DNA of 56,849 bases, from assembly GCA_964638865.1 (NCBI GenBank), contig CAZXBG010000003.1, positions 11,582 through 68,430 on the forward strand. The letters run 5' to 3'. Shown in pieces: positions 1 through 56,849 of this stretch. Every line of letters begins with the position of its first letter. Position 1 is the stretch's first letter. The notes beneath the pieces are model-generated. The model saw only the letters and a list, made by a program, of their open reading frames with translations. It made no database searches and was not told the origin of the DNA. The translations under genes were made by a program, and so were the position numbers. The DNA is from an uncultured Chitinophagales bacterium. GTDB taxonomy: Bacteria; Bacteroidota; Bacteroidia; Chitinophagales; BACL12.

Positions 1-994
1 CACCTCCGCCGCCACCGCAGCCATTAGAAGTTAAAAGTGCAACACGAGAACCACCAACTGCAAATAAAGCCTGCGCTCTTGTTTTTTGACTGGCAGTAAA
101 TATATTCATACAGCCATCATCGGTGTAATCCATGTAGTTTTGATACATGTCGCCATTTGGTCCATTTGTACAAGAGATACGAATAGTTCCACCCGGGCAA
201 CCATAAGTTTCATCTGCCTGGTTTGGAGTATCAGCACAAAGGTCAGATCCACCGCAACCGGTACCATCGTCACCCCATATATGATATAAATTCAACCAGT
301 GACCAACTTCATGTGTTGTTGTACGACCAAGATCGTAAGGTGCAGAACCGGCACCACCTACTCCGAAATAGACGTAATCACAAACTACACCATCAGTAGA
401 AGCAGATCCGCCAGGAAACTGAGCATAACCCAATAATCCACCCGAAAGGTCGCATACCCATAAATTGAGATATTTGTTTCTATCCCAAATAGTTTTACCA
501 TAGGTGGCAAATTTCATTTCGTCAGAAGTACTGAAGGAAGTTTTTGTAGTGCTAGTTCTTGTAATACCTGTGGTTGGATTTCCACTTGGGTCAAGAGTAG
601 CAAGACAGAAGTTAATTTCGCAGTCAGCAGCAACTCCTAAAAAGTGAGCAGGAGTTTCTCCAACGTCAGAATTTAATCTTCTGAAATCATCATTTAGTAC
701 ATCTAATTGGTTGTAAACCTGTGCATCAGAAATATTTTCTGTAGCGATATTGTAAACAATATGCACAACAACAGGAATTGTAACCACTGCTCTTTCTCCG
801 CTGTTAGCCTGAGTAGCAATGTAATTTTGAGTGAACTGTTCAATTGCTTCACGATTAGCCGCATAAGCAGGATCTTCAGCCTTGAGTCTGGCATCCACAT
901 CCATAGTAGAGCAACTACGCTGCGGTGCTTGTGCCATCACTAAACCTCCTAATAAAATAGAAAGGGTTGTGAAAAGTAACGATTTTTTCAACAT
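1..994 (-). CDS. M43-family (ulilysin/pappalysin-like) secreted zinc metalloprotease, C-terminus runs off the window edge
   Basis: Absent from the ORF track because it is truncated. Manual translation from ATG 994 gives signal peptide MLKKSLLFTTLSILLGGLVMAQ, pro-segment RSCSTM, TIPVVVHIVY, zinc motif HEVGHWLNLYH, Met-turn NYMDY, then a Gly linker at the edge. Confidence 0.92.
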   Translation of the reverse strand, partial: MLKKSLLFTTLSILLGGLVMAQAPQRSCSTMDVDARLKAEDPAYAANREAIEQFTQNYIATQANSGERAVVTIPVVVHIVYNIATENISDAQVYNQLDVLNDDFRRLNSDVGETPAHFLGVAADCEINFCLATLDPSGNPTTGITRTSTTKTSFSTSDEMKFATYGKTIWDRNKYLNLWVCDLSGGLLGYAQFPGGSASTDGVVCDYVYFGVGGAGSAPYDLGRTTTHEVGHWLNLYHIWGDDGTGCGGSDLCADTPNQADETYGCPGGTIRISCTNGPNGDMYQNYMDYTDDGCMNIFTASQKTRAQALFAVGGSRVALLTSNGCGGGGG

Positions 995-1121
995 TTGAAT
1001 TAAAAATTTAGGGTTAAAAATTAAAAATAGTCTATAACAGCGTGTAATGTTTGACTAGGGTTGCGTTATTAACATGAAGCGGAATTTAACAATAGATGCG
1101 TCGTGTCAATTATTGGTTGCG

Positions 1122-1129
1122 CAAAATTA
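1122..1129 (-). promoter_or_regulatory. Putative Bacteroidota -7 box (TAATTTTG) for the M43 protease gene
   Basis: Matches TAnnTTTG about 125 nt upstream of ATG 994; no well-spaced -33 box found. Confidence 0.5.
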
Positions 1130-1416
1130 ACTTAATTTTTCAAATTCTACCATAATTATCCAAACAATGATCTTTACCAAACAGGTGTTTGTCACGCATT
1201 TCGCATTTAAAGTCCAAATAATTGACCAAAATAACCCCAAAACTCAATAATAACGGCATTTGAGATATTTTAAAAAATATTTTTGATTGTCATGAAAGTA
1301 ACCTTTCCCACTAATTTGTCATGTGTGCAACAGATTGAATACCAATGTTTCGATAATTATAAAAAAATTAACAAAACGGTGCATTTAGTGAATAAAATGT
1401 AAAAGCAATTCAAAGT

Positions 1417-1450
1417 TTTGTCTCAAGGAGTTAATCCTGTGCTAATTTTG
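1417..1450 (+). promoter_or_regulatory. Putative metH promoter (-33 TTTG 1417-1420, -7 TAATTTTG 1443-1450)
   Basis: Consensus -7 box 4 nt before the GTG start; -33 spacing is 22 nt. Confidence 0.6.
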
Positions 1451-1454
1451 CAGG

Positions 1455-4400
1455 GTGGAAAAAATCTTGAAAAATCTTTTAACAGAAAGAATATTGGTGT
1501 TAGATGGGGCTATGGGAACAATGATTCAGCGTTATAAATTGACCGAGGAAGATTTTAAAGGGGAGTTGTTCAAGGATCATTTGTTCGATCTTAAGGGAAA
1601 TAATGACATTCTTTCACTTACACAACCTCAAATAGTACAGGAAATTCACCGGCAATATCTCGATGCTGGTGCTGATATTATAGAAACAAATACATTTAGC
1701 GGGACAAGTGTTGCTCAGGCAGATTATCATTTGGAGCATATTGTTTACGAATTAAATTACAGATCAGCGAAGATCGCTAAGGAAGTTGCAGAAGAATTTT
1801 CACAAAAAGAACCGAATAAACCCAGGTTTGTTGCAGGTGCATTAGGCCCCACAAATAAAACCTTAAGTCTTTCTCCGGATGTAAACAACCCCGGTTACCG
1901 GGCAATTACTTTCGATCAATTGGCTGATGCCTATTATGAACAGGCAAAAGGTTTGATGGATGGTGGTGTTGATATTTTATTGGTGGAAACAATTTTCGAC
2001 ACACTTAATGCTAAGGCAGCAATTTATGCGATAGAAAATCTTTTTGAAGACAGTGGGAAAACATTGCCCGTAATGATCTCCGGAACAATTACGGATGCAA
2101 GTGGAAGAACATTGAGTGGGCAAACGGTGGAAGCATTTCTTATTTCCATTTCGCATATTCCATTATTAAGTGTTGGATTAAATTGTGCTTTAGGAGCAAA
2201 ACAATTAAAAGAACACATTAAAACATTAGCGGAAAAAACAGATTTTTTTGTTTCTGCATATCCGAATGCAGGTTTACCAAATGCTTTTGGTGAGTATGAT
2301 GAAACTCCGGAAAGCAATGGTAATGATGTGGAAGAATATTTAAAAAGTGGTTGGATAAATATTATTGGAGGATGTTGCGGAACCACACCCGAGCACATTA
2401 AATATATTGCGGACATATCTAAAAAATACAAACCGAGAATTCCAAGAACACTACCCAGGCTGCCATCTTATTCGGGACTTGAACAATTTGAAATTTATGC
2501 AGGAAGTAATTTTGTAAATGTTGGTGAAAGAACAAATATTACCGGCAGCAAACAGTTTAAAAGACTAATAACTGAAGAGAAATACGATGATGCATTAATT
2601 GTTGCACGTCAGCAGGTTGAGAATGGCGCACAGATAATTGATGTAAACATGGATGAGGGGATGATAGATTCTGTAGAAGTGATGAAAAACTTTTTGAATT
2701 TAGTTGCTGCTGAGCCGGATATTGCAAGAGTTCCCGTGATGATAGATTCCAGCAAATGGGAGGTGATTGAGGCAGGATTAAAATGTATGCAGGGAAAGTG
2801 TATAGTAAATTCCATTTCGTTAAAAGAAGGAGAAGAAAAATTTATTTATCAGGCAAAAAAGGCAAAAAAATTAGGCGCTGCAGTTATTGTAATGGCATTT
2901 GATGAAGAAGGACAAGCCACTACATTTGAAAAAAGGATTTCTATATGCAAACGCGCATATGATATTTTAGTTAATAAATTAAATTTTCATCCAACAGATG
3001 TTATTTTCGATCCCAATATATTAACTGTTGGTACCGGTATAGAAGAACATAACAATTATGCAGTAGATTATATTAATGCAACACGATGGATAAAATCGAA
3101 TTTACCCGGAGCTTTGGTAAGCGGAGGTGTGAGTAACATCTCCTTTTCCTTTCAGGGAAATAATACAGTGCGGGAGGCTATGCATTCCTCTTTTCTTTAC
3201 CATGCTATTAAAGCGGGGATGGATATGGGAATTGTGAATGCAGGAATGATTGATATTTATGAAGATATTGATAAAAATTTATTGGAGAAAATAGAAGATG
3301 TATTATTTAATAGAAATGAACATGCAACAGAAAATCTTATAACCTTTGCAGAAACTTTAAAGAAAAAAGATAAGGCAGAAATTACAACCGATGAATGGCG
3401 AAGTAAACCGGTAGAAGAACGATTAAGCCATTCACTCGTAAAAGGTATAACTGAATTTATAGAAATAGATATTGAAGAAGCGCGTTTAAAATATTCTAAA
3501 CCACTTGAAGTAATTGAAGGTCCTTTAATGGATGGAATGAATATAGTGGGAGATCTTTTTGGTTCCGGAAAAATGTTTTTACCGCAGGTTGTTAAAAGTG
3601 CAAGAGTGATGAAAAGAGCAGTAGCCTATTTGCAACCCTTTATTGAATTGGAAAAAAAATCATCGGGTAATACCTCTAGTCACCCTAAGATATTAATGGC
3701 CACTGTAAAAGGTGATGTGCATGATATTGGAAAGAATATAGTTGGGGTAGTTTTAGCCTGCAATAATTATGAAATAATTGATTTGGGTGTAATGGTTTCG
3801 GCAGAACGAATATTAAATGCTGCATTAGAGAATAAAGTAGATATTATCGGATTAAGTGGATTGATTACTCCCTCACTTGATGAGATGGTAAATGTTGCTT
3901 TGGAAATGGAAAAAAGAAAATTTACAATTCCGTTATTAATTGGAGGAGCAACCACATCAAGAACACATACAGCGGTAAAAATTGCACCGGGTTATTCGCA
4001 TGCTGTAATTCATGTAACAGATGCCTCGCGCAGTGTAACAATAGCGGGAAAATTATTGGGCAAAGAAAAAGCTGCCTTTACAAAAGAGATTAATGACGAG
4101 TATCGCATCATAGAACAAAATCATAAATACAAACAGTCGTTCAAAGGATATATCACCCTAGAGGAAGCCAGAAAAAATAAATACCAAATTGATTGGGATA
4201 ATTACACTCCTTTTATTCCATCTTTTACAGGAATTAAAATATTTGAAAATTATTCGCTGGAAGAGTTATCAGGTTATATCGACTGGACCCCGTTTTTTCA
4301 GACCTGGGAATTGCATGGAAAATATCCTGAAATATTGAGCGATGAAATTGTTGGAAATGCAGCAAAACAACTTTTTGATGATGCGCAATTGATGCTCCAA

Positions 4401-5123
4401 AAAATAATTTCTGAAAATTGGCTGGAGGCAAGAGCTCTAATTGGTATATTTAAATGTTATGCGGAAGGAGATGATATTATTTTAGTAGATGACAATGGTA
4501 ATGAATTAGAAAGACTTTTTAATTTACGTCAACAGAATAAAAAAGCGGATGGACAGGCAAATTATTGCCTTAGTGATTTAATATGCCCAAAGCACAACGC
4601 AACTTCATTTACTGACTATGTGGGTGCCTTTGCTGTTTCAACAGGATTTAAAATAGAAGAACAGATAGCGATATTCGAAAAAAATCATGATGATTATTCA
4701 GCGATATTGTTAAAGTCGCTGGCGGATAGATTGGCGGAGGCTTTTGCAGAAAGAATGCACGAGCGAGTGCGCAAAGAATTTTGGGGATATGATAAAAGTG
4801 AAAAATTAAATACTTCTGATCTTATTGAAGAAAAATATCAGGGGATAAGACCGGCACCGGGATATCCTGCATGTCCGGATCACACTGAAAAAATCACTTT
4901 ATTTAAATTGTTGGAAGTGCAAAAAAATATTGGTGTTGAATTAACGGAGAGCATGGCCATGTACCCGGCTTCAAGTGTGAGCGGATGGTATTTTGCACAT
5001 CCCGAATCAAAATATTTTGGCATAGGGAAAATAGGGAAAGATCAGGTGGAAGATCTCGCTAAAAGAAAAAACATTCCATTTGAGGAAATGGAAAAATGGT
5101 TGCGGAGTAATATTAATTATTGA
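1455..5123 (+). CDS. metH: Cobalamin-dependent methionine synthase
   Basis: 1222 aa; [14 protein letters not shown] Zn motif, pterin domain GERTN, B12 motif DVHDIG, activation domain [10 protein letters not shown]. Confidence 0.98.
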
Positions 5124-6421
5124 GATACAAGATTTCCACTTAAATATTTTAATTGAATTTCGGCGAGCTTTGCATTTAACTCTTCTTTTAAGTATCTATT
5201 TTCGGCATTCACTTTTTGTAATTGAATTTCGCGCAATTCAACGGAGGTGATTGCACCCAGTTTAAATTTCTCGAGTGCTATGGAAACATTCTCTGTTGCG
5301 GATTGTATATTCTGATTTTCAATTTTCATAAGCTGTAAAGAGGTTTCATATTGATTGAATAACATTACAATTTTTGTATTTACCGATAATTGCGTTTGCT
5401 GAAAATCCAATTCAACCATTTGCTGCATGATCTTTACTTGCTCAATATCTCGTGAAACTGTAAAACCATTAAATAATGGAATACTAACGCTAATTCCGGC
5501 TCCGGGACCTACATTAAAATTTGATTCTACAAATCCCGCCTCTGATACAGACTTTAAAAATCCATATCCTGCATTAACGGAAATTGTTGGGTAGAGATAC
5601 GATTTATATTCCTTCACCTGAAGGTCCATTATTTGTTTATTTTTTTCCATCATCATAATTGATGTATTGTTTGCAGTTATATTAGTTTTAACTACATCAA
5701 TATTTAATGATGGATCAACAACAATCTTTTCGGTAACTTCAAAATTGGTGTTTGCGTCTCTTGCCATTAATTCGTTAGTAACGGCTTTCGTATTTTTTAT
5801 TTGCAACAGAATATTTATATAAGCAGCAGTATCTGTATTAAGATCCACCTTTGCCTGCAAAACATCCAGTCCTGATGCCGAACCAATTACATTGCGCTGA
5901 CTCGCAATTTTTAATCGTTCATCGGAAATATCCATAACATTTTCCATCACCATTTTAGCATTTTCCAATTGAATCATGTTATTCCACTCAACCATTAACT
6001 GAAGGGCAATATCTTCCATTTTAGCTTTTACCTGCATTTCGCCCAAGGCTGATAACTCTTCCAATTTATCCTTTCTTGCAAACATGCCCATACCATCAAA
6101 AACTGTCCAATCCAAATAAACTCCGGCATCAATAGAATTGGCAACGGCATTTTTCTCTGACCTTGTATCTCCACTAAAATATTGTTGCTCAGAATTGGTA
6201 ACTTCCACATTATAATTTGCAATAGCAGAAACTATAGGAAGCATACCTGCATATCCGGGGTGATTTTGTAATGCTGTTATTTGCTGTTGAAAATTTACTA
6301 ATTGAATTCCGTAATTATTTTGCCAGGCTATTGTTAATGCTTCTTTTAAAGTTAATGTTTGTGCTGATAAAACATACGGAATTAACACAAAAATAAGAAA
6401 TATTGAAACCAGCTTCTTCAT
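5117..6421 (-). CDS. TolC-family outer membrane efflux protein
   Basis: Signal peptide from MKKLVSIF (ATG 6421; ORF track starts at 6448), OEP repeats, downstream of the RND gene; 3' end overlaps the convergent metH by 7 nt. Confidence 0.9.
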
Positions 6422-6434
6422 ATTGTTATCACTT

Positions 6435-9400
6435 TTAATTTTCATCACTTGATGGAATTTTCTTTTTGGATGAGGACATATAAGTATATAAAAGAGGAAT
6501 TACATAAAGTGTGAGTATCAGTGAAAATAATAATCCGCCAATGATAGCAATACCCATTGATACCCTGCTTTTTGAAGATGCCCCTAATGCAAGTGCAATG
6601 GGTAAAGCGCCCAAAACTGTAGCAAAACTTGTCATAAGAATAGGTCGGAAACGCTGTGATGCAGCTTCTATAGCGGCTTCAAATTTATTCAAACCTGTTT
6701 CTTTTCGCTGATTGGCGAATTCAACAATTAATATTCCGTTTTTAGTAACAATTCCCACAAGTACAATAATACCTATCTGACTAAAAATATTTAATGTTTG
6801 TCCGAATAACGACAAACTCAAAACAGCTCCTGCAAGCGCTAAAGGAACGGTGAACATTACAATAAGAGGATCGCGAAAACTTTCAAATTGTGCCGACAAA
6901 ATAAGATACACCAAAATAAGAGCTAAATAAAACGCAAATTGCAAACTGTTGGAACTCTCCGCAAATTCTTTTGAAGTGCCTGCCAATGCTGTAGAAAAAC
7001 TTTCATCCAAAACTTCTTCTGCAATTTTGTCCATTGTATTTATGCCATCTCCGAGTGTAAATCCGGGTGCCGGGTTTGCGGAAATTGTTGCAGAAACATA
7101 TCTGTTGTATCGAAATAATTGTGGAGGCGAACTTTTATCGGAAAGATGAACAAGATTATCCAGTTGAATTAATTCTCCGCGATTATTTTTTACATAAACT
7201 TTTGTGAGATCAAGAGGTTCATCGCGATTGTCTCTGGTTGCCTGACCAATTATCTGATACTGTTTATTGTTCAAAATAAAAAATCCAAAACGTTGTCCGC
7301 TAAAATACAACTGTAATGATTCCGCAATATCGCGAACAGAAACACCTAAAACCTTCGCACGTTCGCGATCAATTTCCACGGTTAATTCCGGTTTGTTAAA
7401 TTTTAAATTAATATCTACTACCTGAAAAACATTTTCTTGTGCTGCCTTTTCCATAAATTTTGGAATTACCTCCCTCAGTCGCTCAAAATCAGGTGCTTGA
7501 ATTACGTATTGCACAGGAAGTCCTGCACGTCTGTCGCCACCAATCGTTTGTTCCTGACTAATAAATGTTCTTGCGAAATTATATTTCTTTACAATTGCTG
7601 CAACTTCATCGGCAAGTTCTTGTTGCGATTTATCTCTTTCCGTTGCATCCACCAGACTCACTCGAATAAAACTTGAATTTGCAGCACTTGATGATCCGAA
7701 AGAAGGAGCGGTAACGGCAATGATATTTTCTTTTTCCCGGAAGGTATCAACAATACTAATTAATTCCTGATTGAAGGCATCCATACTTTCAAAGGATGTT
7801 CCTTCAGGGGCAGTGGCATTAATTACAAACCGACCTTTATCCTCCATAGGAGCAAGTTCTTCCGGCAATTTTCCACCAAAATAAAATATGATAGCACCAG
7901 AAACTGCAATTAAAATAAAAGCGATCCAACGTATTTTTAATAACGATTGTAAGGAAGAAGCATATCCCTTAATTAATCCTTCAAAAAATGGTTCTGTTTT
8001 TCTATATAACCAATTGTGTTTTTCGCGTTGTTTTAAAATTCGCGCACTCATCATTGGGGTGAGCGTTAAAGAGACTATTGCAGAAATAATAATTGCTCCG
8101 GCAACTGTGATCCCGAATTCACGAAATAATCTTCCTGTTAATCCTTCTAAAAATATTACTGGTAAAAAAACTGCTGCCAATGTTATAGTGGTGGAAATAA
8201 TGGCGAAGGTTATTTCTTTAGAACCTTCGTGCGCTGCTTTATGTGGTGCCATTCCGCGTTCCACTTTTGCGTAAATATTTTCTAACACCACAATAGCGTC
8301 ATCCACCACAATTCCCGTTGCCAAAACAATTCCGAGTAGTGTTAAAACATTGATGGAAAATCCGGATACATACATTATAAAAAATGCACCTATAAGGGAG
8401 ATGGGAATTGCAATAACCGGAATTAAAGTTGTGCGCCAATCGCGCAGAAAAATAAAAATAATAAGCACAACAAGTGCAAATGCAATTAATAAAGTTTCCT
8501 GCACTTCGGAAATTGCTTTTCTGATACTTGTTGTTGTATCGAGAGCAATATTATATTTTAGATCATCCGGTAATTCTCCTTTTATTTGGTCGACCCTGCG
8601 ATAAAATTCATCCGCAATTTCAATATAATTTGAACCCGGCTGCGGGGTTATCGCTACTGCAACTTGCGGAATACCTGCATTCCCACGCAGAATGGTGCGT
8701 TCATTTTCAGGTAATAATTTGGCCTGACCAATATCTTTTAATTTAATTACAGATCCATCTGTTTCATAAATAATAAGATCATTAAAATCTTCCTCTGTAG
8801 TTAATCTTCCGAAAGTGCGAATAGATAATTCAGTAGTGTATCCTTCAATACGACCGGTAGGTAATTCTACATTTTCTCGGTTGAGAGCATCGCGAACATC
8901 TGCAGGAGTTAAATTATATCCGGCCAGTTTTATTGGGTCGAGCAATAATTTCATGGAGTATTTTTTTTCTCCCCATATTCTTATTTCACTAACACCCGGA
9001 ATTGTTTGCAATCTTTCTTTAAAAATATTATTCGCAATTTCCGACAATTCCAATAATGTTTTTTCATTACTTTGAATTGTCATGGAAATAATTGGATTGG
9101 AATCAGCGCTAGACTTTGCAACAACAGGTGGATCACAATCAGGAGGTAAATTTCGAACCGCTTGACTCACTCTGTCGCGCACATCATTAGCAGCAGCCTC
9201 AAGATCAACATCCAATTCAAATTCTACCGTGATAGTACTTCTGCCATCACTGCTTATAGAGGATAAAGATCGAATTCCTGCAATTCCATTGATGGATTCT
9301 TCCATCACTTCTGTAATCTGCGATTCCACAACATCCGCATTTGCGCCGATATAATTTGTAGTAACAGTAATAATAGGAGGATCAACACTTGGATATTCTC

Positions 9401-9503
9401 TTACTCCTAAAAATGAATATCCAATAATTCCGAATAAAACAATAAGAATCGAAATTACCGAAGCAAGTACAGGGCGATTAATTGATATTGATGATATATT
9501 CAT
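6435..9503 (-). CDS. RND efflux permease (AcrB/AcrD/AcrF family)
   Basis: 1022 aa; GIVVDDAIVVLEN, KNGILIVEFA and RFRPILMT motifs. Confidence 0.96.
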   Translation of the reverse strand: MNISSISINRPVLASVISILIVLFGIIGYSFLGVREYPSVDPPIITVTTNYIGANADVVESQITEVMEESINGIAGIRSLSSISSDGRSTITVEFELDVDLEAAANDVRDRVSQAVRNLPPDCDPPVVAKSSADSNPIISMTIQSNEKTLLELSEIANNIFKERLQTIPGVSEIRIWGEKKYSMKLLLDPIKLAGYNLTPADVRDALNRENVELPTGRIEGYTTELSIRTFGRLTTEEDFNDLIIYETDGSVIKLKDIGQAKLLPENERTILRGNAGIPQVAVAITPQPGSNYIEIADEFYRRVDQIKGELPDDLKYNIALDTTTSIRKAISEVQETLLIAFALVVLIIFIFLRDWRTTLIPVIAIPISLIGAFFIMYVSGFSINVLTLLGIVLATGIVVDDAIVVLENIYAKVERGMAPHKAAHEGSKEITFAIISTTITLAAVFLPVIFLEGLTGRLFREFGITVAGAIIISAIVSLTLTPMMSARILKQREKHNWLYRKTEPFFEGLIKGYASSLQSLLKIRWIAFILIAVSGAIIFYFGGKLPEELAPMEDKGRFVINATAPEGTSFESMDAFNQELISIVDTFREKENIIAVTAPSFGSSSAANSSFIRVSLVDATERDKSQQELADEVAAIVKKYNFARTFISQEQTIGGDRRAGLPVQYVIQAPDFERLREVIPKFMEKAAQENVFQVVDINLKFNKPELTVEIDRERAKVLGVSVRDIAESLQLYFSGQRFGFFILNNKQYQIIGQATRDNRDEPLDLTKVYVKNNRGELIQLDNLVHLSDKSSPPQLFRYNRYVSATISANPAPGFTLGDGINTMDKIAEEVLDESFSTALAGTSKEFAESSNSLQFAFYLALILVYLILSAQFESFRDPLIVMFTVPLALAGAVLSLSLFGQTLNIFSQIGIIVLVGIVTKNGILIVEFANQRKETGLNKFEAAIEAASQRFRPILMTSFATVLGALPIALALGASSKSRVSMGIAIIGGLLFSLILTLYVIPLLYTYMSSSKKKIPSSDEN

Positions 9504-10561
9504 TCCTGCGCTTTATTTTCCTTTGGTGAAATCATCAATATGGGTTTTACAGGCATTCCATCGCGCACCGTTAAAAGGCCTGTTACAATTACAGAATCAC
9601 CCGGCATTATTCCTTCCGTAATTTGGGTTTCATTTTCTGATCTGATTCCGGTTTTTACCAATTGAAGAGAGGCGCGCCCATTTTTTACAATTAAAACCGA
9701 TTGGCCGTTAATTGTTGGAATAAGTGCATTGGATGGCAAAACGATCGCATTATCCAGTGTTTCAAGCGATATCTGCAATTTTGCAAAAGCTCCGGGTATT
9801 AATTTGTTTCCGGGGTTTGCACTAATGGCTCTCACTTTTACCGTTCTGGTGGCAGGGTCTATTTTTGGCTCCTTTGCGTAAACCTTTGCAGCATAATTAT
9901 TAAGGTCTCCTTCCACAGTAAAATTTACCACAGTACCATTTTTTAAAAGTGCCGCATATTTTTCAGGAACGCTAAATTCCACTTTTACAGGTTCCGATTG
10001 CTGCAAAACAGTGATCAGGTCTGAAGAGGATACAAATCCCCCCAAACTGATATAACGCAAACCGATTGTGCCGGCAAAAGGTGCTATAACATTTGTTTTA
10101 TTAATTTGGATTTCCAACAATTCCATATCAGCTTCCAATTTCAATAAATTATTTTGCACCTGATCATATTCTTCTTTACTAATGCCATTAATATCCAGCA
10201 GTTTTCTTTTTCGTGTTTCATCCTCCTTTGCTAACAAAATGCTCAGCTCGGCCTTTTTTAATTGTGCTTTTAATTCCCTGTCATCAATTTTAACCAATAG
10301 TTTTCCTGATTGCACCCGTTCGCCCTCCTTAAAATATAATCCGGTGACCCTGCCTTGAATTTCACTTCTTATCTCTACCTCTTCATTGGAAAGTATGGAT
10401 CCAGTGGCATTAATTGAGTTGTCGAGTGCGGCTTGTTTTACAATAACTACCTGCACCGATTGAGCCGGCATAGCACCCTGAGGTCCTGCCGGGGCAGCAT
10501 CCTTTTTCCTGTTACAACCCGAGATAGCTAAAACTGCGATAAAATAAAAAATTGTTTTCAT
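9500..10561 (-). CDS. RND periplasmic adaptor (MFP) lipoprotein
   Basis: Lipobox ISGC, lipoyl/hairpin pattern (VIAPFAGTIG), overlaps the RND start. Confidence 0.93.
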   Translation of the reverse strand: MKTIFYFIAVLAISGCNRKKDAAPAGPQGAMPAQSVQVVIVKQAALDNSINATGSILSNEEVEIRSEIQGRVTGLYFKEGERVQSGKLLVKIDDRELKAQLKKAELSILLAKEDETRKRKLLDINGISKEEYDQVQNNLLKLEADMELLEIQINKTNVIAPFAGTIGLRYISLGGFVSSSDLITVLQQSEPVKVEFSVPEKYAALLKNGTVVNFTVEGDLNNYAAKVYAKEPKIDPATRTVKVRAISANPGNKLIPGAFAKLQISLETLDNAIVLPSNALIPTINGQSVLIVKNGRASLQLVKTGIRSENETQITEGIMPGDSVIVTGLLTVRDGMPVKPILMISPKENKAQE

Positions 10562-10671
10562 CCTGTTTATATCATTAGTTTTTGATTGAGCAATACATAA
10601 TTACAAAGTAAATTAATATTAGTTCAGTTAAATGCTCTTTAAAATGTGTTAACAATGCTATATTCCAGCTT

Positions 10672-11556
10672 CTAAGTAAAATCCTCACCGAAACTAATCC
10701 CATATTTCAATTTTAACATTTTCAGATCCTCAGTAAAATATTGTTGCGCGAGTTGTTTTTCTTCTGCTGTAATCTGTTGCTGCGCTACTTCTGTTTTATT
10801 AATTGCATAAACCTTATCTATAATACCTGATTTTATGATCAATTTTCGGAATGGTTTTAAAAAAAATGATATTGTTTTTCGCAGATTGCTGTCCCTATTC
10901 AATAATAATTGTTGCAACCATTTACTTTTTACACCGGAGCCTGCATTAAATTTTATATTCTCCTGTTCAAACGGTATATAAGCGATATTTAAAGCAACAG
11001 TTAATTGTTTATAAAATGTTTCCGGGTCCTTTTTAAGATCCTCAAGTTTCAAAAGAATAAAATTTTCCAAAGGGAAAAATTGCAACCAATAATTTAGATG
11101 CTCATAATATAAACTGCCGTAAAAATGACAAGTATTATTTAATTCTGCGATGTCATTATTATTTAATCTGCTTTTTTCTAATTGTATCGTTTTAAGAAAA
11201 GAGGTATTGCTCTCTTCATGTCCATAGTTCACAGAATAATTAAAATTAGAAAATGCACGCTCCACGGGATCCCGCAACATTACGATCAATTTCATTTCGG
11301 GATTATAGGTTTTAATTCTTTCCGGCGCCTTTTTATCTATTAATAAATAAGTATCTGCAGTTGCCGTTATTTTTTTTTCTTGCGGTTCAAATAAAGAGTG
11401 AAAATATTTATCTCCGCGTTTAAACAGATCATCAATTGAAAAATAATGCACTTCTTTTGTGATAGAAAAATTTACTTCCTTGTGGTTGGAAAGATATTGA
11501 TACACGGAGGTTGTTCCGCTGCGCCCTGCACCTATTATAATGGCATTCACTTTCAT
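10672..11556 (-). CDS. PAPS-dependent sulfotransferase
   Basis: 5'-PSB loop IIGAGRSGTTS, KEVHYF, 3'-PB motif LRDPVERAFS. Confidence 0.9.
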   Translation of the reverse strand: MKVNAIIIGAGRSGTTSVYQYLSNHKEVNFSITKEVHYFSIDDLFKRGDKYFHSLFEPQEKKITATADTYLLIDKKAPERIKTYNPEMKLIVMLRDPVERAFSNFNYSVNYGHEESNTSFLKTIQLEKSRLNNNDIAELNNTCHFYGSLYYEHLNYWLQFFPLENFILLKLEDLKKDPETFYKQLTVALNIAYIPFEQENIKFNAGSGVKSKWLQQLLLNRDSNLRKTISFFLKPFRKLIIKSGIIDKVYAINKTEVAQQQITAEEKQLAQQYFTEDLKMLKLKYGISFGEDFT

Positions 11557-12551
11557 TTTTTTCCCAACAATCTTTTTAATAAAAACCAGGAATATTCATT
11601 CTTTATAATTTGTTCCGCACTAAATTTACCAACTTCCATAGGAATTCGTTCAATTATTTTCGAATCCAATGGATTTTTGAGTCCGGATGTACCTAAAAGC
11701 ATATCCATTTTTAATTTTGTTAAGATGTGCTCCACTGCTCCCTGATCTGCACCTTCTGCAGAAAAAGGGAATGCGAAATATTTCCTTTTAACCGAAAAAT
11801 TATCTTCAATAAAAATAAAACTTTTTTTAGTTTGTTCTATCTGACTTTCGGCAGAAATAGATTTATATAAGGGATGATCATAACTGTGACCTCCTATTTG
11901 AAATCCTTCGACTATCAATTGTTTTATTTCATCGGAGGTCATATAAGGCGACACCTTTTTTAAATATCTGACAAAACCTATTTGCGCTTCTCTTGAAATT
12001 TCATCAATTATATTTTGATCAGCATACGTAAGTGACAATAATTGTTTGGTCAAATTTTTAATGTCCGAATTGTCAATTTTCAAAACTTTACTTATTGCAA
12101 GTCGTTTATCAACATCACTTAAATAATTTATAATGATGGAGACTTTATATCTGTAAAACAGATCTTTATTATCAACAAATGCCGAATTTAAAAAAAATAT
12201 TGCCGGAATACCCTTTTGTTTTAAAATGGGCCGAACAACACTATACATTTCTCTCAAACCATCATCAAAACTTAATACAAAATAATTTTGTGCCGGATCA
12301 TAATTCTTTTCGTGAAAATCGTCAATGGATAAAGGTTTATAATATTTTAACAAAAAATCAAGATCTTGAATAAAGGAACTTTTGTTTTTGCAGGGATATA
12401 AATGTTTGATATGAATTACTTCTTCCTCGCAGATGTTATGATAAAAAGGGAAAATAATTTTAACACCTGATCTTTTTATCAGAGCAGGAATAGACCGCGA
12501 ACTATTTATGGAATTGAATAAATTAAAATATAGTTGTTTTGGTTTTTGCAT
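11553..12551 (-). CDS. Polysaccharide deacetylase (CE4/NodB-like)
   Basis: PFYH, LSFDDG, GGHSYDHP, FAFPF and RIP motifs; 4-nt overlap with the sulfotransferase. Confidence 0.88.
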   Translation of the reverse strand: MQKPKQLYFNLFNSINSSRSIPALIKRSGVKIIFPFYHNICEEEVIHIKHLYPCKNKSSFIQDLDFLLKYYKPLSIDDFHEKNYDPAQNYFVLSFDDGLREMYSVVRPILKQKGIPAIFFLNSAFVDNKDLFYRYKVSIIINYLSDVDKRLAISKVLKIDNSDIKNLTKQLLSLTYADQNIIDEISREAQIGFVRYLKKVSPYMTSDEIKQLIVEGFQIGGHSYDHPLYKSISAESQIEQTKKSFIFIEDNFSVKRKYFAFPFSAEGADQGAVEHILTKLKMDMLLGTSGLKNPLDSKIIERIPMEVGKFSAEQIIKNEYSWFLLKRLLGKK

Positions 12552-12626
12552 ATTTCTGCTTTCCCGATTGGAAAGGTAAAACTAATTCAAAAGCAGAAAT
12601 AATGCTTCTAATAATTTAAGTCCTAT

Positions 12627-13697
12627 TTAAAATTCAAGTTTTAATTGCCCGGGTCTTTTGAATTTTGTGAGGTCATATTTGAAAGGTATATTATTTCCCA
12701 TGTATTTTTCTTTCATCATATAGAACATCTGATGAATAACATTTGCAAGTTCTCCGTCGCCGCGCATTCTAACGCCCCATCTGCTATCGTTCAATTTGCC
12801 CTGATGCACTGCCTTGGTATTATTGATTACACGTTCTGCATGCATTGGAAAGGTTTTCCATATCCAGTCGGTAAAAATCTTATCAACTGCACCATTTAAT
12901 CGCAACATATTAAATCCAGCTGTTGATGCACCATTATCTGCAGCAGCCTTTAAAATGGCCGGAATTTCACTGTCCGTAAGGCCCGGAATTACCGGTCCAA
13001 TCATAACTCCCACCGGAATTCCGGCTGATGTTAGTTTTTCCATTGTTTTTAATCTTGCTTTATAACTTGCTGTGCGTGGTTCCATTTTTAACCGAATATC
13101 CTCCTTCAAACTTGTAATGGAAAGAAATATATGTGTAAGATTATCCTTTGCTAATTCCTGTAAAATATCTATATCCCGCAATACCAGCTGGTTTTTGGTG
13201 ATAATGCCCGCTGGATTCTTATACTTCAAACAAACTTCCAGCAATTTTCGGGTGATTTTCATTTTTCTTTCTATGGGTTGATAACAATCCGTATTCCCCG
13301 AAAAAGAAATAGGAGCAGCCTGCCATTTTGGATCAATAAATACTTTTTCCAATAGCTCAGGAGCATTATGTTTTATAATAATTCTGGTTTCAAAATCTAA
13401 ACCCGCACTAAAACCCCAGTAATTATGAGTATTTCGGGCATAACAATACACGCAACCATGCTCACAACCCTGATAAGGATTTACCGAATATACCATTGCG
13501 GCATCAGGACTTTCCACTTTATTGACTACTTTTTTGGCATTTTCCGTAAAAAACAATGTTTCCCGGTCGCCTAACATCTCCTCGTCGAGTCCCTCAATAT
13601 GCTCCTGGGTATAATTTTTATCGTGAAAAGGGTTAAAGGGATTGATCTGCGCTCCCCTTCCTTTTAAAAAATTTTCATTTAATTTTGGAAATTCCAT
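12627..13697 (-). CDS. PA0069/SplB-like radical SAM protein, DNA-repair associated
   Basis: GRGA N-terminal motif, NPYQGCEHGCVYCYAR CxxxCxxC, TDCYQP; likely start is ATG 13697 (ORF track starts at 13718). Confidence 0.9.
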   Translation of the reverse strand: MEFPKLNENFLKGRGAQINPFNPFHDKNYTQEHIEGLDEEMLGDRETLFFTENAKKVVNKVESPDAAMVYSVNPYQGCEHGCVYCYARNTHNYWGFSAGLDFETRIIIKHNAPELLEKVFIDPKWQAAPISFSGNTDCYQPIERKMKITRKLLEVCLKYKNPAGIITKNQLVLRDIDILQELAKDNLTHIFLSITSLKEDIRLKMEPRTASYKARLKTMEKLTSAGIPVGVMIGPVIPGLTDSEIPAILKAAADNGASTAGFNMLRLNGAVDKIFTDWIWKTFPMHAERVINNTKAVHQGKLNDSRWGVRMRGDGELANVIHQMFYMMKEKYMGNNIPFKYDLTKFKRPGQLKLEF

Positions 13698-13751
13698 AAT
13701 TGTCATTATTTTTGACAAATAAAGTCATATTATTTGACAATTACAAATTTA
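13684..13751. promoter_or_regulatory. Overlapping divergent promoters with two tandem palindromic operators (TGTCA-N7-TGACA 13701-13717; AGTCA-N7-TGACA 13723-13739)
   Basis: Plus-strand -33 TTTG 13684-13687 and -7 TATTTTTG 13707-13714 (19-nt spacing); minus-strand -7 TAAATTTG 13751-13744; the palindromes are 22 bp apart. Confidence 0.75.
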
Positions 13752-13761
13752 AAAATAGTTT

Positions 13762-14562
13762 ATGGCACTTATTTCATCCAACTTAAGGCATTTAAGAAAT
13801 GCCCGCAAACTGAGTCAACAAGAGCTTGCAGACATGATGGGCATTGGTAGAACAACAATTGCAAACATAGAAGCAAACCTTGCAAACCCCGGTCATAAGA
13901 CCTTATTGGAAATAGTCAAAATTTTTGACATATCCATTGACGACCTGCTAAATGTTGATCTTTCGCAATTGATAGTTCCGGTTGCATTGAAGGAAGAAAA
14001 AAACAGGGAAGGAATTATCTACCGGCCAATAGTTGTGACAGTTGATTCATCCGGCGATGAAAATATCGTGATGGTTGACACAAAAGCAGCAGCAGGATAC
14101 CCGACCCGATACCTGGAACCCGAATTTTACAAAGAACTTCCGGCGTTTAAACTTCCGGGTTCCGATTATCGCAACGGCACTTTCCGTTGTTTTCAGATAG
14201 AAGGCGACAGTATGCAGGAATCCATCCAAAGCGGAGATTATGTTATTGGTCGTTTTTGTGATAATCACTTTAAAGATGTTCGCGACGGGCATATACATGT
14301 AGTGGTAACAAATGATACCGTTTTAGTTAAACGCCTTGTGAACAAAGCGGAATCAGAACATAAAATGTACCTGATCAGTGATAATGAGGCTTACCCTGAA
14401 CAAGCTTTGGATATAGATGAAATAAAAGAAATTTGGTTTGTAAAGAGCAAACTTTCCTCCTATATGCCTGTAAAAAAGAACGATCTCGATAAGGTTATCG
14501 GCGATCTTACCATGCAGGTGCATTTGTTGAAAAGCAGGCTCGATCATATCGAAAGGAATTAA
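13762..14562 (+). CDS. XRE-HTH + S24 peptidase repressor (phage CI-like / non-canonical LexA)
   Basis: N-terminal HTH_3 (LSQQELADMMGIGRTTIANIE), cleavage site AAAGY, catalytic Ser (GDSM) and Lys (VKRL). Confidence 0.92.
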   Translation: MALISSNLRHLRNARKLSQQELADMMGIGRTTIANIEANLANPGHKTLLEIVKIFDISIDDLLNVDLSQLIVPVALKEEKNREGIIYRPIVVTVDSSGDENIVMVDTKAAAGYPTRYLEPEFYKELPAFKLPGSDYRNGTFRCFQIEGDSMQESIQSGDYVIGRFCDNHFKDVRDGHIHVVVTNDTVLVKRLVNKAESEHKMYLISDNEAYPEQALDIDEIKEIWFVKSKLSSYMPVKKNDLDKVIGDLTMQVHLLKSRLDHIERN

Positions 14563-14773
14563 CTCTGCTCTGCCTTCTTACACTTTATGTGTTGGTTCTC
14601 AAGATTGGAAAAATATTTGGTTATATGTTTTCATCATGAACTGGAGAAGGCAGGGTTGGTTAAACCCTTTATATACATTTAAGACACTGAAAAATATTAA
14701 ACTATTTGGACAATGTCCTAATTTCATTTTTCATCTATAATTGCTTTAAGTAATCTTTTTGCAATTTTGCAGC

Positions 14774-15598
14774 ATGTTCAGCACCTTTTCATCACCAGTT
14801 CAAATCACATCTGCTATTACAGTTGGAGAAAAAAAACCCTTATTAATAGCAGGACCCTGTGTTATTGAAAATCTTGAATTGTGTCTGCTTGTTGCTGAAA
14901 AAATGAAAACGGTAGCCGAAAAACTGGGATATAATTACATCTTCAAAGCTTCTTTCGATAAAGCAAACCGAACAGCGGGCAACTCCTTTCGAGGAGATGG
15001 TTTAGAACACGGACTTAAGGTTCTGCAAACGGTAAAGGAAAAAATAGATGTTCCAATTTTAACGGATATTCATCTCCCCGAACAAGCGGCTTTAGCGGCA
15101 GAAGTGGCGGATGTGCTCCAGATTCCTGCTTTTTTATGTCGCCAAACCGACCTTTTAATAGCAGCGGGAAGAACTGGAAAGACGATAAATGTTAAAAAAG
15201 GGCAATTTATGGCTCCGGAGGATATGCAATATGCGGTTGAAAAAATTGCTTCAGTATTAAATAATAAAGTACTGCTGACAGAACGCGGTTCCAGTTTCGG
15301 ATATCACAATTTAGTGGTAGATATGCGGTCACTGCCTATCATGCGTCAATTTGCTCCTGTAATATTTGATGTTACCCACAGTGTTCAAATGCCCGGGGCT
15401 GAGGCCGGAAAAAGCGGAGGAAAACGAGAATTTGCTCCATATTTAGCCAAAGCGGCAGCTGCAGTAGGTGTTGATGGCTTTTTTATTGAAACGCATCCTG
15501 ATCCTGAAAAAGCATTGAGTGATGGACCGAATATGATTCCACTGCATGAGATGGAAAAACTGCTCAAAACGCTACTGGATATCAGAAATATCTCCTGA
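14774..15598 (+). CDS. kdsA: 3-deoxy-D-manno-octulosonate 8-phosphate synthase (metal-dependent type)
   Basis: [37 protein letters not shown]; likely ATG 14774. Confidence 0.95.
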
Positions 15599-15630
15599 AA
15601 ACAACTTCGTTTTAAAAAAACTCCATAAAA

Positions 15631-15670
15631 TTTGCATAAAATAATTGAATGAGTAATTTTGTTACTCATT
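15631..15670 (+). promoter_or_regulatory. Promoter of the polysaccharide locus (-33 TTTG 15631-15634; -7 TAATTTTG 15654-15661) overlapped by palindrome AATGAGTAA-N5-TTACTCATT (15648-15670)
   Basis: Consensus 19-nt spacing; perfect 9-bp inverted repeat centred on the -7 box. Confidence 0.8.
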
Positions 15671-15677
15671 AGTTTTT

Positions 15678-16220
15678 GTGCTCGACTCACTAATCACATC
15701 CAAAACGCGTGTCAGGCTTTTGTTGCGGTTTTTTTCCAATACAAAATCCTCAGCCCATTTACGTGGATTGGCGAAGGAAATGAATGAATCCACCAATTCC
15801 ATCCGTATTGAACTCAACAAATTATCGAAGGCTGGATTTTTATTATCGCACGAGGAAGGAAAAACGATACAATATCAGGCGAATGAAAAACATCCGCTTT
15901 TTCCGGAAGTGAGCAGTTTGGTGCGCAAATATCTTGGTTTGGACAAGGTAGTAGAAAATATCGTAAATCAAATCGGAGAAATTAAATACGCATTTATTAT
16001 TGGCGATTATGCCGATGGAAAAGATACCGGAATTATTAATCTCGTGATCGCAGGAGAAGTGGATAACAATAAATTAATATATTGGGTGCAAAAAACAGAG
16101 GCGATCATTAACAGAAAAGTACAGACCGAAGTTTTAAGTCAGGAAGAATTTGCCGAATGGCAATTAAACGGCAATTTAACTAATGCAATTGTATTGTGGA
16201 CAGGCAATACAGTTGAATAA
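15678..16220 (+). CDS. ArsR-like winged-helix regulator fused to a degenerate minimal nucleotidyltransferase-fold domain
   Basis: LITSKTRVRLL...HLRGLAKEMNESTNSIRIELNKL wHTH; C-terminal FIIGDYADGKDTGIINL resembling the MNT motif. Confidence 0.8.
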   Translation: MLDSLITSKTRVRLLLRFFSNTKSSAHLRGLAKEMNESTNSIRIELNKLSKAGFLLSHEEGKTIQYQANEKHPLFPEVSSLVRKYLGLDKVVENIVNQIGEIKYAFIIGDYADGKDTGIINLVIAGEVDNNKLIYWVQKTEAIINRKVQTEVLSQEEFAEWQLNGNLTNAIVLWTGNTVE

Positions 16221-16237
16221 ATATAATTAAAAAACAT

Positions 16238-16280
16238 CCTCCCTTATCACGCTTCTGTGACTGAGGAGGCGAAGCTGTGA
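16238..16280 (+). promoter_or_regulatory. ops-like pause element: RNA hairpin followed by GGCGAAGCTGTG
   Basis: Hairpin 16238-16269, GCGAAGC 16269-16275, G-11 G-10 / T-1 G+1 pause consensus at 16278-16279. Confidence 0.6.
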
Positions 16281-16289
16281 AAAAATAAC

Positions 16290-17168
16290 ATGTTCCAACA
16301 CAACTATAAAAATCCAATTATTGTTGCAGAGATCGGTTGCAATCACATGGGCAATTTTGAGATCGCAAAAGAATTAATTAAACTGGCAAAAGACAGCGGT
16401 GCGGATTTTGCAAAATTTCAAAAAAGAAATCCGAAGGAATTATTGGGAGAAGAACAATTTAATGCCCCTCATCCGGAACCCTGGCAGAGTTATGGAGAAA
16501 GTTATGGCAAACACAGAGAATTTCTTGAATTTACAATAGAACAACACGCCGAATTGAAAAGGTTTTCAGAAGAAATTGGAATTCAATATGCAGTTTCTGT
16601 TTGGGATGTAACCAGCGCGCAACAAGTGATCGGATTAAATCCCCAATTTATTAAAGTTCCTTCAGCATGCAATAATAATTATGCATTATTGCAATTAATT
16701 CGCGATAATTATAAGGGAGATGTTCATATATCTGTGGGAATGACAACTACCTCAGAAGTGGAAAAAATAATCCGTTTTTTTGAAGAAAAAGATCAGGCCA
16801 AAAACAGAATTGTATTATACAGTTGCACAAGCGGATATCCTATCGCATTTAAAGAAATTTGTTTATTGGAAATTAATAAGATCTACGAAAACTTTGGTTC
16901 TAAAATAAAAGAAGTGGGTTTTAGCGGTCATCACCTCGGTATAGCTGCAGACATAGCTGCATATACACTTGGAGCAAACTGGATTGAAAGACATTTTACA
17001 AAAGACAGAACATGGAAAGGAACAGATCATGCAGCAAGTCTGGAAGTTCCGGGATTACAAAAATTAGGGCGTGACCTGCATCATATTTATGAAGCACTTC
17101 AGTATAAAGAAAAGGAAATTTTATCGGTGGAAGAAGTACAGAGAAAAAAATTAAAAAATATTCTATAA
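16290..17168 (+). CDS. NeuB-family nonulosonate synthase, short form without SAF domain (probable KDN/Neu5Ac 9-phosphate synthase)
   Basis: AEIGCNHMG, KFQKR, GFSGHH, IERHFT, GTDH. Confidence 0.9.
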   Translation: MFQHNYKNPIIVAEIGCNHMGNFEIAKELIKLAKDSGADFAKFQKRNPKELLGEEQFNAPHPEPWQSYGESYGKHREFLEFTIEQHAELKRFSEEIGIQYAVSVWDVTSAQQVIGLNPQFIKVPSACNNNYALLQLIRDNYKGDVHISVGMTTTSEVEKIIRFFEEKDQAKNRIVLYSCTSGYPIAFKEICLLEINKIYENFGSKIKEVGFSGHHLGIAADIAAYTLGANWIERHFTKDRTWKGTDHAASLEVPGLQKLGRDLHHIYEALQYKEKEILSVEEVQRKKLKNIL

Positions 17169-17169
17169 C

Positions 17170-17898
17170 ATGAAAATCCTTGCAATTATCCCTGCTCGTG
17201 GAGGAAGTAAAGGACTTCCCGGAAAAAATATTAAACCGCTTTTGCAACATCCATTGCTTTCCTATAGTATTTTGGCTGCACAACAAAGTAAATTGATTAA
17301 CAGAATAATTGTGAATACTGATAGTGAGGATATATCAAACATTGCAAAACAATATGGCGCGGAAGTTCCTTTTTTACGTCCAGCCGCATTAGCGCAAGAT
17401 AATTCCACAGATCTTGATGTTTTTGTTCATCAATTACAATGGTTGAAAGAAAATGAAAATTATATTCCTGATCTTATCGTTCAGCTTCGTCCTACTTCAC
17501 CTGTGCGTTTTGAAAATTGGATAGATGATGCTATTGAAAAATTAATTGCAAGTGATGCCGATTCCATTCGCGTAGTAACAGAATCACCACTTACTCCCTT
17601 TAAAATGTGGTTGATTAATAACAATAATGATGGAGCGCTGGAACCATTGGTAACATTAAAAAATATACCTGAACCGTACAACCAGCCCCGTCAGAGTTTA
17701 CCAGTTGTTTACTGGCAAATAGGCACTTTAGATGTGATTAAAACAAATACTATTTCGGAAGGTGGATCAATGAGTGGAAATAAAATTCTTTCCTATCCGG
17801 TGGATAAAAAATATGCAATAGACATTGATGATGTTGCAAGTTTCTATAAAGCGGAGGAATTGATCCAATATAATGATTGTATTAAATTTGATGAATAA
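17170..17898 (+). CDS. neuA: CMP-nonulosonate synthetase (NeuA family)
   Basis: IIPARGGSKGLPGKN, LRPTSP, IDID. Confidence 0.92.
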   Translation: MKILAIIPARGGSKGLPGKNIKPLLQHPLLSYSILAAQQSKLINRIIVNTDSEDISNIAKQYGAEVPFLRPAALAQDNSTDLDVFVHQLQWLKENENYIPDLIVQLRPTSPVRFENWIDDAIEKLIASDADSIRVVTESPLTPFKMWLINNNNDGALEPLVTLKNIPEPYNQPRQSLPVVYWQIGTLDVIKTNTISEGGSMSGNKILSYPVDKKYAIDIDDVASFYKAEELIQYNDCIKFDE

Positions 17899-18871
17899 AA
17901 ATACTCCCATTTTAATTTTCGGAGCAGGATCGATAGGCGAACGGCATATCCGCAATTTATGGACATTGGGATATTGTAATTTATTATTGTATCGTCAACG
18001 CAATTTACCTTTCCGCGATATAGGCGAAGCTGAGGTGCAGGTTTTTTTAGATCTTAATGAAACAAAATCTCTAAACCCGGAAGTTGCATTTATTTGCACG
18101 CCAACTGCTCAACACCTGGAACAAACAATATATTGTGTAGAAAACAAAATGCACGTGTTTGTAGAAAAACCACTTTCGCATACCTTAGAAAATATGGACC
18201 ATCTAAAATCAATTGTAGCTAATTCCAATAAACTGTTACAGGTTGGATTTATGATGCGATTTCATCCCCATATACTTAAAGTTAAAAATTATATTCAGGA
18301 AAATATTTTTGGGGAATTAATATCGTCAACATCTCATTGGGGAAGTTATTTACCCGACTGGCATCCCTGGGAAAATTATAAGGAATCTTATGCGGCTAAA
18401 AAAAATCTGGGTGGTGGAGTTGCCTTGACGCTATGCCACGATATTGATTTGGCGATTTGGCTCGCAATGCGACCAATTAAAAACTATGAAACTAACTTTT
18501 CTTATTCCGGTGAACTGGATATCGAGACAGCATCAATTGCGGATATCGAAATTAATTTTGTGGATGGTGTAAACTCAAGAATACATTTAAATTATCTTGC
18601 CAATCCTCCAATAAGAAAATATCATTGGGAATTTGAGCATGTTTTCATTGATTTTAATTATTTTGATAATTTATTGATCATCAGCTCAAAGAACGACCCT
18701 TTTGAAAACCAGGAGTATAAAATAGAAGCCTTTGATAGAAACCAATTGTTTTTAGCTGAGGTAACCGATTTTTTTTATAAGATTGAAAATATTTCCAACC
18801 CAGTTCAACATTCCTTAAATTCAATACGCGAATCTGAATTATTAATATCTATTTGTAATGGCGACAATTAA
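17891..18871 (+). CDS. Gfo/Idh/MocA oxidoreductase
   Basis: GAGSIGERH, VEKP, YLPDWHPWE, GGGVALTLCHDID; likely ATG 17891 overlapping the neuA end. Confidence 0.88.
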   Translation: MNKNTPILIFGAGSIGERHIRNLWTLGYCNLLLYRQRNLPFRDIGEAEVQVFLDLNETKSLNPEVAFICTPTAQHLEQTIYCVENKMHVFVEKPLSHTLENMDHLKSIVANSNKLLQVGFMMRFHPHILKVKNYIQENIFGELISSTSHWGSYLPDWHPWENYKESYAAKKNLGGGVALTLCHDIDLAIWLAMRPIKNYETNFSYSGELDIETASIADIEINFVDGVNSRIHLNYLANPPIRKYHWEFEHVFIDFNYFDNLLIISSKNDPFENQEYKIEAFDRNQLFLAEVTDFFYKIENISNPVQHSLNSIRESELLISICNGDN

Positions 18872-19700
18872 TTTTACTTGTATAGTCTGCGGCAATGACA
18901 AATATAGTATTCCTTATTCTGAAAAATTTAATGTGCTAGAGTGCACTAAATGTAAATTCGGCATAATTGACCCAATTCCGGTAAATGATGTACTTGTAAA
19001 CTTATACAATACTGAATCGTATTTTAATACCCACATGCAACAGGAATATGAAGCTTTAAACGAACAGGAATTAACAGAATCCGTAAATAAACAGGGTACT
19101 TTTCACTTCCAATATTTAGATAAAATACTTAAACAAAATTCCTCCGTATTAGAAATTGGTCCGGGATATGGTTTGCAATTAAAATATTTATCTAATGCAG
19201 GTTATAAGGTTAAAGGAGTAGAGACATCTGAAAATGCTGTTTCGTTTATTAAAAATAAATTGGGTTTGAAGGTTGAGCGATCAAGTTTGGAAGATTACGA
19301 GGACAAAACCAAATACGATATTTTGATGCTGAACCATGTATTGGAACATTATAGAGATTTACATATTGCGATGCTCAAAATAACATCATTAATCAAAATC
19401 GGAGGACATATATATTTAAGAGTTCCAAACCATGATAGTTACGATAGGCGTAAAATGAAAAAGGAGTGGCCTGCATATCTTCCATTTCATATTTCCTACT
19501 TTTCAAAGAAAAGTCTTAAAATTCTTTTAACAAAATACAATTTTGAGCTCATATGTATGGAAGAATACGTTTCGGATACATTTTTACAAAAAATACCGAA
19601 ATATTTTAAAAAATTTATTAAATATTTTATGTTCATTTTTGGAATATCGCCATATATAAATGGCAGAACTATTACTATAATAGCAAAATACAATGCATAA
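18858..19700 (+). CDS. Class I SAM methyltransferase with N-terminal zinc ribbon
   Basis: CxxC...CxxC, LEIGPGYG, HVLEH, VPN. Confidence 0.85.
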   Translation: MATINFTCIVCGNDKYSIPYSEKFNVLECTKCKFGIIDPIPVNDVLVNLYNTESYFNTHMQQEYEALNEQELTESVNKQGTFHFQYLDKILKQNSSVLEIGPGYGLQLKYLSNAGYKVKGVETSENAVSFIKNKLGLKVERSSLEDYEDKTKYDILMLNHVLEHYRDLHIAMLKITSLIKIGGHIYLRVPNHDSYDRRKMKKEWPAYLPFHISYFSKKSLKILLTKYNFELICMEEYVSDTFLQKIPKYFKKFIKYFMFIFGISPYINGRTITIIAKYNA

Positions 19701-20508
19701 TATTACAATTGAAAATAAGGTAATCTTAGTCACAGGAGCCTTCGGGCTAATAGGCAAAACAATATCAATAAATTTTTTACATCAAGGTGCAAAGGTGATA
19801 TTGGCAGATAATAATTTTTCACAAACAGAGGCAATTTCTTCGGCTTTAAAAGAATTTGATCCGGAAAACTATTTAATAGTTGATTTGGACATTACAGAAG
19901 AAATAAGTTGTGAAAAGGTTATTGAAAAGTCAATTGCAAAATTTGGAAAGATTGATGTACTGATAAACAATGCAGCAATTGATGCCAAATTTGACAAAAG
20001 TAATATTTCGGAGGTCAATCATTCCCGATTTGAAAATTACCCACTTGAACTTTTTAAAAAATCAGTTGATGTTAATATTACAGGCACTGTATTAATGACG
20101 CAAGTAATATGCAGACAAATGCTCAAACAAGGATTTGGGAATATTATTAATGTTGCATCAACTTATTCACTAGTGGCGCCGAATCAGAAATTATATGATT
20201 TCGGTGATGGAACAATTCAATATAAACCTGTTGATTATATTGTAACAAAATCATTTATACCAAATTTTACAAAATACCTTGCAACATTTTATGCACAGAA
20301 TAATATTCGCTGCAATGCAATAGTTCCTCACGGCATATTTAATGATCACGACGAAAAATTTTTGACAAATTTTTCCTCATTGTCGCCAATGGGCCGAATG
20401 GCTGATAAAAATGAAATGTCGGGACCTTTTACATTTCTCGCTTCCGATGCATCCAGTTACATGACAGGGTCTACGCTTGTGGTGGATGGGGGATGGACTG
20501 CCTGGTAA
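19693..20508 (+). CDS. SDR oxidoreductase (PtmA/ElaC-like)
   Basis: TGAFGLIG, INNA, ASTY, YxxxK (YIVTK), VDGGWTAW. Confidence 0.88.
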   Translation: MHNITIENKVILVTGAFGLIGKTISINFLHQGAKVILADNNFSQTEAISSALKEFDPENYLIVDLDITEEISCEKVIEKSIAKFGKIDVLINNAAIDAKFDKSNISEVNHSRFENYPLELFKKSVDVNITGTVLMTQVICRQMLKQGFGNIINVASTYSLVAPNQKLYDFGDGTIQYKPVDYIVTKSFIPNFTKYLATFYAQNNIRCNAIVPHGIFNDHDEKFLTNFSSLSPMGRMADKNEMSGPFTFLASDASSYMTGSTLVVDGGWTAW

Positions 20509-20535
20509 AACAAACGTTCAATTAAAAATCTATTT

Positions 20536-21036
20536 ATGCAAAAAAAGATTAAACTTTTTTTATCGGATGTTGACGGAGTTTTGACCGACTCCGGGATGTA
20601 TTACACAGAAAGTGGTGATGAATTTAAAAAATTTAATACACATGATGGAATGGGTTTTAATCTTTTAAAAGCAGCCGGAATTAAAACAGGAATAATTACT
20701 ACTGAAAAAACAAATATTGTTAATAATCGCGCAACAAAGTTGAAAATTGACTATGTGTATCAGGGTGTCGGCTTCGGAGGGAAACTGGAATCTGCGCGAG
20801 AAATTTGCAAACTCGAAAATATAACAATGGAGGAAGTTGCCTATATTGGTGATGATATTAATTGTTTTGACTTGTTAAGTGAGGTTGGCTTAGCAGCTTG
20901 TCCTGCAAACGCTAACAAAAAAATAAAAGCCATCCCGGGCATAATTCACTTAAATAAATCCGGGGGAGATGGTGCAGTTCGGGAATTTATCGACGAATAT
21001 ATTTTAACCGGAGAACAGCATGAAGAAGGTCAATAG
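20536..21036 (+). CDS. KdsC-family HAD phosphatase (KDO8P/KDN9P phosphatase)
   Basis: DVDGVLTD, DGMG, YIGDDIND, GGDGAVRE. Confidence 0.92.
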   Translation: MQKKIKLFLSDVDGVLTDSGMYYTESGDEFKKFNTHDGMGFNLLKAAGIKTGIITTEKTNIVNNRATKLKIDYVYQGVGFGGKLESAREICKLENITMEEVAYIGDDINCFDLLSEVGLAACPANANKKIKAIPGIIHLNKSGGDGAVREFIDEYILTGEQHEEGQ

Positions 21037-21823
21037 TATTTTCTACCGATTAATTCAATTTGTTACAAAAAATTATTCTGTAACACAAAAGGAAAAATTT
21101 ATTGCGGGAATGCTTTTTTTTATCTCGAAGAAGGACAATGCCGAAACAAAAAATAAACTCCGGTTATTACTTTACGATGAGAGGCTTAAACCTTATCCTG
21201 TAGTTGGGTACCAAGAGCGTTTGAGATATTATGGCTGGTTTGAAATGTTGTCCAATCTGCAAAAGGTGGAAGGAGATATTGTGGAAGCAGGAACTGGTTA
21301 TGGCAATACATTGATCACTTTTTTGAGTGCAAATAACTATTTTAATTCTTCCAAAAAAATATATGCCTTTGATTCCTTTGAAGGATTTCCTATTCCACAT
21401 TCAAATGATATTGGCAGCAAGGTGCAACCTAACGAAAAAATATTGGGATGGGATGATGCCTCTCCAGCATTGATAGAAGACAGTATTGTATTTCACACAG
21501 CTAAAAATGATCTCAAATTAAATGCTGCATCCATCATTTTCAGAAAAGGTTTTTTTAAAGATACCATGCCGCAGGGCTTACCGGAAAAGATTAGTCTGTT
21601 GCATGTAGATAACGATTTATATGAGGGAGTATTGCAGGTGTTACATTCCAGTTTTAAAAGACTTCAACCTAATGCAGTTGTAATATTTGATGAGTATCAC
21701 GATGAAAAATGGCCGGGAGTTAAAAAGGCAGTAGATGAATTTGCCGAAATATTTACACTTAAAATTCAATATTTTCCATCTTTGCTCCGCTTTGGGTTTA
21801 TAAAAAGCGCAGAGACAACTTAA
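21020..21823 (+). CDS. TylF/MycF/NovP-family O-methyltransferase
   Basis: GDIVEAG, FDSFEGFP, KGFFKDT, LHVDNDLY, FDEY. Confidence 0.88.
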   Translation: MKKVNSIFYRLIQFVTKNYSVTQKEKFIAGMLFFISKKDNAETKNKLRLLLYDERLKPYPVVGYQERLRYYGWFEMLSNLQKVEGDIVEAGTGYGNTLITFLSANNYFNSSKKIYAFDSFEGFPIPHSNDIGSKVQPNEKILGWDDASPALIEDSIVFHTAKNDLKLNAASIIFRKGFFKDTMPQGLPEKISLLHVDNDLYEGVLQVLHSSFKRLQPNAVVIFDEYHDEKWPGVKKAVDEFAEIFTLKIQYFPSLLRFGFIKSAETT

Positions 21824-21825
21824 AT

Positions 21826-23346
21826 ATGTCGATAACCAAAAACTTTATCAAAAATTTGGCGAGTAACTACTTTATTCTCTTTTTAAAGATCATTTATTCA
21901 ATCTTATTCGTTCCCATAATTTTAAATGTTTATGGCGAAGCACAATTTGGAATGTATATGCTGATATTCGGGCTAACATACACGATAGGTTTTTTTGATT
22001 TTGGCGCAGGCAAATCAGTTTTGAAATATGCAGCGGAATATAAAGCCGACAATGACCGAAATAAATTTCAGGAAGCGTTTTCCGTTAATATTTCACTTAT
22101 ACTCATTTCGTCGGTAGTTATTTTTTTACTTATTATGCTTTTAAGTTTATGGGCAGGGCCCTTATTTAATATAGAAGCCGATCAACTTCAATTGGCGCGC
22201 ACTGTTTTTATTGTTTCCGCATTGAACGGAGTGGTTTTGTTTCTCGATTATATTCCTTCCAATATTTTAACCGGTTTTAGTTATTTTCATAAACGCAATA
22301 AACTACAGTTGCTTCCTCTTGCCTTAAACATGGGTTTACTTTATATCGTAGCTGTTTTGTCAAAAATTACTTTGATCCAGTATTGTTTGCTAACAACGGG
22401 CATTAATCTGATATTTTTAATAGGTGACATTATATTACTCAGATCAATCCCTGAAATGAGAGAGGTGAAATTTGCTTTACATTTTAAAAAAGATCTTTTA
22501 TCCAATAAGTATACGAAGTTCTCCATAGTATTATTTGCTATTTCCGCAGTTGGCTTTTTAGGGATTCAATCAGACAGGATTATTCTCGCTTCCATCATAA
22601 ACATTTCGGCAGTTACCATTTACACCATTGTAACACGACCCTATTTTTTACTGAAAACGATCATGGGTAGCAGTTACAGTGTTATCCAACCTATACTGAT
22701 CAAAACACAGCTTTTAGATGAGGAACGTTTTTTTGGAATACTGGAAAGATTTACAAGAATTTCATTTATCATGATCTTCAGTGTTGTATTGATTTTCAGT
22801 ATCTTTTTTGAAACAATTATGCGTTTATGGTTGTCTACTGCTAATTACGATGAGTATACAATATGGGGTATTTTTGCATTGATCAATATTTGCATCCCGA
22901 CGTTATATGGTGCCATATCACGAACCTTACTATTAACCACAGGTTCAGGTAATTTATTAAAGTATAATTCTATTGCCATAACAATAAATTTTATCAGCAG
23001 CATCTTCCTTGTTTATTATATTGGATTTCAAGGCGTTATAATTGGTACTACAATACAGTTCATTTTTGAATTTTATGTGATCAATCTAATTTCTATTAAA
23101 CATTTAAAATTTCCATTGAGAAGGATATTTTCCAAAGACTTTGTATTATATTCCCTATTACTGTTAGCCACTGCAGTAATATTTCGTTTGATTTTTGAAG
23201 GAATGGCTCCGTTAGTGACAGGGCAGTTCATGTTACTGTTGAGCATGACTATTGTTGTTTTTGGAATACTCAACTACCTGTTTATTTCAAATACAGGATA
23301 CGGCTTTCTGTTCAGGAGATCATACTGGCAAAATATAAATTCGTGA
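21826..23346 (+). CDS. wzx: Wzx oligosaccharide flippase
   Basis: 506 aa, many TM segments, FGMY...DFG pattern, SDRIIL; locus context. Confidence 0.85.
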   Translation: MSITKNFIKNLASNYFILFLKIIYSILFVPIILNVYGEAQFGMYMLIFGLTYTIGFFDFGAGKSVLKYAAEYKADNDRNKFQEAFSVNISLILISSVVIFLLIMLLSLWAGPLFNIEADQLQLARTVFIVSALNGVVLFLDYIPSNILTGFSYFHKRNKLQLLPLALNMGLLYIVAVLSKITLIQYCLLTTGINLIFLIGDIILLRSIPEMREVKFALHFKKDLLSNKYTKFSIVLFAISAVGFLGIQSDRIILASIINISAVTIYTIVTRPYFLLKTIMGSSYSVIQPILIKTQLLDEERFFGILERFTRISFIMIFSVVLIFSIFFETIMRLWLSTANYDEYTIWGIFALINICIPTLYGAISRTLLLTTGSGNLLKYNSIAITINFISSIFLVYYIGFQGVIIGTTIQFIFEFYVINLISIKHLKFPLRRIFSKDFVLYSLLLLATAVIFRLIFEGMAPLVTGQFMLLLSMTIVVFGILNYLFISNTGYGFLFRRSYWQNINS

Positions 23347-24677
23347 TGGAACCTCAAACTATCAAAATTGGAATACTGGCACAATATCTCGGAACCCGAA
23401 ATGATGTTCGATTACTTATTAATGGTATAGCTCAGAAATCAGATGTCACCCTATACCTTAAAGAGGCAGATAAGATTTCAGAACAAAATCTCAATTCCAA
23501 TATAAGATTTCAATATTTCAGCAACAAGTCAAATAAACTAAAACACTATTTTGTTTATGCCATCTATAAATTATTTGGCAAGATACCACGCAGCAGGAAT
23601 AATTACTTTGTAACCGAAAATTTTAAGATCGCGAATTCTGATTTTAAAGGTATTCACCGTTTTATTGAACGTTTTATTTTAAATTCTTCGAAATTTACTC
23701 CTAAGTTTATTAGTTACGACAGCTTTTTAACAATGTTGGCTCCTCCAAAAGAGAATTCAATGAGTGAACAGCATGTTTTTCTTTGTATTACCCAGATCTA
23801 TGATGATGCTCTTTTCCGGGTAATGATAGAAACCGGAAAAAAAGTATTTGTATATGTTTATAGCTGGGATCATGCCTGCAAAATGAAATGTTTTTCAAAA
23901 AATAAAAATGTTTTTTATTTAGTTTGGAGTAAAGAAATTCACGGTGATCTGGAACAACTACATGGCATAGCCTCCGAAAATATTATGGTTACAGGTGCAA
24001 CACAATTTGTCTATTTACATCAATATCTCAACGAAAATAAAATATCATCCCGCTCGGCTGCCAACAAAAAATATATTTATATACCAATGGCAACGGGCAC
24101 AAAGAACCTTACTCCAGAGGAAGTGCAATTATATGGAGCAATTATTCAAAAAATTCGATCTCAAGGGATTGATGTAAAGATCATTATAAGGCCATACCCA
24201 TTTCTTAAAAACTGGGATCTTTATGCTTCATTACTTAAATTACCTAACGTGGAAATTGAGAAGGATTACCGTGAAAATGCAAATACACAAAATGTATCTG
24301 AAGAAAATCTGCTGAAAAAATATTCCATGCTTCAAAATGCGAGTTTAGTTATACATTGCGGTACAACACTTGGACTGGAAGGCTCTTATCTGGATGTTCC
24401 TGTGCTATTTGCAGATCTCAGCAAAACCATGCGCCTATCGCAACTCGATAAATTCGTGCATCAATTTCAGAATGATAAATATTTAAATCTAACTGCTTTT
24501 CCAAATGTTTTAAAATCAATAGAAGATCTGGCAGTATTAGTATCAAAAGCATTAAAGGCTCCGGCTTCCTATTTACCATATAATATTCAGTGTAAAAAAG
24601 TTGCCGAAGTAAAGAGTTCAGGAGAAATAATCAAACGGTTTCTGGAAATAATGACTTCTGAAAATATTCATGTTTAA
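23343..24677 (+). CDS. Putative GT-B transferase, candidate nonulosonate transferase
   Basis: SWDH, LVWS, VTGATQF, IIRPYP and TTLGLE motifs; directly after the CMP-nonulosonate module and wzx. Confidence 0.5.
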   Translation: MMEPQTIKIGILAQYLGTRNDVRLLINGIAQKSDVTLYLKEADKISEQNLNSNIRFQYFSNKSNKLKHYFVYAIYKLFGKIPRSRNNYFVTENFKIANSDFKGIHRFIERFILNSSKFTPKFISYDSFLTMLAPPKENSMSEQHVFLCITQIYDDALFRVMIETGKKVFVYVYSWDHACKMKCFSKNKNVFYLVWSKEIHGDLEQLHGIASENIMVTGATQFVYLHQYLNENKISSRSAANKKYIYIPMATGTKNLTPEEVQLYGAIIQKIRSQGIDVKIIIRPYPFLKNWDLYASLLKLPNVEIEKDYRENANTQNVSEENLLKKYSMLQNASLVIHCGTTLGLEGSYLDVPVLFADLSKTMRLSQLDKFVHQFQNDKYLNLTAFPNVLKSIEDLAVLVSKALKAPASYLPYNIQCKKVAEVKSSGEIIKRFLEIMTSENIHV

Positions 24678-24687
24678 CTAATTAAGG

Positions 24688-25635
24688 ATGCCATCCGTTT
24701 TAACGCCATTAGAGAACGAAAAAAATCTGATTAAAAGAATCAGAAATAAATTCCACCGTGAATTTATTCAAATTCCACAAAGAAGCAGATTGAGAAAACG
24801 ATTCATCAATACATTACCTTTATATTCCACTTATCCTTCAAATAAATATTCTATCCATAGTTTATTATGCCACCGAGATGTAGAAATGGGTATTTGCTGT
24901 TTTAAGGCATTCAACTATTTTGCAGGAGGCAATTTTGAATTCATAGTACACGACGATGGATCATTAACGGATAGCGATATCCAATATATAAGAAACCAGG
25001 TGGTAGCGAAAATTCACACCAAATCAGAATCCGACGAGATCGCATTTCAGACACTTCAACTATTTCCAAACATTTTAAAATACAGGAACAGTCATTTTCT
25101 TGCTTTAAAATTAATTGATGTAATACTATTGGGATCCGGAACACGAATGGCCTACCTTGATTCGGATATATTGTTTTTCCAAAAACCTGAATTTTATTTG
25201 GAGACATTTATGACTCAGGAAAAAAGTAAAAATTATTTTAATAAAGATTTTTTTGATGCATATATCGATTCACCGGAGAACATTCAAAAAAATCTCGGTG
25301 TTTTTCCATTTCCCTTTATCAATGCAGGACTATGGGTTTGCAATAAAGAAGATCTTGATCTGCACAAAATTGAAGAATGGTTAGCTACAGAATATTTGAA
25401 ACCCTTTATAAATTTCTATCGACTGGAGCAAACCCTTTTAAGTTTATTGGCGAGAGAAAGCGCTCATGGTGCAGATTATCTTCCGGAAGGTTATAATGTT
25501 GACCTGTTAAAACTTCCGCAGAATTGTATAGGAAAACATTACGTCGGAAAAATCCGTCATGGGTTTGAATTAGAGGGAATAAGATATCTTTTGCAAGCTG
25601 GTCATATAGTCCCTGATATAGGAAAACACATATAA
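24688..25635 (+). CDS. Putative GT-A glycosyltransferase
   Basis: HDDGSL, YLDSDILF DxD, INAGL, EQT. Confidence 0.65.
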   Translation: MPSVLTPLENEKNLIKRIRNKFHREFIQIPQRSRLRKRFINTLPLYSTYPSNKYSIHSLLCHRDVEMGICCFKAFNYFAGGNFEFIVHDDGSLTDSDIQYIRNQVVAKIHTKSESDEIAFQTLQLFPNILKYRNSHFLALKLIDVILLGSGTRMAYLDSDILFFQKPEFYLETFMTQEKSKNYFNKDFFDAYIDSPENIQKNLGVFPFPFINAGLWVCNKEDLDLHKIEEWLATEYLKPFINFYRLEQTLLSLLARESAHGADYLPEGYNVDLLKLPQNCIGKHYVGKIRHGFELEGIRYLLQAGHIVPDIGKHI

Positions 25636-25641
25636 TCTCTT

Positions 25642-26712
25642 TTGAAAAAATTAAAAGTTGCAATATTTCCATATGGAAAGGAACAGGAAAATCCTTATCA
25701 GAATATAATTATTAGTGCGCTTAAAAATAACGGTATTGAAGTGATAGCAGTTCCAGGTAGAAAAATTTTCCCATTACTTCATGTGTTGAAACAAAAACCC
25801 GATATTATACATTTGTTTTGGCCTTTTGATATGTATTTGGGCAGAACAGGATTATTAACCTTTATAAAAAGGATGATGTTATTGCTGACCTTACCTTTAT
25901 TGAAAAAAACGCCGTGTATTTATTCCGCAGACAATATTGTTTCACACGATACAAAGAATCAAGAATCAGAGATTTACTGGATATCTCAAATAATAAAAAG
26001 CTGCAAAGGCATTCTATTTATGAGCAATGCTGCAAAGGAAATTTTTGAAGGTTATTATAATACAAACACATTAAAAACATTGGTCGTTCCTCATCCTAAT
26101 TATATGGCATATTATCCCAATGAAACGGACAAATTTAAATCCAGAGAATATCTTAATTTGGATCCCGGGAAAAAAATCATCCTTTTATTAGGAAGAGTTG
26201 AACAATATAAGGGTGTAGAAGAATTAATTTCCGCATTTAATGAAATAAATGATGCAGAAAGCATTTTATTAATTGCCGGGAAATCCACAAATCCGAAATA
26301 TATTGACCATTTAAAGAACATCATTCCAACCGGATTAAAAAGCACTTTGATATTCATAAATAAATTTATTCCTGAACAGGAATTGCAATACTTTTTTAAC
26401 GCATCGGATGCTGTGGTTATCAATTATAAGGATATACCTTTAAATCCGGGGTCACTCATCATGGCGATGGGATTTGGTTCTTTTATTATTGCACCTGTAT
26501 CCAAAGTGTTAGAGGAATTAACCGACCCTTCCTGTTCTATTTTATATGAAGCGGATAATGAAGAGGCGTTAAAAAATGCGCTGCAGCAATTTATATTAGG
26601 CGGAGTAAATGAAAATTGCAGATTGCAAGTAATGAACAAGATAAAAGTTAACCACGATCCCATGATCTTAGGAGATAAATTACACTCATTTTATCAATCT
26701 TTGATGACCTAA
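25642..26712 (+). CDS. GT4-family glycosyltransferase
   Basis: NPYQ, GRVEQYKGVEELI, GT-B C-terminal pattern. Confidence 0.85.
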   Translation: MKKLKVAIFPYGKEQENPYQNIIISALKNNGIEVIAVPGRKIFPLLHVLKQKPDIIHLFWPFDMYLGRTGLLTFIKRMMLLLTLPLLKKTPCIYSADNIVSHDTKNQESEIYWISQIIKSCKGILFMSNAAKEIFEGYYNTNTLKTLVVPHPNYMAYYPNETDKFKSREYLNLDPGKKIILLLGRVEQYKGVEELISAFNEINDAESILLIAGKSTNPKYIDHLKNIIPTGLKSTLIFINKFIPEQELQYFFNASDAVVINYKDIPLNPGSLIMAMGFGSFIIAPVSKVLEELTDPSCSILYEADNEEALKNALQQFILGGVNENCRLQVMNKIKVNHDPMILGDKLHSFYQSLMT

Positions 26713-26824
26713 AATGAATATCGATAACTGGTCGATTAAGTTTTATTTATATGAATAGTCATTCTTTCTGAACAGTGATAAAAGTATATTCAGTAAATTA
26801 AAAACAATTTGAAAAAATATAACA

Positions 26825-28072
26825 TTGAATTTTAGGTCCCGATTTATTTTAATAACGATTTTCACGTTGACGATATCTTTTGTTTTGCACAAACTTTTTT
26901 ATGATTCGCGGGAAAATAAAAATTGGATAGGGCCTTATTTATCTTCAGCGGCCAATTTACAAATGTTTGGAAGTTTTCAAATTGATGAGGCAAAAGTAAT
27001 TGATTTTAAAGAATTAAATCCACGAGAGCAATATCACTATCAGTTTAAAAAATCTGATAATTTAAGTTCATACACACACAATCCTATAGGATATTCGTAT
27101 ATTATAAGAATTGCCGCAACTATGTTCCCATTTTTAGGGAATTCGGAAAGTCTTATCCTGTTCCAGGTACTGATGCATTTATTTATAAGCCTTTTAATTC
27201 TTTATCAATTCAGAACAACTAATCGTTTCATACTAATCTTTTCTATATTTTATGTTTGCAATCCTTTCATACTGTACTTCGTGGTACTAAACTATTATTA
27301 CTTCTGGCAATGTATTCCGGGATTTATGATGATCTATATTATCCTCTCCCAGCCAAAACGACAATGGATAGTTATCATGTGCACTATAATTTTATTGTTC
27401 GCCACGCTAGCAAGACCGACTATATTATTTCTGTCTCTTTTCACACTAATACTTCTATACCGCAAATATTCTGTAACTTTCGCAACGCTTACCATAGCAA
27501 TTTCAACATTGTTTTTTATCCTGATAAACAAACCCACAGAAAAAATTATCTGGCATACTGTTTATGTAGGCATAGGAGCTTACCCAAATTCAAATGTGTC
27601 TTATTTATCTGACAATTTTGGATACCAATTATATCGCGACAGTACGGGAACAGAACTAAATGCCAGTTTGGGTGGAAATTATTATGACGACAGTGTAATA
27701 AAAAGATATTCTGAGATCACCAAGAACACTGCAATCGGGATCTTAAAAAAAGACCCTGCTCTGTTTATCAGAAATGCCCTCAGTAATACTTTTCAGTGTT
27801 TTTCCATTGGATATGTAAAAACCAATTCACCTATACTAAACATTATCTCAGCAATACTCGGATTACTTTATTGTATTTTACTTTGGAAAAGTAAACAAAA
27901 TTTTATAATTGTATCCATTTTGTTGTATGCATTTATGTTTTTCGTGTATTACCCTCCAATTCCGGCATATTTATTTGGGGCATATATTTTGCTTGTATTT
28001 TCTTTTTACAATGTTTTATCTTATTATAAACCGCAATTCGCACCTCCTATTACATTTAAGTATCCGTTTTAA
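26825..28072 (+). CDS. Multi-pass membrane protein, possible GT-C-like modifier
   Basis: Hydrophobic TM runs, PIGY and LARP motifs, large loop; start uncertain (TTG). Confidence 0.55.
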   Translation: MNFRSRFILITIFTLTISFVLHKLFYDSRENKNWIGPYLSSAANLQMFGSFQIDEAKVIDFKELNPREQYHYQFKKSDNLSSYTHNPIGYSYIIRIAATMFPFLGNSESLILFQVLMHLFISLLILYQFRTTNRFILIFSIFYVCNPFILYFVVLNYYYFWQCIPGFMMIYIILSQPKRQWIVIMCTIILLFATLARPTILFLSLFTLILLYRKYSVTFATLTIAISTLFFILINKPTEKIIWHTVYVGIGAYPNSNVSYLSDNFGYQLYRDSTGTELNASLGGNYYDDSVIKRYSEITKNTAIGILKKDPALFIRNALSNTFQCFSIGYVKTNSPILNIISAILGLLYCILLWKSKQNFIIVSILLYAFMFFVYYPPIPAYLFGAYILLVFSFYNVLSYYKPQFAPPITFKYPF

Positions 28073-28081
28073 CTATTTTGA

Positions 28082-29128
28082 ATGTATCCTAAAAAAAAGA
28101 TATTATTTATAAGTTCCAATGATGGGTCTGATATGCGTATAAACAAAGAACTGCACACGCTTTCCCAAATATTTGAAATTACCTATCTCGGAGTAGGCAC
28201 CACAAATGTTGATTCCTATGCTCGTGAATATTGCAAATACTTTTATCTCGTAGTCGGTAAAAGAAATCATCCCGCAACAATTCTGAAACAATTTTTACTC
28301 GTCGCAAAACTATTGCGTAAAAATTATAGCTCTATTCATATCATTAACGAACAATTAATGATATTTTTCTATCCATTTTTGTTCAGAAAACATCTGGTGC
28401 TGGATATATTTGATTCTATTTTTCTCACTTTGAATAAAAGTAAAAATAAATGGAGATTGCTGAAAAAAATAATATACGCTCCTGTTAATATTATTCTGGT
28501 GACCGACAGCAACAGGAAAACATTTATGCCTGATTTTGTGCAACACAAGGTTCAGTTATTGGAAAACTATCCCATTAAATTTACGAATTCAATAATTAAG
28601 AATTCCGAAAAAAATAAAGTAACCATTTTGTATAATGGCTGGCTTGGAAATTCAAGAGGAACTGAATTGGTTCAAAAAATACTTTCGGCAAACAGAAATG
28701 TAAAAATAATTATGGTTGGTTGGTTTGCCGATGAGGAAAGCAGGGAATTGATATCCAATCCCTCGGTGGAGTATCGGGGAATTATGTCGCAAGCGAATGC
28801 ATTAAATATTGCTGCCGAAGAATCGGATTATATTTTATGTGTTTACGCACCAAAGAATGATAATAATATTAACGCAAGTCCTAATAAGATTTACGATGGG
28901 CTGCAAACGAGAACTCCCGTGATTATAAATGCAGAAATTGCTATCTCCAATTTTGTGAAGGAGAATGGATTGGGAATTGTAATAGAGAAATATGAAGTGG
29001 AGGATATCAATAATTTGATCGACGAACTTTTTGCGAGAAAAAACACATTTGAATTTAATCCCGAAATGGCGGATGAATTTACTTGGGAGAAAATTGAAGG
29101 CGTTTTAATTAAGGCTCATCAAATATGA
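28082..29128 (+). CDS. GT4-like glycosyltransferase
   Basis: DMRINKE, LENYP, ASPNKIYD. Confidence 0.75.
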   Translation: MYPKKKILFISSNDGSDMRINKELHTLSQIFEITYLGVGTTNVDSYAREYCKYFYLVVGKRNHPATILKQFLLVAKLLRKNYSSIHIINEQLMIFFYPFLFRKHLVLDIFDSIFLTLNKSKNKWRLLKKIIYAPVNIILVTDSNRKTFMPDFVQHKVQLLENYPIKFTNSIIKNSEKNKVTILYNGWLGNSRGTELVQKILSANRNVKIIMVGWFADEESRELISNPSVEYRGIMSQANALNIAAEESDYILCVYAPKNDNNINASPNKIYDGLQTRTPVIINAEIAISNFVKENGLGIVIEKYEVEDINNLIDELFARKNTFEFNPEMADEFTWEKIEGVLIKAHQI

Positions 29129-30237
29129 AAATACTTTTCTGCACCAATGCCTATGAAGTGGTTTCCAATGGCCCTGCAAAATTCGCACATTTGCTTTTAA
29201 AGATCAACGAATTATATCCTCAGCACGAAATCAAAATACTTACTGAGGATATAACAAATCCGGATGAGCAATCGGTGTATAAACAAACATTACGTATTCC
29301 TAAAATGTATAGAAAATTGGGAATGTTCCTACGTATGTTCCAATATCATCGCAGAGCAATGGAGATCAAACGCAACGATTTTAATTTTGATCATCTGGTT
29401 TACAATAATGCAATAGTTGCCCTTTGGAGTGGTTTAAAATTTAAGAATACAGTAGGGTTTATTAATGATGACAACAATTCGAATATTTCGTGGAAAAAAG
29501 GAATTTTTGGTTTTAAATGGTCAAAACCGCATCTTTTTTTCCTAGTGGAAAAATTGGCCTGTAGAAGTTGCAATAAAATAGTGGTAAACTCACAGTATTT
29601 GTTAAAAGAATTAACAACAAAATATAAAATTCCCAGGCATAAAATATTTCTTTTATACAAATCAATTGCTCCAGTTAATAAGGTTTCAAGAACCGAAAAT
29701 GCGATTCCGGTGATCTTATTTGTTAAGAATGATTATATTCGTGGCGGACTTTTTACATTGATTGATGCATTAAAAGAATTAAAAATAAATGTACATTTGA
29801 TCATTGCAGGTATTGCAGATCCTGAAATTCCGAGAATAATCCACTATTTAAGGAATGTATCATTTCAATATAATTTAAATGGGATCATTAAACAGCAGGA
29901 AGTATTTGAACTGATGAAAAGAGCAGACATTTTTTGTGTTCCATCTTTTCAGGAGGCATTAGGAGTGGCTAATATCGAAGCAATGGCGCATGGATGCTCC
30001 ATAATTTCATCCAATAGTGGTGGCATTCCGGAAGTGCTCGATAACGGTTCGTGCGGATGGATGATAGAAGCGGGACATGTATCCCAACTAAAAGAAGCGA
30101 TCAAGGAATGTTTAAATAACGAAACATTACGTGAAGAAAAAAAATCGAATGCATTAAAAATGATTAACAAATTTCAACTCGAATTAATGTTACAAAATTT
30201 TCTTACAATTATAAGCGTAAATGGAAAAAGCGCCTAG
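29125..30237 (+). CDS. GT4-family glycosyltransferase
   Basis: PSFQEALGVANIEAMA EX7E motif, GGIPEV. Confidence 0.9.
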   Translation: MKILFCTNAYEVVSNGPAKFAHLLLKINELYPQHEIKILTEDITNPDEQSVYKQTLRIPKMYRKLGMFLRMFQYHRRAMEIKRNDFNFDHLVYNNAIVALWSGLKFKNTVGFINDDNNSNISWKKGIFGFKWSKPHLFFLVEKLACRSCNKIVVNSQYLLKELTTKYKIPRHKIFLLYKSIAPVNKVSRTENAIPVILFVKNDYIRGGLFTLIDALKELKINVHLIIAGIADPEIPRIIHYLRNVSFQYNLNGIIKQQEVFELMKRADIFCVPSFQEALGVANIEAMAHGCSIISSNSGGIPEVLDNGSCGWMIEAGHVSQLKEAIKECLNNETLREEKKSNALKMINKFQLELMLQNFLTIISVNGKSA

Positions 30238-31492
30238 TATTCAACGAAAAATTTTTAAGGATGCAGATTTTATTCTGCTGAATATCAATGCATTTTTAGT
30301 GATCTTTGGTTATGGGCTTGCGGTTGTTACTAGACTGGAATCAGTAGAAACAATGAGAATACTCAAATCCTTTTTTCTGATTGTATCAGCTATAGTAATG
30401 TTTAAGGATATGAATTTAAACAAGCATCCACTTCCATTTCCAACCATTATTTATTTAGGTATTTTCAGTTTTTGGATTTTCACAATGTCAATTTTTTCTA
30501 CCAATCTTACATTTTCAATTTTAAGATCATTAACTTTTTTAGCACCTTTAATCTACGTGTATTTAGTATTACAGAACTTGTTAAATAAGTATCCAAGTTT
30601 GGAAATCATTAAGGCATTTACAAAATCATTTAATCTTATTTATACATTGCCTGTCTTGGCATTTCTTGCATCCGGAGCCGGATTCAGCATGATAAATATA
30701 TATGGCTCAGGAGTTAATCAAGGTCAATTTTTTGTTTCAAATCAATATGGCTGGGCTTGTGCAATATATTTGGTCTCTATAGTTGATATTTTATTAAATA
30801 CCAAAACGGGAAAATTTTATAAAATTTTCAATTTTACGATCATAGCAATAGCGATTTATTTATTGCTTATTTCCGGAAACAGAGCATCATGGGTTTCGAT
30901 ATTACTTGCTATTGCGATATTTCTATTGCGATTAAAAAATATCAGACCTGATTTTAAAATAATTCTTACCGTAATTCCGATCGCCGTAATTTTCTGGTTT
31001 TACCAGATCCCCGAATCCTCCTTACAGACGCGGTTATCTGAAACCGAATCCCAGATTGATGATGGAGAGCCCCGATTAAATACGGCCAAAATTGTATTTG
31101 AAATATTTAATGAAAAGAAATCCCTTTGGATAACTGGAGCCGGGATGTTTAATTATGATTATACAATACACGGAGAGGGATTAGCAGATTATCATAATTC
31201 TTATCTGGAAGTGCTTTTTGGAGGAGGGATAATATTATTTCTGCTGTTCATTACATTTATGTTATTTAGACCGCTTTATCATTATGCGATCTATTATTCT
31301 AAACATTTTTTAATTATAATGCCTGTTCTTGTAATACCATTTTTCGAAAGTAACCTAACAGGAGGTCAATTTGTATTTTTTCCCTGGTTTATATTTATGA
31401 TACTATTTAATATGCCTCCTCATTACGACGATTATAAATATCAACAAAAACCAAAAGTGCTGAAACCCCCGCATTATCGTAAACAAACTTAA
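30221..31492 (+). CDS. Wzy polymerase / O-antigen ligase family
   Basis: Multi-TM, SGNRAS, GAG, HNSYLEVL. Confidence 0.82.
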   Translation: MEKAPSIQRKIFKDADFILLNINAFLVIFGYGLAVVTRLESVETMRILKSFFLIVSAIVMFKDMNLNKHPLPFPTIIYLGIFSFWIFTMSIFSTNLTFSILRSLTFLAPLIYVYLVLQNLLNKYPSLEIIKAFTKSFNLIYTLPVLAFLASGAGFSMINIYGSGVNQGQFFVSNQYGWACAIYLVSIVDILLNTKTGKFYKIFNFTIIAIAIYLLLISGNRASWVSILLAIAIFLLRLKNIRPDFKIILTVIPIAVIFWFYQIPESSLQTRLSETESQIDDGEPRLNTAKIVFEIFNEKKSLWITGAGMFNYDYTIHGEGLADYHNSYLEVLFGGGIILFLLFITFMLFRPLYHYAIYYSKHFLIIMPVLVIPFFESNLTGGQFVFFPWFIFMILFNMPPHYDDYKYQQKPKVLKPPHYRKQT

Positions 31493-31498
31493 AATTCC

Positions 31499-32647
31499 AT
31501 GTTAAAAACGATCATTATTATTGGGACGCGACCGGAAGCTATTAAAATGGCCTTATTGGCTAAAGAGCTCAATAAGAGAAAAGGAATAAAAAATTATTTA
31601 TGTGTTTCCGGACAACACCGTTCAATGTTGGATCAGGTTTTAGATTTTTTTGCGATTAAGCCCGACTTTGATCTAAATATCATGCAGGAAAATCAGCAGC
31701 TAAATGATATTACCGGTAAAATCATTATTGAAGTATCGAAAATTTATGACCAGATAAACCCAGACCTCATATTGGTGCATGGCGATACCAATACTTGCTT
31801 TGCGGCGGCATTAGCAGCTTACTATAAAAAAATTCCTGTGGCGCACGTAGAAGCCGGAATGAGAACAGGAAATATTAATGTTCCTTTTCCTGAAGAAGCA
31901 AATCGGGTGCTTACAGGAAGAATATCCAATTTCCATTTTGCTCCCACTTCGCTCAATGTAAAGAATTTAATAGCAGAAGGTGTAAAAAGAGATTGCATTA
32001 TTAAAACAGGAAATACAGTTATAGACAGTTTGATCTACACCTCAAAAAAAATAAAAATATTTTCTGACCAGGTTACAGATCAAAAACTAATTAAGGCTGT
32101 TTCAGATATCAAAAAAATTATTTTAGTCACCGGTCACCGTCGAGAAAATTTTGGTGGAGGTTTTAAAAACATCTGCCTTGCATTAAAAAATATTGCAATT
32201 CAAAACCCCGATTGTTATATTATATATCCAGTACATCTCAATCCAAATGTTCAACAACCGGTTTTAAAAGCATTAACAGGAATTAATAATATCATCTTAA
32301 CATCACCACTATCTTACCCTGACTTTGTATTTTTATTGAACCGAGCTTATTTAATCTTAACCGATTCAGGTGGAATTCAGGAAGAAGGACCTTCACTTGG
32401 AAAACCGGTACTTGTGATGCGAGATATAACGGAAAGACCTGAAGCAATTCAGGCAGGAACCGTAAAATTAGTTGGCACCGACAGAAAAAAGATCGAAAAG
32501 GAAGTTAACCATTTACTAAACGATAAAAAACAGTATCATAAAATGTCGAAAATGGTAAATCCATACGGTGATGGAAAAGCTACGGAAAAGATCGCGGATT
32601 GGATTATTAATAATCAATCACGCATTAAAAAAGCAAAACCAGAATGA
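31499..32647 (+). CDS. wecB: UDP-GlcNAc 2-epimerase (non-hydrolysing)
   Basis: GTRPEAIK, HGDT, HVEAG, HRREN, DSGGIQEE, NPYGDG. Confidence 0.95.
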   Translation: MLKTIIIIGTRPEAIKMALLAKELNKRKGIKNYLCVSGQHRSMLDQVLDFFAIKPDFDLNIMQENQQLNDITGKIIIEVSKIYDQINPDLILVHGDTNTCFAAALAAYYKKIPVAHVEAGMRTGNINVPFPEEANRVLTGRISNFHFAPTSLNVKNLIAEGVKRDCIIKTGNTVIDSLIYTSKKIKIFSDQVTDQKLIKAVSDIKKIILVTGHRRENFGGGFKNICLALKNIAIQNPDCYIIYPVHLNPNVQQPVLKALTGINNIILTSPLSYPDFVFLLNRAYLILTDSGGIQEEGPSLGKPVLVMRDITERPEAIQAGTVKLVGTDRKKIEKEVNHLLNDKKQYHKMSKMVNPYGDGKATEKIADWIINNQSRIKKAKPE

Positions 32648-34752
32648 AACAAATAATTCAGCATTTAAATACCGGAGAAACTTTATTAGAGGAAGTTCCT
32701 GCACCTGCCATTCAAAAAGGGTGTGTTTTAATTAAAACAAAGTGCAGTCTCATCTCTCCGGGAACTGAAAAAATGCTGATTGAATTCAGTAAATACAATC
32801 TCCTTTCAAAAGCTAGAAATAATCCGGAACGTGTAAAGCAGGTATTGGACAAAATTAAATCGGATGGCATAATTCCAACATTGGAAGCTGTTTTTAAAAA
32901 GCTGGATCAACCCCTTCCATTAGGATATTGTAATGCTGGTGAAGTAATCGCGATTGCTGATGATATTACAGAATTTAAAGTTGGCGACAGAGTTATTTCA
33001 AATGGTGGACATGCGGAATTTGTGTGTATACCAAAAAATCTTGTTGCTAAAATTCCGGATAATGTGGAATATGAAGAAGCAGTATTTACCGTAATAGCCG
33101 CAATAGGATTACAATCCATACGCTTGGCACAACCGCAACTCGGTGAAATATTCGTTGTTTTTGGCCTTGGCCTGGTGGGAATTTTAACTGCTAAGTTATT
33201 AGCCATAAATGGCTGTAAAGTAGTAGGATTTGATATTGATGAGGAGCGGGTAGAATTTGCAAATACATTAAATATAAACTCTTATAATATTAACTCTGAT
33301 GTGGAATCTATAATCAGAACAAATATTATTCATTCAGGTGTTGATGCTGTAATAATTACTGCGGCAGCCCAAAATGATAAACTTATTTCAACAGCAGCTA
33401 AAATCTGTAGGAAAAAAGCCAGGATCATCTTGGTAGGCATAGCAGATCTGAAGTTTGAACGGGAAGAATTTTATAAAAAAGAATTACAGTTTCAAATATC
33501 ATGCTCTTATGGTCCGGGAAGATACGATGAAAGTTATGAAGATGGAGGAATTGATTATCCGTTGGCATATGTGCGCTGGACAGAAAAAAGAAATTTTGAA
33601 AGCATTCTTGAATGTCTGCAAAATAAAACACTTGATGTAAAACCATTAATATCCGGAAAATTTGTTTTCTCAAAAGCCGCAGATGCTTATAAAAATTTAA
33701 CAGATACTAAAGCGATCACAAATTTATTGGTATATGATGATGAAAGTCCATATATCCAATCAATTCTCGTTTCTGAAAAAATTGCCAAAGCCTCAAAAGG
33801 AATAATCGGAATAATCGGAGCAGGGAATTTTGCAAGTATGACTTTATTACCTGCTTTGAAAAAAAATAAAGCCAACATAAAATATATTTCCTCCGCCTCC
33901 GGTTTAAACGCGCAACAATTGGCAAAAAAATACAATATAGAAAATGCAGTTTCCAATAATCAAATGATATTCGAAGATCCTGCTGTGGAGCTGGTTGTTA
34001 TATCCACAAGGCATGACACGCATGCAGAACTTATTTTGCAAAGTATAACACATAAAAAACATATATTTACTGAGAAACCGATAGCCATAAATGCAGTACA
34101 ACTCTCAGCAATTGAAGAAGCCTATCGAACATCTGAACAAATACTATTTTTTACAGGATTTAACAGAAGACATGCACCACTTGCCGTTAAAGCGAAACAG
34201 TTGATCGGTGCTTTTGAGGATCTCAATATAGTAATTACTGTAAATGCAGGAATTCTGCCTTCTGATCATTGGTTGCACAACGAGCAAATCGGCGGAGGAA
34301 GAATAATTGGTGAAGCTTGTCATTTTTTCGACCTGATGTCATTTTTCGCCAGCAGCGATATCAGCGACGTTTATGCAACAGATAACAGCACTTCTGCTTC
34401 TCCGGAAAATAGCATAATTCATCTAACTTATAAAAATGGAGTGCAGGGAGTAATTAATTATTTTTCAAATGGCAATAAATCATATCCCAAAGAAAAAATT
34501 GAAATATATTCCGGAAACAGGGTGCTTATATTAGATAATTTTAAAAAATTAACAGGTTACGGATTTAAAAACTTTTCCGTTAAAAAAACATTACAAAATA
34601 AGGGCCATCAAGATCAGTTTGAAAGTATGATTAATATATTATTAAGTGGGGGCAAGGCCTCTACATCCTTCTCCTCTCTCGTGAATACAACAAAAGCAAC
34701 TTTTGCCGCAGTTAAAAGCATCAGAGAAAAAAATGTTGTTAAAATTGATTAA
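32644..34752 (+). CDS. Bi-domain oxidoreductase (Zn-ADH-like + Gfo/Idh/MocA)
   Basis: ISPGTE, SCSYGPGRYD, YVRWTE; second domain GAGNFA, EKP, GFNRR, GEACH. Confidence 0.9.
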   Translation: MKQIIQHLNTGETLLEEVPAPAIQKGCVLIKTKCSLISPGTEKMLIEFSKYNLLSKARNNPERVKQVLDKIKSDGIIPTLEAVFKKLDQPLPLGYCNAGEVIAIADDITEFKVGDRVISNGGHAEFVCIPKNLVAKIPDNVEYEEAVFTVIAAIGLQSIRLAQPQLGEIFVVFGLGLVGILTAKLLAINGCKVVGFDIDEERVEFANTLNINSYNINSDVESIIRTNIIHSGVDAVIITAAAQNDKLISTAAKICRKKARIILVGIADLKFEREEFYKKELQFQISCSYGPGRYDESYEDGGIDYPLAYVRWTEKRNFESILECLQNKTLDVKPLISGKFVFSKAADAYKNLTDTKAITNLLVYDDESPYIQSILVSEKIAKASKGIIGIIGAGNFASMTLLPALKKNKANIKYISSASGLNAQQLAKKYNIENAVSNNQMIFEDPAVELVVISTRHDTHAELILQSITHKKHIFTEKPIAINAVQLSAIEEAYRTSEQILFFTGFNRRHAPLAVKAKQLIGAFEDLNIVITVNAGILPSDHWLHNEQIGGGRIIGEACHFFDLMSFFASSDISDVYATDNSTSASPENSIIHLTYKNGVQGVINYFSNGNKSYPKEKIEIYSGNRVLILDNFKKLTGYGFKNFSVKKTLQNKGHQDQFESMINILLSGGKASTSFSSLVNTTKATFAAVKSIREKNVVKID

Positions 34753-34755
34753 TGT

Positions 34756-36672
34756 ATGTGTGGAATTTTAGGTGTAGTTAAAACAAATTCTTCTGATTTG
34801 CACTTTAAAAAGGCATTTGAGCAGACGCAACATCGCGGACCAGATTCCAGTAGAATTTTCGAAAATGATTATATTATATTAGGAAATCACCGTTTGAAGA
34901 TTCAGGACTTGAGCGAAAATGGAAACCTTCCGATGCTTAGTGCAGATGGAAGATATGTGATTGTATATAACGGCGAGATTTATAATCACTGGACCATCAG
35001 AAAAGATCTGGAGAAAAAAGGGTACTCATTTAAATCGACTTCAGATACAGAAACTATTCTAGCAGGATATATCGTTTATGGTCAGGATATTCTCAAAAAA
35101 TTAAGCGGAATTTTTGCTTTCGTAATTTACGATCAACTCAGTAATCAGCTATTTGGTGCAAGAGATCATATTGGCGTAAAGCCGTTTTATTATTATTTGA
35201 AAGGAAATAATTTTGCGTTCAGTTCAGAAATAAAATCCCTAATCCATTTAACTAATTTTGATTCCCGGCTTAACTATAAATCGCTTACAAATTATATGAA
35301 CTTTTTATGGTCTCCGGGCGAGACGACTCCATTTAACTTTGTATCCAAATTATTACCCGGAGAATTTTTTACACTAACAGTAACAGATGCAACTACCTTT
35401 CAGAAATATTCCTATTACGATATTCCATTTAATGGTTCCAGAGAATTTTATAATGATGAACTATGGATAGATATCATAGATAAAAAACTGGAGAAATCTA
35501 TTGAATCGCAACTGCTTTCCGACGTACCTATCGGATTTTTTCTTTCAGGAGGAATTGATTCGAGTGTGATTGTAGCAGAGGCACGTAAAAATTTTAATGG
35601 CGGAAGTTTAAATTGTTTTACGATCAAAGGAAATGACAATCTTGAACCTGAAGGATTTGCCGATGATTTTAAATATGCGCAGGAAGCGGCAAAACATTTA
35701 GATGTTAAATTAAATGTTGTAGACGGAAGTATAAGTATTATTGAAGATTTTGATAAAATGATCTGGCATCTTGATGAGCCGCAGGCAGATATCGCACCGC
35801 TTTATGTATATAAAGTTTGCGAAATGGCAAAAACGCAAGGGATCAAAGTATTGTTAAGCGGAGCCGGTGGAGATGATATTTTTTCCGGCTATAGAAGACA
35901 TAAAGCATTAACCTACGATAAATATCTGCAATACACGCCTGATTTCTTTTTTACGCTCATGGAAAAATATTTAAGTTACAGAAATTCCAATAAACCTACG
36001 ATCAGAAGATTAAATAAATTTATTAAAAGGAATAGTAATCCGGTAGAAGATCGGTTAGTTGGTTATTTTGAATGGTTTCCGATTAATGAAAATATGCGAC
36101 TTTTTAACCCGGAAATACAAAAACAAATTGGCAGTTATAAACCGGATTCTTATCTTTTTTCTTTGCTTGATAAAATTAAAGAGGAAGATAATTTATTAAA
36201 TAAAATGTTATATCTGGAACTCAAAACATTTTTAGTAGATCATAATCTTAATTATACCGATAAAATGGGTATGGCTTGCGGAGTAGAGATCAGAGTTCCG
36301 TTTCTGGATATCGATCTTGTGAATTTATGCACAAAACTGCCACCGGATATGAAATTACGAGGTAGTAAAACTAAATATGTTTTACGCAAAATTGCCGAAA
36401 AGTATTTACCGGAATCCATCATAAACAGGTCCAAAACAGGATTTGGAGGTCCGGTAAGAAAGTGGGTAAAGAATGATCTGGATAAAATGATCTCCGACAG
36501 ACTGAGTAAATCGAATATTGACAAATATCAGATATTCGATCATAAAATGATATTAAAATTAATTAACGACAACAAGTCGGGTCGCGTAGATGGTGCATAT
36601 ACCATTCTTTCCATAATGGCAATTCAAAGTTGGCTCGATCAGTTTTACAGTAAACAATCAACTGGTTTTTAG
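34756..36672 (+). CDS. asnB: Asparagine synthase-like glutamine amidotransferase (sugar amidation)
   Basis: MCGI, HRGPD, YNGEIYN, LSGGIDS, SGAGGDD, RVPFLD. Confidence 0.92.
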   Translation: MCGILGVVKTNSSDLHFKKAFEQTQHRGPDSSRIFENDYIILGNHRLKIQDLSENGNLPMLSADGRYVIVYNGEIYNHWTIRKDLEKKGYSFKSTSDTETILAGYIVYGQDILKKLSGIFAFVIYDQLSNQLFGARDHIGVKPFYYYLKGNNFAFSSEIKSLIHLTNFDSRLNYKSLTNYMNFLWSPGETTPFNFVSKLLPGEFFTLTVTDATTFQKYSYYDIPFNGSREFYNDELWIDIIDKKLEKSIESQLLSDVPIGFFLSGGIDSSVIVAEARKNFNGGSLNCFTIKGNDNLEPEGFADDFKYAQEAAKHLDVKLNVVDGSISIIEDFDKMIWHLDEPQADIAPLYVYKVCEMAKTQGIKVLLSGAGGDDIFSGYRRHKALTYDKYLQYTPDFFFTLMEKYLSYRNSNKPTIRRLNKFIKRNSNPVEDRLVGYFEWFPINENMRLFNPEIQKQIGSYKPDSYLFSLLDKIKEEDNLLNKMLYLELKTFLVDHNLNYTDKMGMACGVEIRVPFLDIDLVNLCTKLPPDMKLRGSKTKYVLRKIAEKYLPESIINRSKTGFGGPVRKWVKNDLDKMISDRLSKSNIDKYQIFDHKMILKLINDNKSGRVDGAYTILSIMAIQSWLDQFYSKQSTGF

Positions 36673-36674
36673 AA

Positions 36675-38561
36675 ATGTTTAATACAAATAAATTTTTAAC
36701 CTACATTCGTGAGAACGGGTTACAAAATGTATTGGAAAGATCTTGGTATGAGTCACAAAAACGTTTGGGAATTATTTCAAGAAAGAATCCGGATACCTGG
36801 AATTCGGAATTCCCCATTTCCAGATCAGCATGGTTACAAACAAATACAAAATATTTATTTGTCTCTAAAAATAGTCTTACCATTCCTAAAGACAGAGCAC
36901 AAACACATCAGTTAAACGCTCAAATTATTTTAACAGGACGAAGGAGATATTTTAATGATTCCGTTTTCGCAGAATCCAAAACCGATAGATGGTTTACGCA
37001 TCCTGTAGATCATTATGTATATGATAAAAATAAACACTGGACAAAATACAAAGAGTTATCACCGGAAAGAGATATCAAATATATATGGGAAAATTCACGT
37101 TTTTGTTATTTGTATGATATTATCAGATACGATTATCATTTCAATAAAAATTACGCTGCATTTGTTCTTGGAGAAATGAATTCGTGGATAGATGAAAATA
37201 AATTCAATAAGGGTCCACACTTTATTTCAAGTCAGGAGATAGGTGTACGGATATTAAATTGGTTATTTGCCATTTATTATTATTCCAAATCTGAGCTTCT
37301 TACCGATGAATTATTTAAAAAAATATTACAATCCATTTATGAACAGGTGGCTCACATTGAAGCAAATCTGTCATTTTCACAGAAATTTGTTCGGAATAAC
37401 CATATCATTACAGAAGCGACAGCAATATTTGTTTTTTCGATTTTATTTCCACAGGTAAATGAAGCTGCCGTCTGGTTGAAAAAAAGTAAAAATATTTTAG
37501 AAAAGGAAATTGATTATCAGATATTTGAAGATGGAACTTACCTACAATATTCAATGAACTATCATCGCACAATTATTCAATTGCTTACTTTAAATTTTAC
37601 TCTCGCACAAAATAATAATATTATTTTTGATAAAAAAGTGTATGAAAAAGCCACTTTGAGTCTGCAATTTCTGATCTCCAGTTGCGATACTACAAATGGT
37701 AAATTGCCAAATTATGGCGCTAACGACGGGTCACTTTTTTTCCCTTTAAATAATAATAACTTTTCCGATTTTCGCCCGCAATTACAAGCACTTGCAAATT
37801 CTATTGGACAAACCTGTTTTTCTGAAACAGTTTATGAAGATCTTTATTGGTACGGAATTACTCAAAATACAACTTTGCTTCCGGAATTAAAAGCCAAACA
37901 AGGTTCTTCAGTGTTTAAGGAGAGTGGATATTATACTTACCGCGACAATAATACTTTTACTTTTATAAGATGTGGTGATCATAAGTACAGACCTTCTCAG
38001 GCAGATATGTTGCATTTGGACCTATGGTATAAAGATTTGAATTTCATGAGAGATGGAGGAACATATTTATATAATACTGACAAAACAACAATAAAATATT
38101 TTGCAGGAACAGCATCCCATAATACTATCATGCTGGATGATTTTGACCAGATGTTAAAAGGGCCAAGGTTTATATGGATTTATAAAACAAAATGTTTACA
38201 GGCAGAAATTGCAGAAACGGATACGGAATTTCAATTTACCGGAAGTATTCTGGCATTCAAACATACCGGCGCCTGGCAACATATTAAAAGAACTGTGAGC
38301 AGATCAAAAACAGAAATGAAATGGAAAATTACCGATGAGCTTCTCACTCCGGGGAATTTCACTGTTCGTCAAATATGGAATCCAGTTTCTGAATTTAATT
38401 CTTTATTTAAAATCTCCGCAATTGATCAAAACAATATTAATATTGCACCCGAATATTGCAAAGCGTATTTTTCAGAAAGTTACGGCACCAGAACAGAAAC
38501 AGAGCAGATCATTTTTAATACAAAAACCAATAAAATAACCACCATCATCTCACTCAGATAA
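36675..38561 (+). CDS. Heparinase II/III-family protein
   Basis: DIKYIWENSR, NNH, QYSMNYHR, GANDG, QADMLH, DGGTYLYN, SHNT. Confidence 0.88.
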   Translation: MFNTNKFLTYIRENGLQNVLERSWYESQKRLGIISRKNPDTWNSEFPISRSAWLQTNTKYLFVSKNSLTIPKDRAQTHQLNAQIILTGRRRYFNDSVFAESKTDRWFTHPVDHYVYDKNKHWTKYKELSPERDIKYIWENSRFCYLYDIIRYDYHFNKNYAAFVLGEMNSWIDENKFNKGPHFISSQEIGVRILNWLFAIYYYSKSELLTDELFKKILQSIYEQVAHIEANLSFSQKFVRNNHIITEATAIFVFSILFPQVNEAAVWLKKSKNILEKEIDYQIFEDGTYLQYSMNYHRTIIQLLTLNFTLAQNNNIIFDKKVYEKATLSLQFLISSCDTTNGKLPNYGANDGSLFFPLNNNNFSDFRPQLQALANSIGQTCFSETVYEDLYWYGITQNTTLLPELKAKQGSSVFKESGYYTYRDNNTFTFIRCGDHKYRPSQADMLHLDLWYKDLNFMRDGGTYLYNTDKTTIKYFAGTASHNTIMLDDFDQMLKGPRFIWIYKTKCLQAEIAETDTEFQFTGSILAFKHTGAWQHIKRTVSRSKTEMKWKITDELLTPGNFTVRQIWNPVSEFNSLFKISAIDQNNINIAPEYCKAYFSESYGTRTETEQIIFNTKTNKITTIISLR

Positions 38562-38563
38562 GG

Positions 38564-39856
38564 ATGCATATTTTACTCATACATCAATATTTTCTTGAAA
38601 AAGGCGATTCCGGCGGATTGCGATGGAATGAAATGGCAAAGATTTGGTCAGAAAAGGGACATAAAGTAACCGTTGTTGCCGGCATGACACATTATGCAAA
38701 TGGCGTGCGCAATCCAAAATATAATAATAAATATACCTTTGTTGACGCATTTTCTCCAAATATCAAAGTAATTCGTTCGCATGTTTCAGATTCTTACAAC
38801 GATAGTTTCAGAGGCAGATTAAAAGCGTATTTTTCATTTGTTTTTTCCGGAATATATGCCGGTTTATTTAAGGCGAAAGAAAAATATGATGTAATACTTG
38901 TGAGTTCTCCGCCGCTATCTGTAGGGATTATTGCATTAATATTATCCACTTTTAAAAGAATTCCGATCATTTTTGAGATTCGGGATCTTTGGCCGGAATC
39001 TGCAATTGATACAGGCATTTTAAAAAATAAAATGATCATTAAAATTTCGTATTGGCTGGAACGACGTTTGTATAAAAAAGCGAAATTAATTAATGCACTC
39101 ACCCCTGCAATCAAGGAAACCTTAATTCATAAAAAAAAGGTTCCTGCATCAAAAATAATTTATATACCAAATGCTGCAGACTTTGATCTATCTGATAAAA
39201 TGTTAACTGATTTTGATATTTCAACATTCCGTAAAGGTCTCGGGTTTGATAATGAATTTATTCTGTGTTACGTAGGCGCTCATGGGTTAGCAAATAATTT
39301 AATACAATTACTGGATACAGCGCAGTTACTGCGAAATGAAAATGTTGTTTTTATTTTAATTGGTGACGGGATGGAAAAGAAAATGCTCATGCAAACAGTG
39401 ATTGAAAAAAATATTACAAATGTCCATTTTTTCGATTCCGTTCCTAAAGCGGATGTGCTTAAATTTATTCTTGCAGCAGACGCAGGAATTTCTGTTTTAA
39501 AGAAAGTAGAGGCATTTAAAACAGTTTTTTCCAATAAAACATTTGATTATATGGCGTGCAAAAAACCTGTGCTGATGGCTATTGACGGCATTTCAAGGGA
39601 ATTGGTTGAAACAGCGGGAGCAGGAATTTATGTGGAGCCGGAAAATGCAAAGGATTTTGCAGAAAAAATCCGAACCTACCTCCATGATCCAACTTTAATA
39701 AAATTACATGGCGAAAATGGTTATAAATATGCAAAAAAACATTTCGACAGAAAAACATTATCTCTGGAATATCTTCAAATAATAGAAACTCATTTTGGTT
39801 TCAACTCTAAAAATTCCGTATCCAATAAAATAAATCACAAGGTTTCTAATGTATAG
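38564..39856 (+). CDS. GT4 glycosyltransferase (WbuB-like)
   Basis: HQYF, SSPPL, EIRDLWPES, SNKTFDYMAC. Confidence 0.9.
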   Translation: MHILLIHQYFLEKGDSGGLRWNEMAKIWSEKGHKVTVVAGMTHYANGVRNPKYNNKYTFVDAFSPNIKVIRSHVSDSYNDSFRGRLKAYFSFVFSGIYAGLFKAKEKYDVILVSSPPLSVGIIALILSTFKRIPIIFEIRDLWPESAIDTGILKNKMIIKISYWLERRLYKKAKLINALTPAIKETLIHKKKVPASKIIYIPNAADFDLSDKMLTDFDISTFRKGLGFDNEFILCYVGAHGLANNLIQLLDTAQLLRNENVVFILIGDGMEKKMLMQTVIEKNITNVHFFDSVPKADVLKFILAADAGISVLKKVEAFKTVFSNKTFDYMACKKPVLMAIDGISRELVETAGAGIYVEPENAKDFAEKIRTYLHDPTLIKLHGENGYKYAKKHFDRKTLSLEYLQIIETHFGFNSKNSVSNKINHKVSNV

Positions 39857-40484
39857 ATTATATTTCAAACGCTTTTTCGATTTCTTTTATTCCTTGATAC
39901 TATTAATTATTTTATCTCCTCTATTTATATTTATCGCCTTTCTTTGTATAATTTTTTTTAAAGGCAAAATATTTTTTACTCAGAAACGAGTCGGGAAAAA
40001 CGAAAAAATATTTACCATAGTGAAATTCATCTCCATGAGACCCCTAACCGAAAAAAACATTACCGATGCAAGCAGAACTTCCCGGTTTGGGAGTATACTC
40101 CGCAAAAGTTCCATGGATGAAATTCCTCAGCTTTTAAATGTGTTGATCGGTGACATGAGCTTGATAGGACCCCGCCCGCTTCTGATAAAATACTTACCTT
40201 ATTACAGTGTGGCTGAAAAAACAAGACATCAAGTTAGACCCGGAATTACCGGTTTAGCACAAATTAACGGCCGCAATAACTTATCCTGGGATCACCGCCT
40301 GCAATTTGATATTCAATATGTTAAGAATTTATCTTTAGATTTAGATCTCAAAATTTTTATTAAAACGATAGTAGTTACCTTTTCCGCAAAAAATATTCAG
40401 GCAGATGTGGAATTAAATTTACAGGATCTTGATGTGGAAAGAATCAATTTAACTGCATCTGAAAATAATAATTCAACACAATAA
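39849..40484 (+). CDS. Initiating phosphoglycosyl transferase (PglC-like)
   Basis: KRFFD, KFISM, DEIPQLLNV, GDMSLIGPRP, PGITGLAQ. Confidence 0.93.
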   Translation: MYRLYFKRFFDFFYSLILLIILSPLFIFIAFLCIIFFKGKIFFTQKRVGKNEKIFTIVKFISMRPLTEKNITDASRTSRFGSILRKSSMDEIPQLLNVLIGDMSLIGPRPLLIKYLPYYSVAEKTRHQVRPGITGLAQINGRNNLSWDHRLQFDIQYVKNLSLDLDLKIFIKTIVVTFSAKNIQADVELNLQDLDVERINLTASENNNSTQ

Positions 40485-40498
40485 ACAACATTTTATTC

Positions 40499-41140
40499 AT
40501 GAAAAAGAAAATTTGTATCATTGGCACCGGCGGCTTTGGAAGAGAGGTATTGTGTTGCGTAATTGATATTATTGGTCATACAGATCGCAATATCAATGAA
40601 TTTGTAAGTTTTATGGTTTCCGATCAATACTTCAAAGAATCTGAGATCATGGGCGTGGGAGTAATAAAACAATCGCAATTCGATCCTGAAAAATATGAAA
40701 CAGTTGTTGCAATTGGAGAGCCTGATTCCAGAAAAAAGATGGTAGAAAGCCTTCCGCTAAATACTGCTTTTGCAAAACTTATTCATCCTTCCGCAACAGT
40801 TTCGGCATGGGTGAAAATTGGGGAAGGAAGTATTATAACTGCAGGATGTATTTTAACCAGCAATATTAAATTAGGAAATCACACACATCTAAATTTGCAT
40901 ACAACCATCGGACATGATTGTATTATAGGAGATTATTTTACAACTGCACCGGGTGCAAATGTGAGTGGCAGTTGTAATTTTGGAAATAATATCTACCTTG
41001 GTACGGGCTCTGCAATAAAACAAAATATTCATATTTGTAGTGATGTAACAATTGGCATGGGAGCAATTGTAGTAAAAAATATAACAGAAGCAGGAACCTA
41101 TGTTGGTAGCCCGGCAATAAAAGTAAACAGAGATAATTAG
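40499..41140 (+). CDS. NeuD/PglD-family sugar acetyltransferase
   Basis: GTGGFGRE, AIGE, IHPSA, IGHD hexapeptide repeats, VGSPA. Confidence 0.9.
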   Translation: MKKKICIIGTGGFGREVLCCVIDIIGHTDRNINEFVSFMVSDQYFKESEIMGVGVIKQSQFDPEKYETVVAIGEPDSRKKMVESLPLNTAFAKLIHPSATVSAWVKIGEGSIITAGCILTSNIKLGNHTHLNLHTTIGHDCIIGDYFTTAPGANVSGSCNFGNNIYLGTGSAIKQNIHICSDVTIGMGAIVVKNITEAGTYVGSPAIKVNRDN

Positions 41141-41196
41141 CAATTTTTTAGAATATTAGTAATTCTGAAATTTTTATAATACATTTAGTAAAACAA

Positions 41197-42324
41197 GTGA
41201 TGCAAAATAAAAGAATATTTTTATCCCCGCCTCACATGTCGGGAAAAGAGGTCGAATTTGTGCAAAAGGCATTTGAAAGTAACTGGATTGCACCGCTTGG
41301 GCCATACGTTGAAGAATTTGAAAATAAGATCGCAAAATATATACATGTAAATTCCTGTGCTGTTTTAAATTCCGGCACCTCTGCAATTCATCTCGCTTTA
41401 ATATTATCAGAAGTGGGAGAAGGGGATTTTGTAGTTTGTCCATCATTTACATTTTCCGCAACTGCAAATCCAATTTTATATCAAAAAGCTGTACCGGTAT
41501 TTATTGACAGCGAAAAAGAAACCTGGAATATGGATCCCGATCTTTTGTTGAAAGCTGTTCTGGAATGCATTAAAAAAGGTAAAAAACCAAAAGCTATCAT
41601 AGTTGTACATCTTTATGGAATGCCTGCAAAAATAAATGCCATTAAAAAAATTGCGGATGATTTTGAAATTCCATTAATTGAAGATGCCGCGGAATCATTA
41701 GGATCTACCTATCAAGACAAACAAACCGGGTCATTCGGAAAATTCGGAATATTATCATTTAACGGAAATAAAATTATTACTTCATCAGGAGGAGGCGCCT
41801 TGGTTTGCAATGAAACGGCACTTATAGAAAAAGCTAAATTTTTCGCTACCCAATCCAGAGATAAAGCACCACACTACGAACATTCAGAGATCGGTTACAA
41901 TTACAGAATGAGTAATATTTGTGCCGCCATTGGATCGGCACAGTTAGATCTTATTGACGAAAGAGTAAAACAACGAAGAGCTATCTATGATTTTTATAAA
42001 AATAATTTATCCGATATAACAGATATTACTTTTACCCCGGAGCCGATTGAAAATCATTCAAACAGATGGCTCACTACAATATTACTTTCCAATCCGGAAT
42101 TAGCGGTAAAGATCAGATTAGATCTTGAAAATCATCAGATCGAATCTCGTCCACTTTGGAAACCACTGCATCTGCAACCCGTATTTAAAAATTTTCCTTC
42201 CTTTCTAAATGGAAACAGTGCCAATTTCTTTCAACATGGCCTTTGTTTACCTTCCGGTTCTGCCTTAACGCAAACAGAACTATCGCAAATCTGCACCCTA
42301 ATCAGGTCTCATTTTTCGGTCTAA
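41197..42324 (+). CDS. DegT/DnrJ/PglE-family sugar aminotransferase
   Basis: LSPPHM, SGTSAIH, EDAAESLG, SFNGNKIIT, GYNYRMSN. Confidence 0.93.
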   Translation: MMQNKRIFLSPPHMSGKEVEFVQKAFESNWIAPLGPYVEEFENKIAKYIHVNSCAVLNSGTSAIHLALILSEVGEGDFVVCPSFTFSATANPILYQKAVPVFIDSEKETWNMDPDLLLKAVLECIKKGKKPKAIIVVHLYGMPAKINAIKKIADDFEIPLIEDAAESLGSTYQDKQTGSFGKFGILSFNGNKIITSSGGGALVCNETALIEKAKFFATQSRDKAPHYEHSEIGYNYRMSNICAAIGSAQLDLIDERVKQRRAIYDFYKNNLSDITDITFTPEPIENHSNRWLTTILLSNPELAVKIRLDLENHQIESRPLWKPLHLQPVFKNFPSFLNGNSANFFQHGLCLPSGSALTQTELSQICTLIRSHFSV

Positions 42325-42367
42325 GTCCACTCTCCTTACATTTTCTTCAATTTTCGTCATATTTACG

Positions 42368-42375
42368 TAAATTTG
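42368..42375 (+). promoter_or_regulatory. Putative internal -7 box (TAAATTTG) upstream of the dehydratase gene
   Basis: TAnnTTTG in the 158-nt intergenic gap. Confidence 0.5.
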
Positions 42376-42482
42376 TGACAGTTTCACATAAACTGCTAAA
42401 TAACCGACATGTTAAGACACACATTAGTGTTTAAGCTATTTGCAGGGTATTCTATTTAATATATCGAATATAAATAGCACTT

Positions 42483-44396
42483 ATGACTGATAGATTGAGC
42501 AATTATATCAATAAAAAATTCGGCTCCCGGATTTTATCCAAATGGATAGTTCTGGGATTCGATGTCGTTATTACGATAGTTGCGTATATGCTTTCTTATA
42601 TTCTGCGATTTAATTTCAATATTAATTCCATTTCATTTTCCGACTTTATTAATCATACTTTAGTAACAACTATTATTTTTACCATATGTTATCTGATTTT
42701 TAAAACATATGATGGCATTATTCGACACAGTGGAATTGCAGATGCAATTCGATTAATAAAAGCGGGAATTGCAGCAATTATTATTTGTTTAACTACAGCA
42801 GTAATAGCAAGAAATTCAGACTTTGATTTTGCTTTATTATCCACTTCTATCGCGATCATTCATGTTACTTCTACCATTTCCATTTTGGTTTTCAGCAGAT
42901 ATGTGATCAGAGTATTGTTTTTTCAATCCGGCAAAAATAATATCAAACCGATATCAGTTGTAATTTATGGTGCAGGCAGAAGAGGAACCAACGTATTAAA
43001 TGCCTTGCGCAACGACAATAGCAAAAATTATCATATTGCAGGGTTTTTAGATGACAATGAAACGAAGGTAAATAAAACACTCGAAGGAGTAAAAATTTAT
43101 CGTTCGTCAAAATTTGCTGAACTGATTCGCAGGCATCATATCCAGGAACTTATTATAGGAATTCACTTATTGGATAACAATAAAAAGAATTCCATGGTGG
43201 AACTTTGTTTGGAACATGGCATACATGTAAAATATGTGCCGCCGGTTGAAGACTGGATAAACGGAAAATTAGATCTGCAACAGCTGAGGAATTTAAATAT
43301 TGAAGATCTTTTAATGAGAGAGCCGATTTCCATAGAAAATGAACAGGTAAAAAAAGAAATTTCGAATAAGGTAATATTAATTACCGGTGCTGCGGGTTCT
43401 ATCGGAAGTGAACTTGTAAAACAACTTATTTCCTTTAAACCTAAAAAGATCGTGCTTTTGGATCAGGCAGAAAGTGCACTGTATGATCTGCGAATGGAAT
43501 TATTTTTTCGTATGCAAAACTTACCGGACATCCATCTGGAGTTTTTGGTTTGTGACATTACAAATCGCAAAAGAATTACACAGATCTTTAAAACCTATAT
43601 ACCAGAGATTGTATTTCATGCTGCGGCATATAAACATGTTCCATTGATGGAATTAAATCCACTGGAATCGGTACACATTAATTTATTCGGATCAAAAATT
43701 CTGATAGATCTTTCCTCTGATTTTAATGTGATGAAATTTATCATGATTTCAACAGATAAAGCAGTGAACCCTACAAATGTAATGGGTGCAACTAAACGCG
43801 CCGCGGAAATTTATTTGCAGGAGAAAGCGATGGATGAAAATAACCGAACAATTTTTATAACCACACGTTTTGGAAATGTATTGGGATCAAATGGGTCGGT
43901 AGTGAATTATTTTACAAAACAAATAGAATCCGGAGGGCCATTAACAATTACGCATCCTGATGTAACAAGATATTTTATGACCATTTCTGAAGCATGTAAA
44001 TTAGTTTTGGAAGCCGCAACAATGGGTAAAACGAGTGAGATTTATTTATTTGACATGGGTGCTCCCATAAAAATATTCGACCTTGCCACAAAGATGGTTT
44101 TGTTAAGTGGATTAAAACCCGAAAAGGATATTAAATTTATTTATATCGGATTGAGACCAGGCGAAAAATTGCACGAAGAATTATTAAATAATGATGAAAA
44201 TACCCTTCCAACACATCACCATAAAATTAAAATTGCCCTTACTGCTCAAAAAGATTCTTATGTGATCCGGCAGATTTTGGAACAACTTTGGGCGGCACTA
44301 CAAGAAGGAGATTCAGATAAAGTTGTTGCCGGATTGAAAGAAATGATACCGGAATACATCAGTCAAAACTCAAAATACGTATTGTTTGATAAATAA
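42483..44396 (+). CDS. CapD/PglF-type UDP-sugar 4,6-dehydratase
   Basis: N-terminal TMs, TGAAGSIG, HAAAYKHVP, STDKAV, RFGNVLGS, GLRPGEKL. Confidence 0.94.
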   Translation: MTDRLSNYINKKFGSRILSKWIVLGFDVVITIVAYMLSYILRFNFNINSISFSDFINHTLVTTIIFTICYLIFKTYDGIIRHSGIADAIRLIKAGIAAIIICLTTAVIARNSDFDFALLSTSIAIIHVTSTISILVFSRYVIRVLFFQSGKNNIKPISVVIYGAGRRGTNVLNALRNDNSKNYHIAGFLDDNETKVNKTLEGVKIYRSSKFAELIRRHHIQELIIGIHLLDNNKKNSMVELCLEHGIHVKYVPPVEDWINGKLDLQQLRNLNIEDLLMREPISIENEQVKKEISNKVILITGAAGSIGSELVKQLISFKPKKIVLLDQAESALYDLRMELFFRMQNLPDIHLEFLVCDITNRKRITQIFKTYIPEIVFHAAAYKHVPLMELNPLESVHINLFGSKILIDLSSDFNVMKFIMISTDKAVNPTNVMGATKRAAEIYLQEKAMDENNRTIFITTRFGNVLGSNGSVVNYFTKQIESGGPLTITHPDVTRYFMTISEACKLVLEAATMGKTSEIYLFDMGAPIKIFDLATKMVLLSGLKPEKDIKFIYIGLRPGEKLHEELLNNDENTLPTHHHKIKIALTAQKDSYVIRQILEQLWAALQEGDSDKVVAGLKEMIPEYISQNSKYVLFDK

Positions 44397-44467
44397 TGTG
44401 ACATGCAAGAGGTAAGCATCCCGGCACATTTTTTTGGATTTCGGGCAATAATTCCCTCCCAAAAACC

Positions 44468-44475
44468 TATATTTG
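44468..44475 (+). promoter_or_regulatory. Putative -7 box (TATATTTG) for wza-wzc
   Basis: TAnnTTTG upstream of wza. Confidence 0.5.
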
Positions 44476-44561
44476 CAAAGTAAACCTTATTAAGAGGCCT
44501 CAACAGAATGAATAAACCCCAAAAGAGATTTTTTTTTACAAATATGCTTAAATACAACAGA

Positions 44562-45323
44562 ATGAAACCACTGTTGGTGCTGTTAATTCTTTTACCTTTC
44601 CTACAATCATGCGGGCTACTTTATCCTAACAGAATTCTGAAGACAGACAAAGATTACGTATTTCAATCATTTTTAGACAGCATTCCACAAGATTTTATTA
44701 TTGAGCAAGGAGATCAGATCGAAGTGTATGTTTATCCTAAAAAAGGATATATTCTGATCGAACCGCAGATCAGTACAAGTCTGCAAAATAATCCAGCGCA
44801 ATCCATTCCCTCTTTTATTACATATTTGGTTGATTATAGAGGAGAATCAAATTTGCCAATAGTTGGACTAGTAAAATTAAGCGGATTAACGGAACGCGAA
44901 GCGGAAGAAAAATTAGTGGAATTATATACTCCTTTTTACATTGATCCATTTGTTAATGTCAATATTACCAATAAATCGCTAACTGTTTACAGAGGGAGTG
45001 CTGAGGCGCGAGAAGTTATAATGATGCGGCCGGATATCACTGTATTGGAGGCGATCGGACTATCAGGTGGTATGCCTGTAAATGCAAAGTCAAAAAAAGT
45101 GCGTGTGCTTCGAAATTACAAGGGCGAAAATATGATAGAAGCACTGGATCTTTCCGATCTTTCTGATCTACCAAAGGCACAATCCTATATTTTACCAAAT
45201 GATGTTATTTATATAGAACCGGGCATTAACGCCGAATTCTTCAGCGAAATTTCTCCTATCGTTACAACTGCATCAAGTCTAATTGTGATTTATGCTTTTT
45301 TTATCAATTTGAATAGTAAGTAA
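44562..45323 (+). CDS. wza: Polysaccharide export lipoprotein (Wza/OPX)
   Basis: Lipobox LQSC after MKPLLV (ATG 44562; ORF track starts at 44508), IEQGD, LPIVG, SLBB TVLEAIGLSGG. Confidence 0.88.
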   Translation: MKPLLVLLILLPFLQSCGLLYPNRILKTDKDYVFQSFLDSIPQDFIIEQGDQIEVYVYPKKGYILIEPQISTSLQNNPAQSIPSFITYLVDYRGESNLPIVGLVKLSGLTEREAEEKLVELYTPFYIDPFVNVNITNKSLTVYRGSAEAREVIMMRPDITVLEAIGLSGGMPVNAKSKKVRVLRNYKGENMIEALDLSDLSDLPKAQSYILPNDVIYIEPGINAEFFSEISPIVTTASSLIVIYAFFINLNSK

Positions 45324-45329
45324 ACCGGA

Positions 45330-47738
45330 ATGGAAAAAGGAATCAATAATGATACTAATCATAAATTTGATGCACCTGATGATCAGGTTTTTAACTGGAG
45401 ATTATTTTTTACTATAGTTTGGATAAGCAGATTGTGGATCATCTTATATTTTGTTATTATTTTAACAATAGGCTATTTGGTCGGACGATACTCAACCCCG
45501 GTTTATGAATCTCAGGCAGACCTTCAGTTTAAAAATAAATCGCAAGATAATTCCATCGATTTAGGAATACTAGTTACCAGGCCAAATTCCGAAAGGCTGA
45601 ATGAAGAAATGACCATTCTTTCTTCTAAATTATATAAGATGGAAGCGCTTCAAAAACTTTCCTTGGAGATTTCCTATTTTTTGAGAGAACGTGTGAAGGT
45701 AGGGGATATTTACACTGAATCACCCTATACAGTTGATATAGAAATATTGGATTCTGCAATTATAGAAGCAAAGATAGCATTCAAATTCATAAACGAAAAA
45801 GAATATAATTTAAAATACGCATACGAAGGAAAAACACATAATTATAATTTCGTATTCGGTAAAAATTATAACACTCCGGCATTTAATATTAACGCTACAA
45901 ATGTTGAAATAAATAAAGGGAACAGAGATAAAGACCTCTTTTTTGTAATTAATGATATTAAAAAAGAGGCTGAAGAAATCAGTGGAGAGATTAAAATCAA
46001 TGCCGATAATCTAGCGGGAGGAAAGATCGAGATTAATTATCAAAATACCAACAGTAAAAAAACCACCGATGTTGTAAATATAGTAGCAATCCAAATTGTG
46101 GAGATGAGTCTTGAACGCAAGGCCCAAAGTGCCGAAATGGTCATCGTTTTTATCAAAAAACAAATTGATTCTCTGGAAAAACAACTGCGCGATCAGGAAA
46201 ACATTCTTAAAAATTTCAAAAAAAGCAATCAGATCATTAATCCCGAAATTACGGAAACAAGCATTGTTGATAAATTAAATACTATTGATCAGTCCATTTT
46301 TGAGGTACTTCTGGAAGAAAAAAGTTTAAACTGGTTAAAAGAATTTACCAATAATAAAAATAACGATCTGAATGCAATTGCAAATTATTTTGGCGATTTG
46401 AGATATAGCGATTTTTCACCTTATTTAAATTCCCTGGTGATACTTGAAAAAGAACGTGAAAATTTAGGGTTGAGTGTGCCGACAACCGACCCGCGCATGG
46501 TATCGCTTATGCATCAGATTGAGGTAGTAAAACAAAACTTTAAAAATGCGATCGTAAATGCAGAGAAGAAACTCCAGGTACGTAAGGATTATTTAAATTC
46601 CGAACAAAATAAATACGAAGCGGAATTTCTTGCACTTCCCGAAAAACAATCGGAGTATGACCGGCTGACTAAATTAAATGAATTAAAAGAAAAATATTAC
46701 CTGTTATTGTTGGAAAAACAATCGGAATATGAAATTACACTTGCAGGCATGACAAGTGACTATACCATACTTGATCATGCGGAGGTCGGCAATCAGATAA
46801 GTCCCGAAAAAACAAAAATTTTAATTTTGTGTTTATTGATCGCAATAGGTGTAAGTTTTGCGCATGTATATGTTAAATTTTTATTACACAGCACAATTCT
46901 CGGATTACCCGATGTAGAAAAAGCAACAAATGTTCCCATTCTCGGTTTACTTCCGAAATATTCGAATGGGAAATCTGAAGTGCCTCAAGTTGTAGTTTCC
47001 GAAAATCCAAAATCACATATTGCAGAATCGTTCCGTACGATCAGGAGTAATATGCAATATTTTTCTGCCAAAACTAAAAAAAGCACTTCTATTGCAGTTA
47101 CCTCAACAGTGAGCGGAGAAGGAAAAACATTTTTTTCCATTAACCTTGCAAACCTGCTTGCCGCAACCGGAAAAAAAGTAATATTAGTTGAATTCGATCT
47201 TCGTAAGCCAAAAATTAATAAATCACTCGGATTAAATAAAGAAAAGGGTGTAAGTACGGTTCTAATACAAAAAACAACAATAGCAGAAAGTATTCAGTAT
47301 TCTGAAAAATGTGGTTGTGATGTTCTCGTTTCCGGACCTGTTCCTCCAAATCCCGCAGAATTATTAATATCAGCAGCAGCTGATGACCTTTTAGAATATT
47401 TAACTCAACATTATGATTACATTATAATTGACAATCCACCTATTGGGATAGTTTCCGATTCTATACCACTACTTTCGAAGGTAGATCTCACTATCTATCT
47501 GGTAAGAGTAAATTATTCGAAACGTTCTTTTATTGAGAACATTAATAGACTTGCTTTTAATCAGCAATTAAATAATATGGCAATTGTTGTAAATGATGCA
47601 AATGCAAGCGGAACAGGGTATGGTTATGGATATGGTTATGGAGTAGATAATAAATATTCTCAATACGAAGATTATTATTCAGATAGTCCAAGAAAAAGAC
47701 CTTTATTTAAAAGATTATTTAATTTTAAAATAAATTAA
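45330..47738 (+). CDS. wzc: Wzc polysaccharide co-polymerase / tyrosine autokinase
   Basis: Two TMs, AESFRTIR, Walker A SGEGKT, DLRKP, DNPP, Tyr cluster GYGYGYGYG...YSQYEDYY. Confidence 0.94.
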   Translation: MEKGINNDTNHKFDAPDDQVFNWRLFFTIVWISRLWIILYFVIILTIGYLVGRYSTPVYESQADLQFKNKSQDNSIDLGILVTRPNSERLNEEMTILSSKLYKMEALQKLSLEISYFLRERVKVGDIYTESPYTVDIEILDSAIIEAKIAFKFINEKEYNLKYAYEGKTHNYNFVFGKNYNTPAFNINATNVEINKGNRDKDLFFVINDIKKEAEEISGEIKINADNLAGGKIEINYQNTNSKKTTDVVNIVAIQIVEMSLERKAQSAEMVIVFIKKQIDSLEKQLRDQENILKNFKKSNQIINPEITETSIVDKLNTIDQSIFEVLLEEKSLNWLKEFTNNKNNDLNAIANYFGDLRYSDFSPYLNSLVILEKERENLGLSVPTTDPRMVSLMHQIEVVKQNFKNAIVNAEKKLQVRKDYLNSEQNKYEAEFLALPEKQSEYDRLTKLNELKEKYYLLLLEKQSEYEITLAGMTSDYTILDHAEVGNQISPEKTKILILCLLIAIGVSFAHVYVKFLLHSTILGLPDVEKATNVPILGLLPKYSNGKSEVPQVVVSENPKSHIAESFRTIRSNMQYFSAKTKKSTSIAVTSTVSGEGKTFFSINLANLLAATGKKVILVEFDLRKPKINKSLGLNKEKGVSTVLIQKTTIAESIQYSEKCGCDVLVSGPVPPNPAELLISAAADDLLEYLTQHYDYIIIDNPPIGIVSDSIPLLSKVDLTIYLVRVNYSKRSFIENINRLAFNQQLNNMAIVVNDANASGTGYGYGYGYGVDNKYSQYEDYYSDSPRKRPLFKRLFNFKIN

Positions 47739-47747
47739 AATTTAATC

Positions 47748-49234
47748 TTAACGATTTGTCCGATAAAAGGTAAAGTTTTCGTTTTCAAATATTTTAGTAA
47801 ATAGACCGGAATTTTGTTCTATATATTCTTTAGGAAAACTACTGTAATCCTGTTCGCTGAGTAAAATATATTTTACTTCGTTTGCATTAATATTGTTTTC
47901 GAGTCTTTCGGAATATGCTCCATCCGGAAATGAAGTAGTTTTCTTTTCCGTTAATAATGTGATTGCCCTGGCGCGCTGACACATCACTAATTCTTCCTGA
48001 TTAACAATTGTTACAATAAATTTAATCATCTCCTGTGCTTCCGCATCACTAATTCTGTTATTTTGATATTTAGGGATCATACTTACATAAAATCTAATGT
48101 AAATCGTGGTTATTCCTACCATAAGCAATAACGACACCATTCTCATTAAATTTAAACTTTTAATTTGGGTTATTCCTGTTATAATGAAGTATAGATAGAG
48201 CGGAATTAAAGGAATGAGGTAACGCAGGATCTGATATCCCGGAAAAATAATGACAGTTAAAACATATAAAATGCCAAAGATCAGATAGAGGGAAATTTGT
48301 TTACTTTTTATTAATCCGATCAAGGCAAATAAACCCAGAATACACGATATGGAGAGATTAAAAAATATCCAGAAATTCCAACTTGTGCTGTCATCTCCTG
48401 TGTTGGTAATGTAAGCGAGAGATCTCAGGTTATCCATTAATCGTCTCCCTATATCCACCATTGCATTCGCAATAGGTTTATCTGCATAACCATCTATTAA
48501 CATTGTAATATAATTTATATCATTAGGAATCAGGAAAGATTGCAAAACAATTAAAAAAGCAGTAAATCCAAAAACCATAATAGCAGGTTTCCATTTAAAT
48601 TGTTTTTTATAGAGATTAAATAATACCTAGGCCGGAAAAAGTATAAGCCCTGTAGGGCGAAATACATAATTAATAAAAATGAGCAGAGCAAAAGTGCAGG
48701 AAGTTTTCCAATCTATAATATTCTTTTTTTTCTCCAGGAAAACGATCGTTAATAAAATAAACACAGCAGCAGGGAAATCTCCTATTATATTATCTCTCAA
48801 AACCCAAAGTCCTGTACTAAAACCGATTAACACTGCAGTAGCAAATGCTGTTCTATCGGAATAATATTTTCTCAAATAAATGAAGGTATATGCTACAAAT
48901 AAAATATAAAAAATGAGGATCACTGTTTTCATTGCAAAAAAATTTACTCCGAAAAGTGCATAAACAGGAGCGAGTAGAACAGGCAAACCCGGGGGGGGAA
49001 GCTTGCAGGCGAATAGGTGAAGGCATCCGGATTATATTGAAAACCGGTATCGTTATAATCATGTCCCTCTACAACATTTTTGGAGTTTAGTATATACAAA
49101 GCATAATCATTGCTCCAACCCTGAGCAGGTAAAAAAGTACACATGGAAAAAATAAAAAGTTGCCCAAGAATAAAATGAAAATTAGGCGAGGGATTTTTTT
49201 TTGTGGAAGCGTATTCATGCAAACGGGTTTACAT
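47748..49234 (-). pseudogene. Disrupted ArnT/PMT-like (GT-C) membrane glycosyltransferase
   Basis: Three ORF pieces join into one protein (WSNDYALYI...FPPGLPVLLAP...RPTG...RYLIPLIP); frameshift at the C8 tract 48991-48998, in-frame TAG at 48627-48629, possible ATG-TAA at 49229-49234. Confidence 0.75.
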
Positions 49235-49305
49235 GGCAAATATACAAAACCAAAGAAAATGAAATAAACTGACCAATTTGCCTGTTTTGATACATTTCAA
49301 TCCGA

Positions 49306-52206
49306 TTAATCCTTGAGCGCCAGTTCCTCCTTCAAAAATACTCCGGTGTAACTGCTTTTATTTTTTACAATTTCTTCCGGAGTTCCTTCTACCAGAATGT
49401 TTCCACCTCCAGCCCCACCTTCGGGACCCAGATCAATAATATGATCGGCAAGTTTAATTACATCCATATTATGTTCAATTATTAAAACTGTATTTCCTTT
49501 ATTTACCAGATCATTAATTACATTCATCAATACTCTGATATCCTCAAAATGTAAACCTGTAGTGGGTTCATCTAAAATATAAAACGTATTGCCTGTATCT
49601 TTTCTGGATAATTCTTCTGCGAGTTTTACGCGTTGTGCTTCTCCCCCACTTAACGTTGTTGATGATTGACCTAGTTTTATATATCCCAGTCCAACTTCCT
49701 GCAAGGTTTTAATTTTCTTGAAAATACGCGGGTGATTTTCAAAAAATTCGACTGCATGATCCACTGTCATCTCTAATACATCAGCAATATTCTTTCCTTT
49801 AAAATATATTTCCAGCGTTTCTCTGTTATATCTTTTTCCTCTGCATTTTTCGCACTCCACATAAACGTCAGGTAAAAAATTCATTTCAATAACTTTCATA
49901 CCGCCACCTTCACAAACATCACATCTTCCGCCTTTTACATTAAAAGAAAATCTGCCTGCTTTATAACCGCGAATTTTTGCTTCCGGAATCAAAGCATATA
50001 AATTTCTGATCTCTGAAAAAATATCGATATAGGTAACAGGATTTGATCGCGGAGTTCTTCCAATTGGCGATTGATCAATTTCAATTACTTTATCAATATG
50101 TTTCAGCCCATCAATTTTGCTGTATGATAGCGGTTTTTTAAGTGAGTTATAATAATGTTGCTGCATAATTGGAAATAATGTAGCATTTATCAAACTTGAC
50201 TTTCCGCTTCCACTTACTCCTGTTACACAAATTAAGGTGCCCAGAGGAAATTTTACATTTACATTTTTTAGATTGTGACCGGTTGCACCTTGTAAACTTA
50301 TTTCCTTTCCATTTCCTTTTCTCCGCACCTTAAGATATTCTATATTTCTTTCCCCCCTTAAATATTCTGCGGTAAGTGTATCCGCTTTAGCAAAATCTTC
50401 CGGGTTTCCTTCTCCAACCAATTTTCCTCCGTGAATTCCCGCACCGGGACCAAGATCAATAACATAATCGGCGTGCATCATCATATCTTTATCATGCTCC
50501 ACTACCAAAACAGTATTACCACTGTCGCGCAATTCTTTTAATGCTTCAATTAATTTATTATTATCCCTTTGATGTAACCCGATGGATGGTTCATCTAAAA
50601 TATAAGTTATACCAACTAATTGTGAACCGATTTGAGTAGCAAGACGAATGCGTTGCGATTCACCGCCGCTTAAAGTTCTGGTTGGCCTGTCGAGCGACAA
50701 ATAATCCAACCCTACATTTTTAATAAATCCGATTCTTGATCTAATCTCTTTTAAAAGATCCTTTGCAATTAATTTTTGTCTTGCCGACATTCCTGTCTCC
50801 ACATTGTCGAACCATATTTGCAGATCCTTAATATCCATTTGGGATAATTCAGAAATATTTTTGCCATCCACCTTAAAATATAGTGCTTCCTTCTTTAATC
50901 TGGTACCATTACATTCATCGCAGGTTGCCTTAACCATAAAATCTTCGGCCCATCTGCGCATATTCTCAGAAATAGAATCAGAAAAACAACGTTTTATTAA
51001 TTTTGTAAGTCCTCCGAATTCCAGTGTGTACCATCTGTCGGCATCCCCTAAAAAAATAGTATCATCATCAGGCAATTCCGCATCACCCTCACTCCCGAAT
51101 AAAATTGCATTTAATCCCTTTTTAGGAATATCTTTTAGAGGAGTGGATAAGGAGAATTTATATTTTGCACCAATGGATTTTATTTGTTTGAATAAAATAT
51201 TTTCTCTGAACTCACCAAGCGCTACTATTCCACCGTTGTTAATAGTTTTTGATGGATCGGGAATAAGTGTTTCTAAACTCACTTCATATACAACACCCAA
51301 CCCTTTACATTTAGTACACGCACCATAAGGAGAATTAAAAGAAAATGCATTTGGGGAAGGTTCCTCATAACTGATTCCGGAAACAAGGCACATCAATTTT
51401 TTAGAGTAATTAAATATTTCGTTGGTATCGGAATTCATTACCATAATAAAACTCTTGCCCGACTTTAGTGCCTGTGCAACACTTTGTTTAATTCTGATAT
51501 GATCATCCTCATCCACCTTAAATCTGTCGATCACAATTTCAATATTGTGTATTTTATATCTGTCGACCTGCATTTTTGGTAAAAGATCTTTTATTTCACC
51601 ATCGATGCGTACTTTTAAATATCCCTGTTTGCGAATTTGTTCAAATAATTCGCGATAATGTCCTTTTCTTCCTCTCACTAATGGGGCCAGCAATACAATT
51701 CTTTTCCCATTAAATTTCTTAATAATACTTTCTACAATTTGTTCTTCTGTAAAACGCACCATTTTATCGCCTGTCACATAACTGTATGCATCAGAAGCAC
51801 GGGCATATAATAATCGCAAAAAATCGTATATCTCTGTAATAGTTCCAACAGTGGATCTCGGATTTTTATTTGTTGTTTTTTGTTCGATAGAAATTACCGG
51901 AGAAAGACCTGTAATATTATCTACATCAGGACGTTCAATGGCGCCAAAAAACTGACGAGCATAAGCAGAAAAACTTTCCATGTACCTTCGTTGACCTTCT
52001 GCATAAATAGTATCAAACGCAAGAGAACTTTTTCCGCTTCCACTCACCCCTGTAATTACAACGAGACTGTTGCGCGGGATGGAAACATTTATATTTTTAA
52101 GATTGTGCACTCTGGCGCCCACCACTTCCAGGTAGGGAATATTTTTTTCACTAATGGCAGGTAAAAAATCTTTTGTAGGTATAGTATCTTTTTTTACGTT
52201 TTTCAC
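49306..52206 (-). CDS. uvrA: Excinuclease ABC subunit A
   Basis: GARVHNLKN, two GxSGSGKS Walker A motifs, zinc fingers, LSGGESQR and LSGGEAQR. Confidence 0.98.
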   Translation of the reverse strand: MKNVKKDTIPTKDFLPAISEKNIPYLEVVGARVHNLKNINVSIPRNSLVVITGVSGSGKSSLAFDTIYAEGQRRYMESFSAYARQFFGAIERPDVDNITGLSPVISIEQKTTNKNPRSTVGTITEIYDFLRLLYARASDAYSYVTGDKMVRFTEEQIVESIIKKFNGKRIVLLAPLVRGRKGHYRELFEQIRKQGYLKVRIDGEIKDLLPKMQVDRYKIHNIEIVIDRFKVDEDDHIRIKQSVAQALKSGKSFIMVMNSDTNEIFNYSKKLMCLVSGISYEEPSPNAFSFNSPYGACTKCKGLGVVYEVSLETLIPDPSKTINNGGIVALGEFRENILFKQIKSIGAKYKFSLSTPLKDIPKKGLNAILFGSEGDAELPDDDTIFLGDADRWYTLEFGGLTKLIKRCFSDSISENMRRWAEDFMVKATCDECNGTRLKKEALYFKVDGKNISELSQMDIKDLQIWFDNVETGMSARQKLIAKDLLKEIRSRIGFIKNVGLDYLSLDRPTRTLSGGESQRIRLATQIGSQLVGITYILDEPSIGLHQRDNNKLIEALKELRDSGNTVLVVEHDKDMMMHADYVIDLGPGAGIHGGKLVGEGNPEDFAKADTLTAEYLRGERNIEYLKVRRKGNGKEISLQGATGHNLKNVNVKFPLGTLICVTGVSGSGKSSLINATLFPIMQQHYYNSLKKPLSYSKIDGLKHIDKVIEIDQSPIGRTPRSNPVTYIDIFSEIRNLYALIPEAKIRGYKAGRFSFNVKGGRCDVCEGGGMKVIEMNFLPDVYVECEKCRGKRYNRETLEIYFKGKNIADVLEMTVDHAVEFFENHPRIFKKIKTLQEVGLGYIKLGQSSTTLSGGEAQRVKLAEELSRKDTGNTFYILDEPTTGLHFEDIRVLMNVINDLVNKGNTVLIIEHNMDVIKLADHIIDLGPEGGAGGGNILVEGTPEEIVKNKSSYTGVFLKEELALKD

Positions 52207-52230
52207 TCTTCAGGCACCCGAAATTTGGTG

Positions 52231-52238
52231 CAAAGGTA
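52231..52238 (-). promoter_or_regulatory. Putative -7 box (TACCTTTG) for uvrA
   Basis: TAnnTTTG 24 nt upstream of the GTG start. Confidence 0.6.
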
Positions 52239-52325
52239 CGGATTTCAAAAGGGAAAAAATAACAATGTGCAGATATTACTCCTCTTCTTAACCAAACTTT
52301 AATGCATTGAACAAGTGGGGATGTT

Positions 52326-52745
52326 TTAGGAGATAACCGCAATACATTTCAATTCAATTGCAATAGCCGTGGGTAAAGAGGTAATACCTACGGTTGTTCT
52401 GCAGGGCTGATTATCCTTGAAATATTCCGCATATATCCTGTTGTAGGTAGCGAAATCCCTTTTTATATCGGTAAGAAAAACGGTTACATCCACAATGTCG
52501 TTCCAATTAGCACCGGAAGCTTCCAATACCGTTTTCACATTCGCAAATACCGAATGACACTGTGCTTCAAAATCAAATTTTAAAAAATTTCCGTTTTTAT
52601 CAAATTCTAGTCCGGGAATGTTGTTAGAGCCGGCTTCCCTGGGTCCAATTCCCGATAAGAACAATAAATTTCCAACCTTGCGGGCATGTGGGTATAAACC
52701 AACAGGTTCGGGGGCTTTAGTGGTATTGATAATATTATCGCTCAT
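52326..52745 (-). CDS. RidA/YjgF-family protein, probable 2-aminomuconate deaminase
   Basis: APEPVGLYPHAR, LFLSG, PCRTT, IELKCIA; close to an aminomuconate-semialdehyde-type ALDH. Confidence 0.85.
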   Translation of the reverse strand: MSDNIINTTKAPEPVGLYPHARKVGNLLFLSGIGPREAGSNNIPGLEFDKNGNFLKFDFEAQCHSVFANVKTVLEASGANWNDIVDVTVFLTDIKRDFATYNRIYAEYFKDNQPCRTTVGITSLPTAIAIELKCIAVIS

Positions 52746-52893
52746 GCCCCAAATATACTTTCAAATTTCAAATTGGAGGGTAGAAAAACGGAGGTGTTAA
52801 AATTTTTATATACTATCCTCCGTTATTAAGCCCTGAGAAGTTATAGATTTTGTTTTCAATCTGAATCTATTATAAAACCTAAAACCAATCAAA

Positions 52894-54081
52894 ATGAAAC
52901 GTTTTACACTTTTACTTCTTACTTGTTCGGTATTTTTATTTTCTCAATGCGACAACAACACAACAGAATCACCTACCACTGGTACATCAACCACTCTTGA
53001 AAAATTTGCCGATGACACTCCTGCAGATCTGATTGCTTTAGCAGATGATACAAAGGATGGAGATGCAAATACCACCGCAACCATTAATGGTAAAAAAAAG
53101 GACAGAACTGCTCTGGACAATGATCTGAAAAAGGCGATTGACGATGAAATTGAACGCCAATTAAAGATCAACCCGGATTTGCCTTCCATGAATACTGTGG
53201 AGAATGCCGTTAGTAAACTGACAATAGAATTATTTATGGATCTTTCGAAGGCTACCGGTGGAGAAACATTTTTAATACAAAATGCAAGTTATGTTGTGGA
53301 AGCTATAAGCGAAATCATACGCAATTACATGAGCAATGAAACTGATCTGGTTTTTGTTATTGATAAAACAGGAAGTATGCGCGATGATATTGATGAAATT
53401 AAAAAAAGTGTAAATAAAATTATTAAAGCAATTGAGGAATATGACAATACACGGATAGGATTTACATTTTATGGAGATAAAAATTCGGATGGCAATAAAT
53501 GGTTCAACAAATATGAATTAACCAACGACTTTGAAAAAGCAAAAAATGCAATTAAAAATATTACAACGGTTGGTGGAGGTGATGAGCCTGAGAGTGTGAA
53601 TGATGGCCTAGCTAAAACAATTCAAGAGATGAATTGGGGTGAAGGAAGAAGACGTGTTATATTACTGCTGGGTGATGCACCAAGTATTAAACCGCCATTT
53701 TCAGATTATGTTCTTGAAGATATTATTGCTATGGCAAAAGAAGAAAATGTTGTTATGAATTTCTATCCTGTAGTGATCGGAATGAAAGGGAGTTTAGAAG
53801 GCATTTTAAAGGCAAAAGAAATCGTTGCTGAGCCTAAACCCATCATCACTTCGCTGGGACCCAATCCGGCTACAAATTACACTTTGGTTAAAACTGGAGA
53901 AATTGCAGCTTACACCAGTGAAGTATTTGATATAAATGGAAAATTATTATACACTAAAAATTTTCACGATGATAATATTTCCATCATGACTGATCAATTT
54001 CCGAGCGGTGTATATATTGTAAGAATTTTAAATAATACGAATAGCACAGTTGATACAAAAAAATTTGTTGTTAAAAGGTGA
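52894..54081 (+). CDS. vWA-domain lipoprotein with T9SS type-A C-terminal domain
   Basis: Signal peptide ending FSQC, MIDAS-like DLVFVIDKTGS, GGGDEPE, LLLGDAP; CTD PNPA...VFDING...GVYIVRI...KKFVVK. Confidence 0.82.
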   Translation: MKRFTLLLLTCSVFLFSQCDNNTTESPTTGTSTTLEKFADDTPADLIALADDTKDGDANTTATINGKKKDRTALDNDLKKAIDDEIERQLKINPDLPSMNTVENAVSKLTIELFMDLSKATGGETFLIQNASYVVEAISEIIRNYMSNETDLVFVIDKTGSMRDDIDEIKKSVNKIIKAIEEYDNTRIGFTFYGDKNSDGNKWFNKYELTNDFEKAKNAIKNITTVGGGDEPESVNDGLAKTIQEMNWGEGRRRVILLLGDAPSIKPPFSDYVLEDIIAMAKEENVVMNFYPVVIGMKGSLEGILKAKEIVAEPKPIITSLGPNPATNYTLVKTGEIAAYTSEVFDINGKLLYTKNFHDDNISIMTDQFPSGVYIVRILNNTNSTVDTKKFVVKR

Positions 54082-54105
54082 TCGTATATTTTTTTAGATT
54101 TAAAT

Positions 54106-54148
54106 AAATAAAAAAGGGAGTGCAATAATTGCACTCCCTTTTTTATTT
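54106..54148. terminator. Bidirectional intrinsic terminator
   Basis: Perfect 21-bp inverted repeat AAATAAAAAAGGGAGTGCAAT-A-ATTGCACTCCCTTTTTTATTT between convergent genes. Confidence 0.93.
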
Positions 54149-54160
54149 TATATATTGTTT

Positions 54161-55258
54161 TTATTTCACCCTTAATTTTTGACCCGGTCTTAATATCTTT
54201 TTGGATGAAATTCCATTGAGTTTACACAATTTACTTACCGTAGTTTTATTGCGGGAAGCAATTTTACCTAAGGTATCCCCTTTTTTAACGGTATAATATT
54301 TTTTTCCTGTAGTTGTTGTAGTTGATGCTGTTGTAGTTGGTTTAAAGTGATCTTTCTTTAAATAAAACACTTCAGAGGTAAGTACACTATTTTTAAAGTC
54401 AACCAAATATTTAGGATTTATTGCTGCACCGCGATAACGAATCTCATAATGCAAATGCGGTCCGGTACTTCTTCCTGTGCTTCCACCCAAACCAACTTTA
54501 TCGCCGGCTTCAAGGGTATCGCCTTCCATTACAAGAATTTTCGATAAGTGACCATAATAAGTTTCCAATCCATTAAAATGTTTTACAACAACAAGATTTC
54601 CATAACCGGAAACATAATCTGATCGTTTTACAATACCGTCGAATGCATTAAAAACATTATCTCCGGTTTCGAGATCGAGATCGATACCGGAATGGAAACG
54701 ACTATGGCGCCATCCGAAATCTGAATTTATTTTGCTTACTTCTAAAGGGAAAGTAAAACAATTGCTTCTAGGACTAACCAGAAAAACCTGAATACTGTCG
54801 ATCATTTTTGCAGGGTCGAAAATTTCACTTGCATTGAGTTCGTTCGTAGCGAATAGTTCCTCATACGATTCAAAATCTTCTGCATCCTGAGGAGAAGTAT
54901 AATCCAATCCACCGATATTCTCATTTTCCGCATTTTCTCCAAGCCGGATGTTTTCTCCTAAAATTGCTAACTCCTCACTAATAGGAAGTTGCTGAATTTC
55001 AGGTTCAGGCCTATGTTTACGCGTGATGGTATTTTGGGTATAATCGTTATTGAGCCTGGATGGCGCAGCCACCTCTTCCGTGTTATTGAGGTAAAAATCC
55101 TCAATAAACTGGGGTTCATACACAACAATTGTGGTATTTGCATTTTCACTTTTAATAGATGCTGTATACATTCCACAGGAACTTATCAGCATAGTAACCG
55201 CTATTCCGGTAATTAATAATAGTGTGGGGGTTTGCTTGTTGTTTTTTAATAAAGTCAC
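54161..55258 (-). CDS. M23 peptidase with C-terminal LysM, probable lipoprotein
   Basis: HSGID, YYGHL, HLHYE, Thr-rich linker, YTVKKGDTL LysM; ISSC lipobox; start uncertain (GTG 55258 vs 55285). Confidence 0.9.
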   Translation of the reverse strand: MTLLKNNKQTPTLLLITGIAVTMLISSCGMYTASIKSENANTTIVVYEPQFIEDFYLNNTEEVAAPSRLNNDYTQNTITRKHRPEPEIQQLPISEELAILGENIRLGENAENENIGGLDYTSPQDAEDFESYEELFATNELNASEIFDPAKMIDSIQVFLVSPRSNCFTFPLEVSKINSDFGWRHSRFHSGIDLDLETGDNVFNAFDGIVKRSDYVSGYGNLVVVKHFNGLETYYGHLSKILVMEGDTLEAGDKVGLGGSTGRSTGPHLHYEIRYRGAAINPKYLVDFKNSVLTSEVFYLKKDHFKPTTTASTTTTTGKKYYTVKKGDTLGKIASRNKTTVSKLCKLNGISSKKILRPGQKLRVK

Positions 55259-55269
55259 TTTCCTCCGTT

Positions 55270-56712
55270 TTAAAGTTTTATACAAATATTTTTTGGTTCG
55301 GTAAAGAAACGCATAGCTTCTAAACCTCCTTCGCGACCCACTCCGGAGTTCTTCACGCCCCCGAATGGTGTCCTTAGATCTCGCTCAAGCCAGCAGTTGA
55401 TCCAGACAATTCCTGCCTCAATCTGTTCTGCCATGGTATGTGCACGACCCAAATGATTGGTCCAAATAACGGCTGCCAACCCATATTCACTATTATTTGC
55501 CAAATTTATGGCTTCATTATCGGTATTAAAAGGTTGGATACTCACAACCGGACCAAAAATTTCTTCCTGTATTGTCCTGCATTGTGGACTTAACCCCTCA
55601 ATTACCGTTGGCTGAATAAACCAGCCATTTTTAAATTCCCCCTCTAAATGAACCGCTTCACCACCACATAAAATGGTTCCACCTTCTTTTTTAGCTAAGT
55701 CGATATACGACAGTATTTTATTGTAATGTGTTTCTGAAACTACTGCTCCAATTGTTGTTTCCGCCGATCGGGGGTCACCGACCTTCATTTGTTTAGTTTT
55801 TTCTACAAAGTCTTTTTTAAACCTTTCGAAAATACTTTGCTCAACATAAATTCTGCTTCCACACAAACAAATTTGCCCCTGATTTGTAAACGAACTACGC
55901 AGTGTGGTTGCGAGCATGTGGTTGTAATCGCAATCTGCAAATATAACAACGGGGTTCTTTCCGCCCAACTCCAGCGACAACTTTTTAAACATTGGCGCTG
56001 CAACTGATGCAATTTCCTTACCTGCCCTTGTACTACCTGTGAAGGAAATTGCTTTAATTGCGGGGTGTTTTACTATTGCTGCGCCTGTTTTTGGGCCTGT
56101 TCCATGGATAATATTCAGCACACCGGCAGGTAATCCTGCTTCTATGCAAATTTCCGCTAATAATGTTGCTGTATGGGGTGTAATTTCTGATGGTTTTCCT
56201 ATTACACAGTTTCCGGCAGCCAAAGCCGGTGCTATTTTCCATGTAAAAAGGTAAAGTGGAAGATTCCAGGGAGAGATACATCCTACAACGCCAATTGGGT
56301 TGCGCAAAGTATAATTTATAAATTTTCCTTTTTGATTATGGCTTTCGGAGCTGAATTGCAACACTGAGGCAGCAAAAAACTCAAAATTATCGCGGGCTCT
56401 ACTAATATCCATGCGTTTTGCCAAAGCCAGCGGTTTACCGGAATCCAAAGATTCGGCCTCTGCTAAAAGGTCAAATTTTTCGTCGATGATTTGTGCAATC
56501 CGATAAAGAATTCTGCTTCGCAATGAAACTTCGAGGGTCGACCACTCGTATAACGCTTTTTGGGCTGCCGTTACTGCAAGTTCAACGTCTCTTTCGTCAG
56601 AATCAGGAATTTTTGAATATACGGAACCTGTTGCCGGATTGTAGTTATCCAGATAATTGTCGCTTACAGGTGGCTGAAGCTTTCCTCCAATGTAATTTGA
56701 TAATATGAGCAA
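55270..56712 (-). CDS. Aldehyde dehydrogenase, 2-aminomuconate/2-hydroxymuconate semialdehyde dehydrogenase type
   Basis: ISPWNLP, FTGST, ELGGKN, NQGQICLC, EEIFGP, WLERDLRTPFGG. Confidence 0.9.
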   Translation of the reverse strand: MLILSNYIGGKLQPPVSDNYLDNYNPATGSVYSKIPDSDERDVELAVTAAQKALYEWSTLEVSLRSRILYRIAQIIDEKFDLLAEAESLDSGKPLALAKRMDISRARDNFEFFAASVLQFSSESHNQKGKFINYTLRNPIGVVGCISPWNLPLYLFTWKIAPALAAGNCVIGKPSEITPHTATLLAEICIEAGLPAGVLNIIHGTGPKTGAAIVKHPAIKAISFTGSTRAGKEIASVAAPMFKKLSLELGGKNPVVIFADCDYNHMLATTLRSSFTNQGQICLCGSRIYVEQSIFERFKKDFVEKTKQMKVGDPRSAETTIGAVVSETHYNKILSYIDLAKKEGGTILCGGEAVHLEGEFKNGWFIQPTVIEGLSPQCRTIQEEIFGPVVSIQPFNTDNEAINLANNSEYGLAAVIWTNHLGRAHTMAEQIEAGIVWINCWLERDLRTPFGGVKNSGVGREGGLEAMRFFTEPKNICIKL

Positions 56713-56849
56713 ACCGTGTACGTAAAGGTTGGTAATTGGTTAAGGCGCTAAGATAAGTATTAGTAAGGTAAAACCTAAATGTGTTTGGAGGCTTAAGGAA
56801 AATTTAGAACAGGAAAAATTGTATGAAACAATATTAAGCGGGTCAAATT

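Follow-up and report, generated by a model that had tools for sequence, protein, structure and literature searches.

The window analysed here is a stretch of 56,849 nucleotides of DNA from an uncultured Chitinophagales bacterium. It carries a repressor gene (13762..14562, plus strand) and, divergent from it, a gene for a PA0069-family (SplB-like) radical SAM protein (12627..13697, minus strand). The neighbours in the window are host genes, including those for a KdsA-like synthase, a deacetylase and a sulfotransferase. The radical SAM protein was assigned to the PA0069 family on the basis of its match to NF033668 (460 bits against a cut-off of 360) and a CxxxCxxC motif at residues 78-85. It is not SplB proper, scoring 28.4 against 400 bits with TIGR04070 and 19.4 against 27 with PF20903, and the 'DNA repair' role attributed to the family is an annotation by likeness to SplB. 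A first-pass annotation of the window had placed two tandem palindromes in a divergent gap of 64 nt between the two genes; this length holds if the radical SAM gene starts at the ATG at 13697, and not if the alternative in-frame ATG at 13706, inside the first palindrome, is used.

The repressor protein

The repressor of 266 amino acids combines a CI/XRE-type helix-turn-helix (HTH), an S24 peptidase domain and a C-terminal helix, an architecture known from the non-canonical LexA proteins of Bacteroidota. Pfam matches were obtained for HTH_3 (residues 8-62, E 1.7e-13) and Peptidase_S24 (residues 108-221), and the protein is the sole match to PF00717 (S24) in its own genome. The structure model (mean pLDDT 73, with the linker and the cleavage loop below 50) consists of five N-terminal helices, a beta domain of the S24 type and, at the C-terminus, a long helix (238-265). 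In fold comparison it matched the C-domain of LexA and lambda CI best. The predicted cleavage bond Ala111-Gly112 (codons at 14092..14097, plus strand) and the predicted catalytic residues Ser150 (14209..14211, plus) and Lys190 (14329..14331, plus) are retained, in agreement with the first-pass annotation, and are invariant in an alignment of 30 proteins.

The repressor does not carry a winged helix, as judged from the absence of a PF01726 match and a TIGR00498 score of 23.5 bits against a cut-off of 110.95, and is therefore not a canonical LexA. It has the structure described for Bacteroidetes non-canonical LexA, i.e. a CI-like PF01381 HTH, an S24 domain with Ala-Gly and the Ser/Lys dyad and the extra C-terminal helix.

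Operators and promoters in the divergent gap

Palindrome 1 (TTGTCATTATTTTTGACAA, 13700-13718) and palindrome 2 (AGTCATATTATTTGACA, 13723-13739) occur exactly where they had been placed, and the separation of 22 bp reported for them is that of their cores, which begin at 13702 and 13724. The core of operator 1 (GTCATTATTTTTGAC, 13702..13716) encloses the -7 element of the repressor promoter and is adjacent to the radical SAM start or overlaps with it, and that of operator 2 (GTCATATTATTTGAC, 13724..13738) lies between two predicted face-to-face start sites. Both of the operators proposed earlier are real; a third box, operator 3 (GTCAAAATTTTTGAC, 13915..13929), had been overlooked within the repressor coding sequence (+153), where it is likely to be auxiliary. 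None of the three palindromic sites is assigned a strand.

Three exact matches to GTCA-N7-TGAC are observed in the window against 0.28 expected, a number that none of 100 shuffles attained. Across the genome, the bare 8-base pattern shows no enrichment at N7, with 18 occurrences as compared to 5-18 at the other spacers between N0 and N15, and all three W-flanked matches in the 3.8 Mb of genome G023 fall at the repressor locus. The signal of GTCA-N7-TGAC is the location of the sites and not their genome-wide number.

The repressor promoter carries a sigma-A-type -7 element, TATTTTTG, at 13707..13714 (plus strand), which follows the consensus given in PMC9723704. As the first-pass annotation had stated, this element lies in operator 1, and in 18 of 19 orthologue loci it is likewise enclosed by a box not more than 250 bp from the start. 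The accompanying -33 element, TTTG, is found 19 nt upstream (13684..13687, plus), in keeping with the -33 consensus and its spacing from the -7 element; a TTG at a spacing of 19-20 nt is present in 18 of the 19 loci. For the radical SAM promoter, the -7 box described earlier on the minus strand (TAAATTTG, 13744..13751) exists in the window but is a weakly conserved candidate, being exact at this place in only 6 of 19 orthologue loci, with the final TTG kept in 14. Since a sigma-A -7 box occupies -12 to -5 (PMC9723704), transcription is predicted to start at about 13719 for the repressor (plus) and at about 13739 for the radical SAM gene (minus), and the two predicted transcripts would face each other across operator 2.

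Operator 3 is present in 14 of the 20 orthologue loci examined. The codon of Val52 at this site is GTC in 14 of 16 Val rows, as compared to 0-1 of 12-19 at 16 other Val columns, which points to selection acting on the DNA. The six loci without the +153 box represent a few related lineages and not six events, and each has other extra sites: in four of them a box lies at about -254, within the coding sequence of the radical SAM protein (perfect in three, with one mismatch in the fourth), and in the remaining two the gap is longer and contains additional clusters. The two intragenic box positions are 191 and 193 bp away from the nearest promoter box.

Conservation and specificity of the box

The 20 orthologue loci (identity of at least 65%, the window's own locus included) belong to genera g1, g2, g4 and g5 of one uncultured Chitinophagales family, and the radical SAM gene is the divergent neighbour of the repressor in 19 of them. 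Conservation of the palindromes in orthologous gaps, which the first-pass annotation had named among the tests of its proposal, was found at 19 of the 20 loci, with a box within 130 bp of the start; 18 loci have at least two copies. At the remaining locus an insertion has placed two boxes further away, 391-413 bp upstream and beside the radical SAM start. The wider comparison covered 179 distinct repressors, collected by searching the family, the order, the class and the phylum as well as metagenomes and viral sequences. A box is present within 250 bp upstream in 18 of the 19 clade members and in none of the 160 others, 151 of which had at least 200 bp of upstream sequence; the box-carrying genomes are all kin and hence these counts are not independent events. 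Conversely, CTAA-N5-TTAG and GGA-W5-TCC are absent from all 19 clade promoters, and CTAA boxes occur at 74 of the 179 repressors. GTCA-N7-TGAC was also not found upstream of the nearest phage-like relatives in the contexts checked, which exclude those of P0039-P0045.

A survey of 301 genomes of the order showed that matches above 40% identity are confined to the family of the window. The repressor clade is represented in 20 of the 23 genomes of the four genera, the three misses being 67, 79 and 90% complete. All five genomes of genus g3 have distant homologues only (33-40% identity), and the four inspected carry CTAA-N5-TTAG; among the four g3 radical SAM promoters, one of which is partly N, a perfect box of either type was not observed.

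These distributions bear on the possibility that the palindrome is a by-product of promoter sequence (either back-to-back TTGACA-like hexamers or the -7 box) or is bound by some unrelated factor. The -7 element does lie within operator 1, TTGACA is known as the classical -35 hexamer and the bare pattern is not enriched genome-wide, all of which would fit such an origin. However, a -7 element is not required in operators 2 and 3 or in the distal boxes of dinB described below, and yet these sites keep both arms with variable spacers; in 12 aligned loci, both arms are conserved, with variation in the spacer of operator 2 and in the flanks. The box moreover tracks the repressor clade in the counts given above, and the matches in G023 are all at the repressor locus, so that an accidental or unrelated palindrome is very improbable.

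Repair genes associated with the box

Upstream regions of repair genes were scanned with a matrix trained on the repressor loci only, for which the background is 5 of 2575 own-genome upstream regions scoring above 14. The sequences left out were L080 (contig start), five IMS matches, the truncated uvrA sequences L359 and L363 and 16 further uvrA matches. dinB is a classic SOS target and exists here as two paralogues, the 'DLDT' and 'DLDS' types. The scan of recA and dinB that had been recommended as a check gave a divided answer. A perfect box is present upstream of all 12 stand-alone 'DLDT' dinB genes of g1, and none of 24 recA regions scores above 9. In 11 of the 12 the dinB box encloses a TAnnTTTG -7 element, the proximal box wrapping it as operator 1 does (GTCA-n-TAnnTT-TGAC). 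None of 10 'DLDS' paralogues scores above 9. Of the 8 long g1 regions examined, 6 have a full-length dnaE2-like gene after dinB, and in the other two (G002 and G007) the ORF caller gave an 838-aa piece at the place of dnaE2. In g2, g4 and g5, genes of the same dinB clade follow the repressor gene in the same orientation at a distance of 0.1-3.2 kb, and they lack a box (5/5). Both g3 dinB genes examined carry CTAA-N5-TTAG, and g3 dinB genes are also preceded by GCCAA-N5-TTGGC-like sites.

In the window's own assembly, dnaE2 is located on a 3.6-kb contig, and the boxed dinB is absent, falling between two contig ends. Eight of the runs that best contain the window's DNA are possible sources of it, and four runs with window DNA yielded a contig about 92% identical to the dinB 5' region of G002. 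This contig spans the proximal box, within which no differences are listed, and is likely to belong to the organism of the window. The runs listed for the locus include no RNA run, which has no bearing on its expression. In two of the genomes with a boxed dinB, G005 (67% complete) and G016 (90%), a repressor match was not found.

The uvrA gene of the window has no upstream box, as had been noted earlier, and the same is true of all 28 uvrA loci. Upstream boxes are likewise absent at radC (0/6), recN (0/4), parE (0/5) and gyrB (0/5). The candidate target uvrC was rejected, as only one of 25, that of the own genome, has a site, with one mismatch. As recA, uvrA, radC, recN and parE are unboxed, the regulon is small, and a broad canonical SOS network was not found among the recA, uvrA, uvrC, radC, recN and parE families. 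Twenty further pattern matches were considered and rejected as regulon members, none being at a recognisable repair gene start; one is inside a recQ-like gene and one is at a truncated repressor copy. No tRNA was found at nine orphan sites. CTAA boxes in the own genome show no spacer-specific excess, and none of 45 such sites precedes a gene that its N-terminal sequence, the sole criterion used, marked as a repair gene. One further site in the own genome is adjacent to htpG.

Proposed mode of action

Taken together, the sequence data make it probable that the locus encodes a damage switch, in which a CI-like HTH-S24 repressor of GTCA-N7-TGAC promoters would cleave itself upon contact with RecA-ssDNA. 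The domains, the catalytic residues, the sites, their conservation and restriction to the repressor clade and their presence at dinB are direct observations; the steps linking them are proposed. The repressor is likely to bind GTCA-N7-TGAC as a dimer and, when bound, would repress its own gene, the divergent PA0069-family gene and the dinB-dnaE2 cassette. DNA damage would generate RecA-ssDNA filaments, which would trigger self-cleavage of the repressor. Operator 1 would cover the repressor -7 element and operator 2 the region between the face-to-face starts, and from these positions one occupied pair would shut both genes. The third box, located about 190 bp away inside either coding sequence, is likely to have an auxiliary role, possibly through a DNA loop. 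recA and the excision-repair genes would fall outside the regulon.

The absence of a box at recA could also mean that the repressor binds these sites in response to an inducer other than RecA or DNA damage, such as another protease or a stress signal. Against this, the Ala-Gly, Ser and Lys residues are invariant, and the targets dinB, dnaE2 and the SplB-like gene are mitomycin-inducible under related regulators (PMC8565304). Further, recA is also uninduced in Salegentibacter agarivorans and is not under the control of the Francisella regulator FddR. A different inducer is accordingly rated quite unlikely.

Comparison with known systems

PMC8565304 (Sanchez-Osuna et al. 2021) describes validated CTAA-N5-TTAG and GGA-N5-TCC motifs and one variant TTAC-N5-GTAA site. 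The first-pass annotation had called the box of the window different from GGA-N5-TCC; it does match none of the published motifs, but GGA-N5-TCC is not the sole one, CTAA-N5-TTAG and TTAC-N5-GTAA being known as well. The box is also absent from Table S10 of that paper, which gives 44 diverged palindromes with 4-bp arms and 5-bp spacers only, near forms such as TCAT-N5-ATGA and ATCA-N5-TGAT being among them. The type of system is known, and a GTCA-N7-TGAC operator was not found in the literature searched, although other spellings, subscription journals and supplements might contain one.

On sequence grounds, the repressor is classed as a Bacteroidota non-canonical LexA outside both published motif groups and with no broad regulon. 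It resembles the CTAA-N5-TTAG group (Pontibacter actiniarum WP_025606010.1) in its HTH_3, S24 and C-terminal helix organisation, likely autoregulation, tandem boxes 21-23 bp apart, predicted PA0069/SplB-like and dinB-dnaE2 targets and a palindrome with an AT-rich spacer of similar length. Table S5 of PMC8565304 gives, for Chitinophaga caeni, a PA0069 gene and a repressor with tandem CTAA boxes 21 and 22 bp apart, i.e. the same targets and layout with other box letters. The repressor differs from the CTAA group in the box letters, the recognition helix and the catalytic-domain clade, and recA, recN, radC and parE, reported as typical CTAA targets, are unboxed here. With the GGA-N5-TCC group (S. 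agarivorans WP_075324850.1), it shares the side of the catalytic-domain tree and the motifs KAAAGYP and R-x-FQ-[IV]-EGDSM; the GGA regulon and the one predicted here are both built around dinB-dnaE2 and SplB-like genes, and recA was uninduced in the species tested (PMC8565304). The GGA proteins, mainly of Flavobacteriaceae, differ strongly in their DNA-binding domain, their box of 11 bp as compared to 15 bp here and an identity of only about 33-36%.

Francisella FddR (PMC13148647) is comparable in being a co-opted S24 repressor of phage type that is divergent from its target gene; its damage regulon is small, has dinB as a member in some species and lacks recA. FddR differs in its GTG-N11-CAC box, its lambdoid clade, its occurrence in Gammaproteobacteria and the unknown function of its core target. 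The S24 fold and the catalytic residues are shared with lambda CI (3bdn) and E. coli LexA (1jhe, 8trg), and the five-helix N-terminal domain with CI, whereas the repressor has no winged helix, an extra C-terminal helix and putative chromosomal host targets.

The findings add a phylogenetically bounded candidate damage-response operator to those of Bacteroidota and provide a close-range case for the idea, advanced in PMC8565304 and PMC13148647, that captured phage repressors rebuild SOS networks: sister genera of one family have unrelated repressors and boxes with the same kind of polymerase cassette. The layout of an operator around the -7 box and the auxiliary site in a coding sequence are concrete design features.

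Origin of the repressor

The input for phylogenetic analysis comprised 95 rows, i.e. 81 of the 179 locus proteins and 14 database proteins, the 22 CTAA rows being chosen at random; 27 rows (long branches and near duplicates) were left out of the careful catalytic-domain tree, which has 68 rows and 149 columns. In this tree the repressor clade is monophyletic (100/100) and sides with the GGA group and with unclassified, viral and phage-like repressors (96/92), at a remove from the CTAA proteins. GGA proteins form a clade of their own, supported at 100/100 in the catalytic-domain tree and at 99 in the N-domain tree. A union of the repressor clade with the CTAA clade was rejected by the AU test (p-AU 0.004), in which six unclassified rows held with CTAA had been picked after a quick tree. 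In the tree of the DNA-binding domain (63 columns), the clade, the CTAA proteins and the phage-like proteins are not resolved from one another.

The repressor is therefore likely to be a separate phage-repressor recruit that replaced a CTAA-type regulator in four of the five genera. The RecA tree is unrooted and has no outgroup, and hence the direction of this replacement is deduced from how widely CTAA boxes are distributed, as is also reported in PMC8565304.

An alternative, with the same function and another origin, is a drifted CTAA regulator or a chimeric protein whose DNA-binding domain is CTAA-like; two substitutions in each half-site would then have turned CTAA-N5-TTAG into the present box. 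In favour of this, TCAW-N5-WTGA, the inner 13 bp of the box, shares the geometry of CTAA-N5-TTAG, GCCAA-N5-TTGGC-like sites lie before g3 dinB genes, PMC8565304 describes motif drift among CTAA paralogues, and the N-terminal tree places both kinds of protein in one group, without internal resolution, that excludes GGA. From this tree and the box geometry, a chimeric or drifted origin of the DNA-binding domain may still be entertained. Drift of the whole protein from a CTAA regulator, which was the first idea, is weakened by the catalytic-domain tree, where several starred branches part the clade from the CTAA proteins, and by the AU test. The recognition helix also differs, being RT(T/A)(I/V)AN(I/Y)E in the clade and RS(L/M)(V/L/I)GAYEE in most CTAA proteins, and identity to the g3 homologues is only 33-40%; overall, descent from the CTAA regulator is considered rather unlikely.

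The recruitment of a separate phage repressor can be tentatively extended to a wider scenario, which is possible though on the whole doubtful. On three independent occasions, the present one being the third, Bacteroidota would have captured a phage repressor of the CI type as a host damage regulator, and in four genera of a single family the captured protein would have ousted the CTAA-type LexA. An early rebuilding of the network would have passed from a self-contained radical SAM / repressor-dinB-dnaE2 unit to a split-off dinB-dnaE2 with boxes of its own. The operator nests the sigma-A -7 element, so that promoters might be recruited by few changes, and the coding-sequence operator about 190 bp off, on either side, might close a CI-like DNA loop.

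A near relative by catalytic domain, L248, is encoded on a viral contig, where a transposase gene and a small divergent ORF are its neighbours. This might suggest that the locus is an immunity remnant of a prophage or mobile element with no role in the host. The neighbours of the repressor in the window are host genes, however, and the gene is kept in most genomes of four genera (20/23); the boxes at the unlinked dinB promoter largely refute such a remnant, which is hardly credible as an explanation of the locus.

Genes associated with the dinB-dnaE2 cassettes

In two related genomes, the interval separating the repressor from dinB contains an insertion of two genes, one of the TcmP family and a three-Cys/radical-SAM-like partner (8557-10412 in locus L128 of G023 and 7520-9372 in L130 of G020, in coordinates local to each locus), and, given this position, the pair may be co-regulated with the repressor-dinB array. 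In genera g2 and g4 (L127, L128, L129 and L131), dnaE2 is followed immediately by a uvrA gene in the same orientation; these uvrA copies lack a GTCA-N7-TGAC box of their own and could be reached by read-through from dnaE2.

Several cassettes of g1, the genus of the source genome, and of g3, the genus with the CTAA-N5-TTAG system, carry an ORF facing dnaE2 convergently (L123:3160-3849; also L124, L126 and L136), which is putatively SRAP-like, judging from its N-terminus. The g3 counterpart matched NF007413, and no above-threshold box was found at this ORF in the four loci.

Variant repressor loci and a second cassette

Genome G014 encodes a second HTH-S24 repressor, a distant relative of the main one, with a divergent dinB-dnaE2 cassette of its own (L140:3086-8166). 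The palindrome TGTGAATTAAATTCACA is located upstream, an integrase-like ORF is found close by and the cassette is probably mobile.

An additional copy of the repressor 5' end, including all three boxes, is present at a contig end in G019 (L121:1946-2206) and represents either a duplication or an assembly artefact; the main repressor locus of this genome lacks the divergent radical SAM gene. In G024 (L015), a short tandem-repeat-like insertion 130 bp upstream of the repressor places about 350 bp between the repressor start and its boxes.

Other box matches and neighbouring genes

A high-scoring box occurs between convergent genes, immediately 3' of a pyruvate-phosphate-dikinase-like gene, in the g1 genomes G011, G010 and G014 (L103:1507-1525, L105:1502-1520 and L119:1531-1549, respectively), preceded by a conserved CCGTGGAACATA about 30 bp ahead. 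Neither an ORF longer than 55 aa nor a tRNA was detected around it, and the source genome has no box at this position. A GTCA-N7-TGAC match within the coding sequence of a second SplB-like radical SAM ORF of the source genome (contig C27:19233-20126) is likely due to chance.

Following the repressor, positions 14759-23346 of the window encode a KdsA-like synthase, a small HTH protein and a cluster that, on visual inspection of the translated sequences, looks like one for a nonulosonic-acid-type synthase, a cytidylyltransferase and polysaccharide export; these genes are unrelated to the repressor switch.

Follow-up and report, generated by a model that had tools for sequence, protein, structure and literature searches.

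Gene content of the locus

The window analysed here is a stretch of 56,849 nucleotides from an uncultured Chitinophagales bacterium, the genome of which (completeness 98.8 %) is assembled in 286 contigs. Nine ORFs, from neuB to the gene for a GT-B fold protein, were confirmed at the coordinates given for them in the first-pass annotation (Table 1). All are on the plus strand, and neighbours overlap or are 1–27 bp apart. The start of gfo may be at 17888 or 17891 rather than at 17873, the position on which the Gfo residue numbers used here are based.

The window also carries a PglF/LegC-like/NeuD-like trio, omitted from the first-pass annotation. This diNAcBac-precursor trio is unaccompanied by the hydrolysing epimerase that legionaminic acid requires, and a non-hydrolysing WecB is encoded in the same locus as these genes and kdsA. 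As had been noted at first pass, the window contains no hydrolysing NeuC/LegG or Pse enzyme. In the genome as a whole, NeuC, NanE and AGE epimerase all failed to score above cut-off.

Table 1. Features of the nonulosonate block and its context
Feature	Position	Strand	Basis or remarks
kdsA, Kdo-8-P synthase	14759..15598	+	NF003543 and TIGR01362 above cut-off; context, upstream of cassette
Winged-HTH protein	15678..16220	+	Weak ArsR-type match; upstream of neuB across the genus (synteny); context
NeuB, short, SAF-less, likely Kdn-9-P synthase (Man-6-P + PEP)	16290..17168	+	PF03102, 215 bits; sole genomic NeuB; clade support 100
NeuA, CMP-ulosonate synthetase, distinct type	17170..17898	+	PF02348; PDB alignment; pocket survey and tree
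Gfo/Idh/MocA oxidoreductase, ElaA/PtmF-like	17873..18871	+	PF01408 and PF22725; residues aligned with ElaA
Class I SAM methyltransferase, N-terminal CxxC-CxxC	18858..19700	+	PF13489; optional insert between gfo and sdr
SDR, ElaC/PtmA-like, extended substrate loop, NAD-type Asp39	19693..20508	+	NF006619; loop alignment and tree
HAD phosphatase, KdsC-type	20536..21036	+	Glu57/Arg65/Lys68 of Kdn-9-P phosphatase; best PDB match 3E81
TylF/MycF-type sugar O-methyltransferase	21020..21823	+	PF05711; CalS11, MycF and NovP matches; nonulosonate link uncertain
Wzx flippase	21826..23346	+	Features and structure
GT-B fold protein, TagF-like, likely CMP-ulosonate transferase	23343..24677	+	Model; fold searches
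PglF/LegC-like/NeuD-like trio (diNAcBac precursor)	39849-44396		Profile searches of the window

NeuB, the HAD phosphatase and a probable Kdn backbone

The first-pass description of NeuB as carrying an FQKR motif and lacking a SAF domain proved correct: the motif occupies residues 43–46 of the 292 aa protein, PF03102 was its sole Pfam match, and the profile search returned no SAF domain. Its catalytic and metal residues align with those of Neisseria meningitidis NeuB. Scores against the canonical synthase profiles were well below cut-off, at 189.9 bits for TIGR03569 (cut-off 399.65) and 128.6 bits for TIGR03586 (cut-off 340.25). In the tree, NeuB belongs to a clade with support of 100, which joins the BT1714-type proxies at 96 and lies apart from the seven Leg/Neu/Pse rows. 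Grouping of NeuB with LegI/PseI, with a neuC/legG elsewhere in the genome, had been named at first pass as contrary evidence; neither was seen in the tree or in the genome profile search.

The gene set of the Kdn-9-P route, that is, a NeuB-type synthase, a HAD phosphatase and a CMP-synthetase with no hydrolysing UDP-GlcNAc 2-epimerase, is present, and the genome encodes the PGI/PMI that would supply Man-6-P. NeuC was seen in none of the 82 loci with this NeuB clade (a count that includes duplicates). Homologues at 55 % occur in Sinorhizobium capsule loci, adjoining sialyltransferase-like genes, and were counted in favour of a Kdn backbone. The marks of a canonical Neu5Ac/Leg/Pse pathway were not found: the NeuB profile scores are too low, no NeuC/LegG scored above cut-off in the genome, and NeuA is without the hydrophobic C5 pocket.

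On this sequence evidence a Kdn backbone for the product of the locus is well supported, and NeuB is likely to be a Kdn-9-P synthase. The KDN route suggested at first pass is thus borne out by residue-level and comparative evidence, with the qualification that NeuB forms its own clade within the 96-supported group, at 29–31 % identity to the BT1714-type proxies (L147–L149). Membership of the BT1714 subfamily itself, judged by a SAF domain and close orthology, was not found in this comparison, which used proxies rather than BT1714.

The best NCBIfam match of the HAD phosphatase was NF058599, Kdn-9-P phosphatase, at 175.7 bits, just below the cut-off of 180. Among PDB entries it matched 3E81 best (144.7 bits, as against 99 for the top KdsC-type entry), its closest relative being BT1713, and the residues mutated in 4HGQ/4HGR are retained. 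It carries E57, R65 and K68, residues of the Kdn-9-P phosphatase lineage, for which we take a Glu56/Lys67 pair to be diagnostic. This triad was present in every full-length NeuB-linked HAD surveyed, but it is not exclusive to them, as six HADs without a visible NeuB also have it. In locus L008 the HAD linked to kdsA is a separate one and has R/R/E instead, and in sister genera without the cassette the HAD beside kdsA, 56–64 % identical, has E/R/R. It had been suggested that the phosphatase could serve kdsA instead. Being the product of the only KdsC-type gene in the genome, it probably does serve kdsA, though not instead: both pathways would probably depend on it.

A distinct CMP-synthetase accompanies the redox pair

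In the PDB alignment, R107, D188 and M201 of NeuA replace Q104, Y179 and F192 of the N. meningitidis enzyme, and both the alignment and the pocket survey indicate loss of the hydrophobic N-acetyl pocket. Arg196 of PpNeuA is, in the available part of PMC12934254, the tested gate-keeper Arg for Kdn. It is not present in the window NeuA, which has Met201 there, in addition to Arg107 and Asp188. Where the same NeuB clade occurs without the redox pair, a Q-Y-R NeuA with the gate-keeper Arg was found in 17 of 18 intact loci. Of the intact loci, 54 of the 55 with the R-D/E synthetase also contain Gfo, compared with 0 of 17 with the Q-Y-R type. This association involves two clades and so a small number of independent events, and most of its Gfo loci came from the Gfo query. 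Cassettes of the order neuB-neuA-gfo-sdr-had are conserved across Bacteroidota, and always contain the distinct synthetase without the hydrophobic N-acetyl pocket. The split between Q-Y-R and R-D-M synthetases is a usable sequence marker.

A genome of the same genus (G004) lacks both oxidoreductases entirely, but retains neuB-neuA-had, the glycosyltransferase gene and a NeuA of the R-D-M kind. It follows that this NeuA type need not be epimer-specific, and that the redox pair is an add-on rather than a source of precursor.

The Gfo and SDR proteins resemble the Ela enzymes

Residues K99, W163, L179, L187 and H189 of Gfo are at a constant offset of +8 from K91, W155, L171, L179 and H181 of ElaA; catalytic K91/H181 and pocket W155/L179 are thereby matched by K99/H189 and W163/L187. 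Similarly, S156, Y158, Y182 and K186 of the SDR match S145, Y147, Y168 and K172 of ElaC, although its loop is three residues longer than the V150–P165 loop of ElaC and Lys178 replaces Met164. These comparisons rest on residue numbers published in PMC13656337 and on Leg-locus proxies rather than on the ElaA and ElaC sequences; identity to the proxies is 25–30 % for Gfo and 27–34 % for the SDR. The best NCBIfam matches of the SDR were PRK09186/PtmA, below cut-off (NF006619, 178 bits; cut-off 255), and in the tree it forms its own clade, the sister clade of which accompanies aminotransferases. At the position of ElaA I148, in the 5-N-acetyl pocket, 96 of 97 homologues without NeuC have Trp; the six homologues in a Leg/NeuC context, one of them placed there by a legX neighbour, all have Val or Ile.

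All five plasmid matches of Gfo were in nonulosonate loci. Of 330 metagenome Gfo loci, the 80 best were examined: 40 contained this NeuB, 14 another NeuB and 26 (mostly short contigs) none; of the 40, 36 had the SDR and 25 the HAD. The two genes lie between neuA and had, and accompany several NeuB types while the flanking polysaccharide genes change completely. The Ela-type layout of Gfo/Idh/MocA, cytidylyltransferase and SDR genes clustered with a nonulosonate synthase is present, whereas an Ela-type source of legionaminic acid (LegB/C/G/I) is not, NeuC/LegG being absent from the genome and NeuB lying outside the LegI rows. These results support the Ela-like nature attributed to the pair at first pass.

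Methyltransferases, flippase and glycosyltransferase

Orthologues of the inserted class I methyltransferase were found only in this gfo-sdr slot, in 5 of 27 genomes of the family. The TylF protein matched PF05711 at 76 bits and, aligned with CalS11, has the SAM-binding and acidic metal motifs. Its gene occupies the same cassette slot in one relative and is broken, and elsewhere, in two. The two methyltransferases, present in 6 and 3 of the 82 loci, are missing from most cassettes, and were seen together only in this window. Judging from this distribution, the inserted enzyme may O-methylate the nonulosonate, at slightly less than an even chance, and such a role is doubtful for TylF, which is not tied to the cassette; the "up to two methylations" proposed earlier are accordingly weakened. 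O-methyl-Kdn as such is already known.

The 506 aa protein has no Pfam match; its 13 hydrophobic segments and its structure liken it to Wzx flippases. The 444 aa protein matched no Pfam or NCBIfam family, sialyl- and Kdo-transferase families included, but folds as GT-B (model pLDDT 86; fold searches return generic GT-B) and resembles TagF-like PF04464 clusters (Atlas). It is likely to be a CMP-ulosonate transferase. NeuC was also considered for this protein and rejected, the probability in a profile comparison being 0.2 %.

Proposed pathway and alternatives

The pathway was inferred from gene content, order, conservation, diagnostic residues and the lack of any NeuC, NanE or AGE match. By a slight preference, the block would make Kdn, invert one side-chain hydroxyl, most likely that at C8, and activate the product and add it to a surface polysaccharide of the Wzx/Wzy type. 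NeuB would, with high probability, convert Man-6-P and PEP to Kdn-9-P, and the HAD would remove the phosphate, probably doubling as the cell's Kdo-8-P phosphatase. The SDR and Gfo would then probably oxidise and re-reduce one hydroxyl to give some epimer, with an overall chance of about one half that 8-epi-Kdn (L-glycero-D-galacto) is made. A tentatively preferred assignment, opposite to the one proposed in print for ElaA/ElaC, makes the NAD-type SDR the oxidase and leaves the NADPH-dependent reduction to Gfo. CMP would be attached by the R-D-M NeuA, epimerisation before or after this step being about equally likely. Methylation by the inserted enzyme, perhaps, or less probably by TylF, and transfer by the 444 aa GT-B would complete the sequence. 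The first-pass annotation had applied the oxidation and reduction to CMP-KDN. This is one option only: since a dedicated synthetase type travels with the redox pair, epimerisation of free Kdn fits at least as well.

The inverted position could be that of any free hydroxyl of Kdn, at C4, C5, C7, C8 or C9. It is conceivable, though rather unlikely, that on a Kdn-like backbone the inversion is at C4, C5 or C7, that the pair leaves a keto group behind, or that it epimerises a hexose-6-phosphate before the synthase acts. The clade-marking changes are indeed concentrated at the C5 pocket (D188 of NeuA and W156 of Gfo), but a hydroxyl in place of the N-acetyl group is a simple explanation for them. 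The longer SDR loop with its Lys178 is consistent with another position, as are related Acinetobacter modules that invert C7 too (PMC5595891); C7 inversion, however, is the work of a four-gene module, and the characterised two-oxidoreductase modules reviewed (Ela, Epa) yield C8 epimers.

Less probable still is that plain Kdn is made, with Gfo, SDR and both methyltransferases acting on another repeat-unit sugar or in precursor supply of the PtmA/PtmF kind. A role in providing GDP-GlcNAc has been attributed to PtmA/PtmF homologues, and Leg is reported from a Plesiomonas strain that possesses both (PMC4481668, available part). Retention of the NeuA type and glycosyltransferase family without the pair in G004, and TylF orthologues outside the locus, are compatible with this. 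Nevertheless, GlcN-type supply is not needed for Man-6-P, the special synthetase goes with the pair, and the pair keeps its place between neuA and had, with several NeuB types, despite complete turnover of the polysaccharide genes. A non-Kdn product (Neu5Ac via ManNAc-6-P, legionaminic acid via the diNAcBac genes, or a kdsA-linked, Kdo-like eight-carbon acid) is quite improbable: the diNAcBac genes, WecB and kdsA are all in the locus and a gene could be missing from 286 contigs, but the genome has no hydrolysing epimerase, NanE or AGE and a separate kdsB, NeuA has lost the N-acetyl pocket, kdsA adjoins the cassette in only 21 of 82 loci, and the 444 aa protein is not a NeuC.

To return to inversion at C8, a broader and distinctly speculative proposal is that the Bacteroidota-wide cassette makes 8-epi-Kdn by inverting C8 on the free sugar before R-D-M activation, that it receives one or two O-methyl groups in this strain, and that relatives carry sulfo- or acetyltransferases instead; the outcome would be a range of sialic-acid-like surface sugars not yet described. 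If so, a common environmental sugar would have escaped notice through being identical in mass to Kdn. Kdn and CMP-Kdn being easy substrates, the cassette would also offer a simple system for settling the proposed Ela mechanism, both as to which enzyme is the oxidase and as to the order of oxidation and CMP attachment.

Comparison with known systems

C7 and C8 epimers have been described for 5,7-diamino nonulosonates. The locus may yield a methylated, epimerised Kdn surface sugar; no report of one, of a natural Kdn epimer or of a Kdn-linked epimerase was found in the literature searched, in which subscription carbohydrate journals were largely uncovered. The CMP-Kdn pathway of Bacteroides thetaiotaomicron (BT1714 synthase, BT1713 phosphatase and CMP-Kdn synthetase) and Prymnesium parvum, a route of the type described in the available part of PMC6200933, shares the synthase, HAD and CMP-synthetase without NeuC. 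The window differs in its SAF-less, divergent NeuB, in a NeuA without the PpNeuA Arg196, and in the addition of two oxidoreductases and two methyltransferases.

ElaABC of Acinetobacter baumannii KL49 (8-epilegionaminic acid) and the PtmF-LegF-PtmA-type modules share the block of Gfo, cytidylyltransferase and extended-loop SDR, and the catalytic and pocket residues named in PMC13656337 line up with the window proteins. The function of ElaA and ElaC rests on genetics, crystals and docking. In contrast to Ela, there is no upstream Leg pathway here, the order is neuA-gfo-sdr rather than gfo-neuA-sdr, all three proteins are in separate clades, and N-acetyl pocket residues differ (W for I148, K for M164). 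EpaAB (8-epipseudaminic acid) and AciA-E (acinetaminic acids) are likewise add-on oxidoreductase modules that alter nonulosonate side-chain stereochemistry, and EpaA also has a cytidylyltransferase domain of its own. Their substrates, however, are 5,7-diamino-9-deoxy sugars, and EpaA employs an aldo-keto reductase rather than a Gfo.

A bacterial surface polysaccharide with methylated Kdn is already known, namely the 5-O-methyl-Kdn polysaccharide of Sinorhizobium fredii SVQ293 (PMC7845648, available part). In a different S. fredii strain (L037), this NeuB clade occurs with NeuA-HAD and close to a methyltransferase; unlike the window, those S. fredii loci carry a synthetase of the classic Q-Y-R type and lack the Gfo/SDR pair.

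Genomic setting of the nonulosonate cassette

The host genome (4.1 Mb, 98.8% complete) consists of 286 contigs, and the window lies on the contig designated C3. Its closest named relatives are Chitinophagales MAGs, in which NeuB identity is 72–80% and upstream synteny is identical. The cassette constitutes the front section of a Wzx/Wzy-type polysaccharide locus extending from kdsA to wza/wzc. All nine genes listed for this block in the first-pass annotation were present and translationally coupled (gaps of –26 to +27 bp), and profile searches of the window returned the same families. Wzx and the GT-B protein, which gave no profile match, were confirmed via the Atlas, the latter also by an AlphaFold model and fold searches. 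Features of the window and of comparison loci (L-numbers; from relatives, metagenomes and viruses) are collected in the table.

Coordinates of features in the window and in comparison loci
Feature	Coordinates	Observation or predicted role
Sulfotransferase and polysaccharide deacetylase genes	10672-12551 (- strand)	Just upstream of the locus; ORFs of equal size at the corresponding position in relatives
kdsA	14759	Start of the locus
Nine-gene block	16290..24677	neuB-neuA-gfo-methyltransferase-sdr-had section, followed by TylF, wzx and the GT-B gene
First methyltransferase	18858..19700	Class I SAM enzyme
TylF	21020..21823	
444-aa protein	23343..24677	GT-B fold
Orphan ORF	24688-25635	Weak GT8 (E 0.007); homologues in relatives
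Orphan ORF	26825-28072	Membrane protein; homologues in relatives
Orphan ORF	28082-29128	Weak GT4; homologues in relatives
Non-hydrolysing WecB, 702-aa zinc-ADH/Gfo fusion, asparagine-synthase-like amidotransferase, heparinase II/III-like protein	31499-38561	Probably an amidated hexosaminuronic acid module
PglC-, NeuD/PglD-, LegC- (TIGR04181 388.7, cut-off 420) and PglF-like genes	39849-44396	Most simply, synthesis of a diNAcBac-type initiating sugar of the repeat unit
wza/wzc	47738	End of the locus
sdr-had gap in relatives	L016:13373-14332; L029:13847-14815; L007:14204-14848	Sulfotransferase or O-acetyltransferase
Sinorhizobium fredii plasmid locus	L037:8977-13004	This NeuB clade, NeuA-HAD (Q-Y-R), DUF6716 transferase, small methyltransferase; candidate source of 5-O-methyl-Kdn
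gfo-neuA-sdr adjoining long NeuB and hydrolysing-type NeuC	L060:5031-10020; L061:4461-9346; similar in viral L193	Visible flanks show no LegB/LegC pair; candidate modules for epimerised Neu5Ac
~559-aa fusions	L147:6307-7983; L149:1841-3514	Degenerate NeuB-like domain and SpsF-like cytidylyltransferase, beside BT1714-type synthases

NeuB and the predicted Kdn backbone

The genome encodes a single NeuB, whose score falls far under the NeuB and PseI equivalog cut-offs. The NeuB phylogeny called for in the first-pass annotation was obtained as quick maximum-likelihood trees with SH-aLRT support. The protein sits in a SAF-less clade (support 100), which joins another short type and the proxies for BT1714, the Kdn-9-P synthase of Bacteroides thetaiotaomicron (96), apart from seven Leg, Neu and Pse rows. 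These proxies (L147–L149) were picked by a neighbouring gene resembling BT1713, the corresponding Kdn-9-P phosphatase. Because identity to them is just 29–31%, NeuB is not a BT1714 orthologue.

A profile search of the genome revealed no NeuC over the cut-off, no NanE and no AGE epimerase; PGI/PMI was found, and a search for type I PMI was negative. NeuC was seen in none of the 82 loci carrying this NeuB clade (duplicates counted). E. coli DNA was searched for neuB or Leg loci, and none were found. As judged from sequence, the backbone is probably Kdn.

A hidden hydrolysing epimerase was considered in the 444-aa protein, for which a fold search returned NeuC second (Z 19.3), level with other GT-B proteins. 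This candidate was rejected on a profile comparison with NeuC that gave a probability of 0.2% and left the N-terminus unaligned. The gene is present in just 16 of the 82 loci. Legionaminic acid made via the diNAcBac genes was rejected, since the genome lacks LegG/NeuC.

The HAD phosphatase

The closest solved structure to the HAD protein is BT1713 (144.7 versus 99 bits). Within the triad Glu57/Arg65/Lys68 (E/R/K), the Glu/Lys pair is presumably a marker of Kdn-9-P phosphatases. Both residues, which are those mutated in entries 4HGQ and 4HGR, are retained.

Exactly one KdsC-type HAD was found in 25 of 28 family genomes, and two in none of the 28. In two sister genera the HAD directly follows kdsA and has E/R/R (56–64% identity), and in a third the triad is G or L/R/M. 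In the window's genus it lies inside the cassette, has E/R/K and is 65–71% identical to cassette HADs from distant taxa. The cassette HAD has likely taken over from an ancestral kdsC and would serve both Kdn and Kdo sugars. The earlier suggestion that the phosphatase might instead serve kdsA is thus retained as part of a dual role; service to kdsA only was rejected, as the enzyme travels with NeuB, is often fused to NeuA, and in locus L008 is accompanied by a second KdsC adjoining kdsA.

The Gfo/SDR redox pair

Key residues of ElaA and ElaC, from the 8-epilegionaminic module of Acinetobacter baumannii, are named in PMC13656337. Gfo K99, W163, L179, L187 and H189 correspond to ElaA K91, W155, L171, L179 and H181 at a constant offset of +8. 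Residues S156, Y158, V161, Y168, P179, Y182 and K186 of the SDR match ElaC S145, Y147, V150, Y157, P165, Y168 and K172, the SDR loop being three residues longer than that of ElaC. This extended loop is absent from three generic SDRs in the same genome. Gfo and SDR each form their own clade beside Leg-locus proxies (25–34% identity), and ElaABC was not among the matches of PDB sequence searches.

Docking places ElaA I148 and ElaC M164 in N-acetyl pockets (PMC13656337). At the ElaA position, 96 of 97 homologues lacking NeuC carry Trp and all six from Leg/NeuC contexts carry Val or Ile; the ElaC position is Lys across the whole SDR clade. On that docking model, the changed pocket residues would fit a substrate without N-acetyl groups.

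Asp39 of the SDR is of the NAD type, and the sister clade of this SDR is accompanied by an aminotransferase, which requires an oxidase, but not by Gfo. Gfo has basic residues following the second strand, and ElaA is described in PMC13656337 as crystallised with NADP+ only. On these grounds we lean towards the SDR as oxidase and Gfo as reductase, opposite to the published ElaA/ElaC proposal. A viral scan of 20 loci yielded no close relative of this SDR clade (best 43%).

The sister SDR was observed in L044, L050–L056, L058, L059, L062 and L066 with an SpsF-like cytidylyltransferase, a class III aminotransferase and a short NeuB of another clade. All but two of these loci also have a split transketolase, and most have an E/R/K HAD; the L055 aminotransferase and SDR are apparently fused. 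This conserved arrangement is found in various Bacteroidota, and a Methylomagnum plasmid carries it as well; it is a candidate route to an aminated ulosonic acid.

NeuA and the predicted level of epimerisation

Arg196 decides between Kdn and Neu5Ac in a CMP-synthetase, according to PMC12934254. The NeuA pocket was mapped through Neisseria meningitidis Q104/Y179/F192. Among the 18 intact loci that have this NeuB clade but no redox pair (four more, cut by contig ends, were left out), 17 carry Q-Y-R at these positions; they include Sinorhizobium capsule loci with sialyltransferase-like neighbours. This synthetase pattern is the strongest independent clue to a Kdn backbone. The window NeuA has R107/D188/M201. 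Of 55 intact loci with the R-D/E type, 54 also have Gfo, against 0 of 17 for Q-Y-R (43/44 and 0/14 after merging at 90% identity). These counts represent two clades rather than many events, and most Gfo loci were recovered by a Gfo query. The R-D/E synthetases form their own clade (100) within an 87-supported group that holds Ela-type synthetases; the Gln contacting O8 is missing from both.

The ela module swaps lgaG for its own synthetase, and phage EpaA carries its own cytidylyltransferase domain. A separate synthetase would be needless if editing were confined to the CMP-sugar, so the free acid and the CMP-sugar are about equally likely substrates for epimerisation. Oxidation and reduction of CMP-KDN, as first proposed, is therefore one of two options, given the dedicated synthetase that accompanies the redox pair.

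Conservation of the cassette

NeuB was found in 13 of 16 other genomes of the genus; in two of the three lacking it, the remaining cassette genes abut the end of a contig. The best 80 of 330 metagenome Gfo loci comprised 40 with this NeuB, 14 with a NeuB of another type and 26 without any; within the 40, SDR was seen in 36, HAD in 25 and NeuC in none. Several other-type NeuBs are ~750 aa with an extra TIM-barrel domain, and a Serratia NeuB required for a Kdn/Neu5Ac capsule resembles them by its published description. Of 400 genomes drawn from the whole phylum, just two held a close SDR orthologue, which indicates a wide but sparse distribution of the cassette.

The same-genus genome G004 (98% complete) keeps neuB-neuA-had and the glycosyltransferase, with NeuA of the R-D type, and has no orthologue of either oxidoreductase. 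The redox pair is thus an optional addition whose two genes come or go as a unit.

Possible methylation and the tailoring slot

Five of the 27 other genomes of the family have an orthologue of the first methyltransferase (45–68%), always within the cassette adjoining gfo or sdr, and two metagenome loci have it in the same slot. This fixed position suggests that it acts on the nonulosonate. Among 400 other class genomes, one of them unpublished (G737), no match exceeded 36% identity, and nine retrieved distant matches had no cassette gene inside 1.5 kb.

Across 250 order genomes, three had a TylF orthologue above 50%. In G003, where the first methyltransferase is missing, TylF occupies the same slot; the other two are broken copies that lie outside the locus, next to a histidine kinase gene. 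Of the up to two methylations envisaged earlier, one may come from the cassette-bound first enzyme; TylF also occurs outside the locus, and double methylation would be a minority case. The varied contents of the sdr-had gap point to interchangeable tailoring. Methylated Kdn is already known (PMC7845648).

Overall interpretation

It is, if only slightly, probable that Man-6-P is converted to Kdn, that a side-chain hydroxyl (likeliest at C8) is inverted, and that the product is activated and transferred into a surface polysaccharide. A fuller reading, in which Bacteroidota make 8-epi-Kdn on the free sugar, activate it with the R-D-M synthetase, O-methylate it once or twice in this strain and add sulfo- or acetyl groups in relatives, is unlikely to hold in every part. 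Of the first-pass interpretation, the Kdn route and the Ela-like pair are supported; the CMP-level step has about even odds, double methylation is weaker, and the kdsA-only phosphatase falls away.

No natural Kdn epimer was reported in the literature searched, from which subscription carbohydrate journals were largely absent. Taken singly, all of the parts have known counterparts; the joining of a Kdn route to an Ela-type module would be a new combination, predicted from the genes.
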